In this document: one piece after another, positions 1 to 64,000 of the stretch
Layout of the letters: each line of letters begins with the position of its first letter
Position numbering within the stretch: the stretch's first letter is position 1
The notes under the pieces: model-generated
What the model was told of the DNA's origin: nothing
The model's input: the letters and a program-made list of their open reading frames with translations, nothing else
Database searches by the model: none
NCBI GenBank assembly: GCA_934086315.1
Contig: CAKOHZ010000002.1
Location: forward strand, 296,464-360,463
From: an uncultured Bacilli bacterium
GTDB lineage: Bacteria > Bacillota_I > Bacilli_A > RF39 > UBA660
Reading direction: 5' to 3'
Length of the DNA stretch: 64,000 bases
Program-made: the position numbers and the translations under genes

Positions 1-1030
1 AAAAGCAAAAGTAATTATTTCTGCAGTTGCTTATATATTATATATAGTTAGCCAATATTTAATATTATGGTTATCAAGAACAAGAGAATATAAAGCTGAC
101 GAATTCTCAGTTGATGAAACTAAAAAGCCATCATCACTTGCTGAAGCACTTGTTAAAATTGGATTTGGTTTAAGTACTACTCCTAAAACTACAAAACACA
201 ACGTATCTAAAAATAATGCACTTGGTATATTTGATGTAAAAACATCTAAATCAATGACAGTATGCAGTATTAAAAATGGAAAAGTATCAAAAGATAAAAT
301 TAAAAATGCCATGAAATGGGAATTATGGAATCCATGGGCTAAATGGTACGAAATAAACTCAACTCATCCATTAATTTCAAAAAGATTAGAAGCCATTTCC
401 GCACTAGCTCCTAAATATAATGAAGAAGCATATATAAAATTTGATTTAGTAAAACCTGAATCATATGTAGATGACTTTATATTAGAATTAATAATACTTA
501 TAATACCTACAGTAGCTCTTATAACTTCATTAGTACTAGGAATTATAAAAGATAATAAATATATATTAATTGTTGGCTTATTTATAACATTAGTTCTATC
601 ATTTATTAAATTTAAAAGAAGACACAAAACTAATTATGAAAAAACAACAGTAAGTGATCTTCTAGGAGAAGTAAAAGTATCTGATGTAACATGTATTCCA
701 TGTGAATTAAAAGGAACAATTATTGGACGTGGTAATCCAGGATGTATATTTAATGAAGACTTTGTAATAAAAGATGAAACAGGTATTATATTCGTAGACT
801 ATAATCAACCACTTTATATAGTTAATAAAATATTTGCATTATTTAAACTTCAACAAAACTTTGATAAAGAAGTTACAATAAAAGGATGGTATCGAAGAAG
901 TCCAGTACCATATGTAGAAGTATATGAAATGACAATAGATGGTAAACCTAAAAAGATATGGACATATAGTTTACAAATAGCAATCTATGTAATAGCTTTA
1001 ATAGCACTATTATTCTTTGCAATCAATTAA
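1..1030 (+). CDS. M48-family zinc metallopeptidase (HtpX-like), 5' end outside window; C-terminal extension with TM segments and a beta-rich domain
   Basis: The frame of listed ORF 254..1030 is open back to the window start. Translation from nt 2 gives ...LSRTREYKADEFSV..., the conserved M48 helix downstream of HExxH. Two hydrophobic segments follow (IILIIPTVALITSLVLGII, ILIVGLFITLVLSFI). Confidence 0.7.
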   Translation, partial: KAKVIISAVAYILYIVSQYLILWLSRTREYKADEFSVDETKKPSSLAEALVKIGFGLSTTPKTTKHNVSKNNALGIFDVKTSKSMTVCSIKNGKVSKDKIKNAMKWELWNPWAKWYEINSTHPLISKRLEAISALAPKYNEEAYIKFDLVKPESYVDDFILELIILIIPTVALITSLVLGIIKDNKYILIVGLFITLVLSFIKFKRRHKTNYEKTTVSDLLGEVKVSDVTCIPCELKGTIIGRGNPGCIFNEDFVIKDETGIIFVDYNQPLYIVNKIFALFKLQQNFDKEVTIKGWYRRSPVPYVEVYEMTIDGKPKKIWTYSLQIAIYVIALIALLFFAIN

Positions 1031-1058
1031 AAAAATGTAATCGCAAGATTACACTTTT

Positions 1059-2144
1059 TTATTTTATATTAAGAATTACATATTCAGAATGTTCATCAGT
1101 TCTAATTGGTATTTCCCATCCTGCTATACCAGCTGTAACTACTTTATTAAAATTATCATCTTTCTCATAACCATAAACCATATCAGCCGTTTTGAATACT
1201 TCTTGAAATAATTTAGCTGGGAATATTTGACCAGCATGAGTGTGTCCACTAAGTACTAAATCAACACCATTATCTTTAATATTTTTATAATCCATTGGAA
1301 TATGAGCAAGTATAATTTTATAGTCATCACTATTTACTTCACTTACTAAATCACTAACACTCTTTTTATATCCGTTACTTCTTCCCATAACAGTAAGTTC
1401 ATCATTTATTCTATAACTAGTATCTTCTAAAATATTAATACCATTTCCTTTTATAGTATTACTTAATGTTTCCTTACTATAGTTCTTTTCATTACTATAA
1501 ATATTTTCATCATGATTACCATAACTATAGAATATTCCATAATTAGTTTTAAGTCCACCTAATATTTTAAAACATTCCTTCATTCCATCTAATGTAGTAC
1601 TTTCATCAACTATATCACCGACAAGAAATACAAAATCAGGATTTAACTTATTTATCTCACTAACAACATTTTCTAATCCCTTACCCTGCACTGCAAGACC
1701 ATAATGTAAATCAGTAATAAGTATTCCTTTATATTTATTATTCAATTTACCATTAGAACTTATATCATAACTAATACTTCTAATATCATAAATATTATAT
1801 ATTCCATAAATTACACTTAACAAACTAATAATAACAGGTACTATCAAATATGTTTTCATAAACCATTTATACTTCTTTAAGAATTTATAAAATAACATAA
1901 TAACTAAATATACAAGTATTAAATAAAGTATAAATATTAATAATATAGATACATACTTATTCATCATACCAAGTACTAAACTACCATAAAATATCACTAT
2001 ACTTATAATACATAAAATATTTTTATTGATCTTAATCTTTAATTTATCACAAACTTTATATAAATATTTATAAAAAACAAGTGTTAAAAACATAAAAAAT
2101 ATAAAAAATAATATACCTATTGCATAAAACATATTTACCACCAA
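1059..2144 (-). CDS. membrane-anchored metallophosphoesterase (calcineurin-like)
   Basis: N-terminal ~4 hydrophobic helices. Phosphoesterase motifs LVGDIVDE, YGNHDEN and LSGHTHAGQ. Confidence 0.8.
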   Translation of the reverse strand: MVVNMFYAIGILFFIFFMFLTLVFYKYLYKVCDKLKIKINKNILCIISIVIFYGSLVLGMMNKYVSILLIFILYLILVYLVIMLFYKFLKKYKWFMKTYLIVPVIISLLSVIYGIYNIYDIRSISYDISSNGKLNNKYKGILITDLHYGLAVQGKGLENVVSEINKLNPDFVFLVGDIVDESTTLDGMKECFKILGGLKTNYGIFYSYGNHDENIYSNEKNYSKETLSNTIKGNGINILEDTSYRINDELTVMGRSNGYKKSVSDLVSEVNSDDYKIILAHIPMDYKNIKDNGVDLVLSGHTHAGQIFPAKLFQEVFKTADMVYGYEKDDNFNKVVTAGIAGWEIPIRTDEHSEYVILNIK

Positions 2145-2193
2145 AACAATTATAACATAGTATTTTTATTTTGATTAAGTAAATAATATAATT

Positions 2194-3588
2194 ATGGATA
2201 TAATAAGTAAACTAAAATCTAAAAAAGAATATATGCCAGATCTTCAATTAAAAGAAGTTTCTTTTGGTTTAAATAAAATTTATATCGTTAATATTCAAAC
2301 TGTATCTTCAAGTACACTTACTAATAAATTTATTCTTGATTATATTTCTAAACGAAGTTTACTTAAAAATGAACTTATAACCTCTCTTAAAAAAGATATT
2401 ATGAATTATATACCATCTATTAGTTTTATAGATATTGATTCTAAAGATGTAATGGAATACTTATTTAATGGTTTTAGTATTATTATTTATCATGATGAAT
2501 GTATAGCACTAGAAACAAGAGCTAATATTGATAGAGGTGTTAATGAACCATCTAGTGAACCTACTATTAAAGGACCGAAAGATGCTTTTAATGAAAACTA
2601 TAACACTAATATAGGTCTAGTTAGAAAAAGAATTAAAGATGAAAACCTTTATATGAAAGAATTAACACTAGGTACAAGAACTAAAACTAAAGTAAGCATT
2701 CTTTATATGAATGATATAGTTGATAAAGAATTACTTGAATGCACTATAAATAAAATAAGTAATATAACAAGTGATAAAGTACTAAATACATACTATATAA
2801 AAAGTCTTATTAGTGGTGAAAATAAATCATCATTTCCATCTATTAAATCAACTGAAAAACCAGATAGTATAGCTAAAGGTCTTACAGAAGGTAAAATATG
2901 TATAATATCAGAAAACTCATGTAATGCTTTAATTATACCTACATTCTTTATAGATTACTTTCATAATGATGAAGACATTTATCAAAAAAGTTTATATGTT
3001 GAATTCGTAAAATTCATAAGAATAATTGCATTATTTATAACTATATTTGCCCCATCTATATACCTTGCTATTATTACTTATGATCAACAAATTCTTCCGA
3101 CTGATTTACTTATAAACTTTTCTCTTCAAAGAGCAAGTGTACCTTTTCCAGCCCTCATTGAAGCATTCAGTTTAATGTTTACTTTTGAACTTCTTTATGA
3201 AGGAGACGCTCTTACCCCATCATCAAGAGGAACATCTCTTTCAATATTAGGTGCTTTAGTTTTAGGTGACGCAGCAGTAAGTGCAGGAATAGTATCACCT
3301 ATTATGGTTATAGTAGTAGCTGTAACAGCAATTTCATCAATATTCTTTGTTTACTATGATTTTCAATCATTCATAAGACTCTATAGATATAGTTTAATGG
3401 TATTATCTTCAATATTTGGAATTATCGGAGTACTATTTGGTTTCATATTTATAATAACTAATCTATGTAGTATTAAATCATTCGGAAAACCATTTATGTA
3501 TCCAATAAGTCCAAAACTAAATATAAAAGGAAGAAAAAAACTAATTAAAAGAGGACTATTACCTCAAAATAGTAATAAAGGAGAATAA
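2194..3588 (+). CDS. spore germination protein, GerA-family A subunit
   Basis: 464 aa. Soluble N-domain plus C-terminal multi-TM region typical of GerAA/GerKA. Stop overlaps the next start (ATAATG). Confidence 0.8.
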   Translation: MDIISKLKSKKEYMPDLQLKEVSFGLNKIYIVNIQTVSSSTLTNKFILDYISKRSLLKNELITSLKKDIMNYIPSISFIDIDSKDVMEYLFNGFSIIIYHDECIALETRANIDRGVNEPSSEPTIKGPKDAFNENYNTNIGLVRKRIKDENLYMKELTLGTRTKTKVSILYMNDIVDKELLECTINKISNITSDKVLNTYYIKSLISGENKSSFPSIKSTEKPDSIAKGLTEGKICIISENSCNALIIPTFFIDYFHNDEDIYQKSLYVEFVKFIRIIALFITIFAPSIYLAIITYDQQILPTDLLINFSLQRASVPFPALIEAFSLMFTFELLYEGDALTPSSRGTSLSILGALVLGDAAVSAGIVSPIMVIVVAVTAISSIFFVYYDFQSFIRLYRYSLMVLSSIFGIIGVLFGFIFIITNLCSIKSFGKPFMYPISPKLNIKGRKKLIKRGLLPQNSNKGE

Positions 3589-4655
3589 TGAAAAAGATAC
3601 TGATACTTTTAATAATGATATTATCACTTACTGGATGCAAAGATTACATAGAAATAAATGACTTAGCCATCCTAACAGGAATAGTAATAGACTACACAGA
3701 TGATATGTATGAAGTTACTGCTCAACTAATAATTAATGAAAAAGAAAGTAACACAGAAATATTCACAACTAAATCTTCATCAATAAATGAAGCAATCGCA
3801 GAATTATCAAAATTAAGTAATAAAGAAGTATTTATTTCACACCTTAAAGTCTTAATAGTAACAGACTCCATAATTAAAAATAATATAGATTTTAAAGACT
3901 ACTTTCTTAGAAGTTCTAAATCAAAAATGAATTTTTTCGTTTATGTAATAGATCAAAACATCAAAGATAAAGTATTAAGTATATACAAAGATAATAATGG
4001 TTCAGCGATATATATAGAAAAAATGATGAAATTTAACCAAAATATTTTCTCATCATCAACCCCACTAAAATTCTCAGAATATGCGTATTATTCACTTGAA
4101 AAAGGTTATGACAATATTTATCCTAAAATAGATATAGTTAAGAATAATGATAAAGAAGTACTTTATCTTTCTAATTTAATAACTTTTAAAGATTCTAAAG
4201 AAATAAATCTTACTGAAAATGAATCTATATTTTATAATATATTAACCAATAAAGCTAATAAAAGTTCGCTAACTATAGTCTGTGATGATAATACTTTTTC
4301 TATAGAAATACAAGATATCAAAACAAAATATAAATTTAAAAATAATAAATTATATTTAGATAATAAAAGTAAAACTAAAATTATAGATTATAAATGTAAA
4401 TATGACTTAAATGAAAAAAAATCTATAGAAAAATTAACTAATCTAACAAACAAATATATTGAAGATAATATTAATAATTTATTAAACTTTATTAAGAAAA
4501 ATAACACTGACATAATTGGTATAGGAAATTATATATATAAACATAATACAAATTATTTTAAAGATGATAATAAATGGAATACTTATCTTAATGATATAAA
4601 TATTGAAGTAAATTCTAATACTAATATAACATCTATAGGAGAAATAAAACGATGA
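3588..4655 (+). CDS. germinant receptor C subunit lipoprotein (Ger(x)C)
   Basis: Lipoprotein signal MKKILILLIMILSLTGC (lipobox LTGC). Size and position between the A and B subunits. Confidence 0.75.
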   Translation: MKKILILLIMILSLTGCKDYIEINDLAILTGIVIDYTDDMYEVTAQLIINEKESNTEIFTTKSSSINEAIAELSKLSNKEVFISHLKVLIVTDSIIKNNIDFKDYFLRSSKSKMNFFVYVIDQNIKDKVLSIYKDNNGSAIYIEKMMKFNQNIFSSSTPLKFSEYAYYSLEKGYDNIYPKIDIVKNNDKEVLYLSNLITFKDSKEINLTENESIFYNILTNKANKSSLTIVCDDNTFSIEIQDIKTKYKFKNNKLYLDNKSKTKIIDYKCKYDLNEKKSIEKLTNLTNKYIEDNINNLLNFIKKNNTDIIGIGNYIYKHNTNYFKDDNKWNTYLNDINIEVNSNTNITSIGEIKR

Positions 4656-5758
4656 AAAATAAAAATGAAAAAGTAAATAGTTTTTCTTTAAGTATTTTAG
4701 TAATTACTTTAAGTGGAGCTCCTTTTTGGGGAATATTAACTAGTTATCTTCTTTATAATTCTAAAGAAGCTACTCCAATATCAATGATAATTGGTTATTT
4801 TTTAGGGCTTATTATTTCTAAAATATTTTTATCATTTAATGATACTCATAAAGATTTAATAAGTTCAAAAAAGATAGAAAAAATATATGGTAAATTCTCT
4901 ATAGTTATAAATATTATAGAAGCAGTACTTGCTATATTCGCATATATTTTCTTATGTTATAGATTATCATCATTCTTATCAAGTCAATATTTAATCGAAA
5001 CCCCAGATATATATTTTTATATTTTAATACTTGCTTTAACTTTTTATATTGCTAATCAAGGAATTGAAACATTAACTAGAGTAACTATTATATCTATATA
5101 TGTAGCACTAGCTATATTTCTATTTGACTATATTAATCTATTTAAAGATATTAATTTTAATAACTTTTTACCAATAATAACAGTAAACTTCAAAAGTATA
5201 ATAAAGTCATCGATTATATATGCTTTGTTTTCTTCAGTTCTACCAATGTTTGCTATGAGTATTAGTAAATCAGAACTAACAGATCCTGAAAACTTTAATA
5301 AAATGTACTATAAAATGTATTCAATATCTTTTATTATTTTACTAATAGCAATAACATCAACTATCGGAGTATATGGTATTAACTTATCTAGTTTGTTTGA
5401 TTACCCATTATATACAGTTCTTAAAAAAATAGAAATATTTTCATTCTTAGATTCTATTGAAAATATAAGTGTTATGTTATGGATTCTCTATTCTATTAAT
5501 GCTGCTTCAGCAGTCTTGCTTTCAATATTTAATAATTTAAAAGAAGCATTAAATTTAGATAAAAAGAAAACTAAATATTTTAAAGTATTAACGATGATTT
5601 TAATCTTAATTATAACAATACTATTCTATAAGAAAAATAGCTATATAGAAACAATAGAATATATAAAATACCCAATTTATGTAACGTTTATACTATTTAT
5701 GTTAACATTTATATCTCTTATAATATACAAATTAAAACCAAATAAAAAAAGAACTTAA
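4652..5758 (+). CDS. germinant receptor B subunit (spore germination permease, APC-like)
   Basis: 368 aa, about 10 TM helices. 4-nt overlap with the upstream gene. Follows the A and C subunits. Confidence 0.75.
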   Translation: MKNKNEKVNSFSLSILVITLSGAPFWGILTSYLLYNSKEATPISMIIGYFLGLIISKIFLSFNDTHKDLISSKKIEKIYGKFSIVINIIEAVLAIFAYIFLCYRLSSFLSSQYLIETPDIYFYILILALTFYIANQGIETLTRVTIISIYVALAIFLFDYINLFKDINFNNFLPIITVNFKSIIKSSIIYALFSSVLPMFAMSISKSELTDPENFNKMYYKMYSISFIILLIAITSTIGVYGINLSSLFDYPLYTVLKKIEIFSFLDSIENISVMLWILYSINAASAVLLSIFNNLKEALNLDKKKTKYFKVLTMILILIITILFYKKNSYIETIEYIKYPIYVTFILFMLTFISLIIYKLKPNKKRT

Positions 5759-6255
5759 AAAGTTCTTTTTGATTTCAAACTATCTACTTTAGATTGTAAA
5801 TATGCATCTATATCTTCCTTACTAAATGGTTCTAATATAGCTTCATAATATTTACCATTACCATAAGTAGTTTTTCTAACAACAGCATCACTTCTCTTAA
5901 AATTAAAGTAATCAACTACTTCATAAGGTCCTTTATTTTCAATAGATTCATATAATGGTGTAACATTACTGCTAACATATACTTTATTACCAATTGTCTT
6001 TATAATTCCATCTAACCACTTATTTTCAACATCATTTGTGATAGCTCCATTAAAGCTAACTTCGCCAGTTTTAAGTTTACTAAAACTCATAGTAACTAAA
6101 TCATAAGCAGTGCTTTTACTTTCTTTAACATTAACTTCACTATCCATCACTTCTTTAGTATGTCTAATAATATCAAGGTAATAGTCGCCTTCTTCATCAC
6201 TTAGTCCCTTATAACTAAATCTAAGTTCAGATAGTATTCTATCTTCATTTGTCAT
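5755..6255 (-). CDS. hypothetical protein, 166 aa, cytoplasmic, acidic
   Basis: Clean ORF 38 bp downstream of the KH-protein gene, in the rpsP operon and ending at a bidirectional terminator. No motif recognised; not RimM-like. Confidence 0.55.
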   Translation of the reverse strand: MTNEDRILSELRFSYKGLSDEEGDYYLDIIRHTKEVMDSEVNVKESKSTAYDLVTMSFSKLKTGEVSFNGAITNDVENKWLDGIIKTIGNKVYVSSNVTPLYESIENKGPYEVVDYFNFKRSDAVVRKTTYGNGKYYEAILEPFSKEDIDAYLQSKVDSLKSKRTF

Positions 6256-6293
6256 AATAATCCCCTTTAAAAAAAGAAATAGTTTAACTATTT

Positions 6294-6536
6294 CTAAAAT
6301 GAATCTATGTTTACTTTAACTTTTCTACTTCCTTCATTATAAGCTTTTGCTTGTATTAAAGTTTTAATACTAGTAGCAATTTTACCTTTTTTACCAATTA
6401 CTCTACCCATATCACTTTCAGATACAAGTATTTCAATAGTAGTATCATCATCACTAGTAAATTCTTGAACTTTAACTAAATCAGGTTCTTTAACTAGTTT
6501 TTTTACTATTAATTCAGAAAATTCAACTAAATTCAT
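6294..6536 (-). CDS. KH-domain RNA-binding protein (YlqC/UPF0109 family)
   Basis: 80 aa. GRVIGKKGKIATSIKTLI matches the KH GxxG loop. Translationally coupled to rpsP (ATG overlaps the rpsP stop). Confidence 0.8.
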   Translation of the reverse strand: MNLVEFSELIVKKLVKEPDLVKVQEFTSDDDTTIEILVSESDMGRVIGKKGKIATSIKTLIQAKAYNEGSRKVKVNIDSF

Positions 6537-6805
6537 TATTTACTATTTTTTGATTTATGGAATTCTTCCATAACACCTACTTCACTTAAAATGTTCTTAG
6601 CTGTATCTGTAGGTTGAGCTCCTTCCTTAAGCCATTTTAAAGCTGTTTCTTTATCAACATTGTATTTAGTAGCTTCTAAAGGCATATAAGTTCCTATAGA
6701 TTCAATAACATTACCATCTCTTTTAGCTCTTGAATCAGCTACTACAACACGATAGTAAGGTCTTTTCTTAGCTCCCATTCTTTTAAGTCTAATTTTAACT
6801 GCCAT
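6536..6805 (-). CDS. rpsP: 30S ribosomal protein S16
   Basis: [31 protein letters not shown] is the canonical S16 N-terminus. Strong RBS GGAGGAG. Confidence 0.9.
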
Positions 6806-6830
6806 ATCTTTCTCCTCCTCAGTGATTAAT

Positions 6831-6859
6831 AATATACACTAATTTAATTGGTATGTCAA
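6831..6859 (-). promoter_or_regulatory. sigma-A type promoter for the rpsP operon
   Basis: Minus strand reads TTGACA (6859..6854), 17-nt spacer, TATATT (6836..6831), about 25 nt upstream of the RBS. Confidence 0.55.
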
Positions 6860-6878
6860 CCATTTTTAGTTAACACAT

Positions 6879-6903
6879 AAAAATATCTTATTTCTAAGAT
6901 ATT
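6879..6903 (-). terminator. intrinsic terminator after the HAD hydrolase gene
   Basis: Inverted repeat atatcttatttctaagatat followed on the minus strand by a T-run. Confidence 0.5.
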
Positions 6904-7486
6904 AATTTTTATTTTTAAAATTATAACCTCTAGTATAAGGTATTAATTTATTTCCTTCAACAACATAAGCAGTTTTAGCAACTTCTAATATTGGTAAATC
7001 ACTTTCACTATCACTATATGAAGTAACAATTTGAGCATTTGGTATTACTGCTGCTAACCTTTTAAGTTTTTCATCTCCCTTACAGTTTCTACCTAATATA
7101 TTACCATCTTTATCAGTTCTAGTAGCAATTATATATCTAATACCAAGCTTTTTACAAAAAGGTACAATCCATAATTCATAAGATGCACTTATAACGATAT
7201 CATAATCACTTTTTCTAGATAAATACCAAGGTTTAATATTCTTCATATGAGAGTTAACAAATCCTTCAATATATTTATCTAAATCATCTATTTGAAATAA
7301 AAATGAAAGCATTGCTTCTTTAACTCTTTCAAAAGACACCATACCACGCTTATATTCTTTTTCTAACTTTTTAGTTTTCTTTAAAGCCTTAAGAACTTTG
7401 AATGGATGTTTTTTAAATGAATAAAGTAATATATCTTTATTAGTATCACCATCGTATATTGTATTATCAAAATCATATATATTCAT
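6902..7486 (-). CDS. HAD-superfamily hydrolase/phosphatase
   Basis: N-terminal MNIYDFDNTIYDGDT carries HAD motif I (DxDxT). 194 aa. Confidence 0.7.
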   Translation of the reverse strand: MNIYDFDNTIYDGDTNKDILLYSFKKHPFKVLKALKKTKKLEKEYKRGMVSFERVKEAMLSFLFQIDDLDKYIEGFVNSHMKNIKPWYLSRKSDYDIVISASYELWIVPFCKKLGIRYIIATRTDKDGNILGRNCKGDEKLKRLAAVIPNAQIVTSYSDSESDLPILEVAKTAYVVEGNKLIPYTRGYNFKNKN

Positions 7487-7536
7487 ATTATATTATCACC
7501 AAATTTATTTTATCAAATTTTATTTAAAAAATAAAT

Positions 7537-8586
7537 CTATTTATTTATTTTGATTGTATCTATACCAAGTTTCATTATTATATTTCTTATGACACTAGTA
7601 TACATAAACCAACGCTTAATAACTTTAATTCTAAGTTTTATTTTAAGTTTATTAGTTTTAATTCTATATAATTTAGTTATTTTTTTAATATCATCATTTT
7701 CATTTATTATTTTAGACAAAATAGATGCACTTTTAATAGCACTACTTATTCCTTCAAAAGAACTTGCACTTATAAATCCAGCAGCTTCGCCTATTAAATA
7801 CGCTCCCTCTTTACCTGTAATAAAATCACTAAATTTTTTAGGTCTATAAACAAGACATGCTTCTTTCTTTACCGGTTTACTTAGATCAATATCAAGAAAT
7901 TTTGATAATCTTTTTCTTTGTTCTAAAAACTTTTCTTTTGAATTCTTTATATCAAAAGCACCACCATATATCAAATATTCATCTTTATGTATTAGCCACG
8001 AACAACTACTACTAGTAACTTTATCAAATATGCATGAATAAAATGAATTACTTGAGTCATTACATTTATACCATTCTTGTATGGCCATATATTTCATAAT
8101 ATTATTTTTATAGAATGTTCTTCTAACTATAGAGTTACATCCATCAGCACCAACTATTATTTTAGATCTTACTATTTCTTTTTTATTCTTTTCTAATATT
8201 TCAATAACATATTCTTCTTGCTTTTCTATTTTAATAACTCTACCATTTATTTTTTTAACATTTTTTGGTATTAAAGATACTAAATATTTATCAAATTTAT
8301 ACCTATCCATATTTAAATAATATCTTTGATAATACTTAATTTGTTTACTTACTAAATCCATAGTTTTAACTGAAAATATTTGAGGACTTACTAACACATC
8401 TTTAGGAATTACTAAATCATAATGAGCAAGCTCTTTTTGAGCATCAGGTGCTAATAAACCACCACATGGTTTTTTATTTTTTTCATTTTCTGCATCAATT
8501 ATTAATATCTTTTTATTTGTTTTAGCAATCTGTCTAGCAAGTGTACTACCCGCAGGTCCAGCTCCAATGATAACTACATCATACAT
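7537..8586 (-). CDS. FAD-dependent oxidoreductase (geranylgeranyl reductase-like flavoprotein)
   Basis: N-terminal Rossmann motif VVIIGAGPAGSTLA and a second GADGCNSIVR motif typical of this flavoprotein family. Confidence 0.7.
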   Translation of the reverse strand: MYDVVIIGAGPAGSTLARQIAKTNKKILIIDAENEKNKKPCGGLLAPDAQKELAHYDLVIPKDVLVSPQIFSVKTMDLVSKQIKYYQRYYLNMDRYKFDKYLVSLIPKNVKKINGRVIKIEKQEEYVIEILEKNKKEIVRSKIIVGADGCNSIVRRTFYKNNIMKYMAIQEWYKCNDSSNSFYSCIFDKVTSSSCSWLIHKDEYLIYGGAFDIKNSKEKFLEQRKRLSKFLDIDLSKPVKKEACLVYRPKKFSDFITGKEGAYLIGEAAGFISASSFEGISSAIKSASILSKIINENDDIKKITKLYRIKTNKLKIKLRIKVIKRWFMYTSVIRNIIMKLGIDTIKINK

Positions 8587-8653
8587 ATATTTCTCCCTTT
8601 CAAAGTATTATAGTAAATTAACATTTTATTAACAATTCATTTTACAAAATTTT

Positions 8654-8680
8654 ACAAAAAAAGATAACTTTAAGTTATCC
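8654..8680 (-). terminator. intrinsic terminator overlapping the tagH-like stop
   Basis: gataac-tttaa-gttatc hairpin preceded on the plus strand by an A9 run (a T-run on the minus transcript). Confidence 0.45.
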
Positions 8681-9415
8681 TTCATTTCTCATAAATGCTT
8701 CATATTTATCCATTATAACTTTAGGATCCCCTTGATCCTTAATTAATCCTTCATGAAGCCATATTACTTTATTGCAAAGTTCTTTAATAGTATTACTATT
8801 ATGAGAAACTATTACAACAGTTCTATCATCATTACTTATAAGTTCTTTCATCTTATTATAACTTTTTTCTTTAAAATGAATATCACCTACACTAAGAACT
8901 TCATCTATAAGCATAATATCTGTTTCAAGTATAGCCGTTATAGAAAACGCTAATTTTGAATGCATACCTGAACTATAACTTCTAACAGGTCTATATATAA
9001 AATCTCCTAGTTCTGAGAATTCTATAATATCATCAATTTTTTCTTCTATTTGTTCCTTAGAGTATCCGAGTAACATACCTGATAAAAATATATTTTCATA
9101 TCCAGTTAATTGTTTTTGAAAACCTACTCCAATTGACAATAATGAAATACTATTGCCATGTAAATTAATGCTTCCAGAATCTGGTGAGAATATACCAGAA
9201 ATTGCTCTTAATAAAGTACTTTTTCCACTACCATTCTTACCACATATACCAAGTATTTGTCCCTTTGGTACTTCAAATGATACACCTTTTACTGCTTTAA
9301 ATATTTTACCAGTTCCTCTATTTTTTAATCCTCCCTTTTTCAAAGAGAATCTATTCATATCTCTATAATACACGTGTAAATCTTTTACAGTTATAGCCAT
9401 TTCTTCTTTCTTCAT
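8675..9415 (-). CDS. ABC transporter ATP-binding protein, polysaccharide/teichoic-acid export type (TagH/Wzt-like, short form)
   Basis: Walker A GKNGSGKST, signature SSGMHSKLAF and Walker B MLIDEVLSVGD. 246 aa, lacking the long TagH C-terminal domain. Confidence 0.8.
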   Translation of the reverse strand: MKKEEMAITVKDLHVYYRDMNRFSLKKGGLKNRGTGKIFKAVKGVSFEVPKGQILGICGKNGSGKSTLLRAISGIFSPDSGSINLHGNSISLLSIGVGFQKQLTGYENIFLSGMLLGYSKEQIEEKIDDIIEFSELGDFIYRPVRSYSSGMHSKLAFSITAILETDIMLIDEVLSVGDIHFKEKSYNKMKELISNDDRTVVIVSHNSNTIKELCNKVIWLHEGLIKDQGDPKVIMDKYEAFMRNEG

Positions 9416-10203
9416 TATTTCATCACCTTTACATATGTATTTTCATATTTATATATCGTATTAATACCAAGCATACATATCAATATACCTATTAGAAACC
9501 ATACTAATGTCCACATTCCAACTGGAGCACTCTTATATATAAGTACATTTCTCATATTATAGATAAAGTTAGCTATAGGATTTAAATCTAATAATATTGT
9601 TCTATAAACAACATTATGTATTCTAGTACTAATATCATAGAACACACCTGTCATATAGAATATTAATCTAAGTGCTATATTTACTAAATTAGTTAAATCT
9701 TCTGCAAATACGCCTAAATGCATAACTATAGTACAAACTCCAAAAGTAAAAACAAGTACTGTTATAATTATAGGTATAAACCACAATACATTCCAAGTAA
9801 TTGGTACTTTATAATAACACATAAATATTGCTACTAATAAGAATGATACAGCCATCTTAAATGCATTAACACCCATCTTAATAAGAATTAATACAAACTT
9901 CGGTATATATACTTTCGTAACTGTATCTCTATTACTAGAAACTAATTTTACACTACACGTAACCATCTTATTAAAGAAATTCCATATAGATAAACCAATA
10001 AATACAAATACTGGAAAATATTGAACATGAGATTTAAATACAATATTAGCAATAAATGTATATATAAGCATAAATGCTAATGGTTCTAATATCATCCATA
10101 AGAACCCTAAATATGAATTAATAACTTCTGTTTTAAGTTCAGCCCATGTTGCATATAATATATAATTCTTATACTTCTTTAAATCATTTATAAATCTTTT
10201 CAT
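9415..10203 (-). CDS. ABC-2 type permease (TagG/Wzm-like)
   Basis: 262 aa with 6 TM helices. Start overlaps the downstream ATPase gene. Partner of the TagH-like ATPase. Confidence 0.75.
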   Translation of the reverse strand: MKRFINDLKKYKNYILYATWAELKTEVINSYLGFLWMILEPLAFMLIYTFIANIVFKSHVQYFPVFVFIGLSIWNFFNKMVTCSVKLVSSNRDTVTKVYIPKFVLILIKMGVNAFKMAVSFLLVAIFMCYYKVPITWNVLWFIPIIITVLVFTFGVCTIVMHLGVFAEDLTNLVNIALRLIFYMTGVFYDISTRIHNVVYRTILLDLNPIANFIYNMRNVLIYKSAPVGMWTLVWFLIGILICMLGINTIYKYENTYVKVMK

Positions 10204-10240
10204 ATAACTCCTCGTATATCAATTTTACCATATTTATAGA

Positions 10241-10276
10241 ATAAAAGCCATAAAAAATGATTACTAGTAAGACTAA
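10241..10276 (-). terminator. intrinsic terminator after the 705-aa gene
   Basis: aaatgatta...taatcattt 9-bp stem, with an upstream A6 on the plus strand (T6 on the minus transcript). Confidence 0.45.
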
Positions 10277-10290
10277 TAATCATTTCATAT

Positions 10291-12408
10291 TTATTGATTT
10301 GAAAAGTTTTCCATCCATTCACTATAAGGTGTTACTTTTTCATAATCACTTAAATGTCTAACTTTTAAATTAACTTGTGATTTATAATACTTATCAAATA
10401 GTTTTTTCTTTTTCTTACAAGTTTCTTCATCTAATGTTTTAGGTACATTATTTTCAATATAATATTTCTTACTATAAGTTTTATTAAAGTAATAGAAATT
10501 AGATTTATCGTCTACTAAACTTGTTACAATTTTACTAGTCATTTTATGATGAATATGACCATATTCACCTTCTGGATTATGAGTTACTATTTTATCCCAA
10601 TTTTTAAGTTTTATTATATTATTAAGATCACTTGTAATTGAACTATACTCTTTTTCCCAATCTGACTTTTTACCATCAACTAAATCTGGATATCCAAGTG
10701 TTATATATTCATCATCAAAATAACCCATCATATGTTTAAATTCTTTTAATCTTGTTTCACTAACACCACAAGTAATACAAACTACAACATAATCATCTTT
10801 CATAAGTTCAGTACCACCAAATAATAAATCATCATCTGGATGAGCAACTACCATTAGATTTTTATATTTATAATCTTCTGTAAATAATAATTTATATCTA
10901 ATATCATTTGGTTCTAAAACTTTTACATCAGCTTTAGTATCAAAGCCATAGAAATCTAAAAATCTCTTATCCCATGTATCACTTACAGGACTATTCTTCC
11001 ATACGAAATTATAAAATCTAGTTTTTTTAATATAAATAGGATTCATATTTGCTTCTACTTGTCTTTTAACTATTTCATATCTTTCATTGTTACTTACATA
11101 TATACTATAATAAATGTATAAATATGATGAAAGAACTATAACAAGTATAACTAGTAAAGCCCTAGTAATATATCCATTTTTATCTTGTATTAATAAATTA
11201 TAAAGTTCACTAGCCATTAATATATACATAACTAAAGCTGGTAAACTACATCTTGATCCAACTGGAGTTAAAACTAATAATGGCCCTAATATTATAACTA
11301 TACTAACCATATAGAATATCAATCTATAACCAATGGTTCTATCATAATATTTACTTTTATCAAAGAATACTAATATTACTATTAATAATAGTGACAAGCA
11401 ATAAAATGCAGTCGCAAACCCAGTAAAATAATGACTAGTACCAGTAATTATTTTAAAATCAAACTCAGTTCCTAACATTAAGAATACACTATAGAATATA
11501 CTAACTAAATTTAATAGTTGTAAACTAACTTTTTTCCATTTAACAACTTTATTATTAACAAGAAATTTATAACTTAAAACTAACATAAATGCACTAACTA
11601 CAAAGTTAATAACTAAATTACGAGAAAATGCATTAGTTTGTATTTTATTGAAATAATTTCTAGCCATTGTAACAATAATTGATTGTTTAGTTGTTACTGT
11701 TCTATAAAAGTCGTCACCTTTCACTACATGTAAATAAGCACCATTAGTAAACATAATTATAGATCCAACTATTACACCAGCAAAATATATTAAATAACTT
11801 TTAGGAATCTTTTTATATCTAATATATGAATAAATACAAAGTACTACACATAATGCTAATAAATATGTAGTAATATGTTCCATAAATAATGTACTACAAA
11901 CACCTAATATAAATAATAAGACTAAATTATACCATTTTTCTTTAAAGTCTATTTTCTTTAATGCATCCTTAATATATGCAATAAATATTAATACTAATAA
12001 CATATTAAATGAATAATTAATAAATCCACTAGTATTAACAATAGTTTCTCTAAATACAAATTTATTAATTAAGAATAACATTAATATAGAGAACACCATA
12101 ATACCATTATTATTTTTATTAACTATTTTCTTTATTAAATAACCAATACCAAAATATGTAATAGTCATTAATAAAGTTTTAAAAATATTACTTCTAGTTA
12201 ACAATATAACAAGTAAATTACCTAGATATCTACCATTATAATCTTTAAACCATATATCTAATCTCTCTAAACCTGTTTTACTTCCCCAAGCCCAATCATC
12301 ATTAGAATAAGGAAAGAAATAAGTAAGAACAAATAAGAATACAAATAAAAATGTATAAAGTAAATATGTCTTCCAATTCTTTTTAATATTTTGTTTTAAT
12401 TTTTTCAT
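10291..12408 (-). CDS. polytopic membrane protein (about 14 TM, O-antigen polymerase/ligase-like region) fused to a C-terminal PIG-L/LmbE-family deacetylase domain
   Basis: C-terminal VVAHPDDDLLFGG plus HHKMTS histidines are the LmbE/PIG-L zinc-deacetylase signature. N-terminal 500 aa are continuous hydrophobic helices. RBS GAGGAG lies 5 nt upstream. Confidence 0.7.
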   Translation of the reverse strand: MKKLKQNIKKNWKTYLLYTFLFVFLFVLTYFFPYSNDDWAWGSKTGLERLDIWFKDYNGRYLGNLLVILLTRSNIFKTLLMTITYFGIGYLIKKIVNKNNNGIMVFSILMLFLINKFVFRETIVNTSGFINYSFNMLLVLIFIAYIKDALKKIDFKEKWYNLVLLFILGVCSTLFMEHITTYLLALCVVLCIYSYIRYKKIPKSYLIYFAGVIVGSIIMFTNGAYLHVVKGDDFYRTVTTKQSIIVTMARNYFNKIQTNAFSRNLVINFVVSAFMLVLSYKFLVNNKVVKWKKVSLQLLNLVSIFYSVFLMLGTEFDFKIITGTSHYFTGFATAFYCLSLLLIVILVFFDKSKYYDRTIGYRLIFYMVSIVIILGPLLVLTPVGSRCSLPALVMYILMASELYNLLIQDKNGYITRALLVILVIVLSSYLYIYYSIYVSNNERYEIVKRQVEANMNPIYIKKTRFYNFVWKNSPVSDTWDKRFLDFYGFDTKADVKVLEPNDIRYKLLFTEDYKYKNLMVVAHPDDDLLFGGTELMKDDYVVVCITCGVSETRLKEFKHMMGYFDDEYITLGYPDLVDGKKSDWEKEYSSITSDLNNIIKLKNWDKIVTHNPEGEYGHIHHKMTSKIVTSLVDDKSNFYYFNKTYSKKYYIENNVPKTLDEETCKKKKKLFDKYYKSQVNLKVRHLSDYEKVTPYSEWMENFSNQ

Positions 12409-13549
12409 TTTTACTCCTCACACACAATTCCACAAAATCTATTATATCACTTGTATAACTCTTTTCAAATTCTTTTATATATTTTTTTCTAAAAACATTT
12501 AATTTATTCATATCATAATTATCATTATCAATTTCATTATATAATTCTTCTAAATTTAAACATATTTTACCAGGCATTTCTTTATCATATTTTAAATAAA
12601 AATCCCTATCATTAACATAATCCTTTTTATCATAAGCATAAAACATCATTGGTTTACCTATAATAGCTACCTCATATATAACAGCTGAATAATCACTTAT
12701 AACTTTATCAGATACAAATACCATCTCATAAGTATTAAAACTTTTATCAAATATAGCTTCTTTATTATCAAAAGTATACTTAGTAAGTGGATGTAACTTA
12801 ACTATTAAGTTATATTTTTTATAATTAAAATTATCTATGAATTCTTTTATATATTTATAATCATAATCTCCATCTCTAAAAGTTGGACAATATAATATAT
12901 TTTTCTTTTTATTTTTAAGTTTTGGATACTTACTATATATTTTATCACTAACCTTTTTAATGTTATCTTTATCAACCATTAAATCTAATCTAGGAAGTGG
13001 ATATACTCTAAATTTGCTTTCATCTTGACCAAATGCTTCACTGAAAAATTTTATACAATATTGACTACTAGCAAATATATAATCATAATTATTATGCATA
13101 TTCATAACACTAGCAAGTTTTTTATTATCAACATATTTAACTCTTTCATTATTATTGTTTATTACACTTAGTCCAAACTTCTTAAACGCACCCATCGCAT
13201 GCCACATTTGTATAACAGTTAAACTCTTTTTATGTTTACAATTACTTATAACGATACAATAAGAATCAAGTATAACTACTTTACTAGTTGCTATAAAGTA
13301 CATTTGTTTAAACATATGGAATATATACTTTATCTTATTAAGAAGACCAGAATCTAATGTCTTACATAAATATACTACATCATATTCTGGCATTTCTTTT
13401 TTTATTTTCTTACCAAGTAAAACAAAATCAACATTAATATTATTTGATTGTCTACTTATAAAAGTAATTCTATTTTTAGTTTTAAATAATTTAAATATAG
13501 AATATATAATATTAAGAATAAACTTAAATATTTTAATTAGTATTATCAT
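12383..13549 (-). CDS. CDP-glycerol/ribitol-phosphate polyol-phosphotransferase (TagF/TarL family)
   Basis: 388 aa. Glyphos_transf-like C-domain motifs QMWHAMGAFK, PTFRDG and LHPLT are shared with the paralog immediately upstream. Confidence 0.7.
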   Translation of the reverse strand: MIILIKIFKFILNIIYSIFKLFKTKNRITFISRQSNNINVDFVLLGKKIKKEMPEYDVVYLCKTLDSGLLNKIKYIFHMFKQMYFIATSKVVILDSYCIVISNCKHKKSLTVIQMWHAMGAFKKFGLSVINNNNERVKYVDNKKLASVMNMHNNYDYIFASSQYCIKFFSEAFGQDESKFRVYPLPRLDLMVDKDNIKKVSDKIYSKYPKLKNKKKNILYCPTFRDGDYDYKYIKEFIDNFNYKKYNLIVKLHPLTKYTFDNKEAIFDKSFNTYEMVFVSDKVISDYSAVIYEVAIIGKPMMFYAYDKKDYVNDRDFYLKYDKEMPGKICLNLEELYNEIDNDNYDMNKLNVFRKKYIKEFEKSYTSDIIDFVELCVRSKNEKIKTKY

Positions 13550-14696
13550 CTTTTTCCCCTGTTATTAATTTCTTAACTACTCTTTCAGTACTCTTTCCAT
13601 CACAAGCTCCACAAAAGAAATCGAAGAATTCTTTAAGTTTCTTTTTATCAACTTTTCCATTCTTAATTGAATTAATAAGTTCTTTATTATTATGAGCTAC
13701 ATCTCCGTAAGTATATTTAGAAAATGGATAATAAAAGCCTCTACTGCCATCATAATCTTTATAATCAGGTGTATAGAATATAACTGGTTTATTAAAGAAT
13801 GAATATTCAAATATAACAGAACTATAATCAGTAATTAATATATCTGTTATAAATAATAGATCATTTATTTCTCTCTCGCCACTTAAATCATAATAAAAGT
13901 CATCATTATCAAAATCTATATCTGGCATTTCTTTAATAAATGGATGCATTTTTACTAAGAATACATAATCTTTAGAAAAGTTCTTTTTTATTAAATCAAA
14001 GTCTATCAAACTATAATCATAGTAAGCACTCTTTTGACCTTGTCCTCTAAATGTAGGTGCGAATAATATAACTTTTTTATTTTTAAATTGAGGATATTTT
14101 TTATATAAAGTATTTCTTATATTCTTTTTATATTCATCACTGAAAAAAATATCTGTTCTAGGAACACCATATGGATGAACCTTTTCAATATCTATGCCAA
14201 ATGCTTCTGCATAATTTCCTCTTATATTTTCAGAACTAACTATTGTATCAGTATAATTTTTATGTGTTAAACTAGTATTATTATAACCATTTTTACTCTT
14301 ATTTCTACTATAACCTACTGTTTTAAAAGCACCCATTGCATGCCATACTTGAATTAGTTTAGCATTTTCTCTTATTTTTAATGGATAAATCAATGGATAA
14401 AAATCATCAACAAGAATATATTTTGATCTTGCTATATCTCTAACTAAACTTATTTTTTCTTTAAATTCTCTTCTTGTTTTTAATGATTTTTTTAAATGAC
14501 TCTTAAGCTTATACTCTGGATTATTTTCTTTCAAATAGTTATAAATAAACTCAAAATTTCCAGAGATATGGTCTCTGGAATCTGATAGAAATAATACTTG
14601 TTTTTCATCTATTTCATATTTTTTAACATAATAATTATAAATGATTATACAAAATAGTCTCTTAACTTTTTGTAAAAAACCTTTTATATATTTCAT
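13533..14696 (-). CDS. CDP-glycerol/ribitol-phosphate polyol-phosphotransferase (TagB/TagF family), paralog
   Basis: QVWHAMGAFK, APTFRG and MHPF motifs. 17-nt overlap with the downstream paralog. Confidence 0.7.
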   Translation of the reverse strand: MKYIKGFLQKVKRLFCIIIYNYYVKKYEIDEKQVLFLSDSRDHISGNFEFIYNYLKENNPEYKLKSHLKKSLKTRREFKEKISLVRDIARSKYILVDDFYPLIYPLKIRENAKLIQVWHAMGAFKTVGYSRNKSKNGYNNTSLTHKNYTDTIVSSENIRGNYAEAFGIDIEKVHPYGVPRTDIFFSDEYKKNIRNTLYKKYPQFKNKKVILFAPTFRGQGQKSAYYDYSLIDFDLIKKNFSKDYVFLVKMHPFIKEMPDIDFDNDDFYYDLSGEREINDLLFITDILITDYSSVIFEYSFFNKPVIFYTPDYKDYDGSRGFYYPFSKYTYGDVAHNNKELINSIKNGKVDKKKLKEFFDFFCGACDGKSTERVVKKLITGEKDDNTN

Positions 14697-14697
14697 A

Positions 14698-15717
14698 TTA
14701 AATCTCCCATTTCATAATAGTTTTAAAATCATTATTCAAATCTTGTTGGAATGCAGAATGTATATCATTAACAGAATGAACTTCTACTTCACTTGATATT
14801 ATAGTACTTAGATAATCAGCAACATCTTCATTTTCTTCTATAAATTTAATTGATGCATCAAAATCTTCATATCCACTTCTACTATTACCAAGTAATGATA
14901 ATCCTTTTTCAAGAATCATTCTTGTATTTAATGGAACATTGTTTTCACTAACACCCATTAATGCAATGCTTCCTTGTGGATTAATTATATCTATAATTTG
15001 ATTTATAGCAAGTTCTGCTTTAGTTCCACCAACACATTCAAATGCATGATCGACTGTAACACCTTCAGGTATTTCAGCAACTTGATATATTTCATCAGCA
15101 AATTGGAAATAATGAAGCTTCTCATATCTATTACCAAAAACTATAATTTTAGCATTAGGGAATGTTTTCTTAAGAACAAGTGCAGTAACAAATCCAACAC
15201 TTCCATCTCCCCATACACCTATAGTTTGTCTTTTCATATGGCTATATCCTTCAAAATGTTCAAGTGCATTCATAGCAACACTTAATAATTCTAAAAGAAC
15301 AGCTATTCTATCTTCAATCTTAGTATATTTTATAATTCTAGATCTTTCGATATCTACAATACTTTGCATGAATCCATCATAACCACTAGATTTAAATAAA
15401 CTACTTCTTAAATAATTTTCTTTAATAATTGAATCTGTTTCTCTAGGAGTATTTGGTATCATAACAACACTATCACCTGGCTTAAATTCACCTTTAGGAT
15501 CAAATACTACCTTACCAACACATTCATGTATTAGAGCCATTGGAAGTTTTTTAGCAAGTACTTCTGGAGCTCTTCTTCCTTGATAATATCTTTGATCAGC
15601 TGCACAAATAGAAAGATAAGATGGTCTTACAAGTACATCATCACTTGGAAGAGGTAAATCTATAAAATCAGTTCTAATTTGTTTAGGAGAACAAAGTCTA
15701 TAAGATTGTGCTATCAT
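14698..15717 (-). CDS. zinc-type alcohol dehydrogenase, TarJ-like (ribulose-5-phosphate reductase candidate)
   Basis: MDR-family architecture. GVWGDGSVGFVTA is a Rossmann GxGxxG variant. Coupled to the tarI-like gene (stop and start overlap by 4 nt). Confidence 0.65.
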   Translation of the reverse strand: MIAQSYRLCSPKQIRTDFIDLPLPSDDVLVRPSYLSICAADQRYYQGRRAPEVLAKKLPMALIHECVGKVVFDPKGEFKPGDSVVMIPNTPRETDSIIKENYLRSSLFKSSGYDGFMQSIVDIERSRIIKYTKIEDRIAVLLELLSVAMNALEHFEGYSHMKRQTIGVWGDGSVGFVTALVLKKTFPNAKIIVFGNRYEKLHYFQFADEIYQVAEIPEGVTVDHAFECVGGTKAELAINQIIDIINPQGSIALMGVSENNVPLNTRMILEKGLSLLGNSRSGYEDFDASIKFIEENEDVADYLSTIISSEVEVHSVNDIHSAFQQDLNNDFKTIMKWEI

Positions 15718-16427
15718 TTTTCATCCTTTCCCATTAAAATAGCACGAGCTATCTTAAGATCATATAATGTTGTTAATTTAATATTGTACACTTCGCCATC
15801 AACTAATCCAACATTTTCACCCTTTAATGAGAAAATTTTACAACCATCAGTTAATATTTCTTTTTCTTTCTTAGTTAAAGAATCAAATAATTCCATTAAC
15901 TTCTTAATATTAAATGTTTGAGGTGTTTGTCCTTGATAACATTCTTTTCTATCAGGAATTTCTGTTATTACCTTTCCATCTTTAGAATATACAATAGTAT
16001 CTGTTGCAGGAATTACTGTATCAACAGCATCATATTTTTTAGCAAGTTTAATGTTATCATCAAGTATTCTTTGATTAACAAATGGTCTAACTGCATCATG
16101 AGTAACAATAATATCTTTATCAGTTAATCCATATTTCTCTTCAATTAATTTACAACCATTTATAATAGTATCATTTCTTGTAGCACCACCAGCTGTTACT
16201 TCTACTCTTTCTGTGTCAATATTATATTTTTCAAGCAAGTCTTCAGCATAACTCACCCATTCTTTAGGACAACAAACAACTATTTTTGAAAATGATTGAT
16301 TAATTAAGAATTGCTCAATAGTATGAATAATAATTGGTCTATCTCCTAACATTAAAAACTGTTTAGGCATTTCAGTATTGCCCATTCTTGTACCGGAACC
16401 ACCGGCTAATATTTCTCCGTAAATCAT
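15714..16427 (-). CDS. IspD/TarI-family cytidylyltransferase (CDP-ribitol synthase candidate)
   Basis: MIYGEILAGGSGTRMG is the IspD/TarI N-terminal motif. Start placed at the internal ATG (16427), which has a GGAGGT RBS 5 nt upstream, rather than the longer ORF-track start at 16511. Confidence 0.75.
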   Translation of the reverse strand: MIYGEILAGGSGTRMGNTEMPKQFLMLGDRPIIIHTIEQFLINQSFSKIVVCCPKEWVSYAEDLLEKYNIDTERVEVTAGGATRNDTIINGCKLIEEKYGLTDKDIIVTHDAVRPFVNQRILDDNIKLAKKYDAVDTVIPATDTIVYSKDGKVITEIPDRKECYQGQTPQTFNIKKLMELFDSLTKKEKEILTDGCKIFSLKGENVGLVDGEVYNIKLTTLYDLKIARAILMGKDEK

Positions 16428-16529
16428 TTTTACCTCCATATTTATAAAAATTTCATAAAATACATATCTACGTATAACCAAATTATAACATATAAAATAA
16501 AACAAACGCAAACATTTACATAAACTTTA

Positions 16530-17501
16530 CTATTCTTTATCTATTAAAAACTTTAGCATCTGCTCTTTATCTTTTTTACCCTCTATAATATCATGTATTA
16601 AATTTATTATTGGCATTTTTACCTTTTTACGTCTAACTAGCTTATGTATAGATTTTAATGTATACATACCTTCTACAGTGGTATTCTTTAAATATAGATC
16701 AATTTCTTCTTTAGATGCACCACTACCTATTAAGTACCCAAAACTAAAGTTTCTTGAATTTTTACTAGTACAAGTCATAAGAATATCACCAAATCCAGCA
16801 AAAGATAAAATTGATTTTTTCTTTCCACCTAATGCTTTTATAAGTTCTTTTATATCGTTCATACTTTCTGTTAAGAATAATGCACGTGTTGAATCTGTTA
16901 CACCCATTCCTTCTAACATACCACTTGCAATAGCCATGACATTCTTAATACTGCCACATATTTCTATACCAGTAATGTCTCTAGTTCTTCTAAATTTAGT
17001 TGTAGAGTTTTCAAAACATTTACGAATAACCATTTCAGTCTTATGACTTTTAGTTGCCAAACTAAATCCTATAGGAGCATCTTTAATCATATCAACAGCA
17101 AATGTAGGACCTGATATAACAGCAATACTATTTTTTAGATAGTTAGAAAACACATCATTTAAAAATAAACATGTATTTTGCTGAATACCTTTAGTAGCAA
17201 TTAAAACTGGTTGTTTCTTCTTTATATATTTAGATAATTCTATTGTTACATCTTCAAAAGCAAACGCTGGGATTGCCATAACTATTAAGTCTTTTCCTTC
17301 TACTACTTTTTTTAAATCAGTTGAAAATACTAAACTTTCAGGTATTTTATAATTATTTAATTTTTTACTAACTCTTTTACCACTTAATTCATTTTTCTCA
17401 TCCTCATTATGAGTCCATACTTCTGTGTAAACTTTATTATTTACTAAAATATGTGAAAGTGCTAAACCAAAAGCACCAGCACCAAGTACACCTACTTTCA
17501 T
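16530..17501 (-). CDS. gpsA: NAD(P)H-dependent glycerol-3-phosphate dehydrogenase
   Basis: MKVGVLGAGAFG Rossmann motif, ISGPTFAVDM and C-terminal KN..AIA.G motifs. 323 aa. Confidence 0.8.
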   Translation of the reverse strand: MKVGVLGAGAFGLALSHILVNNKVYTEVWTHNEDEKNELSGKRVSKKLNNYKIPESLVFSTDLKKVVEGKDLIVMAIPAFAFEDVTIELSKYIKKKQPVLIATKGIQQNTCLFLNDVFSNYLKNSIAVISGPTFAVDMIKDAPIGFSLATKSHKTEMVIRKCFENSTTKFRRTRDITGIEICGSIKNVMAIASGMLEGMGVTDSTRALFLTESMNDIKELIKALGGKKKSILSFAGFGDILMTCTSKNSRNFSFGYLIGSGASKEEIDLYLKNTTVEGMYTLKSIHKLVRRKKVKMPIINLIHDIIEGKKDKEQMLKFLIDKE

Positions 17502-17553
17502 TCATTCACCTCTAAAGATAATTATATCATAGTAAATAATGTTTTAAAACATA

Positions 17554-17577
17554 CAAAAAAGTTCAATCACTTGAACT
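17554..17577 (-). terminator. intrinsic terminator after the tagO-like gene
   Basis: aagttcaa-tcac-ttgaactt hairpin with a flanking A6 on the plus strand (T-run on the minus transcript). Confidence 0.5.
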
Positions 17578-17585
17578 TTTATAAT

Positions 17586-18680
17586 TTATTTTTTCTTAGA
17601 TTTACCTTTACTTTTTGACCAATCAAATACTATATTAGTTTTAAGTACAAAATATAATACGATAAATATTAATATAACATAACAGCCAGCAACTATTTTC
17701 TTATCTCCAAGTACATAGAATATAGTTGTTACTGAAAATAAAATATTAATTGCATAAATCACTAATAATGAACTCTTTTTAGAAAAATGTTTCAATAATT
17801 GATGATGCAAATGTTCTTTATCAGCATGATCTATACTTTGTCCTTTTAATTTTCTTCTTATAATAGCGAACAAAGTATCCATAATTGGAATAGCTAATAT
17901 TAATAATGGAATTATTAAAGATGTTAATGTTGTTGTTTTAAAACCAAGTAAGAATATTACAGATATCATAAATCCTAAAAATGTACTACCTGCATCTCCT
18001 TGATATATTCTAGCAGGTGGAAAATTATGTACCAAATATCCAAGTGTTGAGCCAAGCATTATCAAAGATAAAATTATATCTAAACCACCAAATTTATTAA
18101 GTATAAACCCAATTACAGCAATGGTTAAAAAATATATTGATGAAATACCAGCACATAATCCATCTAGTCCATCTATTAAATTAATAGCATTTATTGTAGC
18201 TACTATTATCAACATTGAAATAAGTTCAGGCAAAAAAGGAATAGAACCAAATTTAATAGTTATACCAAACAATGTAATCTTAGTAAGTTCAAGTCCACCA
18301 TAGAAAACTACTATAGCAGCAACTATTAATTGAACTAATACTTTATATTTGTTAGGCATTGGCGTCTCACTCTTAGTCATATCATCAAAAAGACCTAAAA
18401 GCATAATCAAAAATGAACCAATAAGTACAGCAATCATTAAATCATTTTTAGGAGCAAATAACATATATCCAAGCAAGAAAGCAAAGAAAATACCAAGACC
18501 TCCTAATAATGGAACAGGATGTTCTTGAATCTTTCTAGGATCATTAGGCACATCCAATATCTTTAAAAATATTGCCACCTTTTTCATTATTTGAACAAAT
18601 ATTAAAGATGCTAAAAAACATACAGAGACTATTATAAATATATTATGTCCATTAACACTAAAATCCATATTTTCACCCAC
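17586..18680 (-). CDS. glycosyltransferase family 4 polyprenyl-phosphate sugar-1-phosphate transferase (TagO/WecA/MraY-like)
   Basis: 364 aa, about 10 TM. NAINLIDGLDGL motif and a DDxxD-like FDDMT motif. Confidence 0.8.
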   Translation of the reverse strand: MGENMDFSVNGHNIFIIVSVCFLASLIFVQIMKKVAIFLKILDVPNDPRKIQEHPVPLLGGLGIFFAFLLGYMLFAPKNDLMIAVLIGSFLIMLLGLFDDMTKSETPMPNKYKVLVQLIVAAIVVFYGGLELTKITLFGITIKFGSIPFLPELISMLIIVATINAINLIDGLDGLCAGISSIYFLTIAVIGFILNKFGGLDIILSLIMLGSTLGYLVHNFPPARIYQGDAGSTFLGFMISVIFLLGFKTTTLTSLIIPLLILAIPIMDTLFAIIRRKLKGQSIDHADKEHLHHQLLKHFSKKSSLLVIYAINILFSVTTIFYVLGDKKIVAGCYVILIFIVLYFVLKTNIVFDWSKSKGKSKKK

Positions 18681-18802
18681 TTAGTAACTATTATAAACTA
18701 TTAATATTATTTTTTCCATTAAAATTAACAAAATACCACAAAAGAATTGTTTATTAAAACAAAAAATGATAAAATTTATTTAATAATAAAAGGAGAATAA
18801 AA

Positions 18803-19879
18803 ATGGAAAAAAATGAAAAAATGAGTTTACAATCAATATTATTACTTATTTCAGCATTGGTAATGATACTAGCAGGAGGTTACATCTATAAATTAACTAA
18901 AAACAACAACAAGTTAAATAACAACGTTGAAAAGTTAGAAAACAAAACAAATATAGAATTACAAAAAACACTTAATAATTTTTTAGAAATGGATAAATCA
19001 GCATATGAAGGAACACTTTTAGAATATTTAAATATTGGGTATGACAAATCTAAAGACAAAGTTATTGAGACAAATAATGAAGATGATTCATATGAATATG
19101 TACTAACTAATATTAAATTTGATGACTATAAAAAAGCTATGTTAAATTATGTTACTGAAGATTTCTTTGAAAGAGAATACACAAATAACATAAATTACAT
19201 TAAAAATGATGATGGATTTATAAAAACATTAAAACCAGAAGAAAATGATAATAAACTAAAATATATTGTAGATAACATTATTGAAAAAGATAAACTATCA
19301 TATTTAGTATCAATTAGAAAAATAAGTGATTACAATGTTGAAAAAACAATGAGAAACTTTACACTTGTAAAAGTAGAAGGAAAATTAGTTATTAATACAT
19401 ACTCAGGAAGTAAAACAACACAATATGAAATTAAAGAACCAACTATAGATGAAATAACTAGTATATACAAAAAATATTTAGAAATAGACTGTGAATCTCA
19501 TACAGATGGTATACTTAATTTCTTAAATATTGGTTATGATGAAAATAAAGACAAATTTGACTCTAATCTAGAAATGGTTACAACAAATGTTAATTTTATA
19601 GAATATAAAAATGCAATGTTAAATTATGTTTCTGAAAACCTTTTCACAAAAGAATATACTAAAAATATAGGAATTTTTGAAAATAAAAATGGTAAAATAG
19701 TAAAAGGACAAGGTGGTGGCGAATGTCCAAATATAAAAATAAACAAAATTACAAAAACTGGTACTCTTGCCTACACTGCAGATGTTATAGAAAGCTTTAA
19801 TGAAGAAAATGCCAATAAAACATATAAATTCACACTTAAAAACTATAATGGAAAATTAGTCATAGATACAAATAAATAA
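18803..19879 (+). CDS. membrane-anchored extracellular protein composed of two copies of a ~150-aa module
   Basis: N-terminal TM ILLLISALVMILAGGYIY. The two module copies share the segments LEYLNIGYDKSKDK...MLNYVTEDFFEREYTNNI and LNFLNIGYDENKDK...MLNYVSENLFTKEYTKNI. Confidence 0.6.
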   Translation: MEKNEKMSLQSILLLISALVMILAGGYIYKLTKNNNKLNNNVEKLENKTNIELQKTLNNFLEMDKSAYEGTLLEYLNIGYDKSKDKVIETNNEDDSYEYVLTNIKFDDYKKAMLNYVTEDFFEREYTNNINYIKNDDGFIKTLKPEENDNKLKYIVDNIIEKDKLSYLVSIRKISDYNVEKTMRNFTLVKVEGKLVINTYSGSKTTQYEIKEPTIDEITSIYKKYLEIDCESHTDGILNFLNIGYDENKDKFDSNLEMVTTNVNFIEYKNAMLNYVSENLFTKEYTKNIGIFENKNGKIVKGQGGGECPNIKINKITKTGTLAYTADVIESFNEENANKTYKFTLKNYNGKLVIDTNK

Positions 19880-19887
19880 AATAATTT

Positions 19888-19924
19888 AAACTAAATAAAG
19901 TAAAAATTTATTTAGTTTTTTATT
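19888..19924 (+). terminator. intrinsic terminator
   Basis: 12-bp stem aaactaaataaa/tttatttagttt with loop gtaaaaa, followed by a T-run. Confidence 0.55.
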
Positions 19925-20016
19925 GCCTATTCATGTAAAATTCCCTAAATATAATGCAAAATATGTCTATTTTTGCTATAATTATAAAAGATAATTAAGA
20001 ATGTAAAGGAGTACAC

Positions 20017-22173
20017 ATGAAGAAAAAATATTTATTATTTATATGCTTATTAGTTTTTCTATGTACACCATTTAAGATAAATGCAGCCTTTGATGCAGAA
20101 ATAAATGGTAATACAGTTAGAATTAGAACAGGTCCTGGCACTAATAATTCAGCTATCGTAACAGTTAATGCAGGTACATCTATTAAAGTTGTTGATAAAA
20201 CTTTATATGAAGGAACTGGTTGTGACTCTAAATGGCTAAAAATAATTCATAATGATAAAGAAGGATATGTTTGTAGTGAATATGTTACTTTTATAAATAC
20301 AAGTTATGCCGGAATAAATGTTATTGATTGGACAGCAAGAGTTAGTGGAAATAATGTTTCTGTTAGAAAAACTGCTTCATCTAGTGGAACGTTAATTGAA
20401 ACATTAACACTTGGAGCTAACGTAACAATACTAGGTACTAGTGGAAACTTTTATAAAATTAAATATTATGGTGAAAAAGAAGGATACATAAGTAAGGATT
20501 ATGTTATTAAAAAAAGTGATGTCACAGCTACTGATGAAGAATATGCTAAAGTATTAAAAGACAAAGGTTTCCCAGATAGTTATATTCCATATTTAACATA
20601 CTTACATAAAAAATATCCAAACTGGGAATTTAATGCTGATAAAAATAATAGAAGTTTTACTACTTCAGTTGATAAAGAATCTGGTAAATGTTACATGCAA
20701 ACAAAAAATGATAACTATAGAACCTCTTCTACTCCAGCCGAAGGAAGCTCTTGGTTTAGAGTTAATGCTGGTGTTATAGCATTCTATATGGATCCTAGAA
20801 ACTGGCTTTTAGAAGATAGAATATTTATGTTTGAAAAACTAGATTACGATAAAAATCTTGAAAAAGAATATCCAACAATAATTAAATCAATATTTGGTAG
20901 TGGAAAACTAGGAGACGATAAATACACTATTCCAATGTTCAACGCCGCCAAATCTTTAGGAATTAGTCCTATACACGTAGCAAGTAGAATTAGATTAGAA
21001 GTTGGAGCTTCAGGAAGTGGCTCAACCGATGGCGGAGAATTCACATGGAAAGGAAAAAAATATAGTGGATACTATAACTTCTTCAATATAGGTGCTTACG
21101 AAACAACAATAGATGGTGTTAAATATTCAGCAGTTACAAGAGGCCTTGCCTACGCTGCCAAACTTATTGACAGAAATGGTGAAAAATGGGATAACATTGA
21201 AACTGCTATAAGAGAAGGAAGTAGTACACTTGCTAATAATTATGTAACTAAAGGTCAACAAACTATCTTCTATCAAAAATTTAACATTGGACCTAACGCA
21301 GGAAGCCCTTATGCTCATCAATACATGACAAATATACAAGCCCCAGCAATCGAAGGAGCATCTACTTATAACTCTTATAAAAAAGGAGATTTACTAAACT
21401 CTAAAATAATATTTGATATACCAGTATATAAAGATGGAACACTTCCAGCATACACTTCTCTACCAAAAAGTGGAGACACTAACAATAACTTAAAATCATT
21501 AAGTGTAGTTGGTTATTCATTAACCCCATCATTTGATGAAGATATACTTACTTATGACTCATACATTCCAAAAGAAACAACAACTGTAACAATAGATGCT
21601 AAAACAAGTAGTGATAAAGCAACTATATCAGGAACTGGAGAAATGAAAATCGAAGATGATGAAACAGATGTAACAATAACAGTAACAAGTGAAGCTGGCG
21701 AAGAAAAGAAATATGTTGTTACAATTCATAGAGTTGATGATCCTACTACAGTAAGTATGGTGCTTGAAAAAAGTAATCTGAATATAAAAGATAATTACAT
21801 AGTTAATATTAAACCTGAAACAAAAGCAAGTGTTATCAAGTCAGCACTAATTACTTCAGGAGCAAGAAACGTTATAATTAAAAACTCTAAAGGAAACGAA
21901 ATAAAAGATTCAGATATTTTAGGAACAGAATACAAAGTTACAATATCTACAGTATTAGAATCTAAAACATTTACTCTAGTAGTTAGAGGTGACACTTCAG
22001 GTGATGGCAAAGTAGATATCCTAGATTTATTACAAGTTAGAAAACATATAAATGGAGATAATACTTTAAATAATGCTAGATTTTTAGCAGGAGACACATC
22101 AGGTGATAACAAAATAACTATTCTTGACTTACTACAAGTTAGAAAACATATAAATGGAGATAAAAAATTATAG
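20017..22173 (+). CDS. secreted cell-wall protein: 2x SH3b, central putative peptidoglycan/glycan hydrolase-like domain, 2x cadherin-like beta-sandwich, C-terminal type-I dockerin
   Basis: Signal peptide. SH3b repeats (NGNTVRIRTGPGTNNSAI..., ARVSGNNVSVRKTASSSG...). Cadherin-like segments (LKSLSVVGYSLTPSFDEDILTYDSYIP). Two 22-aa calcium-binding dockerin repeats (DTSGDGKVDILDLLQVRKHINGD, DTSGDNKITILDLLQVRKHINGD). The hydrolase family is not resolved by eye. Confidence 0.7.
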   Translation: MKKKYLLFICLLVFLCTPFKINAAFDAEINGNTVRIRTGPGTNNSAIVTVNAGTSIKVVDKTLYEGTGCDSKWLKIIHNDKEGYVCSEYVTFINTSYAGINVIDWTARVSGNNVSVRKTASSSGTLIETLTLGANVTILGTSGNFYKIKYYGEKEGYISKDYVIKKSDVTATDEEYAKVLKDKGFPDSYIPYLTYLHKKYPNWEFNADKNNRSFTTSVDKESGKCYMQTKNDNYRTSSTPAEGSSWFRVNAGVIAFYMDPRNWLLEDRIFMFEKLDYDKNLEKEYPTIIKSIFGSGKLGDDKYTIPMFNAAKSLGISPIHVASRIRLEVGASGSGSTDGGEFTWKGKKYSGYYNFFNIGAYETTIDGVKYSAVTRGLAYAAKLIDRNGEKWDNIETAIREGSSTLANNYVTKGQQTIFYQKFNIGPNAGSPYAHQYMTNIQAPAIEGASTYNSYKKGDLLNSKIIFDIPVYKDGTLPAYTSLPKSGDTNNNLKSLSVVGYSLTPSFDEDILTYDSYIPKETTTVTIDAKTSSDKATISGTGEMKIEDDETDVTITVTSEAGEEKKYVVTIHRVDDPTTVSMVLEKSNLNIKDNYIVNIKPETKASVIKSALITSGARNVIIKNSKGNEIKDSDILGTEYKVTISTVLESKTFTLVVRGDTSGDGKVDILDLLQVRKHINGDNTLNNARFLAGDTSGDNKITILDLLQVRKHINGDKKL

Positions 22174-22181
22174 GAGGATTT

Positions 22182-23831
22182 ATGAAAAAAATATTAAAAA
22201 CACTATCTATACTAATAGTATCCCTACTCTTTACTATAACAGTAGATGCAGCTAGTGCAAATATAAAAGTTACAACAAGTAAAAGCCAAGTTGTAGTAGG
22301 AAATACATTTACAGTAACAACTAAAATATCAGGTTCAGATCTTGGCTCATGGCAATGGACACTAAATTATGATACTAAAAAATTTAAATTAGTAAGTGGT
22401 GGAAACGTTTTCTTCTTTAGTGAATCAGGAGAAAATCAAAGAACTAAAACATGGACACTTAAAGCAATAGCTAAAGGAAGCGGAACAGTTTCAGTTAAAG
22501 CAGCTGGAGCATTTGCATATAAAGATGAATCAACAATAAAAGTTACAACAAACTCTAAAACAGTCAAAGTAATAACACAAGCTGAATTAGAAGCAAGTTA
22601 TTCAAAAGACAATAATCTTAAAAGTCTAAGTGTTGAAGGCTTAACTTTAGAACCTGCATTTAATAAAGATACAACTGACTACAAAGTAACAGCTGAAAGT
22701 AACACAACAGAAATAAAAATTAATGCAACTAAATCAGACTCAAAAGCAGACTTATCAGGAACAGGAACATTTAAAGTAACCGAAGGAGAAAACAAATTTA
22801 CAATAACTGTTGAAGCAGAAAATGGTTCAATAAAAAAATATAACATAACTGTAAATGTTACAGATCCAAATCCTATAACAGCAAAAATAAATGATAAAGA
22901 TTATACTGTTGTTAAAAGAGAAAGTAATCTTACAAAACCAGAAGATTATGAAAAAACTGAAATAACTATTAACGATCAAAAAGTTCCAGCATTCTATAAT
23001 GAAATAAATAAATTCACACTTGTAGGACTTAAAGATGAAAATGGTGATGTTGCCCTATTCTTATATGATGAAAAAACAAATACATTTAGTGAATATAAAG
23101 AAATAAAACTAGATCAAATAAAACTATATCCTTTAACAATTGATAAAGAAATAGATGGATATAAATTAAGTAAAATTAAAATAAATGATGTTGAATTTGA
23201 TGCATTAATATTAGATAATAGTGAATACGCGGTAATTCACGCACAAAATATGAATAATGGTTCAAATGATTATTACACATATGACACTAAAACAAATACA
23301 GTTGTTAGATACACAGATGAAACATTAAAGCCATTAGAAAATAAACTAAAAATATATGAAAAAATAATTATCTTATTATGTGGAGAAACAGTATTAGTAT
23401 TCTTTATTCTATTATGCATACTTATTGCTAAAATAAGAAATAATAAAAAAAGAAAGAAAATGCGCAAAATGATGCTAAAACAAAAAGAACTTGAAGAAAA
23501 AGCAAAAGAAGAAAATATTCAAGAAGAAGTTATAGCAAAACAAAAAAAACTTGAAGAAGAACATGAAGTACAAGAAGAAAAAGAAATTATTGAAGAAGAA
23601 AAAACAGATGATAATAAAATATTAACAACAGATGAATACGAAAAAATATGCATGAAATTTGTTAACAACGAAGAATTAACTGAAGAAGAATTAAAAGAAC
23701 TTAAAAGAAGTACACCAGAAAAAATGAAACAAATGGAAGAAACGAGACAAAAAGAAAAAGAATCAGTCAAAAACAACGAAGAAACTAAATCTAAAAAGAA
23801 TAAAAAAGAAAAAAAGAATAGAAAGAAATAA
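22182..23831 (+). CDS. bitopic membrane protein: signal peptide, cohesin-like domain, cadherin-like beta-sandwich, TM, Lys/Glu-rich cytoplasmic tail
   Basis: The N-domain IKVTTSKSQVVVGNTFTVTTKISGSDLGSWQWTLNYDTKKFKLVSGG fits the cohesin pattern (VKV...A.GDTV.V.V...G....D..L.YD...L). NLKSLSVEGLTLEPAFNKDTTDYKV is cadherin-like. TM ILLCGETVLVFFILLCILIA, followed by a ~130-aa K/E-rich tail. Confidence 0.6.
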   Translation: MKKILKTLSILIVSLLFTITVDAASANIKVTTSKSQVVVGNTFTVTTKISGSDLGSWQWTLNYDTKKFKLVSGGNVFFFSESGENQRTKTWTLKAIAKGSGTVSVKAAGAFAYKDESTIKVTTNSKTVKVITQAELEASYSKDNNLKSLSVEGLTLEPAFNKDTTDYKVTAESNTTEIKINATKSDSKADLSGTGTFKVTEGENKFTITVEAENGSIKKYNITVNVTDPNPITAKINDKDYTVVKRESNLTKPEDYEKTEITINDQKVPAFYNEINKFTLVGLKDENGDVALFLYDEKTNTFSEYKEIKLDQIKLYPLTIDKEIDGYKLSKIKINDVEFDALILDNSEYAVIHAQNMNNGSNDYYTYDTKTNTVVRYTDETLKPLENKLKIYEKIIILLCGETVLVFFILLCILIAKIRNNKKRKKMRKMMLKQKELEEKAKEENIQEEVIAKQKKLEEEHEVQEEKEIIEEEKTDDNKILTTDEYEKICMKFVNNEELTEEELKELKRSTPEKMKQMEETRQKEKESVKNNEETKSKKNKKEKKNRKK

Positions 23832-23841
23832 TAAGAAAGAA

Positions 23842-25803
23842 GTGTTAAACATGAGAAAAAGAAAAATATTAAAAACATTTATAACATTATTACTATTATT
23901 AATAGAACTAATAAGTCTTTGTTTCTTTACCTACTCTTTAGTTCTTTACAAAGGAGTAGAAACTTTCTATAGAATATATGGAGTAATAATTCTAGTATAC
24001 TTCTTCTTATTCCTGAGTTATCTACTTCTTAGAAGTATTAAAAAGAAAACAACAAGATCATTCATCATACCTGCAATTTTAACAGTAATAATAATCGGAT
24101 GTGAATTTGGCGGCTACTACTACTTAACTAAAATATATAAATCAATTGATGCATACAGTGATACAACAAATACATATTATAGTTCACTAGTTACATATGA
24201 TAAATCATTAAATACACAAAAAGATTTAAGAAATAAAAAAATTGGTATAGTAAATGATACAAAAGATATTGAAGGAAATATACTTCCTAAAGAATTAATT
24301 AAAAAATATAGCTTAGATTCATCAAATGAGATAAAAGAATATGATTCAACTATTGAATTATTACATGCTCTAAAAAACAAAGAAATAGATGCAGCATTCT
24401 TTAGTAGAAACTATGTAGATATGTTCTATAGTCTTGAAGGATATGAAAACATAGAAAGTGAAACTAAAGTATTACTTGAAGACTCTAAAGTTTATGAATC
24501 AAATGAAGAAAACATTAAAAGTGAAACAGCTTCTTTAGATAAACCATTCACAATGTTATTTATAGGAGTTGACTCATCTAAAGATGGTGTTACTTCAGGA
24601 TACAACGGAGACGTACTTTTACTAGCTACATTTAACCCATCTACTCTAAGAGCTACAATAACTTCAGTACCAAGAGACACTTATATCAAAACAGCATGTT
24701 CAAATGGAAGTTATAGAAGAATAAATACTACTACTTGGGGAAGCTCATCTACTTGTGCAGTTAAAACAATAGAAAATCTATTTGATGTAGATATTGATTA
24801 CTACGCTAAAATTAACTTTAAAGGAGTTGTATCTCTAGTAGATGCAGTCGGAGGAATTGATGTAGATGTTCCATACTCTTTCTGTGAACAAAATAGTTCT
24901 AGACAATGGGGAGACAATACAATATATGTTAAACAAGGTAAACAACATTTAAATGGTGAACAAGCACTAGCCTTAGCTAGAAATAGACATGGATGGCCCA
25001 AAAAATGTGCTGATGAATGGAATCAAGGAACAAGAAATGACTTCGTAAGAGGTAAAAATCAAATGAAGATTATCATGGGAGTTGCTGCTTCTGCTACTAA
25101 ATTAACAGATCCAAATCAAGCTATTTCAATACTTGAAAAAATTAAATCAAACTTCCAAACAAATATAACTACTAAAGATGTATTATCACTTTATAGTCTA
25201 GCTAAATCAATAGTATTAAATGACAGTACTAACCTAGTAAATCTTCAAAGAATGCAACTTAAAACATACAATGTTTGGGGAAAAGTATATGAACCTCAAT
25301 CAAAAGGATATCCAGCAGTACAAGTTCCATATCAAGGAAGTATTGATGATATTAAAAAAGAAATAAAAATCAATCTAGGTAAAACGACTCCAGAATTAGT
25401 AAAAACAGCATCATTTGACTTAAATAACCTATATGAAGACACATTAATTGGTCAAGGAAAATATACTACTCCTACAGTAAACACACTTAAAAACTTATCT
25501 AGTTACTCTGTATCAAGCATAAAATCATACGCAAGTAAAAATAAATTAAAAGTTAAATTTGTAGATTATAATAACAACACTGAAGTATCAATAGATAGTT
25601 GGGGAGATTATGTATTCCATAGTCAAAAAGAACATGTAGATACTTTAATAGATCAATTAAGTTCATTAACTATATATGTCAAAAAACAAACAGTAGTTAA
25701 ACCTTCAGAACCAACAACACCAACTGAACCTACTACTCCTACTACTCCAACCGAACCAACAACACCAAGTGAGGGAACAACTACTGAAAATACTGAAGCA
25801 TAA
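23842..25803 (+). CDS. LytR-CpsA-Psr (LCP) family cell-envelope polymer ligase with C-terminal extension and Thr/Pro-rich tail
   Basis: N-terminal TM helices. LCP core FTMLFIGVDSSKDG...GDVLLLATFNP...SVPRDTY. C-terminal PTEPTTPTTPTEPTTPSEGTT linker. Confidence 0.75.
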   Translation: MLNMRKRKILKTFITLLLLLIELISLCFFTYSLVLYKGVETFYRIYGVIILVYFFLFLSYLLLRSIKKKTTRSFIIPAILTVIIIGCEFGGYYYLTKIYKSIDAYSDTTNTYYSSLVTYDKSLNTQKDLRNKKIGIVNDTKDIEGNILPKELIKKYSLDSSNEIKEYDSTIELLHALKNKEIDAAFFSRNYVDMFYSLEGYENIESETKVLLEDSKVYESNEENIKSETASLDKPFTMLFIGVDSSKDGVTSGYNGDVLLLATFNPSTLRATITSVPRDTYIKTACSNGSYRRINTTTWGSSSTCAVKTIENLFDVDIDYYAKINFKGVVSLVDAVGGIDVDVPYSFCEQNSSRQWGDNTIYVKQGKQHLNGEQALALARNRHGWPKKCADEWNQGTRNDFVRGKNQMKIIMGVAASATKLTDPNQAISILEKIKSNFQTNITTKDVLSLYSLAKSIVLNDSTNLVNLQRMQLKTYNVWGKVYEPQSKGYPAVQVPYQGSIDDIKKEIKINLGKTTPELVKTASFDLNNLYEDTLIGQGKYTTPTVNTLKNLSSYSVSSIKSYASKNKLKVKFVDYNNNTEVSIDSWGDYVFHSQKEHVDTLIDQLSSLTIYVKKQTVVKPSEPTTPTEPTTPTTPTEPTTPSEGTTTENTEA

Positions 25804-25805
25804 CA

Positions 25806-25842
25806 AAAGAGTTCAAATTTTTGAACTCTTTTTCTTTTTTAT
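25806..25842. terminator. bidirectional intrinsic terminator between the LCP gene and sufB
   Basis: agagttcaa-atttt-ttgaactct 9-bp stem with T-runs on both sides. Confidence 0.6.
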
Positions 25843-27158
25843 AAATGTAAATTATTCTTAATAAGTTGATTTAATTCAACTGCATACTCCATAGGAAGTT
25901 CACTTCTAAATCTATCTAAGAATCCAAGTACTATCAACTCAGTTGCTTTTTCTTCACTAAGTCCTCTACTCATTAAATAAAATAATACTTCATCACTTAT
26001 CTTAGACACAGTTGCTTCATGTTCTATGTTTGATGTTATATTATTACATGTATTAACAGGTATAGTGTCACTCTTAGATATGCCATCCAATATTAATGTA
26101 TCACACTTAACCATAGCTTCACTATTACTAGCAGTACTTTTTATATCTACTTTACCTCTATATGTAGAATTTCCTCCATCACTAGCTATACTCTTAGATA
26201 CTATATTACTCTTAGTATTTTTACCTATATGTATCATACGAGCACCAGTATCTTGTATTTGACCTTTCTTAGCTACGCCAATTGTTATACATGTACCACT
26301 TGAGTTATCGCCTTTTAAAACACAGCATGGATACTTCATAGTAATCTTAGAACCAATATTACCATCAATCCATTCCATTAGTCCGCCTTCATCAACTAAA
26401 GCTCTCTTAGTAACTAAGTTATACACATTAGTTGCCCAATTTTGAATAGTTGAATATCTACACTTACTATTCTTTCCTACATATATTTCTACAACAGCTG
26501 CATGTAAAGATGACTCACTATAAGTAGGAGCAGTACATCCTTCAACATAATGAAGACTTGAGTTATCATCTACTATTATTAAAGTTCTTTCAAATTGACC
26601 CATATTTTTACTATTAATTCTAAAATAACTTTGAAGAGGTCTATCTAAATGAGTATTCTTTGGTATATAAATAAAACTACCACCACTAAATACAGCACTA
26701 TTTAAAGCAGCAAACTTATTCTCATGCATATTAACAATCTTGCCAAAGTACTTTTCTACTATATCCTTGTGTCCCCTCATTGCAGTCTCAATAGATGTGA
26801 ATATTACATTCTTACTTTCAAGTTCTTCTATCATATTATGATATATTACTTCGCTTTCATATTGTACTCCCATACCACCTAAATGTTTTTCACTCTCAAG
26901 TACACCTAAATCAGCAAGTTCATCAACAACAGGCTTAAGTACATTATTCCAGTCACTCTCGATTTTCTTATCTGCATCATTACTTTTATAATAAACTATT
27001 TTATCATAATCTAAAGTTACATCAGGACCAAAAGAAGGATTATCTTGCTTCATAAAACTTTCATAACCTTTAAGTCTAAAGTCTTTTATCCACTCTTCTT
27101 CTTTTTTTATATTAGAAATCTTAAGAACATTTTCTTTTGTTAAACCTACTATTTCCAT
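25839..27158 (-). CDS. sufB: Fe-S cluster assembly protein SufB
   Basis: 439 aa. SufB/SufD beta-helix C-terminus including EVLFYLMSRGLSEEKA. Last gene of the suf operon. Confidence 0.85.
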   Translation of the reverse strand: MEIVGLTKENVLKISNIKKEEEWIKDFRLKGYESFMKQDNPSFGPDVTLDYDKIVYYKSNDADKKIESDWNNVLKPVVDELADLGVLESEKHLGGMGVQYESEVIYHNMIEELESKNVIFTSIETAMRGHKDIVEKYFGKIVNMHENKFAALNSAVFSGGSFIYIPKNTHLDRPLQSYFRINSKNMGQFERTLIIVDDNSSLHYVEGCTAPTYSESSLHAAVVEIYVGKNSKCRYSTIQNWATNVYNLVTKRALVDEGGLMEWIDGNIGSKITMKYPCCVLKGDNSSGTCITIGVAKKGQIQDTGARMIHIGKNTKSNIVSKSIASDGGNSTYRGKVDIKSTASNSEAMVKCDTLILDGISKSDTIPVNTCNNITSNIEHEATVSKISDEVLFYLMSRGLSEEKATELIVLGFLDRFRSELPMEYAVELNQLIKNNLHL

Positions 27159-27172
27159 ACATTCTCTTCTTT

Positions 27173-27601
27173 CTATTTATCTTCGTATATTTTAATTATA
27201 TTTATAATTGCTTTACTTGGAAGTAATGCACAATTCTTACGATTAGGTTGTAAGTATATTTCATCATACACGTTTAACTCTCCGAGTAAATCTTTATCAT
27301 ATTCTTTTTCATTAATCATATTTTGATAATTAGTAATTATCTCTTCTGCTTCACTTATTGTTTTACCAATAACTTTTTTAATCATTATACTAACAGCAGA
27401 AGTGCATATCGCACAAGCTTCTCCATCAAATCTAGCATCCACTATTTTATCATCTACTATCTTTAACATTAAATCTATATTATCTATACATGAATCACTA
27501 TTAGTATTTTTAAGAATATAACTTTTATCATCAACAAGTCCCCTATTAACAGGATTTTGATAATTATCAAGTATTATCTCTCTTTTAATTTCTTTATTCA
27601 T
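27173..27601 (-). CDS. sufU: SufU/IscU-type Fe-S scaffold/sulfur acceptor
   Basis: 142 aa with the three conserved Cys (SDSCID..., GEACAICT, KNCALLP). Confidence 0.8.
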   Translation of the reverse strand: MNKEIKREIILDNYQNPVNRGLVDDKSYILKNTNSDSCIDNIDLMLKIVDDKIVDARFDGEACAICTSAVSIMIKKVIGKTISEAEEIITNYQNMINEKEYDKDLLGELNVYDEIYLQPNRKNCALLPSKAIINIIKIYEDK

Positions 27602-28810
27602 CTATATCACCACATCATATAATTTATCACTATTTTTAAGTGCTTCTACTAACTTATCTACTTCTTCAAATGTATTATAAATATAAAAACTAATTCTACA
27701 AGTATTTTTAATACCTAAATCATCTTTTAATATTTTAGCACAATGATTACCTGCTCTTATAGCTATACCATATGTATTTAGATATACTGATGTATCTTGA
27801 GCAAACACATCTTTTATATTAAATGCTACTATTCCACTTTCACTATTCTTATTATATATAATTATATTATCCATATCTTTAATTTTAGATAATAAGTACT
27901 TTTTAAGCTCTACTTCATGTTTATGAATATTATCTACTCCGATACTAGTTATATAGTTAATTGCTTCTTTAAGGCCTATTACTTCAGCTATGGGAGGTGT
28001 TCCTGCTTCAAGATTAGTTGGAAAACTTTTTATTACATAACATTTATCACTTTCAAAACTTTCATTCATGCCTCCTCCATACTTAAGAGGTACTAAATCT
28101 TTTAAATATTCACTTTTGCCATAAAGAACACCTACTCCAGTAGGGCCACACATCTTATGACCACTAAATGCTAAAAATGATACATTACTCTTCTCTACAT
28201 CTATATTTATATGAGATACACTTTGAGCAGCATCAACAACAAAATATAAATTATTCTCTTTAGCTATCTTACCAATACTTTCTATATCACGCTTGTCCCC
28301 TATTACATTAGATACATGAGCTATACTTATTACTTTAGTATTCTTTGTAATAGACTTTTTAACATTCTCTAGAGTTACTTCATAATTCTCATCAAGTGGT
28401 ATATATTTAACAGTACATTTACCCATCTTTTCAAGAACAAACCAAGGAAGTACATTAGATGCATGTTCACTCTTAGTAATTAATACTTCATCATCTTTAT
28501 TAAGTATGTTTTTAAAGTATCCAAAAACTATTGTATTCATGGAATCAGTAGTTCCACTAGTAAACACTATTTCATCACTACTTTTAGCATGAATAAAATT
28601 CTTTACTACTTCTCTAGTTTCATCATACTCTTTGTTAGTACGCATCGCATTATCATAGTCACCTCTATGTATATTAGAAGTATACTTACTATAATACTCC
28701 ACCATCTTATCTATAACACATTTAGGTTTTAAAGAAGTTGCACTATTATCAAAATATATTAATTTATCATTTAATGCTGGAAAGTCTTCTCTATTCATAA
28801 CACACCTCAA
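27602..28810 (-). CDS. sufS: cysteine desulfurase, SufS class
   Basis: PLP-lysine motif SGHKMCGPTGVGVLYGK and active-site loop HHANI/RAGNHCA. 402 aa. Confidence 0.85.
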   Translation of the reverse strand: MRCVMNREDFPALNDKLIYFDNSATSLKPKCVIDKMVEYYSKYTSNIHRGDYDNAMRTNKEYDETREVVKNFIHAKSSDEIVFTSGTTDSMNTIVFGYFKNILNKDDEVLITKSEHASNVLPWFVLEKMGKCTVKYIPLDENYEVTLENVKKSITKNTKVISIAHVSNVIGDKRDIESIGKIAKENNLYFVVDAAQSVSHINIDVEKSNVSFLAFSGHKMCGPTGVGVLYGKSEYLKDLVPLKYGGGMNESFESDKCYVIKSFPTNLEAGTPPIAEVIGLKEAINYITSIGVDNIHKHEVELKKYLLSKIKDMDNIIIYNKNSESGIVAFNIKDVFAQDTSVYLNTYGIAIRAGNHCAKILKDDLGIKNTCRISFYIYNTFEEVDKLVEALKNSDKLYDVVI

Positions 28811-29406
28811 ATCTTATCTATTTCTTTTTCTAAAGTTTCAATTATTTCTTTATTTTCACAATTATTTACTAAGAAACTTTTAATTAACAAGTCATAACTT
28901 ACTTTCTCACTAATACCTCTACTCATTAAATAGAATAATATTTCATCTTTAAATTTGCCAATATAAGCAGAGTGAGAACTTACTACATCATAGTTATCTA
29001 TTAATAATTTAGGAAGTATGGTACTCTTACCATCTTTAATATTAAGTATTTGATTCTTTTGATTACATTCACTCTTATCACTTTTATTTGGTACATACCC
29101 TGTAATATCAAAATCTAATTCATTATCTTTAACATTTACTCCATGATTATATATATTACTTATAGTTTTACTACTATTATGATTTACTACTATTTTATAT
29201 TTATGATCATCATAGTTAATAGTACTATAGTGATATTCTACTTCTGAATTTTCTCCATTTAAATTAACAATTATATCATTATCTATATTTATTCCATATT
29301 GATACACTACTAATTTAGAGTTCTCACTTACATTATAAATTCTACTTTGATTAGTTTTATCTACTATATATAATTCTTTATTTTCTTTTATATCTACTGT
29401 TTCCAT
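28807..29406 (-). CDS. sufD: short SufD-like protein (C-terminal beta-helix only)
   Basis: 199 aa. The C-terminus DEILFYLMSRGISEKVSYDLLIKSFL parallels the SufB C-terminus. Position between sufC and sufS, with a 4-nt overlap with sufS. Confidence 0.65.
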   Translation of the reverse strand: METVDIKENKELYIVDKTNQSRIYNVSENSKLVVYQYGINIDNDIIVNLNGENSEVEYHYSTINYDDHKYKIVVNHNSSKTISNIYNHGVNVKDNELDFDITGYVPNKSDKSECNQKNQILNIKDGKSTILPKLLIDNYDVVSSHSAYIGKFKDEILFYLMSRGISEKVSYDLLIKSFLVNNCENKEIIETLEKEIDKI

Positions 29407-29408
29407 GA

Positions 29409-30146
29409 CTATCCTCTTTCATGATATCCATGTTTCTCTGTATCAAATGCTAAATCCATATTACCTGTTTTAACAATCTTACCATTATTCATAATATGAA
29501 CATAATCTGGATTAATATATTCAAGTATTCTAGGATAATGTGTAATTATAAGTACTGAAGTATCTTTATTTTCTTCTCTATATTTATTAATATTTTCACA
29601 TACTATTCTAAGACTATCTACATCAAGTCCACTATCTATTTCATCAAGTATTATAAATTTAGGTTTTAACATCTTAATTTGTAATACTTCATTCTTCTTC
29701 TTTTCACCACCAGAAAAACCTTTATTCAAATGACGATATAACATATCTTTATCAAATTCTAAATCTTCTATTGATTTATTAACTTCATCAAGAAACTTAA
29801 AGTAATCTATATTTTCACCAGTTATTTCTCTACTAGCAGTCTTTAAAAATTCACTATTAGTAACACCATCCACTACTGTAGGATCTTGCATAGCCAAGAA
29901 TATTCCTTTTTTAGCTCTTTCGTTTACTTTTAGATTCCTAATACTTTCACCATTAAAAAGTATATCTCCATCTGTAAGTTCATATTTATAGTTACCCATT
30001 ATTACCTTAGATAATGTACTTTTACCAGTACCATTAGGCCCCATTATCGCATGTACTTCTCCATCTTTAATATCAAGAGAAAGTCCATCTATTATATGTT
30101 TATCTGAATCTTTAATTTTAACACTTATATTTTTAATCTCTAGCAT
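29409..30146 (-). CDS. sufC: Fe-S cluster assembly ATPase SufC
   Basis: Walker A GPNGTGKST, ABC signature FSGGEKKK and Walker B IILDEIDSGLD. Confidence 0.9.
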   Translation of the reverse strand: MLEIKNISVKIKDSDKHIIDGLSLDIKDGEVHAIMGPNGTGKSTLSKVIMGNYKYELTDGDILFNGESIRNLKVNERAKKGIFLAMQDPTVVDGVTNSEFLKTASREITGENIDYFKFLDEVNKSIEDLEFDKDMLYRHLNKGFSGGEKKKNEVLQIKMLKPKFIILDEIDSGLDVDSLRIVCENINKYREENKDTSVLIITHYPRILEYINPDYVHIMNNGKIVKTGNMDLAFDTEKHGYHERG

Positions 30147-30155
30147 ATTCCACCT

Positions 30156-30464
30156 CTAATATAATTTCTTAAATAAATCCATAGCTTCATCTATAGCTTT
30201 ATTTTCACCCTTTAATATCTTTTTAGTAACACATGTCTCCAAATGACTTTTTAAAAGTGTATTACCAAAACTTTGTAATGATTTAGTTATTGCTGATACT
30301 TGTATTAACACATCTTCACATTTACGTTCACTCTCAAGCATTTGTCTAACACCTTTAATTTGCCCTTCAATAACATTAAGTCTCTTTATTAAATCTTGAG
30401 TTTCTTTCTCTGTTCTATGAAATGAATTCATACACATACCACAATTCTTACACTCTTCTCTCAT
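30156..30464 (-). CDS. CsoR/RcnR-family (DUF156) metal/redox-sensing transcriptional repressor with an extra N-terminal Cys cluster
   Basis: 102 aa. The C...H...C triad (KCEDVL...SHLETC) is typical of CsoR. Extra CKNCGMC at the N-terminus. Located 10 bp upstream of sufC. Confidence 0.7.
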   Translation of the reverse strand: MREECKNCGMCMNSFHRTEKETQDLIKRLNVIEGQIKGVRQMLESERKCEDVLIQVSAITKSLQSFGNTLLKSHLETCVTKKILKGENKAIDEAMDLFKKLY

Positions 30465-30480
30465 TCAAATCACCAAAAAT

Positions 30481-30509
30481 ATTATACACCCTGGGGGGGT
30501 CTATGTAAA
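30481..30509 (-). promoter_or_regulatory. predicted sigma-A promoter of the csoR-suf operon with a C7 tract in the spacer
   Basis: Minus strand reads TTTACA (30509..30504), 17-nt spacer containing CCCCCCC (30499..30493), TATAAT (30486..30481), then about 17 nt to the ATG. Confidence 0.45.
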
Positions 30510-30874
30510 GCCTATTTCTAGTTTCATTCAAACTAACATATAATACTTATAGTTTTATCATCTAATCTATCATATTCTTTTATTGATAATAACTCAGTAT
30601 AATAACTTCAAGATAATTTGGTTGCAACTAGCGACCATTTATTATTAAAGAAAAATAAATAAAACTGTCTAATTCTTATTAATGTTCTTTCATCATAATT
30701 TTTACCAGCATCATATAATATTTTGTTATTAATTCATTTTTATTAATTGAATATTCTTTATTTCTAACTATATTTTCTAAATGTCTTTTTGTAAGTCTTC
30801 TCTTCTTCACTTGAACAGCATAATAAATTTCATTTATATCTTTTATTAGTACAAGTATTTACAATGAGTTAATT

Positions 30875-30899
30875 GTGGCACCAATGGTGCCACTTTTTC
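30875..30899 (+). terminator. orphan intrinsic terminator-like hairpin in the intergenic region
   Basis: gtggcacc-aatg-ggtgccac, an 8-bp GC-rich stem followed by TTTTT. No annotated plus-strand gene lies upstream. Confidence 0.4.
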
Positions 30900-31100
30900 A
30901 TTCTTAAACACATTATAAAATTTTCTCATTTTAAATAATTAAAAAATATCTAATTTAAATTAATTAGATATTATAAAATATAAGATTAAAATAAAATTTT
31001 ATAATTAAGATCTAAAAAATAAATAGATTATCGCAAACGAAGACATTCATAAACCTAATTTCATAAGAAAAAACAAACTAAAAAATAAAATATAATAATT

Positions 31101-31129
31101 TTGACATTAATTTTCTTGTATGTTAAATT
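31101..31129 (+). promoter_or_regulatory. predicted promoter of the small hydrophobic peptide gene
   Basis: TTGACA (31101-31106), 17-nt spacer, TAAATT (31124-31129). Confidence 0.45.
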
Positions 31130-31205
31130 ACACTTCGAAGTGCTTGTTTAGGTACCACCTCAAAACCTAAGACTATATATTTTACCCTAATAAGGAGGTG
31201 GTATA

Positions 31206-31298
31206 ATGAAGAAAAAAGATTTGCTAATAGTAGTTCTTTTAGTAATCATTATTTTATTAATCATCTTAGATAATATCTTAGATTATAATAAAACCTAA
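31206..31298 (+). CDS. 30-aa hydrophobic peptide (MKKKDLLIVVLLVIIILLIILDNILDYNKT), candidate type I toxin-like membrane peptide
   Basis: Strong RBS AAGGAGGTG 6 nt upstream of the ATG. Basic N-terminus, 17-residue Leu/Ile/Val core and polar tail. Not in the ORF track because of its length. Confidence 0.45.
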   Translation: MKKKDLLIVVLLVIIILLIILDNILDYNKT

Positions 31299-31359
31299 CT
31301 CACTAGTAGTTAGGCAACCCAAACCGTGGTACCTGACTCATGGGGTCAAGTACTTCACT
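31287..31359 (-). ncRNA. candidate cis-antisense small RNA convergent with the 3' end of the peptide gene
   Basis: Minus-strand promoter TTTACT (31394..31389), 17 nt, TATATT (31371..31366). Minus-strand terminator hairpin cctaact/agttagg (31314..31294) followed by TTTTATT (31293..31287), overlapping the peptide stop codon. Confidence 0.3.
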
Positions 31360-31400
31360 ATCAATAATATAACATAATTTACCCATAAAGTAAATTATTT

Positions 31401-32477
31401 TTATTTTAAACTATAACTATTATTTATAATAGAAGTATTATAAATAAACAAGACATCTTTATTATTAAAATCAATATAATTGCCCAGTATTTTAGGACTC
31501 ATATACCTTGTATCTACTAAAGTAATAGTTTTATATGATGATACTAATAATGGAGCTAAACTACTACCAAAACTATCTCTAAATATTATTAATTCTTTAT
31601 CATTATCACAGAGATTATTATATATTTTTATTAAAGGAGTACTACCACCTAAATACATTTCATATTTATCACTACTTTTAAGCTTATCCATATCATAAAA
31701 ATTTATATAACTACTCTTACTATAATCATAAACTAAACTATTATTAATACTATCATTCTTAATAATATTTAATACATCACTTTCACCACTAATAGGTACT
31801 CTAGACTTATAAACGCCATCAAAACCACTAACATTCTCTACACTATAATTAATATCATTATAATTATTCATACCACTCAATAATCTTGAAGCTACTTTAT
31901 CAATTTTATTAATCATAAAATGACTATCAGTTTTATAATAATCATCTAACTCTAAAGCATTAAAAATATCAATATATCTAAAATTTAACTTACTATACAT
32001 ATAATCTTCTAAATATTGATAATCTATTCTTAAATTATTATCATCTATAAAATAATTCTTATCAGGTATTATTGAATAATAAACATTACTTTCGCTTAAA
32101 TAAGTATCTCTTATATAATTAATTTTATCTATTAAATTATCAACAGAATCCATATTTAATGGATACTCCATCTCGATAAAATAATCATCTTTTATATACA
32201 AATTATGATAATTATTCTTAATACTTAAATCCATCTTAGCTTTTAAAGTCCTAAAGTTATCTCTAAATATAAATTGATCAGTAGTATATTTATCAAACTC
32301 ATTAAAATACGTTCCATTAAACACACTTTTTAAACTAAATTTAGGCATTAATGTAAGTTTACGTCTCTCACTTACTGATACTTCATTATCACTTTTAAAA
32401 ACGTTTAAAACAAAGAATAATAAAAGTACTAATACAAATAATACACTAATAACTATATTTCTATATTTGTTACTCAT
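31401..32477 (-). CDS. DHHW-family protein (partner of MBOAT acyltransferases)
   Basis: N-terminal TM then SERRKLTLMPKF...YFNEFDKYTTDQFIFRDNF, characteristic of DHHW proteins. Sits immediately downstream of the MBOAT gene. Confidence 0.65.
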   Translation of the reverse strand: MSNKYRNIVISVLFVLVLLLFFVLNVFKSDNEVSVSERRKLTLMPKFSLKSVFNGTYFNEFDKYTTDQFIFRDNFRTLKAKMDLSIKNNYHNLYIKDDYFIEMEYPLNMDSVDNLIDKINYIRDTYLSESNVYYSIIPDKNYFIDDNNLRIDYQYLEDYMYSKLNFRYIDIFNALELDDYYKTDSHFMINKIDKVASRLLSGMNNYNDINYSVENVSGFDGVYKSRVPISGESDVLNIIKNDSINNSLVYDYSKSSYINFYDMDKLKSSDKYEMYLGGSTPLIKIYNNLCDNDKELIIFRDSFGSSLAPLLVSSYKTITLVDTRYMSPKILGNYIDFNNKDVLFIYNTSIINNSYSLK

Positions 32478-32486
32478 ATTCCCTCC

Positions 32487-33878
32487 TTAAAACCTAAAAT
32501 ATAAAAATGGATTATAACTACTATCAATAAGCATAGATGTAATAACTAAAAGTATTAAAAGAATAACTATTATTTCTAATATATTAATAATATTATTAAG
32601 TACTTTCTTACTTCTAAATTTCTCTATTATATTTTTTATTAAAGGTGTACTAAATATAATACCAATAATCAATATAACACTATAACTTCTTATATAATAA
32701 AGTATAAAATCATTATATAAACTTAAACTCTTAAAACTAAATAATCCTTTTATAATAGTTAATGCACTATTTAAGTCATCACTAGAGAATATAATAAAAC
32801 TTATCATAACAATAAATGAAGTATAAATTACTCTAATCACTTTAGGTAACTTCTCTAATATTTTATTAAGAAAATACTTTTCAATTATAAGTATAACTCC
32901 AAAATATAATCCCCATATTATAAAATTCCAACTAGCTCCGTGCCATAAACCAGTAAGCATCCATACTATAAATATATTTCTAATATGTTTTAAAGTGCTT
33001 ACTCTATTTCCTCCAAGTGGAATATATACATAATCTTTAAACCAACCACTAAGTGTCATATGCCAACGTCTCCAAAAATTAGTGACACTATCTGCTATAT
33101 AAGGATAATCAAAGTTCTCTGGAAATTTAAATCCTATCATTCTTCCAATTCCAATAGCTATATCACTATATCCTGAAAAATCAAAATATATCTGTAACAT
33201 ATAACCAATACCAAGTATCCAATATAATAAAACAGATACTTCTGTACTACCAACTAATGTATTACATAACTCCCCTATATTATTAGCTATAACAACTTTT
33301 TTAAATAAGCCAATCACAAATCTATTAACTCCATAACTAAAATCTTCAAAAGAAATCTTTCTTGATTTTAACTCTTTATTAACACTTTCATATCTAACAA
33401 TAGGTCCAGCTATTAATTGTGGAAACAAGAACACATAAGTCATATATTCTATTAAACTTTTAGAAGCTTTTACTTTTCCTCTATAAACATCAACTTCATA
33501 ACTAATAATTTGAAAAGTATAAAAACTTATACCAATTGGCAGAACTATATTTAACAAAGATATATTACTACTAAATATAGTATTTATATTATCAATTATA
33601 AAATTAAAATATTTAAATACACAAAGTAGTAATAAATGAAAAGATACTATTACAGCAAGTAAACTCCTACTTTTATTCTTTTCTAAACTAAGTGTCATAT
33701 AATATGAAAATAACACTTCTATAATCATCAACAATATATATTTAGGTTCACCATAAAAATAAAATATAAAACTAAATATTAATAAAACTATATTTTTATA
33801 TTTTTTAGGTACTATAAAATATAATATCAAAAACAAAGGTAAAAAATAATATAAAAATGTAATACTAGCAAATATCAT
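32487..33878 (-). CDS. MBOAT-family membrane-bound O-acyltransferase (AlgI/DltB-like)
   Basis: 463 aa, polytopic. FWRRWHMTLSGWFKDYVYIPLGG contains the conserved MBOAT His region. Confidence 0.8.
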   Translation of the reverse strand: MIFASITFLYYFLPLFLILYFIVPKKYKNIVLLIFSFIFYFYGEPKYILLMIIEVLFSYYMTLSLEKNKSRSLLAVIVSFHLLLLCVFKYFNFIIDNINTIFSSNISLLNIVLPIGISFYTFQIISYEVDVYRGKVKASKSLIEYMTYVFLFPQLIAGPIVRYESVNKELKSRKISFEDFSYGVNRFVIGLFKKVVIANNIGELCNTLVGSTEVSVLLYWILGIGYMLQIYFDFSGYSDIAIGIGRMIGFKFPENFDYPYIADSVTNFWRRWHMTLSGWFKDYVYIPLGGNRVSTLKHIRNIFIVWMLTGLWHGASWNFIIWGLYFGVILIIEKYFLNKILEKLPKVIRVIYTSFIVMISFIIFSSDDLNSALTIIKGLFSFKSLSLYNDFILYYIRSYSVILIIGIIFSTPLIKNIIEKFRSKKVLNNIINILEIIVILLILLVITSMLIDSSYNPFLYFRF

Positions 33879-33920
33879 ACATTCTCCTTTTAAAAAGGCT
33901 CCATAAAGGAGCAGTATTAT

Positions 33921-34514
33921 TTAAGCACCAGGTCTAGCATCAGGCATTTCACCTGGTAAATCAGTACTTCCACTATCTGTTTTAGTTAATTCTTTTCCAA
34001 TATTATTATTAACATATTTTTTAAATCCATTATATACTGGAGTAGCCCAATCATCACTTGCCATAACCATAAATATTATGTTACCACTATTAGTAATATA
34101 TAACTTTTCAGCGCTAACACATATCCATTTAGACATATTAATTCCATCATACATCTCTTGTTTCATATCTTCAATTTTTGAAGTATCTTTAACTTTTAAT
34201 ACAACTAAACTATATGCCTGAGCATTCATTAATGGTTCACTTACTAATGCGAATTCTACATTTGAACTATCACTTAATCCTGTATAATATTTCCATGATT
34301 CTGTAGAACTATTTATTTTTTGAAATTCAAGTGCTGGTAAAGTATCACCTAAATCACTATAAATACTTTTTACCATAGTTTTAAGATCATCAACACTATT
34401 AAATTCAGAAGTACTTTTATCTTTACTTCTCACCAACATAATAACAGCAAGCATAATAACAGCTAGTGCTATTAAAGAAACACCAATTATTAATGGTTTA
34501 TTTTTACTATCCAT
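33921..34514 (-). CDS. membrane-anchored extracellular hypothetical protein
   Basis: N-terminal TM LIIGVSLIALAVIMLAVIMLV. 197 aa. Good RBS. Confidence 0.55.
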   Translation of the reverse strand: MDSKNKPLIIGVSLIALAVIMLAVIMLVRSKDKSTSEFNSVDDLKTMVKSIYSDLGDTLPALEFQKINSSTESWKYYTGLSDSSNVEFALVSEPLMNAQAYSLVVLKVKDTSKIEDMKQEMYDGINMSKWICVSAEKLYITNSGNIIFMVMASDDWATPVYNGFKKYVNNNIGKELTKTDSGSTDLPGEMPDARPGA

Positions 34515-34589
34515 TTTATCCTCCTTATTGTATATATAAATTATATCAAATTAAATATTTTATTCAATAGAAAAAGACTATTTCTAGTC

Positions 34590-35204
34590 TTAATTTCCTT
34601 TAACTATATATAGAACATCATTATCATTAATAATTGTTAATTTAGCACTTGTTTGATATCCTAAATCTTTCTCATAAGTCCAATCAACAGTAACTAAATA
34701 AGCAGGATATTCATTTTTATTATATGTGTATTTAGTTTCAAATACATCACTTACATTAACTTCTTTAACCATAGGTAATTCTTGTTTTCTCTTACCAGCT
34801 ATATTACTTTCAACAAATTTATATAATGTTGATCCCATATTTTCTTTAAAGTTTTCTCTTAAGTCTTTATGTAGGAACTCTACTCCACCTATATCAGTAC
34901 TAGTAAGTTTATTATCAAGTGAATACAAATCTATTATAAATAACTCTGATATTAATTTAGCATAACTATTCATATCAACAGGTTTTTCATTTAATACCTT
35001 ACTTAACTCTTTAAAAGTACTTTTATATAAATCAGTATCACTCTTAGATAACGTATAACCATAGAAATCTATAGAATCAATTTGTTTTTTATTATTTGAT
35101 TTACTTAAGAAGTCTTTATTAACTCTATATCCAAGAAATCCAAGTAATAAGATACCAACAATTACAAATAAGATTATTATTTTTCTATCACTTTTTTTCT
35201 TCAC
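34590..35204 (-). CDS. membrane-anchored hypothetical protein
   Basis: N-terminal TM IIILFVIVGILLLGFLGY. 204 aa. Its start is overlapped by 17 nt by the end of the upstream LtaS-like gene. Confidence 0.55.
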   Translation of the reverse strand: MKKKSDRKIIILFVIVGILLLGFLGYRVNKDFLSKSNNKKQIDSIDFYGYTLSKSDTDLYKSTFKELSKVLNEKPVDMNSYAKLISELFIIDLYSLDNKLTSTDIGGVEFLHKDLRENFKENMGSTLYKFVESNIAGKRKQELPMVKEVNVSDVFETKYTYNKNEYPAYLVTVDWTYEKDLGYQTSAKLTIINDNDVLYIVKGN

Positions 35205-37257
35205 GTTCGCAAGCTCCTATCTTATCCTCTTCATTCTTAATTAAATCATGAAGTACAATTCCATTAGATACATCTAATATTTGATTAGCATAATCTTTAA
35301 GTCTACTTATATAATCAGTATCTATTGGTTGCTCACTTAATGTTATATATTCATCATTTAAATTACTATAATATACTTTATCAGTAAGAACATTTCCATT
35401 TGGGAATACTACAATTTTTTCATTGTCACTAAATATATCATGACCAAGACCATATTTATCTTTAAATCCAAACATATTTGCAATAGTAGGAAGTACATCA
35501 TACATACCCATCGCACTACTTACTTTTCTTCTATATTTCTTATCAACATTCCACATGATTAATGGAGTATTTTTTAATAAATCATAATTATAATTTTCCA
35601 TAGATATATAAGTTGGATCATCTTCACTCTTAATATCATTAGTAAATGGATCATAATTATATAATAAGTTAAATTGCTTTTTAGCAAGTCTTGCTTCATG
35701 ATCACCATATAATATAATTACAGTATTTTCAAGTAAATCATTATCTTTTAATAATTGTACAAATTCGCCTAAAGCAGCATCAGCATAATGAGCACTCTTA
35801 ATATAGTTACCCATAGAAGTACCTTCTAAATAGTTTGCAACTGCATCTCTTTTTTCTCCATTTTCATCAGTAACAGTATACTTCATAGTTACATCAAATG
35901 GATCATATTTTTCTAAATCATTAAATGGTGAGTGATTAGAAAGTGTAATAACTGTTCCATAGAATTTTTCATGACTTTCTTTAATATTTTTAAGTATTGG
36001 AACTAATTGGTTAAAGAATGATTTATCTGAAAGACCTAAACCAACCCAATTAGGATCGCTAGTATCTGTAGGAACAACATAACTATCTTTAGCATAGAAA
36101 TCTTGATATCCTAAAGTATGATGCATAGTTTTACGATTCCAATAATCAGCATTATTGGCATGAGCACTAAATGTATAATAACCCATATCATTAAAATACT
36201 TAGGTAATGAATAATAAGTTCTATTATAATAGTTTACAAATACTGTACCACTACTTGAAGGCATAAGACCAGTATTTAATGTAAACTCTGTATCTGAACT
36301 TGTACCTACACTAATTTGAGGATAAAACCTATCAAAATAAATTCCTTCATTAGCAAGTTTATTTAAATTAGGTGTAACCTCTTGTCCATTGATTTTTAAA
36401 CCAACTAAGAAGTTTTGCATACTTTCAGCATGTATAAATATAACATTTTTACCTTTAAATACATTAGTATATTTATTAGAACTAACTTTTTCTTCATTTT
36501 TACATGCATAGAAATTTCTAAACTTACGAGCTGATTCATCATAACCAAATAATGTATTTAAATGAGGTTGTATACTTTGAATTAAATCATTAGCAGTATA
36601 AGTATATAAACCAAACTTTTGAACTAACCACTCTCTATTCCATTGTTTAACAAGTCTACTAGTATCAGTAGCATTTAAAGTAAATAATAATGAACAAATA
36701 ATTACTCCTGAAGTAGCTATAGAATATATAAAGTTTCTTTTACCTTTTTCAGTCTTTTCAACTTCAAAATAATAATTTTTCTTAACTAAATGTTTATGTA
36801 TTAAAAAGAATATAATTGGAAACACAATATATAAAAATTGAGTAATATGTAATTTATCATATAATGAATCATCAACAGCTCCAAGCATAGATGCAGTTGA
36901 TATTAAATTAACTGATAAGAATGATTGATAAAATTGATAATAAATAGTATTTCCTATCGCTAGTACTGAAGCAAATATAACCCATATAAAGAAATACGTA
37001 AATTGATATTTAGGTTTAAATAAATAACCAAAAGCACCAATTAATAATGAAATCATAAAGTCAGATAAAAATGCTTTAAAATATATTGGAGTACCTATCG
37101 TACATAATCTTAATAAGAATCCAATTAAAATTGAAATAATTATATAAGAAATAAATAATATATTAGTAGAAGCATACCTCTTGATACCATTAACTATTTT
37201 CTTAAATATTTTTTTAATATTAATATTTTTAAAATCAAATTTTTTTAACCTTTTCAT
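35188..37257 (-). CDS. LtaS-family sulfatase-fold enzyme (lipoteichoic acid synthase / phosphoglycerol transferase-like)
   Basis: 689 aa. Five N-terminal TM helices plus an extracellular sulfatase-like domain (NVIFIHAESMQNF, SHANNADYWNRK, LYGDHEAR). Confidence 0.75.
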   Translation of the reverse strand: MKRLKKFDFKNINIKKIFKKIVNGIKRYASTNILFISYIIISILIGFLLRLCTIGTPIYFKAFLSDFMISLLIGAFGYLFKPKYQFTYFFIWVIFASVLAIGNTIYYQFYQSFLSVNLISTASMLGAVDDSLYDKLHITQFLYIVFPIIFFLIHKHLVKKNYYFEVEKTEKGKRNFIYSIATSGVIICSLLFTLNATDTSRLVKQWNREWLVQKFGLYTYTANDLIQSIQPHLNTLFGYDESARKFRNFYACKNEEKVSSNKYTNVFKGKNVIFIHAESMQNFLVGLKINGQEVTPNLNKLANEGIYFDRFYPQISVGTSSDTEFTLNTGLMPSSSGTVFVNYYNRTYYSLPKYFNDMGYYTFSAHANNADYWNRKTMHHTLGYQDFYAKDSYVVPTDTSDPNWVGLGLSDKSFFNQLVPILKNIKESHEKFYGTVITLSNHSPFNDLEKYDPFDVTMKYTVTDENGEKRDAVANYLEGTSMGNYIKSAHYADAALGEFVQLLKDNDLLENTVIILYGDHEARLAKKQFNLLYNYDPFTNDIKSEDDPTYISMENYNYDLLKNTPLIMWNVDKKYRRKVSSAMGMYDVLPTIANMFGFKDKYGLGHDIFSDNEKIVVFPNGNVLTDKVYYSNLNDEYITLSEQPIDTDYISRLKDYANQILDVSNGIVLHDLIKNEEDKIGACEREEKK

Positions 37258-37347
37258 ACTAATTCCCTCTAGGTAATTATATCATTATTATTATATTTTT
37301 TCAACAACATAAAAAAAAGGACCAATGTCCTTATTTTACACTTGGCA

Positions 37348-37713
37348 TTAGCCTTTAATAATATCATCAGAAGCAGTCTTACAATTAAATGGACTTGTAA
37401 TACATTTAGTACATTGTTTATAATCATCAGCACCTATTAAGTTCATAAGTACACCAACAATTGTTACAATTAAGAAAACTAATACTGCAGCGATTGCTTT
37501 TTTAATTAATTTATGTTGAGCATCTTTAATTTTATTCTCATCTTTTTCAGTAACAGCTTTAGCCATATCTAACATACCAACAACAATTAACATAATTGGT
37601 ACAACTACTTTAATAATGAAAATTGCGATACCAACTATTCTTAAAACTGGACCTAATTCATCACACAATTCGCCAGGTTGTACTGTAGTTAACACATTAA
37701 TTAAATTTAACAT
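37348..37713 (-). CDS. small two-TM membrane protein, last gene of the Tad-like cluster
   Basis: 121 aa. Two hydrophobic helices separated by a charged loop, and a Cys-containing C-terminus (CTKCITSPFNC). Confidence 0.5.
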   Translation of the reverse strand: MLNLINVLTTVQPGELCDELGPVLRIVGIAIFIIKVVVPIMLIVVGMLDMAKAVTEKDENKIKDAQHKLIKKAIAAVLVFLIVTIVGVLMNLIGADDYKQCTKCITSPFNCKTASDDIIKG

Positions 37714-37791
37714 AACTCATTTCTCCTTCTCTATATAAATTTTACATAATTTTTATTTTTTTGTCAACTATACACCATTTATATTTACTGG

Positions 37792-38736
37792 TTAAATTCC
37801 CATTTTGCTTATAAAGTTTTTAACTGGTTCAATATTATCTTGTCTATCATCACAAGGTGGTATAGTAGCGAATACTTTTAGTTTAGTTTCATACTCAAAT
37901 GTAGCTACATCTTCAGAGTTAAGTACACACTTATTTAATACAACTCTTTCATTTTTAAGCATTTCAAGTGCAGCTCTATTTTTTCTTAACATTTTATTTA
38001 TCATAATAGTTGATGGTTCTATTAAGTAATAAACTTGACTACATATTGAAACATCATCATAATCATTTAAATCAACAAGTACTACATCACACATTTGTTT
38101 CTTCATAAGTTCTTTTGGTAAATCTGAAGAAATAGTACTAACAAGATCTTTATCGTTAAAATATAAGAAGTCCACTTTATTTACCTCAATAGCACCTACA
38201 CTTCTAATTTCTGATAACATTTTTCTAATCATATAAATAAGAGTAGTAGCTCCAGCATGTTGAGTCATATTTTTAAATCCTATGATTCTCATCTTTCCGC
38301 CACCCATGCCCATACCATCAGAACCACTATTATCAGTAGTACCATAGTCAAGATCTTGTAAATTATGAATATTTACAACATCTCTATAAGTATGAGGATG
38401 AACTAATAAATAATTAATACCTTCAGCATTACGAGTAAAATTATAAATACCTAGTGATATTAATTTTGATAGATATGTCTTTGAATCACTTTCTGGACTA
38501 TCATCAAGTAATAAAATTACATTCTCCATATTTATATTCATCGCTAGTTTTTGTAAATTATCAGTATTTTGATAATCACGAATAGCAGTAATATCCAAAA
38601 TCATTTTATCATAATAGAAATTTGTAAAAGTATCTATTATCTCATCAACATTAAAGACCCCTTCCATGGACTTCATAACTTCAATATTTAAACCAATTAA
38701 AAGTTCTTTATATTTATTATAAACCATTACGTTCAT
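37792..38736 (-). CDS. TadZ/CpaE-like protein with degenerate P-loop
   Basis: 314 aa. MRIIGFKNMTQHAGATTLIYMI aligns to the MinD/ParA deviant Walker A (xxxSGKGGVGKTT) but has lost the lysines. N-terminal ~120-aa pseudo-receiver-like region. Clustered with CpaF/TadB/TadC homologs. Confidence 0.5.
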   Translation of the reverse strand: MNVMVYNKYKELLIGLNIEVMKSMEGVFNVDEIIDTFTNFYYDKMILDITAIRDYQNTDNLQKLAMNINMENVILLLDDSPESDSKTYLSKLISLGIYNFTRNAEGINYLLVHPHTYRDVVNIHNLQDLDYGTTDNSGSDGMGMGGGKMRIIGFKNMTQHAGATTLIYMIRKMLSEIRSVGAIEVNKVDFLYFNDKDLVSTISSDLPKELMKKQMCDVVLVDLNDYDDVSICSQVYYLIEPSTIMINKMLRKNRAALEMLKNERVVLNKCVLNSEDVATFEYETKLKVFATIPPCDDRQDNIEPVKNFISKMGI

Positions 38737-38762
38737 TATATCATCTCCCCTATCAAAATTTA

Positions 38763-39257
38763 TTATTCATTACAATTTAAACTACCAGTAACATCATAAA
38801 ACATAGTCTTAGTTTCACCAGCAATAGGTAATTTAACAGTGACTTCAATCACAGGTATAGTAAGTGCTATAAAAGTTGTTACTTTATAATAGATTTTACC
38901 ATTACCATCAGTAGGACAAAACTTTTTAAGACAATAGCCTCCATTTTGCATCTTTCCATCACCATTACAACCTGCTTGTTCTGCAGTATCATAATCATAA
39001 CCTAATGCTTTTATAAATGCAAATGCCTTTCCTTCAGTACTAGTATCAGTTTTTAATTGCTCCAAGTTAAAATCATGCAATCTAGCACTATCACTAGAAT
39101 ATGTAAAACCCTCATTTTTTTCAATTATATTAATGATTTCATTCTTGGCTCTAAAAGCTTTAGTGTAACTGATAGAATAAGCTAAAAATCCTGCAAATAA
39201 TGCAATAAAAATTATAACTAATCCAGTTAACCAAGTACCACCCATCGCATCCTTCAT
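38763..39257 (-). CDS. TadE-like pseudopilin candidate
   Basis: 164 aa. N-terminus MKDAMGG-TWLTGLVIIFIALFAGFLAY has the shape of a class III signal peptide (basic residues, Gly, hydrophobic helix). Confidence 0.45.
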   Translation of the reverse strand: MKDAMGGTWLTGLVIIFIALFAGFLAYSISYTKAFRAKNEIINIIEKNEGFTYSSDSARLHDFNLEQLKTDTSTEGKAFAFIKALGYDYDTAEQAGCNGDGKMQNGGYCLKKFCPTDGNGKIYYKVTTFIALTIPVIEVTVKLPIAGETKTMFYDVTGSLNCNE

Positions 39258-39353
39258 ATAACACTTCCTTTACAATTGTAGTATTTAAAAAGTACTACAG
39301 GTACATTGATATCAATCAATGACACCTATAGTACCAAAACTTAATACATTATA

Positions 39354-39659
39354 TTATGGTGTAGTTGTTCCACCTGTAGTTGTTCCACCTTCAGAATCTT
39401 GACCATAGTCAGTATCATAGCATTTGCCATTAGCATCGCCATCTCTACAACATTTCCAAACCTTAACAGTTGCTTGAGTACCATCGTCAAAACTTCTTAC
39501 ACTAACAGCTTGAAAGTCAGTACCATAAGTTCTACAAGTTTGATTAACTATAGATTTTTGAATCATTGGCCAAACAAATGCATAGAACAAACCACCAACA
39601 GCCGCAATAGCTATGATAGTAATAACTGTCATGTTTAATTCACCTGAAGCTTCTTTCAT
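39354..39659 (-). CDS. small pilin-like protein, Cys-containing with Thr/Gly-rich C-terminus
   Basis: 101 aa. MKEASG-ELNMTVITIIAIAAVGGLFYAF. Strong RBS AAAGGAGG. C-terminal GGTTTGGTTTP. Confidence 0.45.
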   Translation of the reverse strand: MKEASGELNMTVITIIAIAAVGGLFYAFVWPMIQKSIVNQTCRTYGTDFQAVSVRSFDDGTQATVKVWKCCRDGDANGKCYDTDYGQDSEGGTTTGGTTTP

Positions 39660-39729
39660 TTATTAGTCCTCCTTTACTTTCTAAAATAATTATACAATAT
39701 CGATTTTAATAAATCAATATTTATTTACA

Positions 39730-40527
39730 CTAAACACTCACAAACATTTGGAATATTGCTAGTACTAGAATAACCATAACACCTGCACCTGTTGATGTAA
39801 GCATTGTAAATGTTTTCTTTTCCATTTTTTCAAGACGTTCTTTATATTTAGTTTCTCTTGACTTATTTTGCAAATTTGAAATAGTTTTAGAGAATGCCAA
39901 TAATTGTTCTTGTTTTCTCTCCTGACTACCTAAACCAAGTCTATATAGAAGTCTCATCATACGCATACTATCACGAACAGGATATCTTCGAGCAAATGCC
40001 ATATAAGGTTCAATACTAGAGTCACCTGCATCTATAGAAGCTATCAAATCACGAAGTCCTGGTTTGAACATTTCTGGAGCTGTTTCTAAACTACGCGTAA
40101 TAGCAACAGGAACAGTATAGTGTTGAATTAAAATTTCTAAACTCTTTAGATAATATGGTAATTTCAAGTTGATATCATGTAAATGAACTTTGTAATAACT
40201 TTTTACTTTACTATAATCATCCTTAAACATAAGATAAGCACCAGCAAAACATAATACCAACTTAACAGCAAAATTAAGACTTTGAATACTAGTAATTGAT
40301 AATATCAAAAGTATTAAAAATGTAATAATAGCATTTTTTACTCTTTTTTGATATCTAAGATTTACGTCAACCTTTTCACCATATTTAGATACTACCAAGA
40401 AATCATAGTCATCTTCTTTTAATTTTGCAAATAGTACTTTATTATCATCAACAAACTTATTAAAATTAAAAGTACCTAAATAGTTAAATAACAATATAAT
40501 AATTACTCCAACAGCAAATATTTCCAT
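39730..40527 (-). CDS. TadC-like inner-membrane platform protein (T2SS-F family)
   Basis: 265 aa. TM-cytoplasmic domain-TM topology. Paired with, and start overlapping, the downstream TadB-like gene. Confidence 0.5.
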   Translation of the reverse strand: MEIFAVGVIIILLFNYLGTFNFNKFVDDNKVLFAKLKEDDYDFLVVSKYGEKVDVNLRYQKRVKNAIITFLILLILSITSIQSLNFAVKLVLCFAGAYLMFKDDYSKVKSYYKVHLHDINLKLPYYLKSLEILIQHYTVPVAITRSLETAPEMFKPGLRDLIASIDAGDSSIEPYMAFARRYPVRDSMRMMRLLYRLGLGSQERKQEQLLAFSKTISNLQNKSRETKYKERLEKMEKKTFTMLTSTGAGVMVILVLAIFQMFVSV

Positions 40528-41426
40528 TATTCAGCACCTACATCCTCATGGTAGTATTTTATACCTGATAGTAAGAAGTATGTATTAATTAATATTACAC
40601 CATGAAGTAATATTTGAACATACCATTGCTCAAGCAATTGTGTATAACTAGAATCACCTAATAATAATTGTACTAATAAAACTAATAAATACAGAGCTAC
40701 ACCAAATGTACAGAATTGTTTATAGAATGTTGTTCTATCAATTCTATCACGATATACACTTTCTACAAGCATATCTATATCTTGAAGCATGCCTTCTAAA
40801 GCTTCACCAGAATCTTTAGAACCTTCTTTAGTGATTTGTAAGAACAATTGATGCATATTCTTAATTACATAATAATCATATTTTTCATTCATAAAACGAA
40901 TAGCTTCATCGATAGTACCATTTTCATAAGACATTTGTATCATTTCTTTGACATCGCTTAATAATGGTTCCTCTAGTACTTCAGAATCTCTAACGCCTTC
41001 TAATGCTTTAACAAATGATTGTGTAGTGTTAAATTCCATAATAACATTAGTTGTATATACTTGAATTTGTTCAAATATATACTCACTATATGCCTTTTTA
41101 CATCTCATATAAGTCAAATATGGAATTACCATTATAGCGGCTGCAGCATACACTATACTCCATATAATACTATAAAAGTACAAGAATGAGACAAATGCAG
41201 CACCAACACCAAATACTACAATTTGAATAACATACTGGCGAGTTGAATATTCTTGTCCTAATTCTTTTGCTTTCTCACGAACAACTTTAAAAGAATAAGG
41301 AGCATATTTTTCATAAGTATTTGCAATAGTCTTAGTAATAAATTTGTATGAATTGTCACCAGTATTTTTTCTATATATTAATACAAATATAACAATAATA
41401 GCAACAATAATTATCTCAAAATACAT
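40527..41426 (-). CDS. TadB-like inner-membrane platform protein (T2SS-F family)
   Basis: 299 aa. Three to four TM helices flanking a cytoplasmic helical domain. Adjacent to the CpaF-like ATPase. Confidence 0.5.
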   Translation of the reverse strand: MYFEIIIVAIIVIFVLIYRKNTGDNSYKFITKTIANTYEKYAPYSFKVVREKAKELGQEYSTRQYVIQIVVFGVGAAFVSFLYFYSIIWSIVYAAAAIMVIPYLTYMRCKKAYSEYIFEQIQVYTTNVIMEFNTTQSFVKALEGVRDSEVLEEPLLSDVKEMIQMSYENGTIDEAIRFMNEKYDYYVIKNMHQLFLQITKEGSKDSGEALEGMLQDIDMLVESVYRDRIDRTTFYKQFCTFGVALYLLVLLVQLLLGDSSYTQLLEQWYVQILLHGVILINTYFLLSGIKYYHEDVGAE

Positions 41427-41441
41427 ATAACACCTCCATTA

Positions 41442-42884
41442 CTAAATTTCTACCATTTCTATATTATTAGTAGTTTGATTAACTACTGGTTCTTCTACAA
41501 TTAAATGTTCTTCTTGTGGTTCATTAACTACAGGCTGCACCATAGCCCCTGCAGCAACAGGTTGAGCAGTAACAATTGGTTCACTAGCAACCGGTTCACT
41601 AACGACTGCAACTTCCGAAACAGTATTAGGACCAGGACTAATTTCCGATTCACTTGCTACCTCAGAACCTACATTAGCAACATTATTGTCAACAATTTCA
41701 GGTTCATCAGAAGTGTCTCCATTCTGAATATTATTAACCTTCGCACTCTCTACACCACTACCAACAGTAGAAGTACCTTCGGTACTTTCACTTTGCTCAC
41801 CACTTGCTTCTTGTAATTCACTGCCTTTAGGTATAAATGGATCTTCTTGCATCATAACACCTTGTGACGCTAAATAATCAATTAAATGAGAAGTTGGATT
41901 ATTATATACTTCATTTTCCATCAAATCACGAGCATACAATATATTAACTTTTGCTTCATTAGTTTCATCATCAACATAAAATTCAACAACTTGAGTAATT
42001 TCTCTTTGAAATCTATTATATTTTTTTGAAAAGAAACCTTTAACGTGTATACCTAACTGAATATATCTATGCATACCTTTAACAAATTGATCAATATCTT
42101 GACTACTTTCAAGTAGTGAGTAAAGACGCATTGGAATACTTGAAGCTTTATCAGAGTGTATTGTAGATAAGATATTATGTCCTGAAGAAATTGAGTTACG
42201 AACAGCAAGAACAGCTTCTGCAGAACGAACCTCTGATAGTAAAATCCATCTTGGGTTTTGACGCATACAGGCTACCAAAACATCTGAGTAAGAAGCAATA
42301 TTATTTGTTTTCATTGCTACTATATCACGAGTTGGATAAATTTTATCCAAGTGAAGTTCTAATGTATCTTCAATTGTTATTATTTTTTCATCCTCTTTAA
42401 TATGACTTGCTAAGTATTTAACAAGCTCTGTTTTACCTGAACCAGTTTCTCCACTTACAAGAATATTACAGTGACCACCAACACAAGTCATCAAAAAGTC
42501 ATGAAGTTTTAAAGAAACATAATCTTCTTTAACTAATTTATCTTTATTCAATCTTATTTTTGCTGGAGTTTTTCTTATTAGAACAGCAATTCCATTCGTT
42601 GCAATAGAATCATGTACAAAGTTAAGACGTAACTCAGCACTTTCGGCATCTAGTAATGGATGTGCCATATTAAATGTTTTACCCATAACGTTAGAACATT
42701 GGAAAGCAAGTTTTTCCATTACTTCATTATTTAATCCCTCAATATGAGCTGGTTTAACACCTTGTGTTAAAGTTTTAATCCACAGCTGACCATTATTAGA
42801 ATACGAAATATCGGTAATATCATCATCTTCTAAAAGAGGCATTAACAAACCAAAGTCTATTTGTGAAAATACAGCATCCTCCAT
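41442..42884 (-). CDS. CpaF/TadA-family secretion ATPase with ~130-aa acidic low-complexity C-terminal tail
   Basis: Walker A NILVSGETGSGKTE, Asp box IITIEDTLEL and Walker B-like RWILLSEVRS. The tail is rich in E/S/V/P (…VASESEISPGPNTVSEVAVVSEPVASEP…). Confidence 0.8.
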   Translation of the reverse strand: MEDAVFSQIDFGLLMPLLEDDDITDISYSNNGQLWIKTLTQGVKPAHIEGLNNEVMEKLAFQCSNVMGKTFNMAHPLLDAESAELRLNFVHDSIATNGIAVLIRKTPAKIRLNKDKLVKEDYVSLKLHDFLMTCVGGHCNILVSGETGSGKTELVKYLASHIKEDEKIITIEDTLELHLDKIYPTRDIVAMKTNNIASYSDVLVACMRQNPRWILLSEVRSAEAVLAVRNSISSGHNILSTIHSDKASSIPMRLYSLLESSQDIDQFVKGMHRYIQLGIHVKGFFSKKYNRFQREITQVVEFYVDDETNEAKVNILYARDLMENEVYNNPTSHLIDYLASQGVMMQEDPFIPKGSELQEASGEQSESTEGTSTVGSGVESAKVNNIQNGDTSDEPEIVDNNVANVGSEVASESEISPGPNTVSEVAVVSEPVASEPIVTAQPVAAGAMVQPVVNEPQEEHLIVEEPVVNQTTNNIEMVEI

Positions 42885-42905
42885 TATTATTCCCTTCCTT
42901 CTTTT

Positions 42906-43760
42906 TTATTCAGTAATGTTTATATCTCCTCCATTACCATTGTTTCCATTATCGCCGTTATCACCATTGTCAGTAGAATCATCAACAAAATCTAATGGAA
43001 CTTCCCTTGTTTCTTTAAGTATTAAATTTGTTAAATACTCACTAGAAACTTTTGTACTTCCTGGATTATAATTAGCATTTCTAACAACTGGAACCAAACT
43101 ACCAGTTCCAGAAATAGCTATAGCTTTTCTTAATAACAAGTGTAAGTCTTCAGGAACAGCAAAAATTAACGCAGAAGCATCTTTTTGATTAGCTCCTTTC
43201 TTAAAAATATGTGACCCATCACTATCTTTAACAGCTAAAACTGTAATACCTTCAATTAATTTACCAAAAACAAGTTTTCCACCATCACTAGTCATATAAT
43301 ACAAATCAATTGCATCTCCAGGATAAATAGAGTTACCATATGTAGTATTTGTAGAAACACTTAGTGAGAAAATTGTATAATCTTTATAAATGTTATTCCA
43401 AGCTGAATCAGGCATAGAATCCCAAGTAACAATTTCAGAACTATAAAATAAACTACCAGCAGGAATTATTGTATTATAATTAACATATTTTCCAACAACA
43501 TTCTTTTTATCACGAACAACAGTTGAAGTAACTAAAGAAGAAGCTACTTTAACAACACCTACATCTTCTTCTTTAATTTCCTTACGAGCACTTAAGTCTA
43601 TTAAAGCATACGGAACTTCAATTGCATTAATTGCTTTATTTACACGATAATTATAAGCAAGAAACAATATTATTAAACATGCAACACCAGCAACAATAGT
43701 AACTAAGCCTTTATTGCCTAATAATTTTTTAATAGCATTATTCATCCTATTCACCTCCAT
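42906..43760 (-). CDS. CpaB/RcpC-like pilus assembly protein
   Basis: N-terminal TM then a SAF-like segment (IEVPYALIDLSARKEIKEEDVGVVKVASSLV). C-terminal Gly/Asn/Asp-rich tail. Confidence 0.55.
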   Translation of the reverse strand: MEVNRMNNAIKKLLGNKGLVTIVAGVACLIILFLAYNYRVNKAINAIEVPYALIDLSARKEIKEEDVGVVKVASSLVTSTVVRDKKNVVGKYVNYNTIIPAGSLFYSSEIVTWDSMPDSAWNNIYKDYTIFSLSVSTNTTYGNSIYPGDAIDLYYMTSDGGKLVFGKLIEGITVLAVKDSDGSHIFKKGANQKDASALIFAVPEDLHLLLRKAIAISGTGSLVPVVRNANYNPGSTKVSSEYLTNLILKETREVPLDFVDDSTDNGDNGDNGNNGNGGDINITE

Positions 43761-44595
43761 TTACAACATTATTTGTATTTGAATCTACTTCAGAATTAGG
43801 ATTATCTATCTCAATATTTTTTAAATCTTCATTATCAACATTAACAGTTTTTGATAAAATTAACTCTTTTAAATAAGTACTACTAATTCTTGTATCTTTA
43901 GGATTATTAGAATAATCAGCATTACGAGGTACCGGAAAAATAGTACCGGATGTATACAATGCTTTTCTTAACAATAAGTGCATATCTTCAGGAATAGAGA
44001 AAATCAAATATCTAGGTTTTTCAGTAACACCACTTTTTTCAAATATATTATTATAATTACTATCAGTAACTGCTAAAACTCTAATACTTTCAATAAATTT
44101 TCCTATTAAAAGTTTCCCATCATTATCGTATCCTTGATAATATAAATCAATATAGTTATCAGTAAAAATTGAATTACCATATGTTGTTTCTATAGTAACA
44201 GGTAAAGCTACAATTGTATTACCATCAGCAATATTTTCATAAATACTTGATGGAAGCTCATCCCAAGTTAACAAAGTATTGTTATAAAACATACTATCAG
44301 CAGGAATTTCTACTTTATTACTAACATACATACCAATTATTCTGCTAGATTCAGTAATAACATTAGCAGTAATAACTTTTCCTGGAACTTTTCTAGTACC
44401 AACCATTTCAGAAGTTATTAAAGTTCTTGGTAACAATGTTTTAATAGCATATGGAACCATTCTAGGTTCAGTTGCTTTTTCAATTCTCCACCAATAAGCC
44501 CAATAAATTATAAGTAAACAAACAATTACTGCAAATATAGTTACAGTATTTTTATTTTTAAAAAATCTTTTAACCCCTATTAATACACTATTCAT
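43747..44595 (-). CDS. CpaB/RcpC-like pilus assembly protein, paralog
   Basis: Same architecture as the adjacent gene (…RMVPYAIKTLLPRTLITSEMVGTRKVPGKVI…). Confidence 0.55.
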   Translation of the reverse strand: MNSVLIGVKRFFKNKNTVTIFAVIVCLLIIYWAYWWRIEKATEPRMVPYAIKTLLPRTLITSEMVGTRKVPGKVITANVITESSRIIGMYVSNKVEIPADSMFYNNTLLTWDELPSSIYENIADGNTIVALPVTIETTYGNSIFTDNYIDLYYQGYDNDGKLLIGKFIESIRVLAVTDSNYNNIFEKSGVTEKPRYLIFSIPEDMHLLLRKALYTSGTIFPVPRNADYSNNPKDTRISSTYLKELILSKTVNVDNEDLKNIEIDNPNSEVDSNTNNVVNGGE

Positions 44596-44692
44596 ATTCT
44601 TTCCTCCAAAGATTCTTATCTATTATCAATATAAATTATACAAAATTATAAGAGTTAAATCAATATAAAAAGAACATTTTTAAAATGTTCTT

Positions 44693-45847
44693 TTAATTTC
44701 TTGTATACTTAAATCTAAGTTTCCATTTAATACCAGTATACATAAAGCATCTAACAGTTCCACCATTTTCTGCGGTTTTTGATTTAACTAAATTTCCATT
44801 TGCAGAAGATCTATTTCTATATTCTGCATTATATCTTAATTTAATTTGAATAGATGCTCTTTCACTATTAGTAGATGTATCATATGTTGTATAAAGATTA
44901 CAAGTGACTCCAATATTACTCACTTCACTCGCAGTAGCAAAGTAATTGAAGTTTTCTTCTACTGGAACAGTTCCACCATTATCTCCAATTAAATATTGTT
45001 GGAATTTTTGTTTCATAGTTTTATAATTTCTAACATCATTAATACTTTCAAATACTTTAGCAGAACTAGCAATAACTTCACAACTCTTAATTCTTCCTGC
45101 AATAATGTCTTCGTTCATTCCATTAGGTAATGACTTGTATGACATTAGGAATGACATATTTCCAGTAGTAGAACTATTATTGCAAGAGCCAGTTTCACTA
45201 TTATAAGCACTTGGGTTTTGTAAATATGCAATAGAATAGAAATCTAATACATTTGAAGTTAATAAGTTACTGTCATCAGGAGTTGGATTTACAGTATTTC
45301 CTCCACCGCCATTATCTCCTCCACCATCAGGAATATTTGGAGTTGGTGTAACATTTCTAGAACTACCATCAGGACATGCAACAGTAATAGTACTGCTTCC
45401 ACCTCCATTTCCATCTTCATCAGAATCTCCATCTGCTTGGCTATATATAGTTTCCAATATACCATTTACTAATGTATCCAAGTTAACATCAAAAGATGTT
45501 TCTTTAATATTAGCGGTATTTCCAGAACTAGTTCTTACACGAACACTAGCTTTAGGTGGTTCTTCATATATATCATAAAATTCTAGTTTATAAGTTTTAT
45601 TATTAGTAACACTTTCTGAAAATCTTCTAATGAAAACCTCAACAAATTTTTGTTCTGACATTACAAGTCTACCAGTTGTTCTATATGTACCATAGTCAAC
45701 TGCATCTATCATAGAAGATTCTAAAACCTCACGTGCTAAATAGAAATCTTCTTCAGAAGTTGTAGTCATTCTTTGAATTAAAAGCAAGATGACTACAATT
45801 ACAACTCCACAAAGTACTACAAAATATCCCCAAAATGAATGTTTCAT
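44693..45847 (-). CDS. pilin-like N-terminus protein with Gly/Ser/Asn-rich central region
   Basis: 384 aa. MKHSFWG-YFVVLCGVVIVVILLLI at the N-terminus. Central DGNGGGSS...GGGDNGGGGNT low-complexity segment. Confidence 0.5.
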   Translation of the reverse strand: MKHSFWGYFVVLCGVVIVVILLLIQRMTTTSEEDFYLAREVLESSMIDAVDYGTYRTTGRLVMSEQKFVEVFIRRFSESVTNNKTYKLEFYDIYEEPPKASVRVRTSSGNTANIKETSFDVNLDTLVNGILETIYSQADGDSDEDGNGGGSSTITVACPDGSSRNVTPTPNIPDGGGDNGGGGNTVNPTPDDSNLLTSNVLDFYSIAYLQNPSAYNSETGSCNNSSTTGNMSFLMSYKSLPNGMNEDIIAGRIKSCEVIASSAKVFESINDVRNYKTMKQKFQQYLIGDNGGTVPVEENFNYFATASEVSNIGVTCNLYTTYDTSTNSERASIQIKLRYNAEYRNRSSANGNLVKSKTAENGGTVRCFMYTGIKWKLRFKYTRN

Positions 45848-45862
45848 TTAATACCCTCCTTC

Positions 45863-48800
45863 CTATGGATTTGAAAATTTAACAGTTTCAACATCATAAC
45901 TATTATTAGGTTGAGAAATTTCTTCTAAGAATGATGATTTACATTTATAGAAACCATTTAATCCACTTGGATCATTAACTAATTGACAAGATAAATAACT
46001 ATTGTCTTGGTAACCAACACCCATTAATTCTTGTTGAGTATTGTATTCTCTAATTCTACTAATTGCAGTTGGTGTAAGAATGAAACTATATTTTAAATTA
46101 CTTTCATCAGCAAACATATCGTCGCCCTTTTGTTCTATTTGTGTTTTTACATTTTCACCTAATGTTGTTGCCCAGTTTGTACCAATAGGCCTATTATTTT
46201 TTGTTGTATTAGAATCGTTTTGATCAGATGTAACTGAATTTGGGAAAACATTAGTTAAATCAATATTTCTATATACAAAACCATATCCTTTAGATTCATT
46301 ATCTTTTAACTCAAACTCATTACATTCTTTAGTAATAACCGGAACACCAGCAACTAATTTATAACAACTATTTTTACAAGCACTTAAATCCAATTTTCCA
46401 TTAGATGTTCTAGTAGCACAATCATATAAATTTGTTGTGTTGTAAACATCATATGAACATGTATAATCTAATGACACGTTATCATCAACAACAATTTTAA
46501 CATTATCGATATGTTGTTTTACAGTATAATTGCCTGTCTTACCTCCAGTATTTAATCCATTACTTACAGGATATTCTTCATTTCCTAATGGAGTCGTTAA
46601 ACCATTTCTACCTGCTTCTCCAACTTCACCAGTATAAGCACCAGCAGAGAATTTATCGCTACGCCAGAAATCAGTTTCAGTAACTACAACAAATGACGCG
46701 TAATCATTAGTAGGCAAAGATATTTTCTTTTTCTTACATTGAACGCTATTTAAAGTACCCTCACATTCAATTAAATCATGATCTTTCAAAGAATTACCTT
46801 TATCAAGTTCAACCTCTTGACCTTTCACATATTTATAACAATCAGGATTTCTATCATCATTATTTTTACAAAAATAAGTTTTGTTTAATTTTTCAGATGG
46901 CAATGTTTTTGTTTCTTTTTCAATTGTGACATTTTTGCCATATAACTCATCTTCATATTCTACTTTTAATTCTGCACAATCATTATTACTATCACTGCAT
47001 ACAGCTTTATCAAGTAAAATATTTTTTGCAGAACCTTTAGCACTTTTATTAATGCTTGCTGCTATAGTTCCATGATGTTCAGTACTAACATTTTGATAAA
47101 CATCTTCAATCTTTGGGGCAGTATCACCTGTTGCAACATACATATTACAATTTTGCAGATCATATATTAACTGAGCAACAGCATCCAATGCAGATTTATA
47201 TAGTTTATAATATTTATCTTCATCATCTGATGCTTTAGCAGGATCTCCTGGATCTCCTCTATTACAACTTCCGCTAGTACCATAACCATCATCATGCCCA
47301 CAACAAGAAGTTCCATTCTCACCACAAGAATAATCATGATTACAAGTGGTAGGATAACAAGAACTACTTTCATTTTCAACACCTGAATCTGTACTATAAG
47401 AGCCATTACTACATCTTATGTTAAAATTAACTCCCTTTTCAGAACCTGATTCAACCCAACAATACTTATATGGTATGCTTGAACCCTTAGTTGGCCAATA
47501 TAAATGCCATTGAATTGGTGGTAAATATTCACCAACTGAGCAATCTCCTGGACATCCAGTACCAGAATAACATTGTTTTCCTTCAATCAAAACTTGATGT
47601 GGTCCACCATTATTTTCTTCCCAGCTTAATGCTGATTCATATTTCTTCCATTCTACATAAGCATCCATCATTTTCTTCACAGCAGCATCATACTGTTGTA
47701 ACCAAGTATTCTTATTACCATATTTATTTTTAGTATCATAATAAATTTCTGAAGTACATTGTTGTTTTTGAAGAACTATACTAGTCAATGCAACATCAGT
47801 TCTTACAATTTCAGTAACATCTTCCTCACAAGCAAGAACGGATGGACCAATATCATATCTAAATTGCATTCCAGCATAAACTTTCTTTTTGTTTGCTAAA
47901 TAGAACACAACTTCTTTACGACAATACAAATCACAAACATTTTTATTAAGACCTACTTCTTCAGTTTTTCTAAATTGTAACTTATCTGAATCTTTACATG
48001 GATGTAAAATACAGTTCATATATGGATCTGATTTATCAAAACTATCATAACCATCGTAATTATTTCCACAAGTTGCTTGACCTAAATCTCCAGATAAAGT
48101 TTTAGATACTGGATTAAAGTCAGTACATTTTGTATCATCATTGCAAGGACAATCAGAGTACACAGATTTTTCAAACTTTTTATCTGTAGATGAATTTGGA
48201 CCACTTTCTTCCCTTTGTGACTTATTAAAAACAGCAGTATACATTATTTGATATAAACTAGGATTAATACAATGTCTATATTCTCTTATTAATCCAACTG
48301 AATTATATCCTTTTAATGTAACTTCAAAAATATACTTTTTCATTGAACTCTCAGATGTTTCAGTAGTACTACAAGTCATACTACCGCCAACTTCAAGTTC
48401 GCATTTTTCTTTACTACATGTACCACCTACAAGAGATAAATCTCCTTGTGGAACCTTAACTTTATTACCATTAGCATCTGTATAAAATACTTGAACATAC
48501 ATTCTACATCTAGAATCCTTCTTTAATAATTGATCTAAAGTACATTCAACCTCATATGTTTTAGTGGTTGTTTCTCTCTCATATTGTTCTATAAAAGATG
48601 TAGGCCATTTAGCTACCATACTAGCCCCACCATTATCTTTTTTTGAAGCCTCTATTTGAAATTTATCATCATTAGTGCCAAGTAAACCATCAAGAAATTT
48701 TTCACTACTATTACCATTAAACATATCTAATGCTTTGTTAAATAAAGGAATAGCAGCAATATAATTATTATTGCCAGACAAATTACCACAAAGCACACCT

Positions 48801-49804
48801 AGATTAGAATCGCTCTTAGCTTGCCAACATTCTTGTCCAGTATAACCACCAGCAGCAGCTTTAGCTGTACTTAAATAAACTTTAGTAGTTGAAAAATAAT
48901 CAAACTCTTGCTCAAATCCAACACCATCAACACCACTAATTGGATTACCTTTTACATTACCATAATATGAAGTCCACATTCTTAGAGCTGTAGTAACAGC
49001 ACCAAAGCCATATTCAGCATCATTACTAGTAAAAATTGTGTTACCATTACTATCAGTTGAAGGTATCATAGTATAATATAATATTTGTGCAAGACCACAA
49101 TAATAATGATTTTGTAACTTGTCATCACAATCTTTTAAATTCATTTCTTTATTTAAACAATAAGTTTCACCAGCAGCGCTAGGGCCTTTTTTACCTGGTT
49201 GTATACAATATGCACGATCACTACCATTTAATAAATATTCCCAAACAACAGAATCTTTTAATTTATCATTAAAACTTCCACTAACATTAGGATTACCTCT
49301 AACGCCTATTTTATAAACAGTTCTAAGTTCATCTGTAGCACAATAATTATTACAACTGCTTTGACAATAACTATTACATTCACCAGAACTATTATAACTT
49401 GTACCAGTAATATCACATTTATAATGGCCACGATAATCATATGTACAAGTTCCAGTAGCTATATGTTGTCTACACTCATCAGGAAGCATATCGCTAGCAC
49501 CATCTAAAGTACATTTATTTCTTACTGTTTGCATAGAATAAACACAAGCGTTAGGATCACTGCTACCAGTTGCTTTCCTACAAGCTTCTTGAGCAGCTTC
49601 TAAACCTGTATATGTTTTAGTATCCATAACAAAATCATCTTTTACTGTAGTATACTCTGCACCAGAAGCACTAACCCAATGCTGTCCAATCTTAGCTGTT
49701 GCTCCTGATGCACTAATTGTTACCCTATCATTTATACTTTCGGCATTTACATAACCAAAGCACAATAGTAAAGAAATAATTAATAAACTAAGCTTCTTCT
49801 TCAT
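45863..49804 (-). CDS. giant secreted cysteine-rich protein (1313 aa)
   Basis: Sec signal MKKKLSLLIISLLLCFGYVNA. Cys clusters throughout (e.g. SGECNSYCQSSCNNYC, SCYPTTCNHDYSCGENGTSCCGHDDGYG). Contains an RGD tripeptide. No C-terminal anchor. Confidence 0.65.
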   Translation of the reverse strand: MKKKLSLLIISLLLCFGYVNAESINDRVTISASGATAKIGQHWVSASGAEYTTVKDDFVMDTKTYTGLEAAQEACRKATGSSDPNACVYSMQTVRNKCTLDGASDMLPDECRQHIATGTCTYDYRGHYKCDITGTSYNSSGECNSYCQSSCNNYCATDELRTVYKIGVRGNPNVSGSFNDKLKDSVVWEYLLNGSDRAYCIQPGKKGPSAAGETYCLNKEMNLKDCDDKLQNHYYCGLAQILYYTMIPSTDSNGNTIFTSNDAEYGFGAVTTALRMWTSYYGNVKGNPISGVDGVGFEQEFDYFSTTKVYLSTAKAAAGGYTGQECWQAKSDSNLGVLCGNLSGNNNYIAAIPLFNKALDMFNGNSSEKFLDGLLGTNDDKFQIEASKKDNGGASMVAKWPTSFIEQYERETTTKTYEVECTLDQLLKKDSRCRMYVQVFYTDANGNKVKVPQGDLSLVGGTCSKEKCELEVGGSMTCSTTETSESSMKKYIFEVTLKGYNSVGLIREYRHCINPSLYQIMYTAVFNKSQREESGPNSSTDKKFEKSVYSDCPCNDDTKCTDFNPVSKTLSGDLGQATCGNNYDGYDSFDKSDPYMNCILHPCKDSDKLQFRKTEEVGLNKNVCDLYCRKEVVFYLANKKKVYAGMQFRYDIGPSVLACEEDVTEIVRTDVALTSIVLQKQQCTSEIYYDTKNKYGNKNTWLQQYDAAVKKMMDAYVEWKKYESALSWEENNGGPHQVLIEGKQCYSGTGCPGDCSVGEYLPPIQWHLYWPTKGSSIPYKYCWVESGSEKGVNFNIRCSNGSYSTDSGVENESSSCYPTTCNHDYSCGENGTSCCGHDDGYGTSGSCNRGDPGDPAKASDDEDKYYKLYKSALDAVAQLIYDLQNCNMYVATGDTAPKIEDVYQNVSTEHHGTIAASINKSAKGSAKNILLDKAVCSDSNNDCAELKVEYEDELYGKNVTIEKETKTLPSEKLNKTYFCKNNDDRNPDCYKYVKGQEVELDKGNSLKDHDLIECEGTLNSVQCKKKKISLPTNDYASFVVVTETDFWRSDKFSAGAYTGEVGEAGRNGLTTPLGNEEYPVSNGLNTGGKTGNYTVKQHIDNVKIVVDDNVSLDYTCSYDVYNTTNLYDCATRTSNGKLDLSACKNSCYKLVAGVPVITKECNEFELKDNESKGYGFVYRNIDLTNVFPNSVTSDQNDSNTTKNNRPIGTNWATTLGENVKTQIEQKGDDMFADESNLKYSFILTPTAISRIREYNTQQELMGVGYQDNSYLSCQLVNDPSGLNGFYKCKSSFLEEISQPNNSYDVETVKFSNP

Positions 49805-50490
49805 TATTCTTTACTTCCTTTCTTTTTGTAAATAAATATAATAACAATATAAAATAAAGATATAACAACAACTGGAATGACTACAAAATACCAATACGAT
49901 TTAATAAAATTCCAAACCTTTTGAAAAAAATTAAGCTTAGGAGTAACATCTGGATTGATAATTTCACCAAAATCATCGTGATTTAATTCAGAAGAATCAT
50001 AGTCAATTGAACAAATATCTTCATTTAAGTGCGCTTGACAATATTCAGTATCTCTATAAGTGTTATAAGCATTTACCTTATGAGAGAATTCTTTTATCTT
50101 TTCATTTGGACACTTAGATTTATCTCCACCATAAACTGTTATATTATAAGTTTTTGGTTCAAAATGAATATATGAACCTATCACATATGAATCAAAGAAG
50201 TCATCATAATAACCACTGTATTTCTCATTGCTCTCGCTATCAGTAACTTCTACTTTAACTTTATCTTTCATACCTCTTAAGGTATCACCAAAGCTTAATA
50301 AATAAAAATATTTTCTTTCACGTTCAACTTTATTATCTTTTCCTACTATCTCAAGATCTTCGACCAAAAATACATCCAATTTTTCAGCTAAATTATTTAA
50401 TTCATAATCATTGCATAAAGCGAATAATTTAGGTTGAAAAATCAAAGTAAATAATAGTACTAAAAGTAAAAGATTTATTTTCTTTTTCAT
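49804..50490 (-). CDS. secreted protein with C-terminal TM anchor and basic tail
   Basis: Signal peptide. C-terminal YWYFVVIPVVVISLFYIVIIFIYKKKGSKE. Start overlaps the stop of the giant gene. Confidence 0.55.
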   Translation of the reverse strand: MKKKINLLLLVLLFTLIFQPKLFALCNDYELNNLAEKLDVFLVEDLEIVGKDNKVERERKYFYLLSFGDTLRGMKDKVKVEVTDSESNEKYSGYYDDFFDSYVIGSYIHFEPKTYNITVYGGDKSKCPNEKIKEFSHKVNAYNTYRDTEYCQAHLNEDICSIDYDSSELNHDDFGEIINPDVTPKLNFFQKVWNFIKSYWYFVVIPVVVISLFYIVIIFIYKKKGSKE

Positions 50491-50547
50491 AATTCACCTA
50501 CTTTTCCTATTAAAAATTATAGCATACTTTTTTTTACATTTCCACTA

Positions 50548-51204
50548 CTAAATTCCATGTTTAACTTTTCTTAGTTTACCATTAAAAATAAGGATTGTTA
50601 CACTACTAGAAATAACAACTAATAATATTTGAATTCCCCACCTGACAGTAAAATCTTTAATGTCGTCAAGTATTGTCCTATTAATATCTGGATCTTCAGG
50701 CTCCTCAACTGGAATTGAATTATTATAGTTTTTTATCATACTATCAAGTAAATCTTCAGTTGGTTTATAATTCAAGAATTTAGAAGTACATATCGTAAGT
50801 TTATTTCTATATCCATTACATTTACTATTATCATAAATTGTATTATAGTATGGTAACGAAATTTGTATAGTTCTTAAGTTTGAATTACAAGTTGTTTCAT
50901 TTGTATTAACATAAATGTTAAGTGAATTTCCTTCACTTAAATTTTTAATAGTTACTTCAAAATTTTTTTCTTCAGATGAAGAAAAAACCTCACTATTATA
51001 ACTTAAATATAAACCCTTAATTATGTTATAAAATTTAATTGTATATTCTTTTTTATTTTTATTATACGAAGTTTCATATTCAATATTCATTGAAGCTTTT
51101 TGATACTGAACAAACAATGAATTATCACAACCACCAGTATTACTAGTCGCATTAACAGCAAACGGTATCATTAAAAGTAACGCTATTAAAATTTTCTTTT
51201 TCAT
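50548..51204 (-). CDS. secreted protein with C-terminal TM anchor and basic tail
   Basis: Signal peptide MKKKILIALLLMIPFAVNA. C-terminal ILLVVISSSVTILIFNGKLRKVKHGI. Confidence 0.55.
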   Translation of the reverse strand: MKKKILIALLLMIPFAVNATSNTGGCDNSLFVQYQKASMNIEYETSYNKNKKEYTIKFYNIIKGLYLSYNSEVFSSSEEKNFEVTIKNLSEGNSLNIYVNTNETTCNSNLRTIQISLPYYNTIYDNSKCNGYRNKLTICTSKFLNYKPTEDLLDSMIKNYNNSIPVEEPEDPDINRTILDDIKDFTVRWGIQILLVVISSSVTILIFNGKLRKVKHGI

Positions 51205-51220
51205 ACATTTTCCCTTTCTT

Positions 51221-52873
51221 TTATTCTTTTATTAAAACTGCATGTACTACTAATCTTTTTTCACCATTTCCAGCACATGTAGATAATGTTAAAATTTTAT
51301 CTCCATACTCTATTTTATCATTTGTCTTAAAAGTACTTCTTCCTCTAATAAGTTTAACAAAACTATCAAATTCTTTTTTATTTTCAAAATCAGTTTTTAA
51401 ATAATCAGTAGTGTAATTAACTCTATACCCAGCAAATATTTTAAATTTGTATTCTCCATTAGGAGTATCATAGCTAATAATCATATTCTCACTATTCTTT
51501 CTAAAACTTGAAGTAAGAACATATCTTAATGTACCAAACATTGTACCATTAAGCATACTATGGCCATATATAATATTATTTGAACTAAAGTTAACACTAT
51601 CATTTCTATAATCCATATATAACCAACCCATAGAACTTTTTCTTTTATAGAAATCTCTAGATAGATAATAACTATTATCAGAATGTTGAACTACTGGATA
51701 ATTAATTTCAGTACCATTAATTGTTAAAAATCCAACTGTTTCTTTATTAATCTTTTTTAGTTTAGAAAACACCTTCTCAAAATTATATCTACTATTTGTT
51801 TTATTTTCATTATTTGAAGTATTTGTATTACTATTAGAACTATTATTACTGTTATCAATATCTTCATCATTATTTTCACTATTGTTATTATTTTTATCAT
51901 TAAATCTATCTAATTCGAAATTATTATCAGCTGCGTAACTACCATTATTAATAGCATTATTTAACTCATCAATACTCATCTTTTCAACATATTCATACGA
52001 CTTAACAATAATCAAACTAACTAAGCTTACATAAACGCATAATAGAGATATAAGTTTTAAATTGTTAAATGTTAATTGTTTAAACAAATTATTAAACAAG
52101 AATGTATTAGAATATACGATTCTAAACTCACAAGTATATTCATCTTTACATTTCTTGTTTAATTCTTTTAACCAAGCAAAATTTTTAGTAATAAAGTTAT
52201 CCTCATCATAGCTTTGATGCAAGAACACAATTATATTCCTAGATTCGTCTTTTTTTACTAAATCAATAATTGAACCTATTAGTTCCTTTGAAAACACATA
52301 TATATGTATAGATTTAAGATTATAATTAATTCTTAAAAATTCTTTTAAATCTAAAAGTAACGTACTATAGTTTTCTCTAATTTCTATATTCTTTTTATAA
52401 TATAATGTTTCATAATCAAAAGCATCCTGAAGTAACATAAATCTATCAGATACCTTCTCTTTATTATATAGATTTACTTCAACTCCATTAATTTTAAACT
52501 TATCAATAATGAATTTAGGCATATAATAACAATCTATTTTCTTTAGTGAATTTACTCCTAAAAACATTTCATAATCTGCAAGACCTATTGTAGAAGGAAA
52601 ATCTAATCTTAAATAACTTATATTTAATTCATCTAAAATATATATACTATATTTAAAAGTAATTAATCTTTTTATTGTAAGTATATCTATATTATTATTC
52701 TTTAAAAGTTCTATTACTTTAGAATAATTTTTTCTATAATATTTAAGTGTTAAAAATAATGAAGCATTATAAAACTCTAAACTATTAACATGTTTACTCT
52801 CTTCATCATTAATAGTTCTAAAGTCAAAGAATAAAGTTTTATCTCTAATTGTCAAAACAATATATTCTTTCAT
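51221..52873 (-). CDS. sortase class-B-like catalytic domain fused to an N-terminal ~270-aa cytoplasmic domain via a TM helix and an Asn/Ser-rich linker
   Basis: The C-domain (GFLTINGTEINYPVVQHSDNSYYL…IIYGHSM…ILTLSTCAGNG…RLVVHA) matches the SrtB motifs (INYPVVQ, YGH, LxTC, conserved Arg). TM LISLLCVYVSLVSLIIV around residues 270-290. The N-domain is unassigned. Confidence 0.65.
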   Translation of the reverse strand: MKEYIVLTIRDKTLFFDFRTINDEESKHVNSLEFYNASLFLTLKYYRKNYSKVIELLKNNNIDILTIKRLITFKYSIYILDELNISYLRLDFPSTIGLADYEMFLGVNSLKKIDCYYMPKFIIDKFKINGVEVNLYNKEKVSDRFMLLQDAFDYETLYYKKNIEIRENYSTLLLDLKEFLRINYNLKSIHIYVFSKELIGSIIDLVKKDESRNIIVFLHQSYDEDNFITKNFAWLKELNKKCKDEYTCEFRIVYSNTFLFNNLFKQLTFNNLKLISLLCVYVSLVSLIIVKSYEYVEKMSIDELNNAINNGSYAADNNFELDRFNDKNNNNSENNDEDIDNSNNSSNSNTNTSNNENKTNSRYNFEKVFSKLKKINKETVGFLTINGTEINYPVVQHSDNSYYLSRDFYKRKSSMGWLYMDYRNDSVNFSSNNIIYGHSMLNGTMFGTLRYVLTSSFRKNSENMIISYDTPNGEYKFKIFAGYRVNYTTDYLKTDFENKKEFDSFVKLIRGRSTFKTNDKIEYGDKILTLSTCAGNGEKRLVVHAVLIKE

Positions 52874-52933
52874 TACGCACTCCTAGTATACAAATATATA
52901 ATAACATAAATCTAAATAAAAAAAAATATGAAA

Positions 52934-53473
52934 CTATTCAATTCCATATTTTTCAATCATTTTCTCAAGTACTTTATAATTAATATATTTAAGCTCACTA
53001 CTCATAGCTTCTTGAGCTTCTCCATCTTTAATATATATAAGTAATGGAGCATTAGTAATTTGATCTTTAATATTAGGATATTTTTCTTTTAATGTAACTA
53101 AATAATCAGTATTATCTCCATAATCAGCTACATTCCAATATATAAAATCATCTAATAAATCTTTCTTTTCTAAAACACTATACATTTTTTTCTCGTTACT
53201 ATATATTTCGTCATTACCAGTATAACTTACATATAAAAGTACATCTCCTGTTTCAGTTAAAGCAAAATCAGCATCTTTTGAATTAATTTGTTTTACTTTT
53301 TGATCTAAGAATACACTAGTATTTAATTTATTATTTTTATAAGTTAAATAGAAAGTTCTTAAATATAACGAAAGTATTATAACTAATATAGACACAACCA
53401 ATACAATAAAATAATTACGAGTTGGTATCTTTTTATCAAATATTTCAAATTTCTTCTTTAATAATTTCTTCAT
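52934..53473 (-). CDS. membrane-anchored hypothetical protein, Cys-free; first gene of the cluster
   Basis: N-terminal TM YFIVLVVSILVIILSLYL. RBS GGAGGA. Confidence 0.5.
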   Translation of the reverse strand: MKKLLKKKFEIFDKKIPTRNYFIVLVVSILVIILSLYLRTFYLTYKNNKLNTSVFLDQKVKQINSKDADFALTETGDVLLYVSYTGNDEIYSNEKKMYSVLEKKDLLDDFIYWNVADYGDNTDYLVTLKEKYPNIKDQITNAPLLIYIKDGEAQEAMSSELKYINYKVLEKMIEKYGIE

Positions 53474-53590
53474 ATGTCCTCCAATATCCTACATATACAT
53501 TTTAACACAATAAATTATGTTTTTCAAACTATTTATTTATAGTAGAAAAAATAATTTATTTATTATATAATTCTTTCTAGAGGTATTATT

Positions 53591-54157
53591 ATGCATGAAA
53601 TTTTTAATAAAGAGTTAAGTTATATAAAAGATGAAAAAATTAAGAATAGTTTAAAAACTATGTTAGATTTATTACCAGAGTATTTTTATGAAATTCCTGC
53701 TAGCTCTACTGGCAAATATCATCCTGAATTTACTTTAGGTAATGGTGGTCTTGTGAGACATACAAAAGCAGCTGTGAGAATTGCTTATGAGTTACTTCAA
53801 AATCCAGCTATTAATAATTTTACCGAAGAAGAAAAGGATTTATTATTATTTGCTCTAACTGTTCATGATGGATTAAAAAATGGAAAAATTAAAGGACGTT
53901 ATACAGCAACTGATCATCCTATACAAATGAGTAATTATGTTAAGGAAAATAAAGACAAATTAGAACTTAACGATTCTCAAATTGATTTAATCTGTAGATG
54001 TATTGCTACTCATATGGGACCATGGACTACAGATTTTAATGGAAATGAAGTACTAGAACCACCAAAAGATAAATATCAAAGATTTGTTCATATGTGTGAT
54101 TATCTAGCAAGTAGAAAATTCTTAAATATAAAATTTGAAAATAACGAAATAATTTAA
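53591..54157 (+). CDS. HD-domain phosphohydrolase
   Basis: His…HD motif (VRHTKAAVRIA … LTVHDGLKNG). 188 aa. Confidence 0.65.
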   Translation: MHEIFNKELSYIKDEKIKNSLKTMLDLLPEYFYEIPASSTGKYHPEFTLGNGGLVRHTKAAVRIAYELLQNPAINNFTEEEKDLLLFALTVHDGLKNGKIKGRYTATDHPIQMSNYVKENKDKLELNDSQIDLICRCIATHMGPWTTDFNGNEVLEPPKDKYQRFVHMCDYLASRKFLNIKFENNEII

Positions 54158-54190
54158 AACTGAAGAAATAAATCTTCAGTTTTATTTTGT
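54155..54190. terminator. bidirectional terminator
   Basis: aaactgaaga-aataaa-tcttcagttt hairpin flanked by A and T runs. Lies between convergent genes. Confidence 0.55.
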
Positions 54191-55792
54191 TATAAATTTT
54201 AATGTACTAGGTATTCCAGTAACAGTAGAATCACTAAATTTAGAAACAGTTTCTTCATCTTTAACATATCCACTAGTAGCAGAAACATTTTTAAACATTT
54301 CGTCCATATTAGTCACATTAGAAATATCAAATGAGCTTAAATCTAAAAAGTTAGATTTATTTCCAAAAAACATACGATACATAGTTGTAACATTTAAAGT
54401 ATCAAAATTAGTTAAGTTTAAATTAATTGCTCTAGAATAATTGAACATATTACTCATATCAGTTACATTACTAGTATCAAAAGAATCAAGACCAACAACT
54501 TCAGTAGCACGAGAACTTTGAAACATACCACCCATATTAGTAACTTTACTTGTATTAAAATTACTTAAATCCAAGTATTTCATATTCGAGCCTTGAAACA
54601 TTGAACCCATATTAGTTGAATTAGAAGTATCAAAATTATTTAAATCAATATATTCAAGATTAGTTCCCCAAAACATAGAATTAAAACTAGTAACACTAGA
54701 TGTATCAAAACTGCTTAAATCAATATATTTTACCAGTGTATTATAAAAAAATGCCCCCATACCAGTAACATTCCTAGTGTTAAAACTAGAAACATCTATA
54801 TAAGTTGCTTTACTAGAAAAGAAATAACACAAAAACGAAGTTATATTTGAAGTATCGAAACTACTAAGATCTAATGACAAAAAGTTACTATTTCTAAACA
54901 TATGTTGCATTTCAGTAACTTTAGAAGTATCAAACGATTCTAAACCATCAATTGTAGTTGCCTTAGCATTCATAAACATCGCATACATACTAGTAACATT
55001 TTTTGTATTAATATTACCAAGATCAATACTTACAGCTTCACTATCTCTAAAAGCATTATAAAAAGAAACAATTGGTCTATCATTTATATAAGTACATAAA
55101 ACTGTATTTACAGGATCTGTACTTGTTTTATCTGTTAAGGAAACACTCCAACCATTATTACCAGCAGAAGTATATGTATATTGTCCACTCACATATTCTT
55201 TTTCATTATCAGAATAACAATATATAGAATTATCTAAATATTCTTCCAACTCTATCCTGCCACTAAATTTTTTTCCAATGTTCTCATCTTGTGGATAATT
55301 TCTATTTAAAAAAGTTATTGTTAATTCATATACGTGTGTTACACCAATATCTATTTCCACATCTCTTTTAATATCTTTATTTATCTTATCTTCAGTGTAT
55401 GGAATAGCTTTATAAAAACTCTTACATTCACCATATTCTTCTTGAGTGTCTGTACCATAGTTTTTATAACTCTTACATTTCATATCTAAATGTAAATCAA
55501 AATAATTAATTTGGTTTATTAAATCTTTCCAAACGATATTATAACTTACGTTTTTAGTACCAATATTTTCAACTATTAAAGTTTTTGAAATAGAATCTCC
55601 TGGTAATGCATTTTCCATACTCAAAGTAGAAACATCAGTATATTTAAGCTTTAATTCTTCAGTACTTAAAACTATATTTTTAGAATTATTTTTAATTTCC
55701 ATACTAAAATAGGCATAAGAAAAAGTTATTACTCCAAAGACAAGCGTAATAACAAATATAATAATCATAGTTCTAACTACCCTACTATTCAT
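54182..55792 (-). CDS. BspA-type (DUF285) leucine-rich-repeat surface protein with SipW-cognate-type signal peptide
   Basis: More than ten repeats of the L(D/S)LS.FDTSNVT.M..MF unit. N-terminal MIIIFVITLVFGVITFSYAYFSMEI resembles the SipW-cognate AYFSD-class signal. Confidence 0.7.
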   Translation of the reverse strand: MNSRVVRTMIIIFVITLVFGVITFSYAYFSMEIKNNSKNIVLSTEELKLKYTDVSTLSMENALPGDSISKTLIVENIGTKNVSYNIVWKDLINQINYFDLHLDMKCKSYKNYGTDTQEEYGECKSFYKAIPYTEDKINKDIKRDVEIDIGVTHVYELTITFLNRNYPQDENIGKKFSGRIELEEYLDNSIYCYSDNEKEYVSGQYTYTSAGNNGWSVSLTDKTSTDPVNTVLCTYINDRPIVSFYNAFRDSEAVSIDLGNINTKNVTSMYAMFMNAKATTIDGLESFDTSKVTEMQHMFRNSNFLSLDLSSFDTSNITSFLCYFFSSKATYIDVSSFNTRNVTGMGAFFYNTLVKYIDLSSFDTSSVTSFNSMFWGTNLEYIDLNNFDTSNSTNMGSMFQGSNMKYLDLSNFNTSKVTNMGGMFQSSRATEVVGLDSFDTSNVTDMSNMFNYSRAINLNLTNFDTLNVTTMYRMFFGNKSNFLDLSSFDISNVTNMDEMFKNVSATSGYVKDEETVSKFSDSTVTGIPSTLKFITK

Positions 55793-55804
55793 AAGCTAAT
55801 TATA

Positions 55805-55834
55805 TCAAAAAATAGATTCTTTTCAAGAATCTAT
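55805..55834 (-). terminator. intrinsic terminator after the 61-aa gene
   Basis: atagattctt/aagaatctat stem plus an A6 on the plus strand (T-run on the minus transcript). Confidence 0.5.
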
Positions 55835-56019
55835 TAATCATAAAATATTTCATCTTTCTTAACATTTACATAATCTTTTAAAGCCTTAAATTCTTTATTA
55901 CTTTTAAATAATTCTTGTGATTTACTAATGTTACAAAAACTAGAAATATATTGTTTAAATGTAGTTTTATCTTTTTTTAATGATTCAATCTTAATCTTTA
56001 TTTTATCTTCCATATACAC
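55834..56019 (-). CDS. small hypothetical protein (61 aa), coupled downstream of the 864-aa gene
   Basis: Lies 6 bp after the stop of the 864-aa gene. Begins with MYM, as the 864-aa protein does. Confidence 0.4.
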   Translation of the reverse strand: MYMEDKIKIKIESLKKDKTTFKQYISSFCNISKSQELFKSNKEFKALKDYVNVKKDEIFYD

Positions 56020-56025
56020 TCCTAA

Positions 56026-58620
56026 TTATTTATTTTGAATATATACTATTTTATAATTATTTTTTTTAGCAATTGATTTTAAATCTTCAGTAAGTTCACC
56101 TATTACTACTATAAACTTAGGTATCATAGTATATTTATCTAATCTATCTTTATTAACTTTAATTAATGTATGATCTTCATACGTTGTAAATCTAAGAGAA
56201 CCAGTTTTAATTAGTTTATCATATCCATAACAATTCTTTTCTAAATCAGATATATTCATACAAGCATAGTGCGTTCCGTCATTAGTATAAGAACATAATA
56301 TCTTAAAATCCTGATTATATATTGTATATATAATTAAGTCATCATTATATTCTTTCTTAACTATATCAGGACTATCTATATATAACATTTCTATTTCATC
56401 TAGTGTAACTATTTGATCATTTATGATTTCACATCTATATTTTTTTAATTTATTAAAGAAATCTATTACACTAACCAAATTTCTATTAAAGCCACTACTC
56501 ATAAGATTATCTATATATTGAAGATTCATATCAAAATCGCTTACATTAAACATAAGTTTCATCATGATAAATAAGTTAATTTCTTCAAGAGTAAATACTT
56601 TCTTACCATAGTCTTCAATACTACTTAAACTCTCACTATCAAATACATCACATAATTCTTTTATAGTAGATAGTTCTATCCATCCACTATTTCCATTTTT
56701 GTCATAACCTTTATTAAATAAATAATTACATAATAAGTTTTTATATACATCAGCATCTTTAACAGCAGATAATTCTAATATTAATTTTTTCAATAACAAA
56801 ACGTCATAAGAAGAAAGTTCATCTATCTTAGTAATATTCATATGATTTCCATAAGTAGCAATTAAATCTATTAAATTATCAAGTTCTTTATCACTTAAAT
56901 TAGCTTCATCAACATCACTAAGTATTTCTTTATAATAATTAAAATTTTCAACAGCCTTAAATAATGACTCTTTAGTCTCACCATAAATCATTTTAAATAT
57001 ATTGAAATATTTAATAAATAACTCTCTATTTCTATTACTCTTTACTATGAATAATAATGTTGAAATATTAACAAAATTATATTTAGAATAATCTTCTAAT
57101 AATTCTTTTGATATAAACGATAATCTATTATCAAATATTTCTAATGAATTAATATTATATATATCTGTTTTTAATTTAATATCTCTATCATATGCTGTAC
57201 TTAATAAATCAGTTAATAATTTATTTGATGTTTCTTTAGCTCTTCCCTCTTCACCTTTATGAAGTAAAGAAATACCTATAAATAAAGTAATTTTCTCTGG
57301 ATTATTCTTAGTCATTATAGTTTTATTAAATAATACTTTGAAGAAGTCGAATATAGATTCATAATCAGTATTGTAATCATACTTATCAATGTTATCTAAT
57401 AACTCACTATAGATTTTATTAATAACTTTATAAAATCTATTATAAATTTCAGTTCCATAATATGATTTAAATAAATTTAAACATCTAGAATCACAATCTA
57501 TTATTATTTGCTCTTTAGTACTTCTTTCTGTATCACTATTATAAACTGGTACTATATAAGGAAGTACATAATTAACATCAATATTTATAAGTAACATTAT
57601 TTGTTCTATACTAAGACCCTGTATTATTTTTATTAATCTCTTAGTATATTGATAACTCATATTATTACTTTTAGCATCATATCTAAATAGTTTTCCTTTA
57701 GCATTCAATACACCTTTATTGATAAATATATTCACTATATCATTTATACTTTTATGTTCTATTCCATCAAGCAAACCATATATAACATCTTGATCTAAAT
57801 TGCCTTTACTTTTTAATGCTGAAATGTTTAAATATTTTATTAAATCTATATCATATTTTAATAACTCTATAAGAGTTTCTTTATTTAAATAATTAATCAT
57901 AAATGGATAATTATTAATATATTCTTTCTGTATATCTATAGGCATAGTATTTAAAAGATTAAAATCTTCTCTTATTTTTTCAACCTGCTTTTTAATAAAA
58001 TTTTCTCGTGCATTTCCACTTATATATGTATTATATTTTTCATCTTCTGCATATTTATTTTGTATTGTTTGACTAGCATATTTAATAAACATAGGATTAA
58101 CAGTTATTACAAATTCCCATTGTCTATCAGTTAATTTATTTTTTATCTTATCAAGTAATAATTCTGTTGCCTTTAAATCACTTGTTGATAAAACAGTTAT
58201 TACTTCTTTTAAATCTTCCATATATAATTTGGCTACATCATCTGGTTGATTAAAATAAAGTTTAATATATGATGTGTATTCTTCCGGGTCTAAATCTAGA
58301 ACATTACTATTCATAAAAAACTTATTACCACTTAGCCAATCGCAAACTAATGCTTTTCGTGCTTCAACGCTACCATACCTAAACATAGAAAGATTACTAT
58401 TAAGACGTGACTTTTGAAAATCTAATGGTAATATTCTTATTAAAGAAGGATGATGAAAAAACAAGTAACTTAATACTATTTCATTATTTTCAAATTCTTT
58501 AGTATTCAAATAAGCTTGTTCTATATCTTTTTCGCTTTTATTACCAAGACTCTTAATAAAATCATTAGCTTTTTTTTGAATTTGTCTACTTTTCATTTCT
58601 TTAAATAGTGACATATACAC
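56026..58620 (-). CDS. large cytoplasmic hypothetical protein (864 aa), no recognisable motif
   Basis: Long clean ORF with its own TATAAT-like promoter and an RBS. No TM, no P-loop. Confidence 0.6.
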   Translation of the reverse strand: MYMSLFKEMKSRQIQKKANDFIKSLGNKSEKDIEQAYLNTKEFENNEIVLSYLFFHHPSLIRILPLDFQKSRLNSNLSMFRYGSVEARKALVCDWLSGNKFFMNSNVLDLDPEEYTSYIKLYFNQPDDVAKLYMEDLKEVITVLSTSDLKATELLLDKIKNKLTDRQWEFVITVNPMFIKYASQTIQNKYAEDEKYNTYISGNARENFIKKQVEKIREDFNLLNTMPIDIQKEYINNYPFMINYLNKETLIELLKYDIDLIKYLNISALKSKGNLDQDVIYGLLDGIEHKSINDIVNIFINKGVLNAKGKLFRYDAKSNNMSYQYTKRLIKIIQGLSIEQIMLLINIDVNYVLPYIVPVYNSDTERSTKEQIIIDCDSRCLNLFKSYYGTEIYNRFYKVINKIYSELLDNIDKYDYNTDYESIFDFFKVLFNKTIMTKNNPEKITLFIGISLLHKGEEGRAKETSNKLLTDLLSTAYDRDIKLKTDIYNINSLEIFDNRLSFISKELLEDYSKYNFVNISTLLFIVKSNRNRELFIKYFNIFKMIYGETKESLFKAVENFNYYKEILSDVDEANLSDKELDNLIDLIATYGNHMNITKIDELSSYDVLLLKKLILELSAVKDADVYKNLLCNYLFNKGYDKNGNSGWIELSTIKELCDVFDSESLSSIEDYGKKVFTLEEINLFIMMKLMFNVSDFDMNLQYIDNLMSSGFNRNLVSVIDFFNKLKKYRCEIINDQIVTLDEIEMLYIDSPDIVKKEYNDDLIIYTIYNQDFKILCSYTNDGTHYACMNISDLEKNCYGYDKLIKTGSLRFTTYEDHTLIKVNKDRLDKYTMIPKFIVVIGELTEDLKSIAKKNNYKIVYIQNK

Positions 58621-58684
58621 ACCTCTATTATAATAATTATTATAACAAATATTATAGTAAAAAAATAGACATTTTAAACAAAAG

Positions 58685-58712
58685 AAATAAAAACTAGAGA
58701 TAAATCTCTAGT
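58685..58712 (-). terminator. intrinsic terminator after the helicase gene
   Basis: actagaga-taaa-tctctagt hairpin plus an A-rich run on the plus strand. Confidence 0.5.
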
Positions 58713-58723
58713 CAAAAAATTTA

Positions 58724-60811
58724 TTATTTTTTAGTTAAGTATTTATGATTAGCAGCTATACTTTTTATACCTACTCCATGAGCAAATGCTATAGTAGCAA
58801 TACCGCCACTAATCTTAATAACAACACCTTCTCCAAACACAGTATGTATAACATTATCTCCTGCTTTAATTCCATCGCTAGTAGCATTATTATTATACAT
58901 ATTTTCTAGTGTTCTCTTAGGTCTATCATCTGGTCTTACTGACATATTAGTCTTATTAATTAAATCATCATCTATTTCTTTAATAAATCTACTTTCTACT
59001 GTTCCACTGGTTTTACCAAATAGTGTTCTTTGTCTAGCACTTAATAAATAAAGAATGCTTTTAGCTCTAGTAATTCCTACATAACATAATCTTCTTTCTT
59101 CTTCAAGTTCACTAGCACTTTCAAAACTTCTACTATGAGGAAATATTCCTTCTTCCATACCAAGAATAAATACTACTTTAAATTCAAGCCCTTTCGCAGA
59201 ATGAAGAGTCATTAAATTAACAGCATCTTTATTCTCTTTATATTGACCAGCATCACTTACTAGTAATATATTTTCTAAGAATGTTGATAAGTCATATACC
59301 CCACTTTCTTCAAAAGCAACAGCTACTGACTTAAATTCATTTAAGTTTTCTATCTTAGCGTCACTTTCAAGTGATTTATCTAATTCATATTCAGCCCTTA
59401 ACCCACTCTTAACAAGCACATCTTCTATTAATTCAGATAAACTAAGAGTTTTAGCATCCTCTTGTAACTCAAGTATTAATTTCTTAAATTCAAGTTCTTT
59501 TCCTGACTCTATTGAATCAAACATAGATATATCATTTTCACGAGCTTTATTTCGAATATTCTCTATAGTCTTAGTACCTATTCCTCTTTTAGGAGTGTTA
59601 ATTACTCTTTCTAAACTAACTGAATCATTTGAGTTATATACTAAATTTAAGTATGCAATTAAATCTTTAATTTCTTTTCTACTATAGAAGTAATAACTAC
59701 CAATAATATTATATGGAATATTACTTCTTACAAAAGCTTCCTCAATTGTTCTACTTTGAGCATTAGTTCTATAAAGTACAGCAAAATCACTATATTGATA
59801 TCCTTCATCCATCATTTCTTTTATTTTCTTAATGACAAATGAACTTTCCTTAATTTCATCTTCAAGTCTTATATATTCAATCTTTTCTCCATCACCACTT
59901 GATGTCCATAGATTTAGTTTAGTACCCTCTCGATTATTTTTAATTACCGAATTGGCAGCCTTAAGTATTGTATTAGTACTTCTATAATTTTCTTCTAAAA
60001 GAACAATTTTTGTATTCTTATAATCTTTTTCAAAGTTAAGTATATTTCTATAATCAGCATTTCTCCAAGAATATATTGACTGATTAGCATCACCTACGAC
60101 AAAGATATTATGATATTTACTAGCAAGTAACTTACACAATTCATACTGAATGCTATTAGTATCTTGATATTCATCTACTAAAATATATTGAAATCCTTCT
60201 TGATATTTTTCTAATATATCTTTACGTTTCTTAAATAACTCTACTGGTTTTAATAATAAATCATCAAAATCTACTGAGTTATTTTCTTTTAATAATTTTA
60301 TATATTTTTCATATACAAAAGATATTACTTTATCTTCATCTCTTAAAAATAATTTGGAATACTCCAAAGGACTTAAACCATCATTTTTAGCACTACTTAT
60401 TCTAGATATAATATGTTTTATATCATAGTTAGCTGGATCATAAGAATTTTCTTTTAATATTCTTTTAATAAGTGCTTTAGTATCATCTGTATCAAGTATT
60501 GTTATATTAGAAGTATATCCTATATCACTATAATTTTCTCTAAGTATCCTAAGTCCAAATGAATGAAATGTTCCAATAAATATTGAATCAGCAATAGTAT
60601 CAATTTTAGCTTCTACTCTTTCTCTCATTTCTTTTGCTGCTTTATTAGTAAATGTTATTGCAAGTATATTATAGGGACTTACTCCTTCATCTATTAATTT
60701 TATTATTCTTTCAGTTAATACTCTTGTTTTACCACTACCTGCTCCTGCAAGAACTAAACAAGGTCCTTCTTTATGATTAACTGCTTCCAATTGTTTATTA
60801 TTTAACATCAT
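58724..60811 (-). CDS. pcrA: UvrD/PcrA-family ATP-dependent DNA helicase
   Basis: Motif I LAGAGSGKTRVL, motif II VDEYQDTN and other SF1 motifs. C-terminal Tudor-like GDNVIHTVFGEGVV. 695 aa. The symbol is tentative. Confidence 0.75.
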   Translation of the reverse strand: MMLNNKQLEAVNHKEGPCLVLAGAGSGKTRVLTERIIKLIDEGVSPYNILAITFTNKAAKEMRERVEAKIDTIADSIFIGTFHSFGLRILRENYSDIGYTSNITILDTDDTKALIKRILKENSYDPANYDIKHIISRISSAKNDGLSPLEYSKLFLRDEDKVISFVYEKYIKLLKENNSVDFDDLLLKPVELFKKRKDILEKYQEGFQYILVDEYQDTNSIQYELCKLLASKYHNIFVVGDANQSIYSWRNADYRNILNFEKDYKNTKIVLLEENYRSTNTILKAANSVIKNNREGTKLNLWTSSGDGEKIEYIRLEDEIKESSFVIKKIKEMMDEGYQYSDFAVLYRTNAQSRTIEEAFVRSNIPYNIIGSYYFYSRKEIKDLIAYLNLVYNSNDSVSLERVINTPKRGIGTKTIENIRNKARENDISMFDSIESGKELEFKKLILELQEDAKTLSLSELIEDVLVKSGLRAEYELDKSLESDAKIENLNEFKSVAVAFEESGVYDLSTFLENILLVSDAGQYKENKDAVNLMTLHSAKGLEFKVVFILGMEEGIFPHSRSFESASELEEERRLCYVGITRAKSILYLLSARQRTLFGKTSGTVESRFIKEIDDDLINKTNMSVRPDDRPKRTLENMYNNNATSDGIKAGDNVIHTVFGEGVVIKISGGIATIAFAHGVGIKSIAANHKYLTKK

Positions 60812-60912
60812 ATTTATTACCTCTTAACCATTATAACATTAAGATTACTCTTAGAAAAGCAAACAAACAAAATATTTTAAATTCTTTAATATAAAATACT
60901 AAAACTTCACAA

Positions 60913-60937
60913 TAAAAAAACTATTCTAAAGAATAGT
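60913..60937 (-). terminator. intrinsic terminator after sipW
   Basis: ctattc-taaa-gaatag stem plus an A7 on the plus strand (T-run on the minus transcript). Confidence 0.5.
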
Positions 60938-60954
60938 ACTTTTATATTAATGAA

Positions 60955-61506
60955 TTATTTAACTTTTTTATAATCAAGTAATAACATTATAAATTCGCAT
61001 AATTGATATATAAAGAACGCAGCTAAAGGTAAAATAATACATACGAAGAATCCAACTTTAGTTTTAAGAAATGAGAACACTGTTCCTAAAACTGCTACTT
61101 TTGTTCCATTCCATGTAGAGATAATATCTCCTGGAGCAACTTGTTGTGGCTCTTCACTTGTATTTTCACTTTGAGTCACATAAGAAGTCATACCATTGAC
61201 TGTATTTACTGAATTTATACGTTGAATTTTAATAACTTTTGTATTATCTTCCATAACGAAGAATGCTATAATATCACCTTCTTTAAGATCACTTTTTCCA
61301 TCGTATGATTTAGTAATAATTAAGTCACCATTTTTAATAGTGGGTTCCATCGAATTAGATTGAATATCTAATGGAACATATCCAAAAATTTTTGAAACAC
61401 CCTTTTCACGAGATGTAAATGTAATAAGAGTTAAACATGCAGCTAAAACAATAACAACCCAAATCACAACATTTAAAACAACTTTTATAATCTTTTTTCC
61501 CTTCAT
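60955..61506 (-). CDS. sipW: signal peptidase I, SipW type (archaeal/eukaryotic-like S26B)
   Basis: 183 aa. SNSMEPTIKNGDLII has the catalytic Ser region. A second TM at the C-terminus is typical of SipW. Confidence 0.75.
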   Translation of the reverse strand: MKGKKIIKVVLNVVIWVVIVLAACLTLITFTSREKGVSKIFGYVPLDIQSNSMEPTIKNGDLIITKSYDGKSDLKEGDIIAFFVMEDNTKVIKIQRINSVNTVNGMTSYVTQSENTSEEPQQVAPGDIISTWNGTKVAVLGTVFSFLKTKVGFFVCIILPLAAFFIYQLCEFIMLLLDYKKVK

Positions 61507-61521
61507 ATAATGCCTCCAACT

Positions 61522-62544
61522 TTACTGTGCTAATGCATTCTTAGATATTTGAATATTATAAGTAATATTAGAACCTGTAGTGTTTTTTTCACAGTCATAA
61601 TCTTGTCCTTCTACCCAACCATATATTCTAATCTTATTTATACCAGCAGATAAATTAAATAATGTTTTGTTTTCTCCATTAGCATAATTTTTATCAGGAG
61701 TTTGAATATCAGGTGTTACTTCATCAAAATAATCATCTGATTTTGATTGATAATCAATAGCAAATTCACTTGCAATAGCAGCTTTAATTCCATAATAACT
61801 AGAAACTACTGTATCTTTATCAAATGATTTTTCTCCATAACTATTAGCTTGAGAAATTCCTTCTGGTGTATGTATATTTGAATTTGGTTCCCAAATTATA
61901 TTATTTTTTTCATTTAAGCTATTATTTCTAGCACTTCTTAATGCAATTGCAGCAGCAGTAGCACCATTATCAACATTACCTTGATATAAGAATGCAACTC
62001 TAGCAGCATTTTTAAGACCACTATTAGTATCATCTGCTACAACATCAGATGAAGTTGTTAAATATATTGTAGTCGCTTGTGGAGTTAGTATAAATAAATC
62101 AAATGCAACAAAATCTCCATCAGTACCAGCCTTTTCAACTGACTCTTCAGATACTATTTTATATCCATTAGCAGCAGTAACATCAGCTTCAATACTTCCT
62201 TTAAACATTTTCATAAATCCAGTAACAGGATCAACATCACCAACAGTGAAAATAGGAGAAACTTGATTTGGCAATTGATTTGTATTACCATCATAAGCAT
62301 TTTTTAATATATCATTTGTTGAAATATCACTTTTCCAATTAACAGCATCCACTGAAACCTGAATACCAGGTTCAACGCTTACATTAACATCAATACCATC
62401 AGCATTATTGTTTGTGTTATCAATAAACCAAGCATAAGACGCAGTAGTTAATGTAACTGCAGTAACAACCAACATAATAAATGTTGGAATAATTCTCTTT
62501 TTGTTATTTATCATTTCTTCATTTTCCATAATTAATCCTTTCAT
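61522..62544 (-). CDS. TasA/camelysin-family (SipW-cognate) secreted matrix/fibre protein
   Basis: Signal peptide ending …TTASYAWFIDN (SipW-cognate class). 340 aa. Immediately upstream of sipW. Confidence 0.65.
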   Translation of the reverse strand: MKGLIMENEEMINNKKRIIPTFIMLVVTAVTLTTASYAWFIDNTNNNADGIDVNVSVEPGIQVSVDAVNWKSDISTNDILKNAYDGNTNQLPNQVSPIFTVGDVDPVTGFMKMFKGSIEADVTAANGYKIVSEESVEKAGTDGDFVAFDLFILTPQATTIYLTTSSDVVADDTNSGLKNAARVAFLYQGNVDNGATAAAIALRSARNNSLNEKNNIIWEPNSNIHTPEGISQANSYGEKSFDKDTVVSSYYGIKAAIASEFAIDYQSKSDDYFDEVTPDIQTPDKNYANGENKTLFNLSAGINKIRIYGWVEGQDYDCEKNTTGSNITYNIQISKNALAQ

Positions 62545-62653
62545 ATTTATAAAAAATATCCATAATATTTTTTACATAAGGCACAAATTTACCCTATACA
62601 CTATACAAATTTATTATATACTAGATTTTAAAAAAACACAATATTCTAACAAT

Positions 62654-62674
62654 CAAAAAGAAGGTTTCCCTTCT
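62654..62674 (-). terminator. intrinsic terminator after the 109-aa gene
   Basis: agaagg-tttc-ccttct hairpin plus an A5 on the plus strand. Confidence 0.4.
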
Positions 62675-62679
62675 ATAAT

Positions 62680-63009
62680 TTATAAAGTAAATTCATGATT
62701 ACGAGTTATCATTTTTTTGTATGATTTAGCACTTTCAGCATCGCCTATAGCTTTACCTAGTCCAATTACTATGCCATTCTTTTTATTAGGACTTACCTTA
62801 GCAAGTTTAGATATATTATTTGAAATTAAAAATCTCATAATATTATCAACTCTAAAAAATTTATGTGATACGGAATTATAAACATAATAAGAAGAACCAC
62901 CATATCCAGCTTCTTTAGAAAACAATAACATACTAATATCTTTTTTAGCCCTGCCATTGATTACTCTAACTGGTACATATATATCTATATTAGAATATTC
63001 ATCTACCAT
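62680..63009 (-). CDS. hypothetical protein (109 aa)
   Basis: Clean ORF between the BspA-like and TasA-like genes. No motif recognised. Confidence 0.45.
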   Translation of the reverse strand: MVDEYSNIDIYVPVRVINGRAKKDISMLLFSKEAGYGGSSYYVYNSVSHKFFRVDNIMRFLISNNISKLAKVSPNKKNGIVIGLGKAIGDAESAKSYKKMITRNHEFTL

Positions 63010-63058
63010 ACAAACACCTCTATAATCATTTTACATTAATTTACTATTTTTTGTCAAA

Positions 63059-64000
63059 TTAACTTTTAAAAGTAAAATATCCTGGATTACTAGTTCCACC
63101 ATCAATTCTAGCATAAGTTTTATCTATTTTAGCACTATCATATTTAGTACCACTACTACCTACTAAATTAGTAGAATTTAAAAACATATTGTTACTAGTA
63201 GATACTTTATCTATTGAAAACTTATTACTTACATATATGGTTTTTAATTTTGATTTGGAAAACATTTGAGTCATATCAGTTACATTTGATGTATCAAAAC
63301 TACTTAAATCTAAAGATTCTCCTTGGTATCCATCAAACATGTAACTCATATTAGTTACATTACTTGTATTAAAATTGTTAAGTCCTACGATATCAATTAA
63401 AGAGCTAACTTCAAAAGTGCCAATCATATCAGTTACGTTCGAAGTATCAAAATTACTTATATCTAAATATTTTATACTACTACCAAAAAACATCCAATAC
63501 ATACTTGTAGCTTTATTACTTGTAAAACTACTCAAATCTAATTTTGTAACATTACTCTCATAAAACAATTCTTCAACGTCAGTAACATTTTTTATATCAA
63601 AACTACTTAAATCTATACTTGTTGCTTGACTGCTAGAAAACATACTATGCATATTAACTACGTTACTTGTATCAAAACTACTTAAATCAAGTTTATCTAC
63701 TTGACTATTAGAAAACATACTTTCCATGTTTATCACTTTCGATGTATCAAAATCACTAAGGTCTAGTGCACTTACCTGACTATTCAAAAACATACTCTTC
63801 ATATTAGTTACATTATTTGTATTCAAACTACTTAAATCTATACTCGTTGCTTGACTTTTATAATACATATAACTCATTGATATTACAGGTTTACCATTAA
63901 TTGTACTACAAACTTTACTAGTGACAGATGATGTACTATCCTTATCTGTTAAAATAACACCCCATCCATCATCAGAAATATTATTCCAATCATAATTTAT
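63059..64000 (-). CDS. BspA-type (DUF285) leucine-rich-repeat surface protein, 5' end outside window
   Basis: Repeats of DLSSFDTSNVT.M..MF. The frame stays open upstream of the listed Met to the window edge (…NYDWNNISDDGWGVILTDKDSTSSVTSKVCSTINGKPVISMSYM…), parallel to the N-domain of the 54182 paralog. Confidence 0.65.
   Translation of the reverse strand: MNYDWNNISDDGWGVILTDKDSTSSVTSKVCSTINGKPVISMSYMYYKSQATSIDLSSLNTNNVTNMKSMFLNSQVSALDLSDFDTSKVINMESMFSNSQVDKLDLSSFDTSNVVNMHSMFSSSQATSIDLSSFDIKNVTDVEELFYESNVTKLDLSSFTSNKATSMYWMFFGSSIKYLDISNFDTSNVTDMIGTFEVSSLIDIVGLNNFNTSNVTNMSYMFDGYQGESLDLSSFDTSNVTDMTQMFSKSKLKTIYVSNKFSIDKVSTSNNMFLNSTNLVGSSGTKYDSAKIDKTYARIDGGTSNPGYFTFKS

Follow-up and report, generated by a model that had tools for sequence, protein, structure and literature searches.

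The gene at positions 45863-49804 (minus strand, stop codon included) of the window, the 64,000-nucleotide stretch of DNA from an uncultured Bacilli bacterium analyzed here, encodes a 1313-amino-acid Cys-rich secreted protein. It is best explained as a disulfide-stabilized, probably covalent-binding surface adhesin displayed by a Tad-like apparatus, and we give this reading a probability of roughly 55%. The adhesin belongs to a previously unnamed family. Its central feature is a Class II thioester-domain (TED)-like head with a Cys200/Gln519 pair, which was missing from a preliminary description of this DNA.

Export Signal and Cysteine Content

The protein starts with a Sec signal peptide that was read from the sequence and is conserved in homologs; its cleavage is written MKKKLSLLIISLLLCFGYVNA/ES. 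This peptide is the only hydrophobic 19-mer of the protein. No LPxTG/NPxTG-type motif was found in the 1313 residues and no canonical lipobox at the signal peptide, in agreement with the preliminary description, which had reported a large secreted Cys-rich protein lacking a cell-wall or membrane anchor. The 58 Cys residues (57 in the mature protein) amount to 4.42%, whereas Cys makes up 0.99% of the residues in the window's remaining 54 ORFs (binomial P = 1.9e-20). The CxxxC, CC, and CxC spacings mentioned in the same description are all present, at C143-x3-C147-x3-C151-x3-C155, 834-835, and 552-554, respectively. A near-identical protein (P0001) is carried by two metagenome contigs. Across 15 homologs with 35-100% identity, 46 Cys columns are invariant, and Cys content is ∼3-5% in all full-length relatives, which derive from gut and rumen MAGs. 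The sole name recorded for the homologs is "hypothetical protein," with no enzymatic annotation. The protein was divided into the following regions and motifs (all minus strand).

49742..49804, Sec signal peptide, aa 1-21
49250..49741, variable N-terminal region rich in Cys, aa 22-185, with the run of three CxxxC among its 10 Cys; block identities 0.37-0.52
48155..49249, Class II thioester-domain-like head plus β-sandwich, aa ∼186-550
49199..49210, Y199-C200-I201-Q202 (Cys200 codon 49205-49207), fitting the [YFL]C-hydrophobic-hydrophilic motif
48974..48991, T272-A-L-R-M-W277, variant TQxx-hydrophobic-W helix motif with a near-invariant Ala in place of Gln
48242..48253, Y518-Q519-I-M, candidate thioester-forming Gln (Gln519 codon 48248-48250)
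47705..48154, central region, aa 551-700, the most conserved; block identities 0.70-0.77
47240..47572, hypervariable Cys-rich insert, aa 745-855, 11 Cys, holding the RGD; block identities 0.37-0.41
45866..46957, conserved C-terminal region, aa 950-1313, proposed docking end

The identities of residues 22-185 are among the lowest in the protein. The central region carries DPYMNCILNPC, VYAGMQFRYDIGP, and LTSIVLQKQQCTSEIYYD, and the AF2 model is unreliable over this segment. The C-terminal region contains the motifs PxNDYAxF, YPVS, YRNVDLxNLFP, NW, IREYN, and CKSxFL. Listeria-Bacteroides surface repeats occur in 3 of 36 family members.

Local Cys pairs that co-occur in the family (such as 326-339, 421-433, and 1014-1023) suggest disulfide loops. 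The number of Cys residues in the mature homologs is odd in some and even in others. Disulfide formation is unexplained, because the window holds no thiol oxidase and its PedC-like protein is devoid of any CxxC. It is conceivable, but improbable, that the Cys clusters form no disulfides and instead bind Zn/Fe or serve as a thiol buffer or extracellular electron conduit. A resemblance to metal-binding sequences is seen in the CxxxC run (aa 143-155) and in the insert at aa 816-847, which is rich in Cys, Gly, and His. In addition, no disulfide-forming enzyme was seen in the window, and the relatives were recovered from metagenomes of gut and rumen, a habitat generally regarded as reducing. However, the clustered Cys residues are the least conserved ones (C147 is present in 27 of 58 and C151 in 19 of 45 sequences with a residue at that position), and the insert varies in length and Cys number. 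The universally conserved Cys residues are single or form i/i+10 pairs across β-rich domains, as is typical of disulfide loops.

The segment CNRGDPGDP (aa 847-855) contains an RGD tripeptide (aa 849-851, window 47252-47260), singled out in the preliminary description with the caveat that it could occur by chance. A chance occurrence is what the analysis points to, and the RGD was rejected as a functional motif: 0.16 copies are expected in a protein of this length, the tripeptide lies in the hypervariable insert, where the homolog alignment shows many indels and variable Cys numbers, and it is absent from 14 of 14 homologs, including one with 71% identity. The repeat modules suggested earlier were likewise not found, and neither was any Cys periodicity, either by self-BLAST or by segment-versus-segment hhalign, and no EGF-like protein was among the top fold matches listed. 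An integrin-directed host adhesin built from repeated Cys-rich EGF-like modules, which the exposed-looking Gly/Ser/Asp-rich loop around the RGD and the gut-metagenome origin of the relatives could have favored, is effectively refuted by the lack of conservation of the RGD.

Thioester-domain-like Head

A search of the AF2 model with Foldseek against 350,542 PDB chains gave only three matches at E ≤ 1e-3, namely 6fwy_A, 6fwv_A, and 6fwv_B, which are chains of two Class II TED structures; the alignment spans ∼380 columns. The model was built from a 15-sequence alignment and is of moderate confidence (mean pLDDT 59.7); the fold assignment applies to the head, no fold having been assigned to the C-terminal 60% of the protein, and the model is unreliable at the C terminus. 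Ig-like β-sandwich proteins were also among the fold matches of the head. Together with the thioester-domain fold, these matches support the adhesin-like nature proposed in the preliminary description.

The thioester-forming Cys of such domains lies in a [YFL]C-hydrophobic-hydrophilic motif (PMC6194298). Cys200 is retained in 131 of 137 family sequences, within [YF]C[VIL][NQ]P, and Gln519 in 128 of 135; the latter is the only Gln among the 45 family columns conserved at ≥88%. Of the six sequences in which position 200 is not Cys, five have no Gln519 either, whereas Gln519 is missing from only 5 of the 131 Cys-bearing sequences (Fisher P = 4e-6 for joint loss). The nearest relatives of the sequences that lost the pair have both residues, and these losses fall into at least three different lineages.

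Homology of the N-lobe to TIEpLS20 (Tie), the gene 34 product of the Bacillus subtilis conjugative plasmid pLS20 (Gago-Cordoba et al. 2021, PMC8092201), was detected by hhalign (E 1.4e-5; score 45.6, compared with 11.9 ± 2.0 for 30 shuffled controls). The alignment places Cys200 onto Tie Cys68 (YCID), which is experimentally essential (PMC8092201), and pairs the TALRMW segment with TYVALNNW of the Tie family. In three hhalign trials Gln519 was aligned with Tie Gln256 (SYQRLM), with P values of only 0.02-0.17; the alignment of the Gln region is thus not significant on its own.

A less probable reading, which nevertheless deserves weight, is that the protein is a TED-derived adhesin in which the thioester has been lost. 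The fold would then be kept and binding would be non-covalent, with display and diversification unchanged, and Cys200 would be a structural disulfide partner, for example of Cys226 or Cys236, or a free thiol. The TED adhesins known so far contain few Cys residues, with only 1 among the 767 aa of pLS20 Tie, so Cys200 could be just another disulfide partner; with 57 Cys residues in the mature protein, a structural role is the default expectation. Pfam TED/TED_2 gave no match for the window protein at E ≤ 0.1 or in 36 family members at E ≤ 0.01. The Cys200-Gln519 spacing of 319 residues is unusual, as it is ∼170-205 in the Class II TEDs of solved structure; Ala takes the place of Gln in the TQxx-hydrophobic-W motif, and the insignificant Gln-region alignment also fits a lost bond. 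However, the Gln of the TQxx-hydrophobic-W motif is reported to be dispensable for bond formation (PMC6194298) and is lacking in pLS20 Tie as well. Cys226 and Cys236 plausibly pair with each other, because they are 10 residues apart and lie inside an hhalign insertion relative to Tie. Finally, the joint loss of Cys200 and the only conserved Gln of the family in several lineages is not predicted for a purely structural disulfide Cys and counts against this reading.

Genetic Context

The gene lies within a tightly packed string of minus-strand genes on the chromosome, among housekeeping genes. The string contains the following features (all minus strand).

52934-53473, PedC-like/DUF6568 membrane protein without any CxxC, upstream
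51221-52873, class B sortase fused to a 330-aa N-terminal domain, upstream
50548..51204, s218, 218-aa type I membrane protein, 4 conserved Cys
49804..50490, s228, 228-aa type I membrane protein, 4 conserved Cys, part of the fast-evolving cassette
44693..45847, DUF5411 protein, 384 aa, assigned by Pfam (E 1.8e-48) and synteny
42906..44595, two CpaB/RcpC-like bitopic proteins, 282 and 284 aa, from weak Pfam and TIGR03177 matches below curated cut-offs
41442..42884, TadA/CpaF/VirB11-type secretion ATPase (T2SSE), 480 aa, PF00437 E 4.6e-28
39730..41426, two polytopic membrane proteins, 299 (mem299) and 265 aa (mem265), in TadB/TadC position
37348..39659, small N-terminal-TM pilin-like proteins (101 and 164 aa), a 314-aa protein, and a 121-aa two-TM protein, at the operon end

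Both genes at 51221..53473 are conserved members of the string. The s228 stop codon and the start codon of the gene for the Cys-rich protein overlap, and the cytoplasmic tail of s218 is almost invariant (RK(I/V/T/M)(K/R)H(G/K)I). The DUF5411 protein, which consists of an N-terminal TM helix, a conserved 133-aa domain, and a variable C-terminal domain, is invariably encoded directly after the Cys-rich protein. The ATPase has NCBIfam matches to VirB11, TadA, TrbB, and FlaI; mem299 and mem265 gave no Pfam match. Each of the two pilin-like proteins contains 4 Cys, the two-TM protein has a weak T4SS_pilin match, and a terminator-like hairpin is located at 37317-37332 (minus strand). Neither a canonical Flp pilin nor a prepilin peptidase was recognized at the locus, so we can only infer a filament. 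The Pfam scan, which covered the whole locus plus 10 other ORFs, revealed no conjugation genes.

A gene order in which the adhesin is followed by DUF5411, the ATPase, the two membrane proteins, and the small TM proteins was found in 15 genomes and in four distant family members, and this strict synteny strengthens the earlier proposal of a function shared with the Tad-like operon. Conservation of the adhesin, s218, s228, and the DUF5411 C terminus falls far short of that of the machinery: in the same genome pairs, identity is 26-63% for the adhesin and 78-98% for the ATPase and both membrane proteins. In four loci (L010, L011, L014, and L015) the cassette is tandemly duplicated, while the machinery is single-copy.

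These data also bear on the idea that the protein is a structural machine part and not an adhesin, i.e. a disulfide-rigidified wall-spanning conduit, stator, or cap that a monoderm Tad-like system would need in place of a secretin complex. The gene adjoins the pilus-type motor in every locus examined, the four distant members included, and conservation is high in the central and C-terminal regions of the protein. As the protein has no anchor, it must be held by protein-protein contacts. We consider a machine part unlikely, however, given its divergence relative to the machinery, the duplication of the cassette next to a single-copy machinery, the hypervariable insert, the surface-protein repeats in some members, and the match of the head to adhesin domains.

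Comparison with Known Systems

TIEpLS20 resembles the window protein in its Sec signal, in its N-terminal Class II-type TED, whose Cys lies in YCI(D/Q)P, and in lacking LPxTG, a lipobox, and any known wall-binding module. The gene order of the window locus is also that of pLS20 genes 34-40 and of a Paraclostridium plasmid. In pLS20, the Tie gene is located directly upstream of genes for a small DUF5411-like protein, a TadA/VirB11-type ATPase, two membrane proteins, and small TM proteins. The pLS20 gene 36 product is DUF5411-like (Pfam E 1.4e-5; hhalign E 2e-3), and the window ATPase is 31% identical to the gene 37 product (E 5e-40). In hhalign comparisons, mem265 matched p39 (E 2.6e-5 over 158 columns) and mem299 matched p38/p39 (E ∼1e-2). 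In contrast to the 1313-aa window protein with its 57 mature Cys, Tie has 767-778 aa, a single Cys, and MucBP/Cna-like stalk domains; the hypervariable insert is a feature of the window protein, whose C-terminal region is unrelated to Tie. The Tie gene shares a conjugation operon with those for VirD4, VirB4, and a relaxase, whereas the window locus is chromosomal and additionally encodes the two CpaB-like proteins, the sortase B fusion, the PedC-like protein, and the two type I membrane proteins.

The Class II TED proteins BaTIE, EfmTIE86, and SaTIE (6FWV, 6FWY, and 6FX6; Miller et al. 2018, PMC6194298) are anchored by sortase via LPxTG, have isopeptide or ester bonds in CnaB-type stalks, and are recognized by Pfam TED/TED_2. 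The window family lacks these features and is Cys-rich instead, and its Cys-Gln spacing is ∼115-150 residues longer. A Class I TED is found in Cpa (Spy0125, PDB 2XI9), the thioester-containing adhesin at the tip of the sortase pilus of Streptococcus pyogenes. Cpa is joined covalently to its pilus by sortase, whereas the window machinery is of the type IV/Tad ATPase kind.

PilY1/PilC-type adhesins are large (∼1000-1200 aa), Sec-exported, anchorless non-pilins encoded beside minor-pilin-like genes in type IV filament loci, and they are believed to be carried at the tip of the filament. The window protein resembles them in size, Sec export, absence of an anchor, and the filament-locus setting, but no sequence or fold similarity to PilY1/PilC was detected, and the C-terminal β-propeller of PilY1 was not seen in the C-terminal model, which is unreliable. 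Secretion or pilus operons of the CpaF/PilC/DUF5411 type have been predicted in the gut Firmicutes Roseburia, Ruminococcus, and Eubacterium (Miller et al. 2022, PMC9523054). Compared by description, they share with the window locus a CpaF-type ATPase, DUF5411, and a surface/invasion-type protein, the latter being reported as a partial internalin-B-like protein and not as a TED-containing or Cys-rich one (PMC9523054).

Proposed Function

For the covalent-binding adhesin that we favor, Cys200 (YCIQ) and Gln519 (YQIM) would form an internal thioester, and an amine on a target surface would attack this bond, resulting in covalent attachment. The body of the protein would be a non-repetitive ∼750-aa scaffold braced by many short-range disulfide loops, replacing the isopeptide or ester cross-linked stalk domains and the LPxTG anchor of classical TIE proteins. 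The conserved C-terminal third may dock the adhesin onto the neighboring apparatus, possibly its filament. This apparatus, composed of the DUF5411 protein, the two CpaB-like proteins, the TadA/VirB11-type ATPase, the two polytopic membrane proteins, and the small pilin-like proteins, would place the adhesin on display at the cell wall or beyond it. Together with two or three companion genes, the adhesin gene makes up a fast-diversifying cassette, whose fast divergence and occasional duplication fit a role as a specificity determinant.

Composition and export of the cysteine-rich protein

A protein of 1313 residues, encoded at 45863-49804 on the minus strand, had been put forward in a preliminary description as a secreted, exceptionally cysteine-rich adhesin, and its composition and export signal bear out the cysteine-rich, secreted character. 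It contains 58 cysteines (4.42%), compared with an average of 0.99% in the remaining 54 ORFs of the window (binomial P 1.9e-20). The quoted spacings are present (C143-x3-C147-x3-C151-x3-C155, CC at 834-835, and CxC at 552-554). The chain starts with a standard Sec signal peptide, MKKKLSLLIISLLLCFGYVNA/ES, and this is its sole hydrophobic segment. A scan for an LPxTG/NPxTG-type motif and a C-terminal hydrophobic segment found neither. Exported proteins of Firmicutes are normally poor in cysteine, which is known as cysteine exclusion (Daniels et al. 2010, PMC2823432). The other secreted proteins of the window are cysteine-poor, for example the product of 20017-22173 with 5 cysteines in 718 residues. 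The sole other ORF above 4% cysteine, 30156-30464 (minus strand, 102 residues, 4.9%), begins with MREECKNCGMC; by eye it looks like an unrelated cytoplasmic metal-sensing repressor, and it adjoins 25839-30146, which by eye is SUF-like.

Two further features had been pointed out, an RGD tripeptide and a possible construction from repeat or EGF-like modules, and neither was upheld. The RGD (aa 849-851, window 47252-47260) has a chance expectation of 0.16, computed from the composition of the protein itself. It lies within a hypervariable, indel-rich, Cys/Gly/Ser-rich insert (aa ~745-855) and is found in none of 14 homologs, one of which is 71% identical. Internal repeats were detected neither by self-BLAST nor by an all-against-all profile comparison of eight segments, so the protein is not made of repeated cysteine-rich modules; no cysteine periodicity was found either, and the EGF-like idea gained no support.

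Conservation along the chain is lowest in the N-terminal region and in the insert and highest in the center and at the C-terminus. A variable, cysteine-rich segment (aa 22-185) precedes the head (aa ~186-550). The best conserved stretch, aa 551-700, gave no predicted fold, and the model of aa 703-923, of fair confidence, begins with a long helix, followed in turn by a beta unit, the hypervariable cysteine-rich insert and another helix. Among the strongly conserved motifs of the C-terminal third are YRNVDLxNLFP, NW and IREYN. No shufflon-type or other meaningful DNA repeats surround the gene, where only chance-level matches in AT-rich DNA were obtained. The G+C content is 21-31% in the window and 26% in the DNA scanned for promoters.

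Gene locus and associated machinery

The gene is part of a string of genes on one strand with terminator-like hairpins at both ends (54155-54184 and 37317-37332), and its start codon is overlapped by the stop codon of the preceding gene, s228.

Genes of the locus (window positions, strand, product)
52934-53473, minus: PedC-like/DUF6568 protein
51221-52873, minus: class B sortase fused to a 330-aa N-terminal domain
50548-51204, minus: s218, small type I membrane protein, 4 Cys
49804-50490, minus: s228, small type I membrane protein, 4 Cys
45863-49804, minus: cysteine-rich protein, 1313 aa
44693-45847, minus: DUF5411 protein
42906-44595, minus: two CpaB/RcpC-like proteins
41442-42884, minus: TadA/VirB11-type ATPase
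39730-41426, minus: two polytopic membrane proteins (299 and 265 aa; mem299 and mem265)
39354-39659 and 38763-39257, minus: two small N-terminal-TM proteins, 4 Cys each
37792-38736, minus: 314-aa protein
37348-37713, minus: 121-aa two-TM protein

The ATPase is of the Tad type (TadA/CpaF), with a match to PF00437 at E 4.6e-28; its scores against TIGR03819 (TadA family, 104.6 bits) and TIGR02788 (VirB11, 115.6 bits) are both below the equivalog cut-offs. The two CpaB/RcpC-like proteins gave weak RcpC/TIGR03177 matches, also below the cut-offs. No T2SSF (TadB/TadC) match was obtained for mem299 and mem265, and no peptidase A24 (TadV-type prepilin peptidase) match for any ORF of the locus. The Flp motif (G/xxxxEY) is not present in the small proteins, which begin MKEASGELNMTVITII... 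and MKDAMGGTWLTGLVII... Because neither a Flp-type pilin motif nor a prepilin peptidase was recognized in the locus, a filament can only be inferred. A C-terminal extension of the ATPase (aa ~350-480, ~130 aa) is of low complexity and rich in Glu, Ser, Val and Pro; in related loci, the stop-to-stop length of complete ATPase ORFs ranges from 391 to 485 aa.

In the sortase fusion, which is kept in all related loci, a TM segment and an Asn/Ser-rich linker connect the class B sortase domain (aa ~332-547; TIGR03064, 169.9 bits, above the cut-off) with the 330-aa N-terminal domain, for which no family match was obtained. A sorting signal was found neither in the cysteine-rich protein nor in the other neighboring proteins examined, and the sequences ahead of the s218 and s228 TM helices show no conserved motif. 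These two proteins have fast-evolving ectodomains, yet each keeps four strictly conserved cysteines. The C-terminal cytoplasmic tail of s218 is almost invariant, RK(I/V/T/M)(K/R)H(G/K)I, which suggests that s218 contacts a conserved partner in the cytoplasm.

A source of disulfides was sought among the neighboring genes. No candidate CxxC thioredoxin-like oxidase is encoded in the window. The DUF6568 protein, called "PedC-like" (PF20207) in another Pfam release, is membrane-anchored and thioredoxin-like by eye, and its name suggests disulfide handling. However, 12 of 12 orthologs have no cysteine outside the N-terminal TM/leader segment, so that it cannot be a redox-active oxidase for its cysteine-rich neighbors. 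The number of cysteines in the mature protein was counted by hand as a check for one unpaired cysteine, with a mixed result, odd in ~6 homologs and even in ~9. Every small exported component of the locus has an even number, with 4 in each of the 101-, 164- and 121-aa proteins and 6 in the DUF5411 protein. The whole apparatus, beyond the adhesin, seems to rely on cysteine.

The scanned neighbors of the locus are chromosomal housekeeping genes (GerA, TagF-like/teichoic-acid enzymes, LCP and PcrA/UvrD), and the same chromosomal neighbors, LtaS, an 864-aa protein and an HD protein, recur across species. The 864-aa protein (56026-58620, minus strand) is encoded at the upstream border of most related loci with a long enough contig and is 49-92% identical among them; no signal peptide is visible, and it has no match in Pfam, NCBIfam or PHROGs. 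A nearby surface protein with DUF285 ("Mycoplasma" repeat) is encoded at 54182-55792 (minus strand), and ORF 63059-63877 (minus strand) is DUF285-like by eye. Within 20017-23831 (plus strand) lie genes for two surface proteins, one of 718 aa with SH3_3, cadherin-like and dockerin domains and a cadherin-like/BatD protein of 549 aa. A GerA-type spore germination gene (within 2194-5758, plus strand; Pfam E 5e-131) is followed by two ORFs that by eye resemble GerAC- and GerAB-type partners. The organism is thus probably a spore former, although relatives are labeled Mollicutes or Mycoplasmatota in some MAG records.

Predicted head fold and candidate thioester residues

Residues 22-746 were modeled with AlphaFold2 from an alignment of 15 sequences (mean pLDDT 59.7), and the model is reasonably confident for aa ~60-550. 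A Foldseek search of the head model against 350,542 chains returned three matches only at E<=1e-3. These are chains of two Class II thioester domain (TED) structures, 6fwy and 6fwv, and ~380 columns were aligned; the remaining fold matches listed for the model are mostly Ig-like domains. [quoted passage not shown] The Cys stands in a [YFL]C-hydrophobic-hydrophilic motif; the motif around the Gln, hydrophobic-Q-hydrophilic-hydrophobic-hydrophobic, is weak and lies on a late strand. A helix motif beside the bond, TQxx-hydrophobic-W, is dispensable (PMC6194298). The cysteine-rich protein contains Y199-C200-I-Q, T272-A-L-R-M-W277 and Y518-Q519-I-M. Cys200, at a strand end in the model, is present in 131 of 137 family sequences, and the family pattern is [YF]C[VIL][NQ]P; among 138 members, 133 have V, I or L at position 201 and 112 have N or Q at position 202. 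Gln519 is kept in 128 of 135 sequences; of the 45 columns with a conservation of >=88%, no other is a Gln. The TALRMW motif retains Thr, the hydrophobic position and Trp, but the Gln position is taken by Ala in nearly all members (126/138). By the motif definitions of PMC6194298, it is not the Gln of the TQxAxW motif that forms the bond.

The two candidate residues tend to be lost together. Gln519 is absent from 5 of 6 sequences with another residue at position 200, compared with 5 of 131 with Cys200 (Fisher P = 4e-6), a signal that could be inflated by alignment error in the most divergent sequences and by shared ancestry. The nearest relatives of the sequences lacking the pair keep both residues, in at least three groups, and the co-loss therefore looks repeated. 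On balance, we consider it somewhat probable that Cys200 and Gln519 form a genuine thioester.

Sequence relation to the pLS20 adhesin Tie

The family was compared with Tie, the thioester adhesin encoded by gene 34 of the Bacillus subtilis plasmid pLS20. When the family profile (aa 175-560) was aligned by hhalign with a small TED alignment of pLS20 Tie and seven plasmid relatives, an E value of 1.4e-5 and a score of 45.6 were obtained. Controls scored 11.9 +/- 2.0 for 30 column-shuffled alignments (maximum 17.7) and 9.8 for a reversed alignment. The alignment places AYCIQPGKKGP on VYCIDPDKPAP, with Cys200 opposite Tie Cys68, and TALRMW on TYVALNNW. A C68S mutant of Tie is non-functional (PMC8092201). 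Cys226 and Cys236 fall within a stretch aligned as an insertion relative to Tie, so they could plausibly pair with each other, which would free Cys200 for the thioester. Gln519 (NPSLYQIM) was placed on Tie Gln256 (NTSSYQRL) in three sub-region alignments, with P values of only 0.02-0.17 that are not significant alone.

Both Pfam TED models, PF08341 and PF20610 (TED_2), match pLS20 Tie. In contrast, neither matches the cysteine-rich protein at E<=0.1, and neither was found in sets of 17 and 36 family members at E<=0.01. The CnaB-type isopeptide/ester stalk and the C-terminal LPxTG sorting signal of TIE proteins are absent from the cysteine-rich protein; by Pfam, Cna or another stalk domain was found neither there nor in the 36 members. 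No similarity was detected by hhalign between the C-terminus of Tie and the C-terminal region of the cysteine-rich protein.

Extent and divergence of the family

Scans of the cysteine-rich protein against Pfam, NCBIfam and PHROGs gave no match, and profile searches of PDB sequences returned nothing real, even at E<=10. A word-indexed search covering 5.8 billion proteins yielded 15 clusters only, none with a Pfam domain. Repeating it with a diverse alignment added one weak match, and the Tie TED as query gave one protein. The sole source name met among the family look-ups was "hypothetical protein," for one weak relative. When a profile covering aa 185-1313 was run in an exhaustive HMMER search, 245 cluster representatives (clusters at 50% identity) passed E<=1e-3; 177 of them remained at E<=1e-10 and 79 at E<=1e-30. 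Full-length members, most of them of 950-1700 aa, contain ~3-5% cysteine, and the great majority have a signal-peptide-like N-terminus. Pfam searches of the 17 and 36 members found only Listeria-Bacteroides repeats (Flg_new), in 3 of the 36.

Across 15 homologs, 46 cysteine columns are invariant. In the alignment of 138 sequences, 16 cysteines are nearly universal: 200, 226, 236, 478, 552, 554, 579, 624, 628, 683, 886, 979, 989, 1116, 1273 and 1288. Less universal cysteines are gained or lost as local pairs (326-339, 1014-1023, 421-433 and 816-821), the behavior expected of disulfide loops.

Genome scanning identified 15 loci, all in metagenome-assembled genomes from human gut and rumen labeled Bacilli, Mollicutes, Mycoplasmatota or "Clostridium sp." (e.g. 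CAG:1000). The entire gene arrangement is present in all 15. In four distant members, the DUF5411 gene follows the family gene, and RcpC-like, T2SSE and two membrane-protein genes come next where the contig allows. The adjacency of adhesin and DUF5411 genes is always retained, and the surrounding order is rearranged in the distant members P0124, L026 and L028, with a sortase gene after the DUF5411 gene, a second gene of ~1400 aa before the adhesin gene, or AAA-ATPase/PDDEXK transposon-like insertions. A transglutaminase-core protein is encoded upstream of the small genes in two distant loci, one of which, L028, also has a sortase gene further upstream.

Identity to the window protein (same genome pairs)
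ATPase: 80-98%
Two polytopic membrane proteins: 78-98%
314-aa protein: 69-97%
Cysteine-rich protein: 26-63%
s218: 37-60%
s228: 28-74%

The DUF5411 protein combines a conserved N-terminal domain with a variable C-terminus. In four genomes, the unit of s228, cysteine-rich protein and DUF5411 genes is duplicated in tandem, and the copies are highly diverged.

Duplicated units (locus, positions)
L010: 6804-16209
L011: 6249-15960
L014: 8937-19262
L015: 7335-17730

In L014 and L015, the cysteine-rich copies are shorter (1063-1076 aa). Judged from these sequence comparisons, the divergence is the pattern of an exposed specificity determinant on a conserved machine.

Gene order shared with pLS20

In pLS20 (NC_015148), two small genes come after tie (gene 34), and genes 36-40 come next. 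Gene 36 encodes a 126-aa product with a DUF5411 match (Pfam E 1.4e-5), gene 37 a tadA/VirB11-type ATPase 31% identical to that of the window (E 5e-40), genes 38 and 39 membrane proteins of 267 and 245 aa, and gene 40 a 120-aa N-terminal-TM protein with weak matches to DUF4320 and to pil164, the 164-aa small TM protein of the window locus. A 6 x 7 hhalign matrix of the two loci gave collinear best matches. The E values were 2.6e-5 for mem265 and the gene 39 product (158 columns), 2e-3 for the DUF5411 protein and the gene 36 product, 2e-3 for pil164 and the gene 40 product, and ~1e-2 for mem299 and the products of genes 38 and 39. A Paraclostridium plasmid has the same gene order as pLS20.

Putative Tad-like modules (locus, positions)
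L019 (pLS20): 6477-12971
L023 (Paraclostridium plasmid): 7845-14663

The shared order and the collinear matches make the window locus an enlarged, chromosomal relative of the module formed by pLS20 genes 34-40. In pLS20, the module is embedded in a conjugation operon (VirD4, VirB4, relaxase), whereas the window locus is without conjugation domains; no conjugation genes were found among its ORFs and 10 others scanned. The pLS20 authors regarded gene 37 as a VirB11 homolog and listed genes 36 and 38-41 as unknown (PMC8557374), and CpaF/PilC/DUF5411 operons in gut Clostridia were noted by Miller et al. 2022 (PMC9523054). By sequence comparison, pLS20 genes 36, 38, 39 and 40 resemble a Tad-like module. 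The pLS20 authors raised the question of what keeps Tie, which has no anchor, on the cell (PMC8092201). The gene order shared with the window suggests that the adjacent ATPase module displays Tie, which offers a testable answer to that question.

Discussion

The protein is best described as a new, cysteine-rich version of the thioester-domain adhesins; its gene lies in a chromosomal locus of the Tad/VirB11 type that is laid out like pLS20 genes 34-40. We put the probability of this explanation at about 0.55, a rating of the whole and not a product of figures for its parts. The adhesin reading and the function shared with the Tad-like operon, both proposed earlier, gained support from the TED-like head and the conserved gene order, and it is very probable that the protein is a surface adhesin functionally tied to the locus.

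In the mechanism that we propose, the export signal and the lack of an anchor rest on observation, and the remaining steps are inferred. The Sec pathway would export the protein, and its head would fold as a Class II-type TED with a thioester between Cys200 and Gln519. Disulfide loops may brace the non-repetitive body, a role that isopeptide/ester cross-links have in the stalks of classical TIE proteins. Through its conserved C-terminal region, the protein could bind the DUF5411 protein and/or the small pilin-like proteins, and the ATPase-driven apparatus would hold or extend the adhesin through the wall. An amine on the surface of a host or partner cell would then react with the thioester. 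Display on the tip of a filament is a tentative proposal, which we hold to be doubtful.

A broader, unlikely reading would join the locus and pLS20 genes 34-40 as a third kind of Gram-positive adhesive appendage, a thioester-tipped filament or pseudopilus that is driven by a Tad/VirB11 ATPase and is not a sortase pilus. If true, on plasmids it would be the functional counterpart of a conjugative pilus in mating-pair formation and would explain how Tie is held on the cell. The rapidly diversifying, cysteine-braced chromosomal version would then mediate covalent attachment of uncultured low-GC gut Bacilli to host or partner-cell surfaces.

However its cysteines are used, the family is a Firmicute-type exported exception to cysteine exclusion. 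The cassette evolves fast and is duplicated in some genomes, and it likely determines host or partner specificity in a poorly understood gut lineage. With at least 245 clusters at 50% identity, the family, which Pfam, NCBIfam and PDB-sequence searches fail to reveal, would be a hidden branch of the thioester adhesins, and covalent-binding adhesins would therefore be commoner in uncultured gut Firmicutes than current annotation indicates.

Follow-up and report, generated by a model that had tools for sequence, protein, structure and literature searches.

A conserved class B sortase subfamily of uncultured gut Bacilli with a cytoplasmic domain ahead of its membrane anchor

Sequence and architecture of the fusion sortase

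The analysed window, a 64-kb stretch of DNA from an uncultured Bacilli bacterium, carries on its minus strand an open reading frame (51221–52873, 550 aa) whose product, as judged from its sequence, is a genuine class B sortase (SrtB). It represents a distinct, conserved SrtB subfamily with a cytoplasmic-domain layout undescribed for sortases; literature searches on sortases with cytoplasmic domains, on sortases together with Tad, and on RF39 together with sortases retrieved no description of this architecture. Under the best reading of the results, given a probability of about 0.5, the protein would be an active SrtB with a cytoplasmic docking module, most likely for the C-terminal tail of its substrates.

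Residues 383–547 match the Pfam Sortase family (PF04203; E-value, 2.9 × 10−12; 46.9 bits against a cut-off of 26.6), and the protein also exceeds the curated cut-off of the class B sortase model TIGR03064 (169.9 versus 153.75 bits). Solved SrtBs match the catalytic domain (residues 376–550; 51224–51748, minus strand, as for all coordinates given below) with E-values from 2.8 × 10−39 to 1 × 10−14, the best being that of Bacillus anthracis (2oqw; E-value, 2.8 × 10−39), in an alignment that spans YGH, TLSTC and RLVVHA. The SrtB motifs listed in an earlier note on this DNA were all located where it had placed them, with INYPVVQ at residues 390–396, IIYGH at 434–438, LSTC at 530–533 and Arg540 in KRLVVHA, and His438, Cys533 and Arg540 align with those of the B. 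anthracis enzyme, leaving the triad intact. A short N-terminal signal anchor directly before the catalytic domain, as is usual in class B, is absent, and the transmembrane (TM) helix lies at residues 272–290. The departure from class B lies in the architecture, not in the catalytic domain.

The N-terminal domain (residues 1–255; 52109–52873) is composed of alternating beta-strands and alpha-helices and belongs to no known family. It is followed by a juxtamembrane segment that is conserved across distant members (residues 256–272, FLFNNLFKQLTFNNL; 52058–52108), a single TM helix (about residues 272–291; 52001–52057), an extracytoplasmic low-complexity linker rich in Asn, Ser, Asp and Glu (residues 292–375; 51749–52000), and the catalytic domain. 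In total, a domain of 270 aa without a signal peptide precedes the helix. The 15 residues ahead of the helix carry a net charge of +1 and the 15 that follow it one of −3, and because of these flanking charges an N-in/C-out topology is predicted, which, together with the hydropathy profile, bears out the earlier proposal that some 270 residues ahead of the helix are cytoplasmic. The Asn/Ser-rich linker, which had been placed before the helix, is instead found after it, between the membrane and the catalytic domain; Asn accounts for 24 of its 84 residues, and it varies across the family in both sequence and length.

Profile searches with residues 1–270 against Pfam, NCBIfam and the PDB sequences returned no match, in agreement with the earlier description of this region as one of no known fold. 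The AF2 model of the domain shows a confident alternation of beta-strands and alpha-helices (pLDDT, 87.2; pTM, 0.77), and its comparison with PDB folds gave no match with E < 1 × 10−3, the TM-scores being 0.30 or lower. The beta/alpha period is about 25 residues, and the weak Foldseek matches are a mix of TIM barrels and of NLRP and SDS22 leucine-rich repeats (LRRs). The domain was rejected as an LRR-type repeat on the basis of these TM-scores and because hhalign detected no internal sequence repeat, and a relationship to the 314-aa cytoplasmic protein of the same operon was rejected as well (hhalign probability, 0.2%). An enzymatic nature was also considered and rejected: the polar residues of DESRN, LHQ and EFR are invariant in close relatives and lost in distant ones, and for this reason no binding site can be named in the domain. 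The positions best conserved among distant members are mostly hydrophobic or structural, together with the juxtamembrane segment, which has a mean consensus frequency of 0.49 as compared with 0.42 in the rest of the domain.

The ATG start codon at 52873 is preceded, at a distance of 6 nt, by the Shine–Dalgarno sequence AGGAG (52880–52884), a strong ribosome-binding site. At the stop-codon frequency of the window (0.078 per codon at 26% GC), the probability that 270 codons remain open by chance is 3 × 10−10, as improbable as had been supposed for this 810-nt frame. The claim of a single ORF also withstood a search for an internal start that could give rise to a separate standard SrtB: between residue 219 and the TM helix there is neither an in-frame ATG nor any start codon with a Shine–Dalgarno-like sequence, and the only later in-frame ATG (codon 299) lies C-terminal to the helix. 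The identical 550-aa protein is present in independent assemblies, the N-terminus (MKEYIVL...) is conserved, the architecture recurs, with differing DNA sequences, in 42 species and over 180 clusters, and the N-terminal domain is essentially never seen without the sortase part, truncated entries excepted. Because the architecture is conserved, the identical protein occurs in independent assemblies and no plausible internal start is present, the fusion is not an artefact; the chance that a standard SrtB gene was joined by a sequencing or assembly error to the gene upstream of it is practically negligible, with no support found for it. The same locus is also found on a 254-kb contig (ERZ27287293 k141_733170), and the neighbouring "218" protein on a contig of 756 kb. 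In one related record (L041, a long-read-style MAG chromosome), the locus is split into short ORF fragments. Such fragmentation is the pattern expected of sequencing or assembly errors. For annotation, this means that 520–550-aa "sortases" of this family should not be treated as mis-merged genes.

The N-terminal domain has 184 relatives, nearly all of them of 530–545 aa and with a Sortase domain. The architecture is common to 42 species-level genomes and is shared by 50 distant representatives. In the set of 124 representatives at the 50% clustering level, nearly all members of at least 500 aa have a predicted TM helix at about residues 255–286 and keep [LI][ST]TC, and among the close relatives [LIV][ST]TC is kept in 109 out of 109 and YGH in 106 out of 109. 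For the five closest pairs, dN/dS ranges from 0.13 to 0.19 in the N-terminal domain and from 0.11 to 0.19 in the SrtB domain, i.e., the N-terminal and catalytic domains experience purifying selection of equal strength. Members of the family occur widely among uncultured gut Bacilli with reduced genomes, the hosts being MAGs labelled Bacilli, Mollicutes or Tenericutes, as well as Clostridium sp. CAG:524 and CAG:1000.

The Tad-like operon around the gene

The fusion sortase gene is the second of 16 in an operon that specifies a divergent, Tad-like type IV filament machine, and in all 42 close loci it is found inside this operon. The operon was absent from the earlier note. The best promoter-like site upstream of it (53499–53527) is a consensus match only, and a terminator-like hairpin with a T-run follows the last gene (37317–37332); from the first gene to this hairpin, no further terminator-like site was detected on the minus strand.

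The first gene (52934–53473) encodes a membrane-anchored protein without Cys that belongs to DUF6568 (PF20207; 85.6 bits against a cut-off of 27.1), a family called PedC-like in the precomputed annotation, and this gene accompanies the fusion sortase in close and in several distant lineages. Directly 3′ of the sortase gene in 40 out of 42 loci, often with overlapping stop and start codons, is the gene of the "218" protein (50548–51204), which consists of a signal peptide, an Ig/FN3-like ectodomain and a C-terminal TM helix and ends, on the cytoplasmic side, in the near-invariant tail RK(I/V)KHGI-COOH. The "228" protein (49804–50490) has a signal peptide, a Cys-containing ectodomain, and a basic tail behind a C-terminal TM helix. 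The "228" gene overlaps the next one by 1 nt, which suggests translational coupling. The latter gene (45863–49804) codes for a secreted Cys-rich protein of 1313 aa with 58 Cys, which lacks a C-terminal anchor. It probably has a part in adhesion and is a candidate for an adhesin or for a protein associated with the filament.

Further downstream, a DUF5411 protein whose N-terminal hydrophobic segment resembles that of pilins (44693–45847) precedes two CpaB/RcpC-like proteins (43747–44595 and 42906–43760, together 42906–44595), which were identified by weak matches, below the family cut-offs, to TIGR03177 (E-values, 3.7 × 10−5 and 2.2 × 10−7) and to PF16976 (17–24 bits under a cut-off of 28.8). 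The secretion ATPase (41442–42884), of the TadA/CpaF, VirB11 or FlaI-like kind, matches the T2SSE family above the cut-off (PF00437; 98.4 bits), the VirB11, TadA-type, TrbB and FlaI subfamily models all remaining below theirs, and is extended at its C-terminus by about 130 residues of low complexity. The two paralogous polytopic membrane proteins encoded next (39730–41426) occupy the TadB/TadC position, and only their position, size, paralogy (~20% identity) and polytopic nature fit this role, since T2SSF was matched by none of the 18 members of the two families. The last four genes (37348–39659) code for small proteins of 101, 164, 314 and 121 aa. The 101- and 164-aa proteins are pilin-like, with a short leader followed by a hydrophobic segment, the 314-aa protein is cytoplasmic, and the 121-aa protein has two TM helices and a weak T4SS_pilin match. 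The first three of them match no Flp-type pilin or TadZ/CpaE family; neither a T2SSF nor a TadZ identity was accepted for any operon protein, and no A24 (TadV prepilin) peptidase was found among the approximately 35 of the 55 window ORFs that were scanned.

Substrates and the role of the cytoplasmic domain

In the 64-kb window, no ORF combines an xPxT[GNSAD] signal with a TM helix and a tail behind it, and no LPXTG/NPxTG-type substrate was found within ±10 kb in the 42 related loci, so that the earlier remark that none is evident in the neighbouring genes holds well beyond them. Pilin genes with a sorting signal, a pilin motif and an E-box were likewise not found beside the sortase in the window. 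Since the window contains no NPxTG substrate, sortase activity in this organism is deduced from conservation only.

In seven distant lineages, the upstream neighbour of the fusion sortase gene, which is oriented divergently from it, codes for a secreted protein with a sorting signal, in which NP(K/Q/R)TG, NAKTG or SPKTG is followed by a TM helix and then by a basic tail. The motif is NPKTG in L048, L052 and L055, NPRTG in L053, NPQTG in L054, NAKTG in L056 and SPKTG in L045/46. These classical substrates adjoining the sortase of relatives had not been recorded in the earlier note. The putative cognate motifs match the known specificities of SrtBs, namely NPKTG in B. anthracis, NPQTN in Staphylococcus aureus and (S/P)PXTG in Clostridioides difficile (PMC11987632, PMC4155245). 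All seven substrate tails have a hydrophobic residue at −4 and a terminal I or L. The same hydrophobic-x-x-[I/L]-COOH end is present in 19 out of 22 NPxTG-type tails, taken from a wider set of database proteins whose genomes may or may not carry a fusion sortase, and in none of the six VPxT-type tails of homologous proteins (Fisher p = 2 × 10−4, for sequences that are not independent and partly homologous). Instead of being selected by the sortase, the motif could have been passed on along with a sorting-signal module that these proteins have in common. The "218" tail (KHGI) is out of register with it.

Some form of cytoplasmic control or coupling of the sortase, as suggested earlier, appears to be favoured, because selection on the N-terminal domain equals that on the catalytic domain and because the substrates adjoining the gene in distant members carry a conserved cytoplasmic C-terminal motif. 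In the preferred model, that of an active SrtB with a docking module, the enzyme would act like other SrtBs, cleaving NPxTG-type signals outside the membrane and attaching the protein to the wall. The N-terminal domain would serve as a protein-docking module and would most likely bind the C-terminal tail of the substrates, i.e., a basic cluster followed by hydrophobic-x-x-[I/L]-COOH, so that the selection and retention of a substrate would involve both sides of the membrane; the long, flexible and presumably disordered extracellular linker would let the catalytic domain reach the sorting motif. In the clade of this genome, the adjacent canonical substrate gene would have been lost from the locus, where the sortase gene, as part of the filament operon, is flanked by the PedC-like gene and by that of "218"; in this organism, the substrate would be encoded elsewhere in the genome or be a non-canonical operon protein. 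A bolder version is put forward tentatively: the N-terminal domain would be the receptor for a hitherto unrecognised third element of the sorting signal, the K-hydrophobic-x-x-[I/L]-COOH tail, and here the "218" tail would tie the sortase to the Tad-like machine. If so, the sortase would grip its substrate inside the cell while the tethered catalytic domain cuts NPxTG outside, and two surface-assembly systems thought to be independent would be physically coupled through the "218" tail.

A rather unlikely explanation is that the N-terminal domain couples the sortase to the Tad-like filament machine by docking, on the cytoplasmic side, to the secretion ATPase, the 314-aa protein, the platform proteins or the "218" KHGI tail, and that this would direct wall-anchoring to the place where the filament and the 1313-aa Cys-rich protein are exported. 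The invariable position of the sortase gene inside the operon in close loci, the presence of adjoining Tad-like genes in the distant lineages L047, L048 and L052, the neighbouring "218" gene with its near-invariant cytoplasmic tail, and a topology like that of assembly proteins such as GspL all agree with such coupling. However, the full N-terminal domain is also kept in L045 and L053, with no Tad-like gene in 7–10 kb on each side, in L055 (flanks of about 2.5 and 8.5 kb) and in L056 (flanks of 10 and about 4.7 kb), where the neighbours are housekeeping genes and one NPxTG substrate; these counts cover the available flanks, and the operon could sit elsewhere in those genomes. In addition, neither a GspL nor a PilM fold is among the top PDB matches of the domain, which also has no profile similarity to the 314-aa protein.

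Conservation of the domain across the family, whatever the gene context, is what would be expected of a general localisation, oligomerisation or regulatory module that acts apart from substrate tails and the filament machine, by targeting the sortase to the septum, the Sec translocon or sites of wall synthesis, or by gating its activity. The largely hydrophobic or structural character of the best-conserved positions, along with the juxtamembrane segment, and the location of the L055 sortase gene next to an mraZ–PBP division/wall cluster point in the same direction. In other Gram-positive bacteria, the short cytoplasmic and TM parts of sortases and the basic tails of their substrates influence focal localisation, which is also in line with this role. 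On the other hand, it leaves the conserved hydrophobic-x-x-[I/L] end of the cognate NPxTG substrates unexplained, and no similarity to known localisation or regulatory domains was detected in Pfam, NCBIfam or the PDB; on balance it is considered unlikely.

It is very improbable that the enzyme of this clade no longer anchors NPxTG proteins and instead processes an operon protein at a non-canonical site, for example by cleaving "218" behind a semi-conserved Thr (Thr177) located just ahead of the TM helix or by maturing the "228"/1313-aa pair. The absence of canonical substrates from the window and from the flanks of the 42 relatives would fit such a change, as would the signal peptide, C-terminal TM helix and basic tail of both "218" and "228", and a Thr followed by hydrophobic residues is found about 12 residues before the TM helix in about 32 of 40 "218" homologues. 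Nevertheless, this Thr has no Pro at P3 and is followed by I, F or L at P1′ instead of G or N, unlike known sortase sites, and in the "218" model it caps one long helix that enters the membrane. The Thr motif is also missing from the L048 and L052 homologues, where a classical NPKTG substrate adjoins the sortase. With no Pro-x-Thr-Gly-type motif in "218" and no conserved motif in "228", both were rejected as classical sortase substrates.

Sortases are textbook minimal membrane-tethered enzymes. All that is known of their choice of substrate relates to the extracellular motif, the hydrophobic segment and basic tail of the sorting signal being treated as a passive retention signal (PMC5569036). 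A cytoplasmic domain that is conserved and under selection, combined with a conserved C-terminal motif in the substrates, makes cytoplasmic recognition a testable question, namely whether the cytoplasmic end of a substrate, or a cytoplasmic machine, can be recognised by a sortase or can regulate it.

Comparison with known systems

GspL and PilM–PilN are bitopic assembly proteins of type II secretion systems and type IV pili, GspL linking the ATPase to the outer parts. The fusion sortase has the same layout, with about 250 cytoplasmic aa, one TM helix and an extracytoplasmic domain, and is encoded in a type IV filament-like operon; in contrast to these proteins, with which no fold or sequence similarity was detected, its outer domain is an enzyme.

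Similar to Tad/Flp (type IVc) pilus loci, the operon contains genes for a T2SSE-family ATPase, two CpaB/RcpC-like proteins and two paralogous polytopic proteins, as well as for a DUF5411 protein and for small proteins whose N-termini resemble those of pilins, whereas matches to T2SSF, TadZ/CpaE, Flp or a prepilin peptidase are lacking. A DUF5411-containing "secretion-related" operon has been predicted in Roseburia, Ruminococcus and Eubacterium, and no sortase is mentioned in its description (Miller et al. 2022, PMC9523054). Compared with that operon, the one described here has in addition the sortase fusion, the PedC-like protein, the 1313-aa Cys-rich protein, and two C-terminally anchored proteins that are Ig-like or contain Cys.

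A class B sortase, a surface-filament locus and an accessory membrane protein are also combined in the pilus system of Streptococcus pyogenes, where SipA is the cofactor of the class B pilus sortase (PMC11987632). SipA would have its counterpart in the PedC-like protein, which is found together with the sortase in different lineages and is unrelated to signal peptidases. Moreover, pilins with a sorting signal, a pilin motif or an E-box are missing from the locus in the window, and its filament genes are of the type IV kind, not those of a sortase-polymerised pilus.

With the SrtBs of S. aureus, B. anthracis, C. difficile and Listeria monocytogenes (TIGR03064, MEROPS C60B), the fusion shares a catalytic domain that is located outside the membrane and matches solved SrtBs (E-values, 1 × 10−35 to 1 × 10−39), the class B N-terminal helix region and the His/Cys/Arg triad, and the genes of its relatives adjoin those of substrates with NPKTG, NPQTG, NAKTG or SPKTG signals, similar to those that such enzymes cleave; its gene context, by contrast, is not an isd haem-uptake locus. 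The earlier distinction between the short N-terminal anchor of canonical sortases and the long domain found here is well founded, as C. difficile SrtB starts with a membrane anchor at residues 2–25 (PMC4155245). Whereas canonical SrtBs begin with the anchor, the fusion begins with a conserved 270-aa cytoplasmic domain, has an 84-aa disordered linker after the anchor, and, in its relatives, is accompanied by substrates that carry an extra conserved C-terminal motif.

Catalytic domain, topology and integrity of the fusion sortase

The fusion sortase is encoded by a single frame of 550 codons (51221–52873, minus strand), with an ATG start and AGGAG 6 nt ahead of it. In agreement with the earlier note, its C-terminal part was found to be a class B sortase (SrtB) by all tests available. 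The Pfam Sortase match covers residues 383–547, the NCBIfam equivalog TIGR03064 is matched with 169.9 bits (cut-off, 153.75), and the solved SrtBs of B. anthracis, S. aureus, C. difficile and L. monocytogenes align with E-values of 1e-32 to 3e-39. The alignment with 2oqw takes in the N-terminal helix region of class B, the histidine of YGH, TLSTC and the arginine of RLVVHA, and all of the SrtB motifs reported in that note are present, i.e., INYPVVQ (residues 390–396) and the catalytic residues His438 (YGH), Cys533 (LSTC) and Arg540. The C-terminal half is an ordinary class B member.

The protein has one strongly hydrophobic segment (residues 272–290), flanked by net charges of +1 (15 residues before) and −3 (15 residues after), and no signal peptide at its N-terminus. 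Because the sortase domain is necessarily outside, residues 1–270 (the N-domain) should, by topology rules, be cytoplasmic. The Asn/Ser-rich linker that had been placed ahead of the helix does exist, but this Asn/Ser/acidic low-complexity stretch (residues 292–375; 24 Asn in 84 residues) comes after it. It is an extracellular tether outside the cytoplasmic region, and the least conserved part of the protein.

Since a random frame at the 26% GC of the window meets a stop every ~13 codons, 270 open codons are, as had been argued, improbable by chance (p ~3e-10 at the window's stop-codon rate). When residues 1–311 were used as the sole query, 184 clusters were matched, nearly all of 530–545 aa with a Sortase domain, and the N-terminus (MKEYIVL...) is conserved among the relatives. 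A pattern scan limited to a single genome for each species gave 42 loci; all come from uncultured low-GC gut MAGs labelled Bacilli, Mollicutes, Tenericutes, Erysipelotrichaceae, Clostridium sp. CAG:524 or CAG:1000, and in almost all of them the gene is a single ORF of ~1.6 kb. The identical 550-aa protein occurs on independently assembled contigs from different samples, and the stretch just before the helix has neither an in-frame ATG nor a Shine-Dalgarno-like sequence. These results rule out a frameshift or merged-gene artefact; the single-ORF fusion is genuine, and a split by an internal start with its own RBS is not supported. In contrast to the intact ORFs elsewhere, the entire locus of one MAG chromosome (CP091739.1) is broken into short ORF fragments, a pattern that fits an assembly containing many frameshift errors.

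When 1.84 billion representatives were searched with a profile, 124 were matched. Among those of at least 500 aa, nearly all have a predicted TM helix at ~255–286 (four were missed by a crude hydropathy threshold) and keep [LI][ST]TC near the C-terminal end. The LSTC form is lost in three distant members, P0123 (LSTY), P0138 (LTTF) and P0137 (LSSC), of which the first two lack the catalytic Cys and P0137 retains it. All three keep the N-domain and the helix, and could represent either sequencing errors or paralogues without activity. Comparison of the five closest pairs gave dN/dS values of 0.13–0.19 for the N-domain and 0.11–0.19 for the catalytic domain; the two are under similar purifying selection.

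The operon and its surroundings

The fusion sortase gene is the second of a co-directional minus-strand block extending from 53473 down to 37348. As defined by consensus scans alone, a promoter-like site lies upstream of the block, and the only terminator-like site on this strand there follows the last gene. The first gene encodes a PedC-like/DUF6568 membrane protein which, being cysteine-free, is not a classical thiol oxidoreductase for the 1313-aa protein encoded further on. The sortase gene is followed by genes for two signal-peptide proteins: one of 218 aa (50548–51204), with an Ig/FN3-like sandwich, one long C-terminal TM helix and the tail RK(I/V)KHGI, and one of 228 aa, with a Cys-containing ectodomain and a C-terminal anchor. 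The next gene (45863–49804), whose start overlaps the stop of the 228-aa gene by 1 nt, encodes a secreted 1313-aa protein with 58 cysteines (4.4%) and no Pfam match. The block continues with genes for a DUF5411 protein, a pair of CpaB/RcpC-like proteins, an ATPase of the T2SSE family (41442–42884) and a paralogous pair of polytopic proteins. Its last four genes encode two small proteins that each have a short leader and a hydrophobic N-terminus, then a cytoplasmic protein of 314 aa and, finally, a two-TM protein of 121 aa. The ATPase ends in a low-complexity extension of ~130 aa in which Glu, Val, Pro and Ser are abundant; such a C-terminal extension is not known to be typical of TadA/CpaF or VirB11 ATPases. 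Gene order is conserved in the related loci, the sole common variation being relocation of the 228–1313 pair upstream of the PedC-like gene.

Judging from its predicted products, the operon would resemble a Tad-type type IV filament system in its working, yet it is not classifiable as one, because the ATPase alone among the filament-machine genes passes a family cut-off and no operon protein matched T2SSF, TadZ, Flp or prepilin-peptidase. The C-terminus of the 218-aa protein ([KR]K[IV]KHG[IV]-COOH) is almost invariant in ~40 species (L001–L042 and the distant locus L052), while the ectodomain is only ~37% identical in the same set, which suggests a specific cytoplasmic partner for this tail.

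Among the other products of the window are GerA, a TagO-like transferase and an LCP ligase, and the organism thus very probably has a wall for protein anchoring; genomics of RF39-type Bacilli predicts walled species retaining srtA/B (PMC10868615). Several other features of the window were observed. In a 718-aa protein (20017–22173, plus strand), two SH3_3 domains and a cadherin-like beta-sandwich are combined with a type I dockerin at the C-terminus (E-value, 8e-11), which is unexpected in a small low-GC genome; beside its gene are those of a cadherin-like/BatD protein and of an LCP-family protein whose tail is rich in Pro and Thr, and no cohesin partner was found in the ~35 of 55 window ORFs that were scanned. 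Two surface proteins (54182–55792 and 63059–63877, both minus strand) have PARCEL/DUF285 repeats, which are typical of Mycoplasma and Listeria lipoproteins. In related loci, such proteins are variably present between an HD gene and the gene of an 864-aa protein without a Pfam match (56026–58620, minus strand). The latter gene adjoins a PcrA/UvrD helicase gene; its place ahead of the operon is conserved in 21 related loci, mostly with the helicase gene beside it. At 60955–62544 (minus strand), an S26/SipW-like signal peptidase gene follows that of a 340-aa protein with an N-terminal anchor, an arrangement that resembles a SipW/TasA-type pairing. GC and AT skews flip sign at 18000–26000, over a plus-strand gene block (18803–25803); the rest of the window is almost wholly minus-strand coding, with strongly negative GC skew.

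Substrates and sorting signals

As the earlier note had it, no sorting-signal substrate is encoded nearby: proteins combining xPxT[GNSAD], a hydrophobic segment and a basic tail were found neither in the window nor within ±10 kb of the 42 related loci. In seven of the nine informative distant lineages, the fusion sortase is immediately preceded by a divergently oriented gene, the product of which has a signal peptide and ends in a textbook SrtB signal. These are a Flg_new protein (L045/46; SPKTG...KRKNKFSNI), a VWA protein (L048; NPKTG...KKSKQFDTI), a SpaA-type protein (L053; NPRTG...KKTDKRSAFSRI), and proteins of 374 aa (L052; NPKTG...SRKQKVQSL), 236 aa (L054; NPQTG...TKKNKIYHI), 369 aa (L055; NPKTG...NKKKLFKQI) and 217 aa (L056; NAKTG...RKNNKFYKI). 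Since signals of this NPxTG/SPKTG type are cleaved by characterised SrtBs (PMC11987632, PMC4155245), the family is best seen as functional SrtBs.

PedC-like and Tad-like genes also lie near the fusion sortase in L047, L048 and L052, and were not found within flanks of ~2.5–10 kb per side in L045, L053, L055 and L056. A HerA/DUF87-type ATPase gene, convergent to the fusion sortase, is located between it and the Tad-like operon in L048 (3706–5457) and L052 (8036–9793), and is absent at the window's locus. In the window's clade the locus seems to be in a derived state, the substrate and HerA-like ATPase genes having disappeared from it.

Each of the seven cognate tails is hydrophobic at −4 and terminates in Ile or Leu. 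The sample was widened with homologues of the L055 substrate, taken whatever sortase their genomes carry, and duplicate tails were removed (L045, L048, L052–L056 and proteins P0276–P0303). The ending hydrophobic-x-x-[I/L/V]-COOH occurs in 19 of 22 proteins with NPxTG-type signals and in none of six homologues with a VPxT[G/S/L] signal, which are presumably served by another sortase (Fisher p = 2e-4, which for partly related sequences is not an independent-sample probability). This tail ending could constitute a third part of the sorting signal.

Possible role of the N-domain

The N-domain, previously described as of unknown fold, indeed has no relatives in Pfam, NCBIfam or PDB sequences. Its AlphaFold2 model is confident (28-row alignment; mean pLDDT, 87.2; pTM, 0.77) and predicts an N-terminal beta-hairpin and about nine beta-strand/alpha-helix units with a ~25-residue period, and hhalign found no internal sequence repeat. 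Foldseek comparison, against the PDB alone, gave nothing with E-value < 1e-3 and TM-scores of at most 0.30, the weak matches being a mixture of TIM barrels and LRR proteins, i.e., generic beta/alpha repeats. The positions best kept across distant members are mostly hydrophobic, together with a juxtamembrane N-x-F-K-Q-L-x-x-N-N-L-K. Polar residues that are invariant in close relatives are not retained in distant ones, which speaks for a role in scaffolding or binding and against an enzyme.

The fusion sortase is a two-domain SrtB, conserved and with its active site intact, and is found in a Tad-like operon here and beside NPxTG substrates elsewhere. A sequence-specific C-terminus that co-varies with an extracellular motif would need a cytoplasmic reader, and the sole family-specific cytoplasmic element is the sortase's own N-domain. 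The earlier idea of cytoplasmic control or coupling may hold for such a reader, and is favoured by the purifying selection on the N-domain and by the conserved tails. Roughly graded, anchoring of NPxTG-type proteins to the wall is the most credible proposal, a protein-binding role of the N-domain is less secure, and the substrate's C-terminal tail as its ligand is the most tentative. The substrate would be gripped inside the cell, and the catalytic domain, on its 84-residue flexible linker, would reach the motif outside.

There are two main rivals: the N-domain may dock on the filament machine, or it may serve more generally in localisation or regulation. Docking would suit the tight operon synteny of the fusion sortase and the invariant tail of the 218-aa protein, which is outside the substrate-tail register, but some lineages keep the N-domain with no Tad-like genes nearby.

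Among the open-access papers searched, none was found that describes a sortase with a large domain in the cytoplasm. Rather than a new enzyme class, the fusion sortase represents a conserved, unexplained elaboration of class B, and it raises a concrete, testable question, that of substrate recognition from the cytoplasmic side. Whereas the N-terminal signal anchor is a defining feature of sortases generally, this architecture is without it. A DUF5411/CpaF/PilC operon of gut Clostridia has been predicted as a new secretion-related system with no sortase mentioned (PMC9523054), whereas the operon in the window encodes the fusion sortase.
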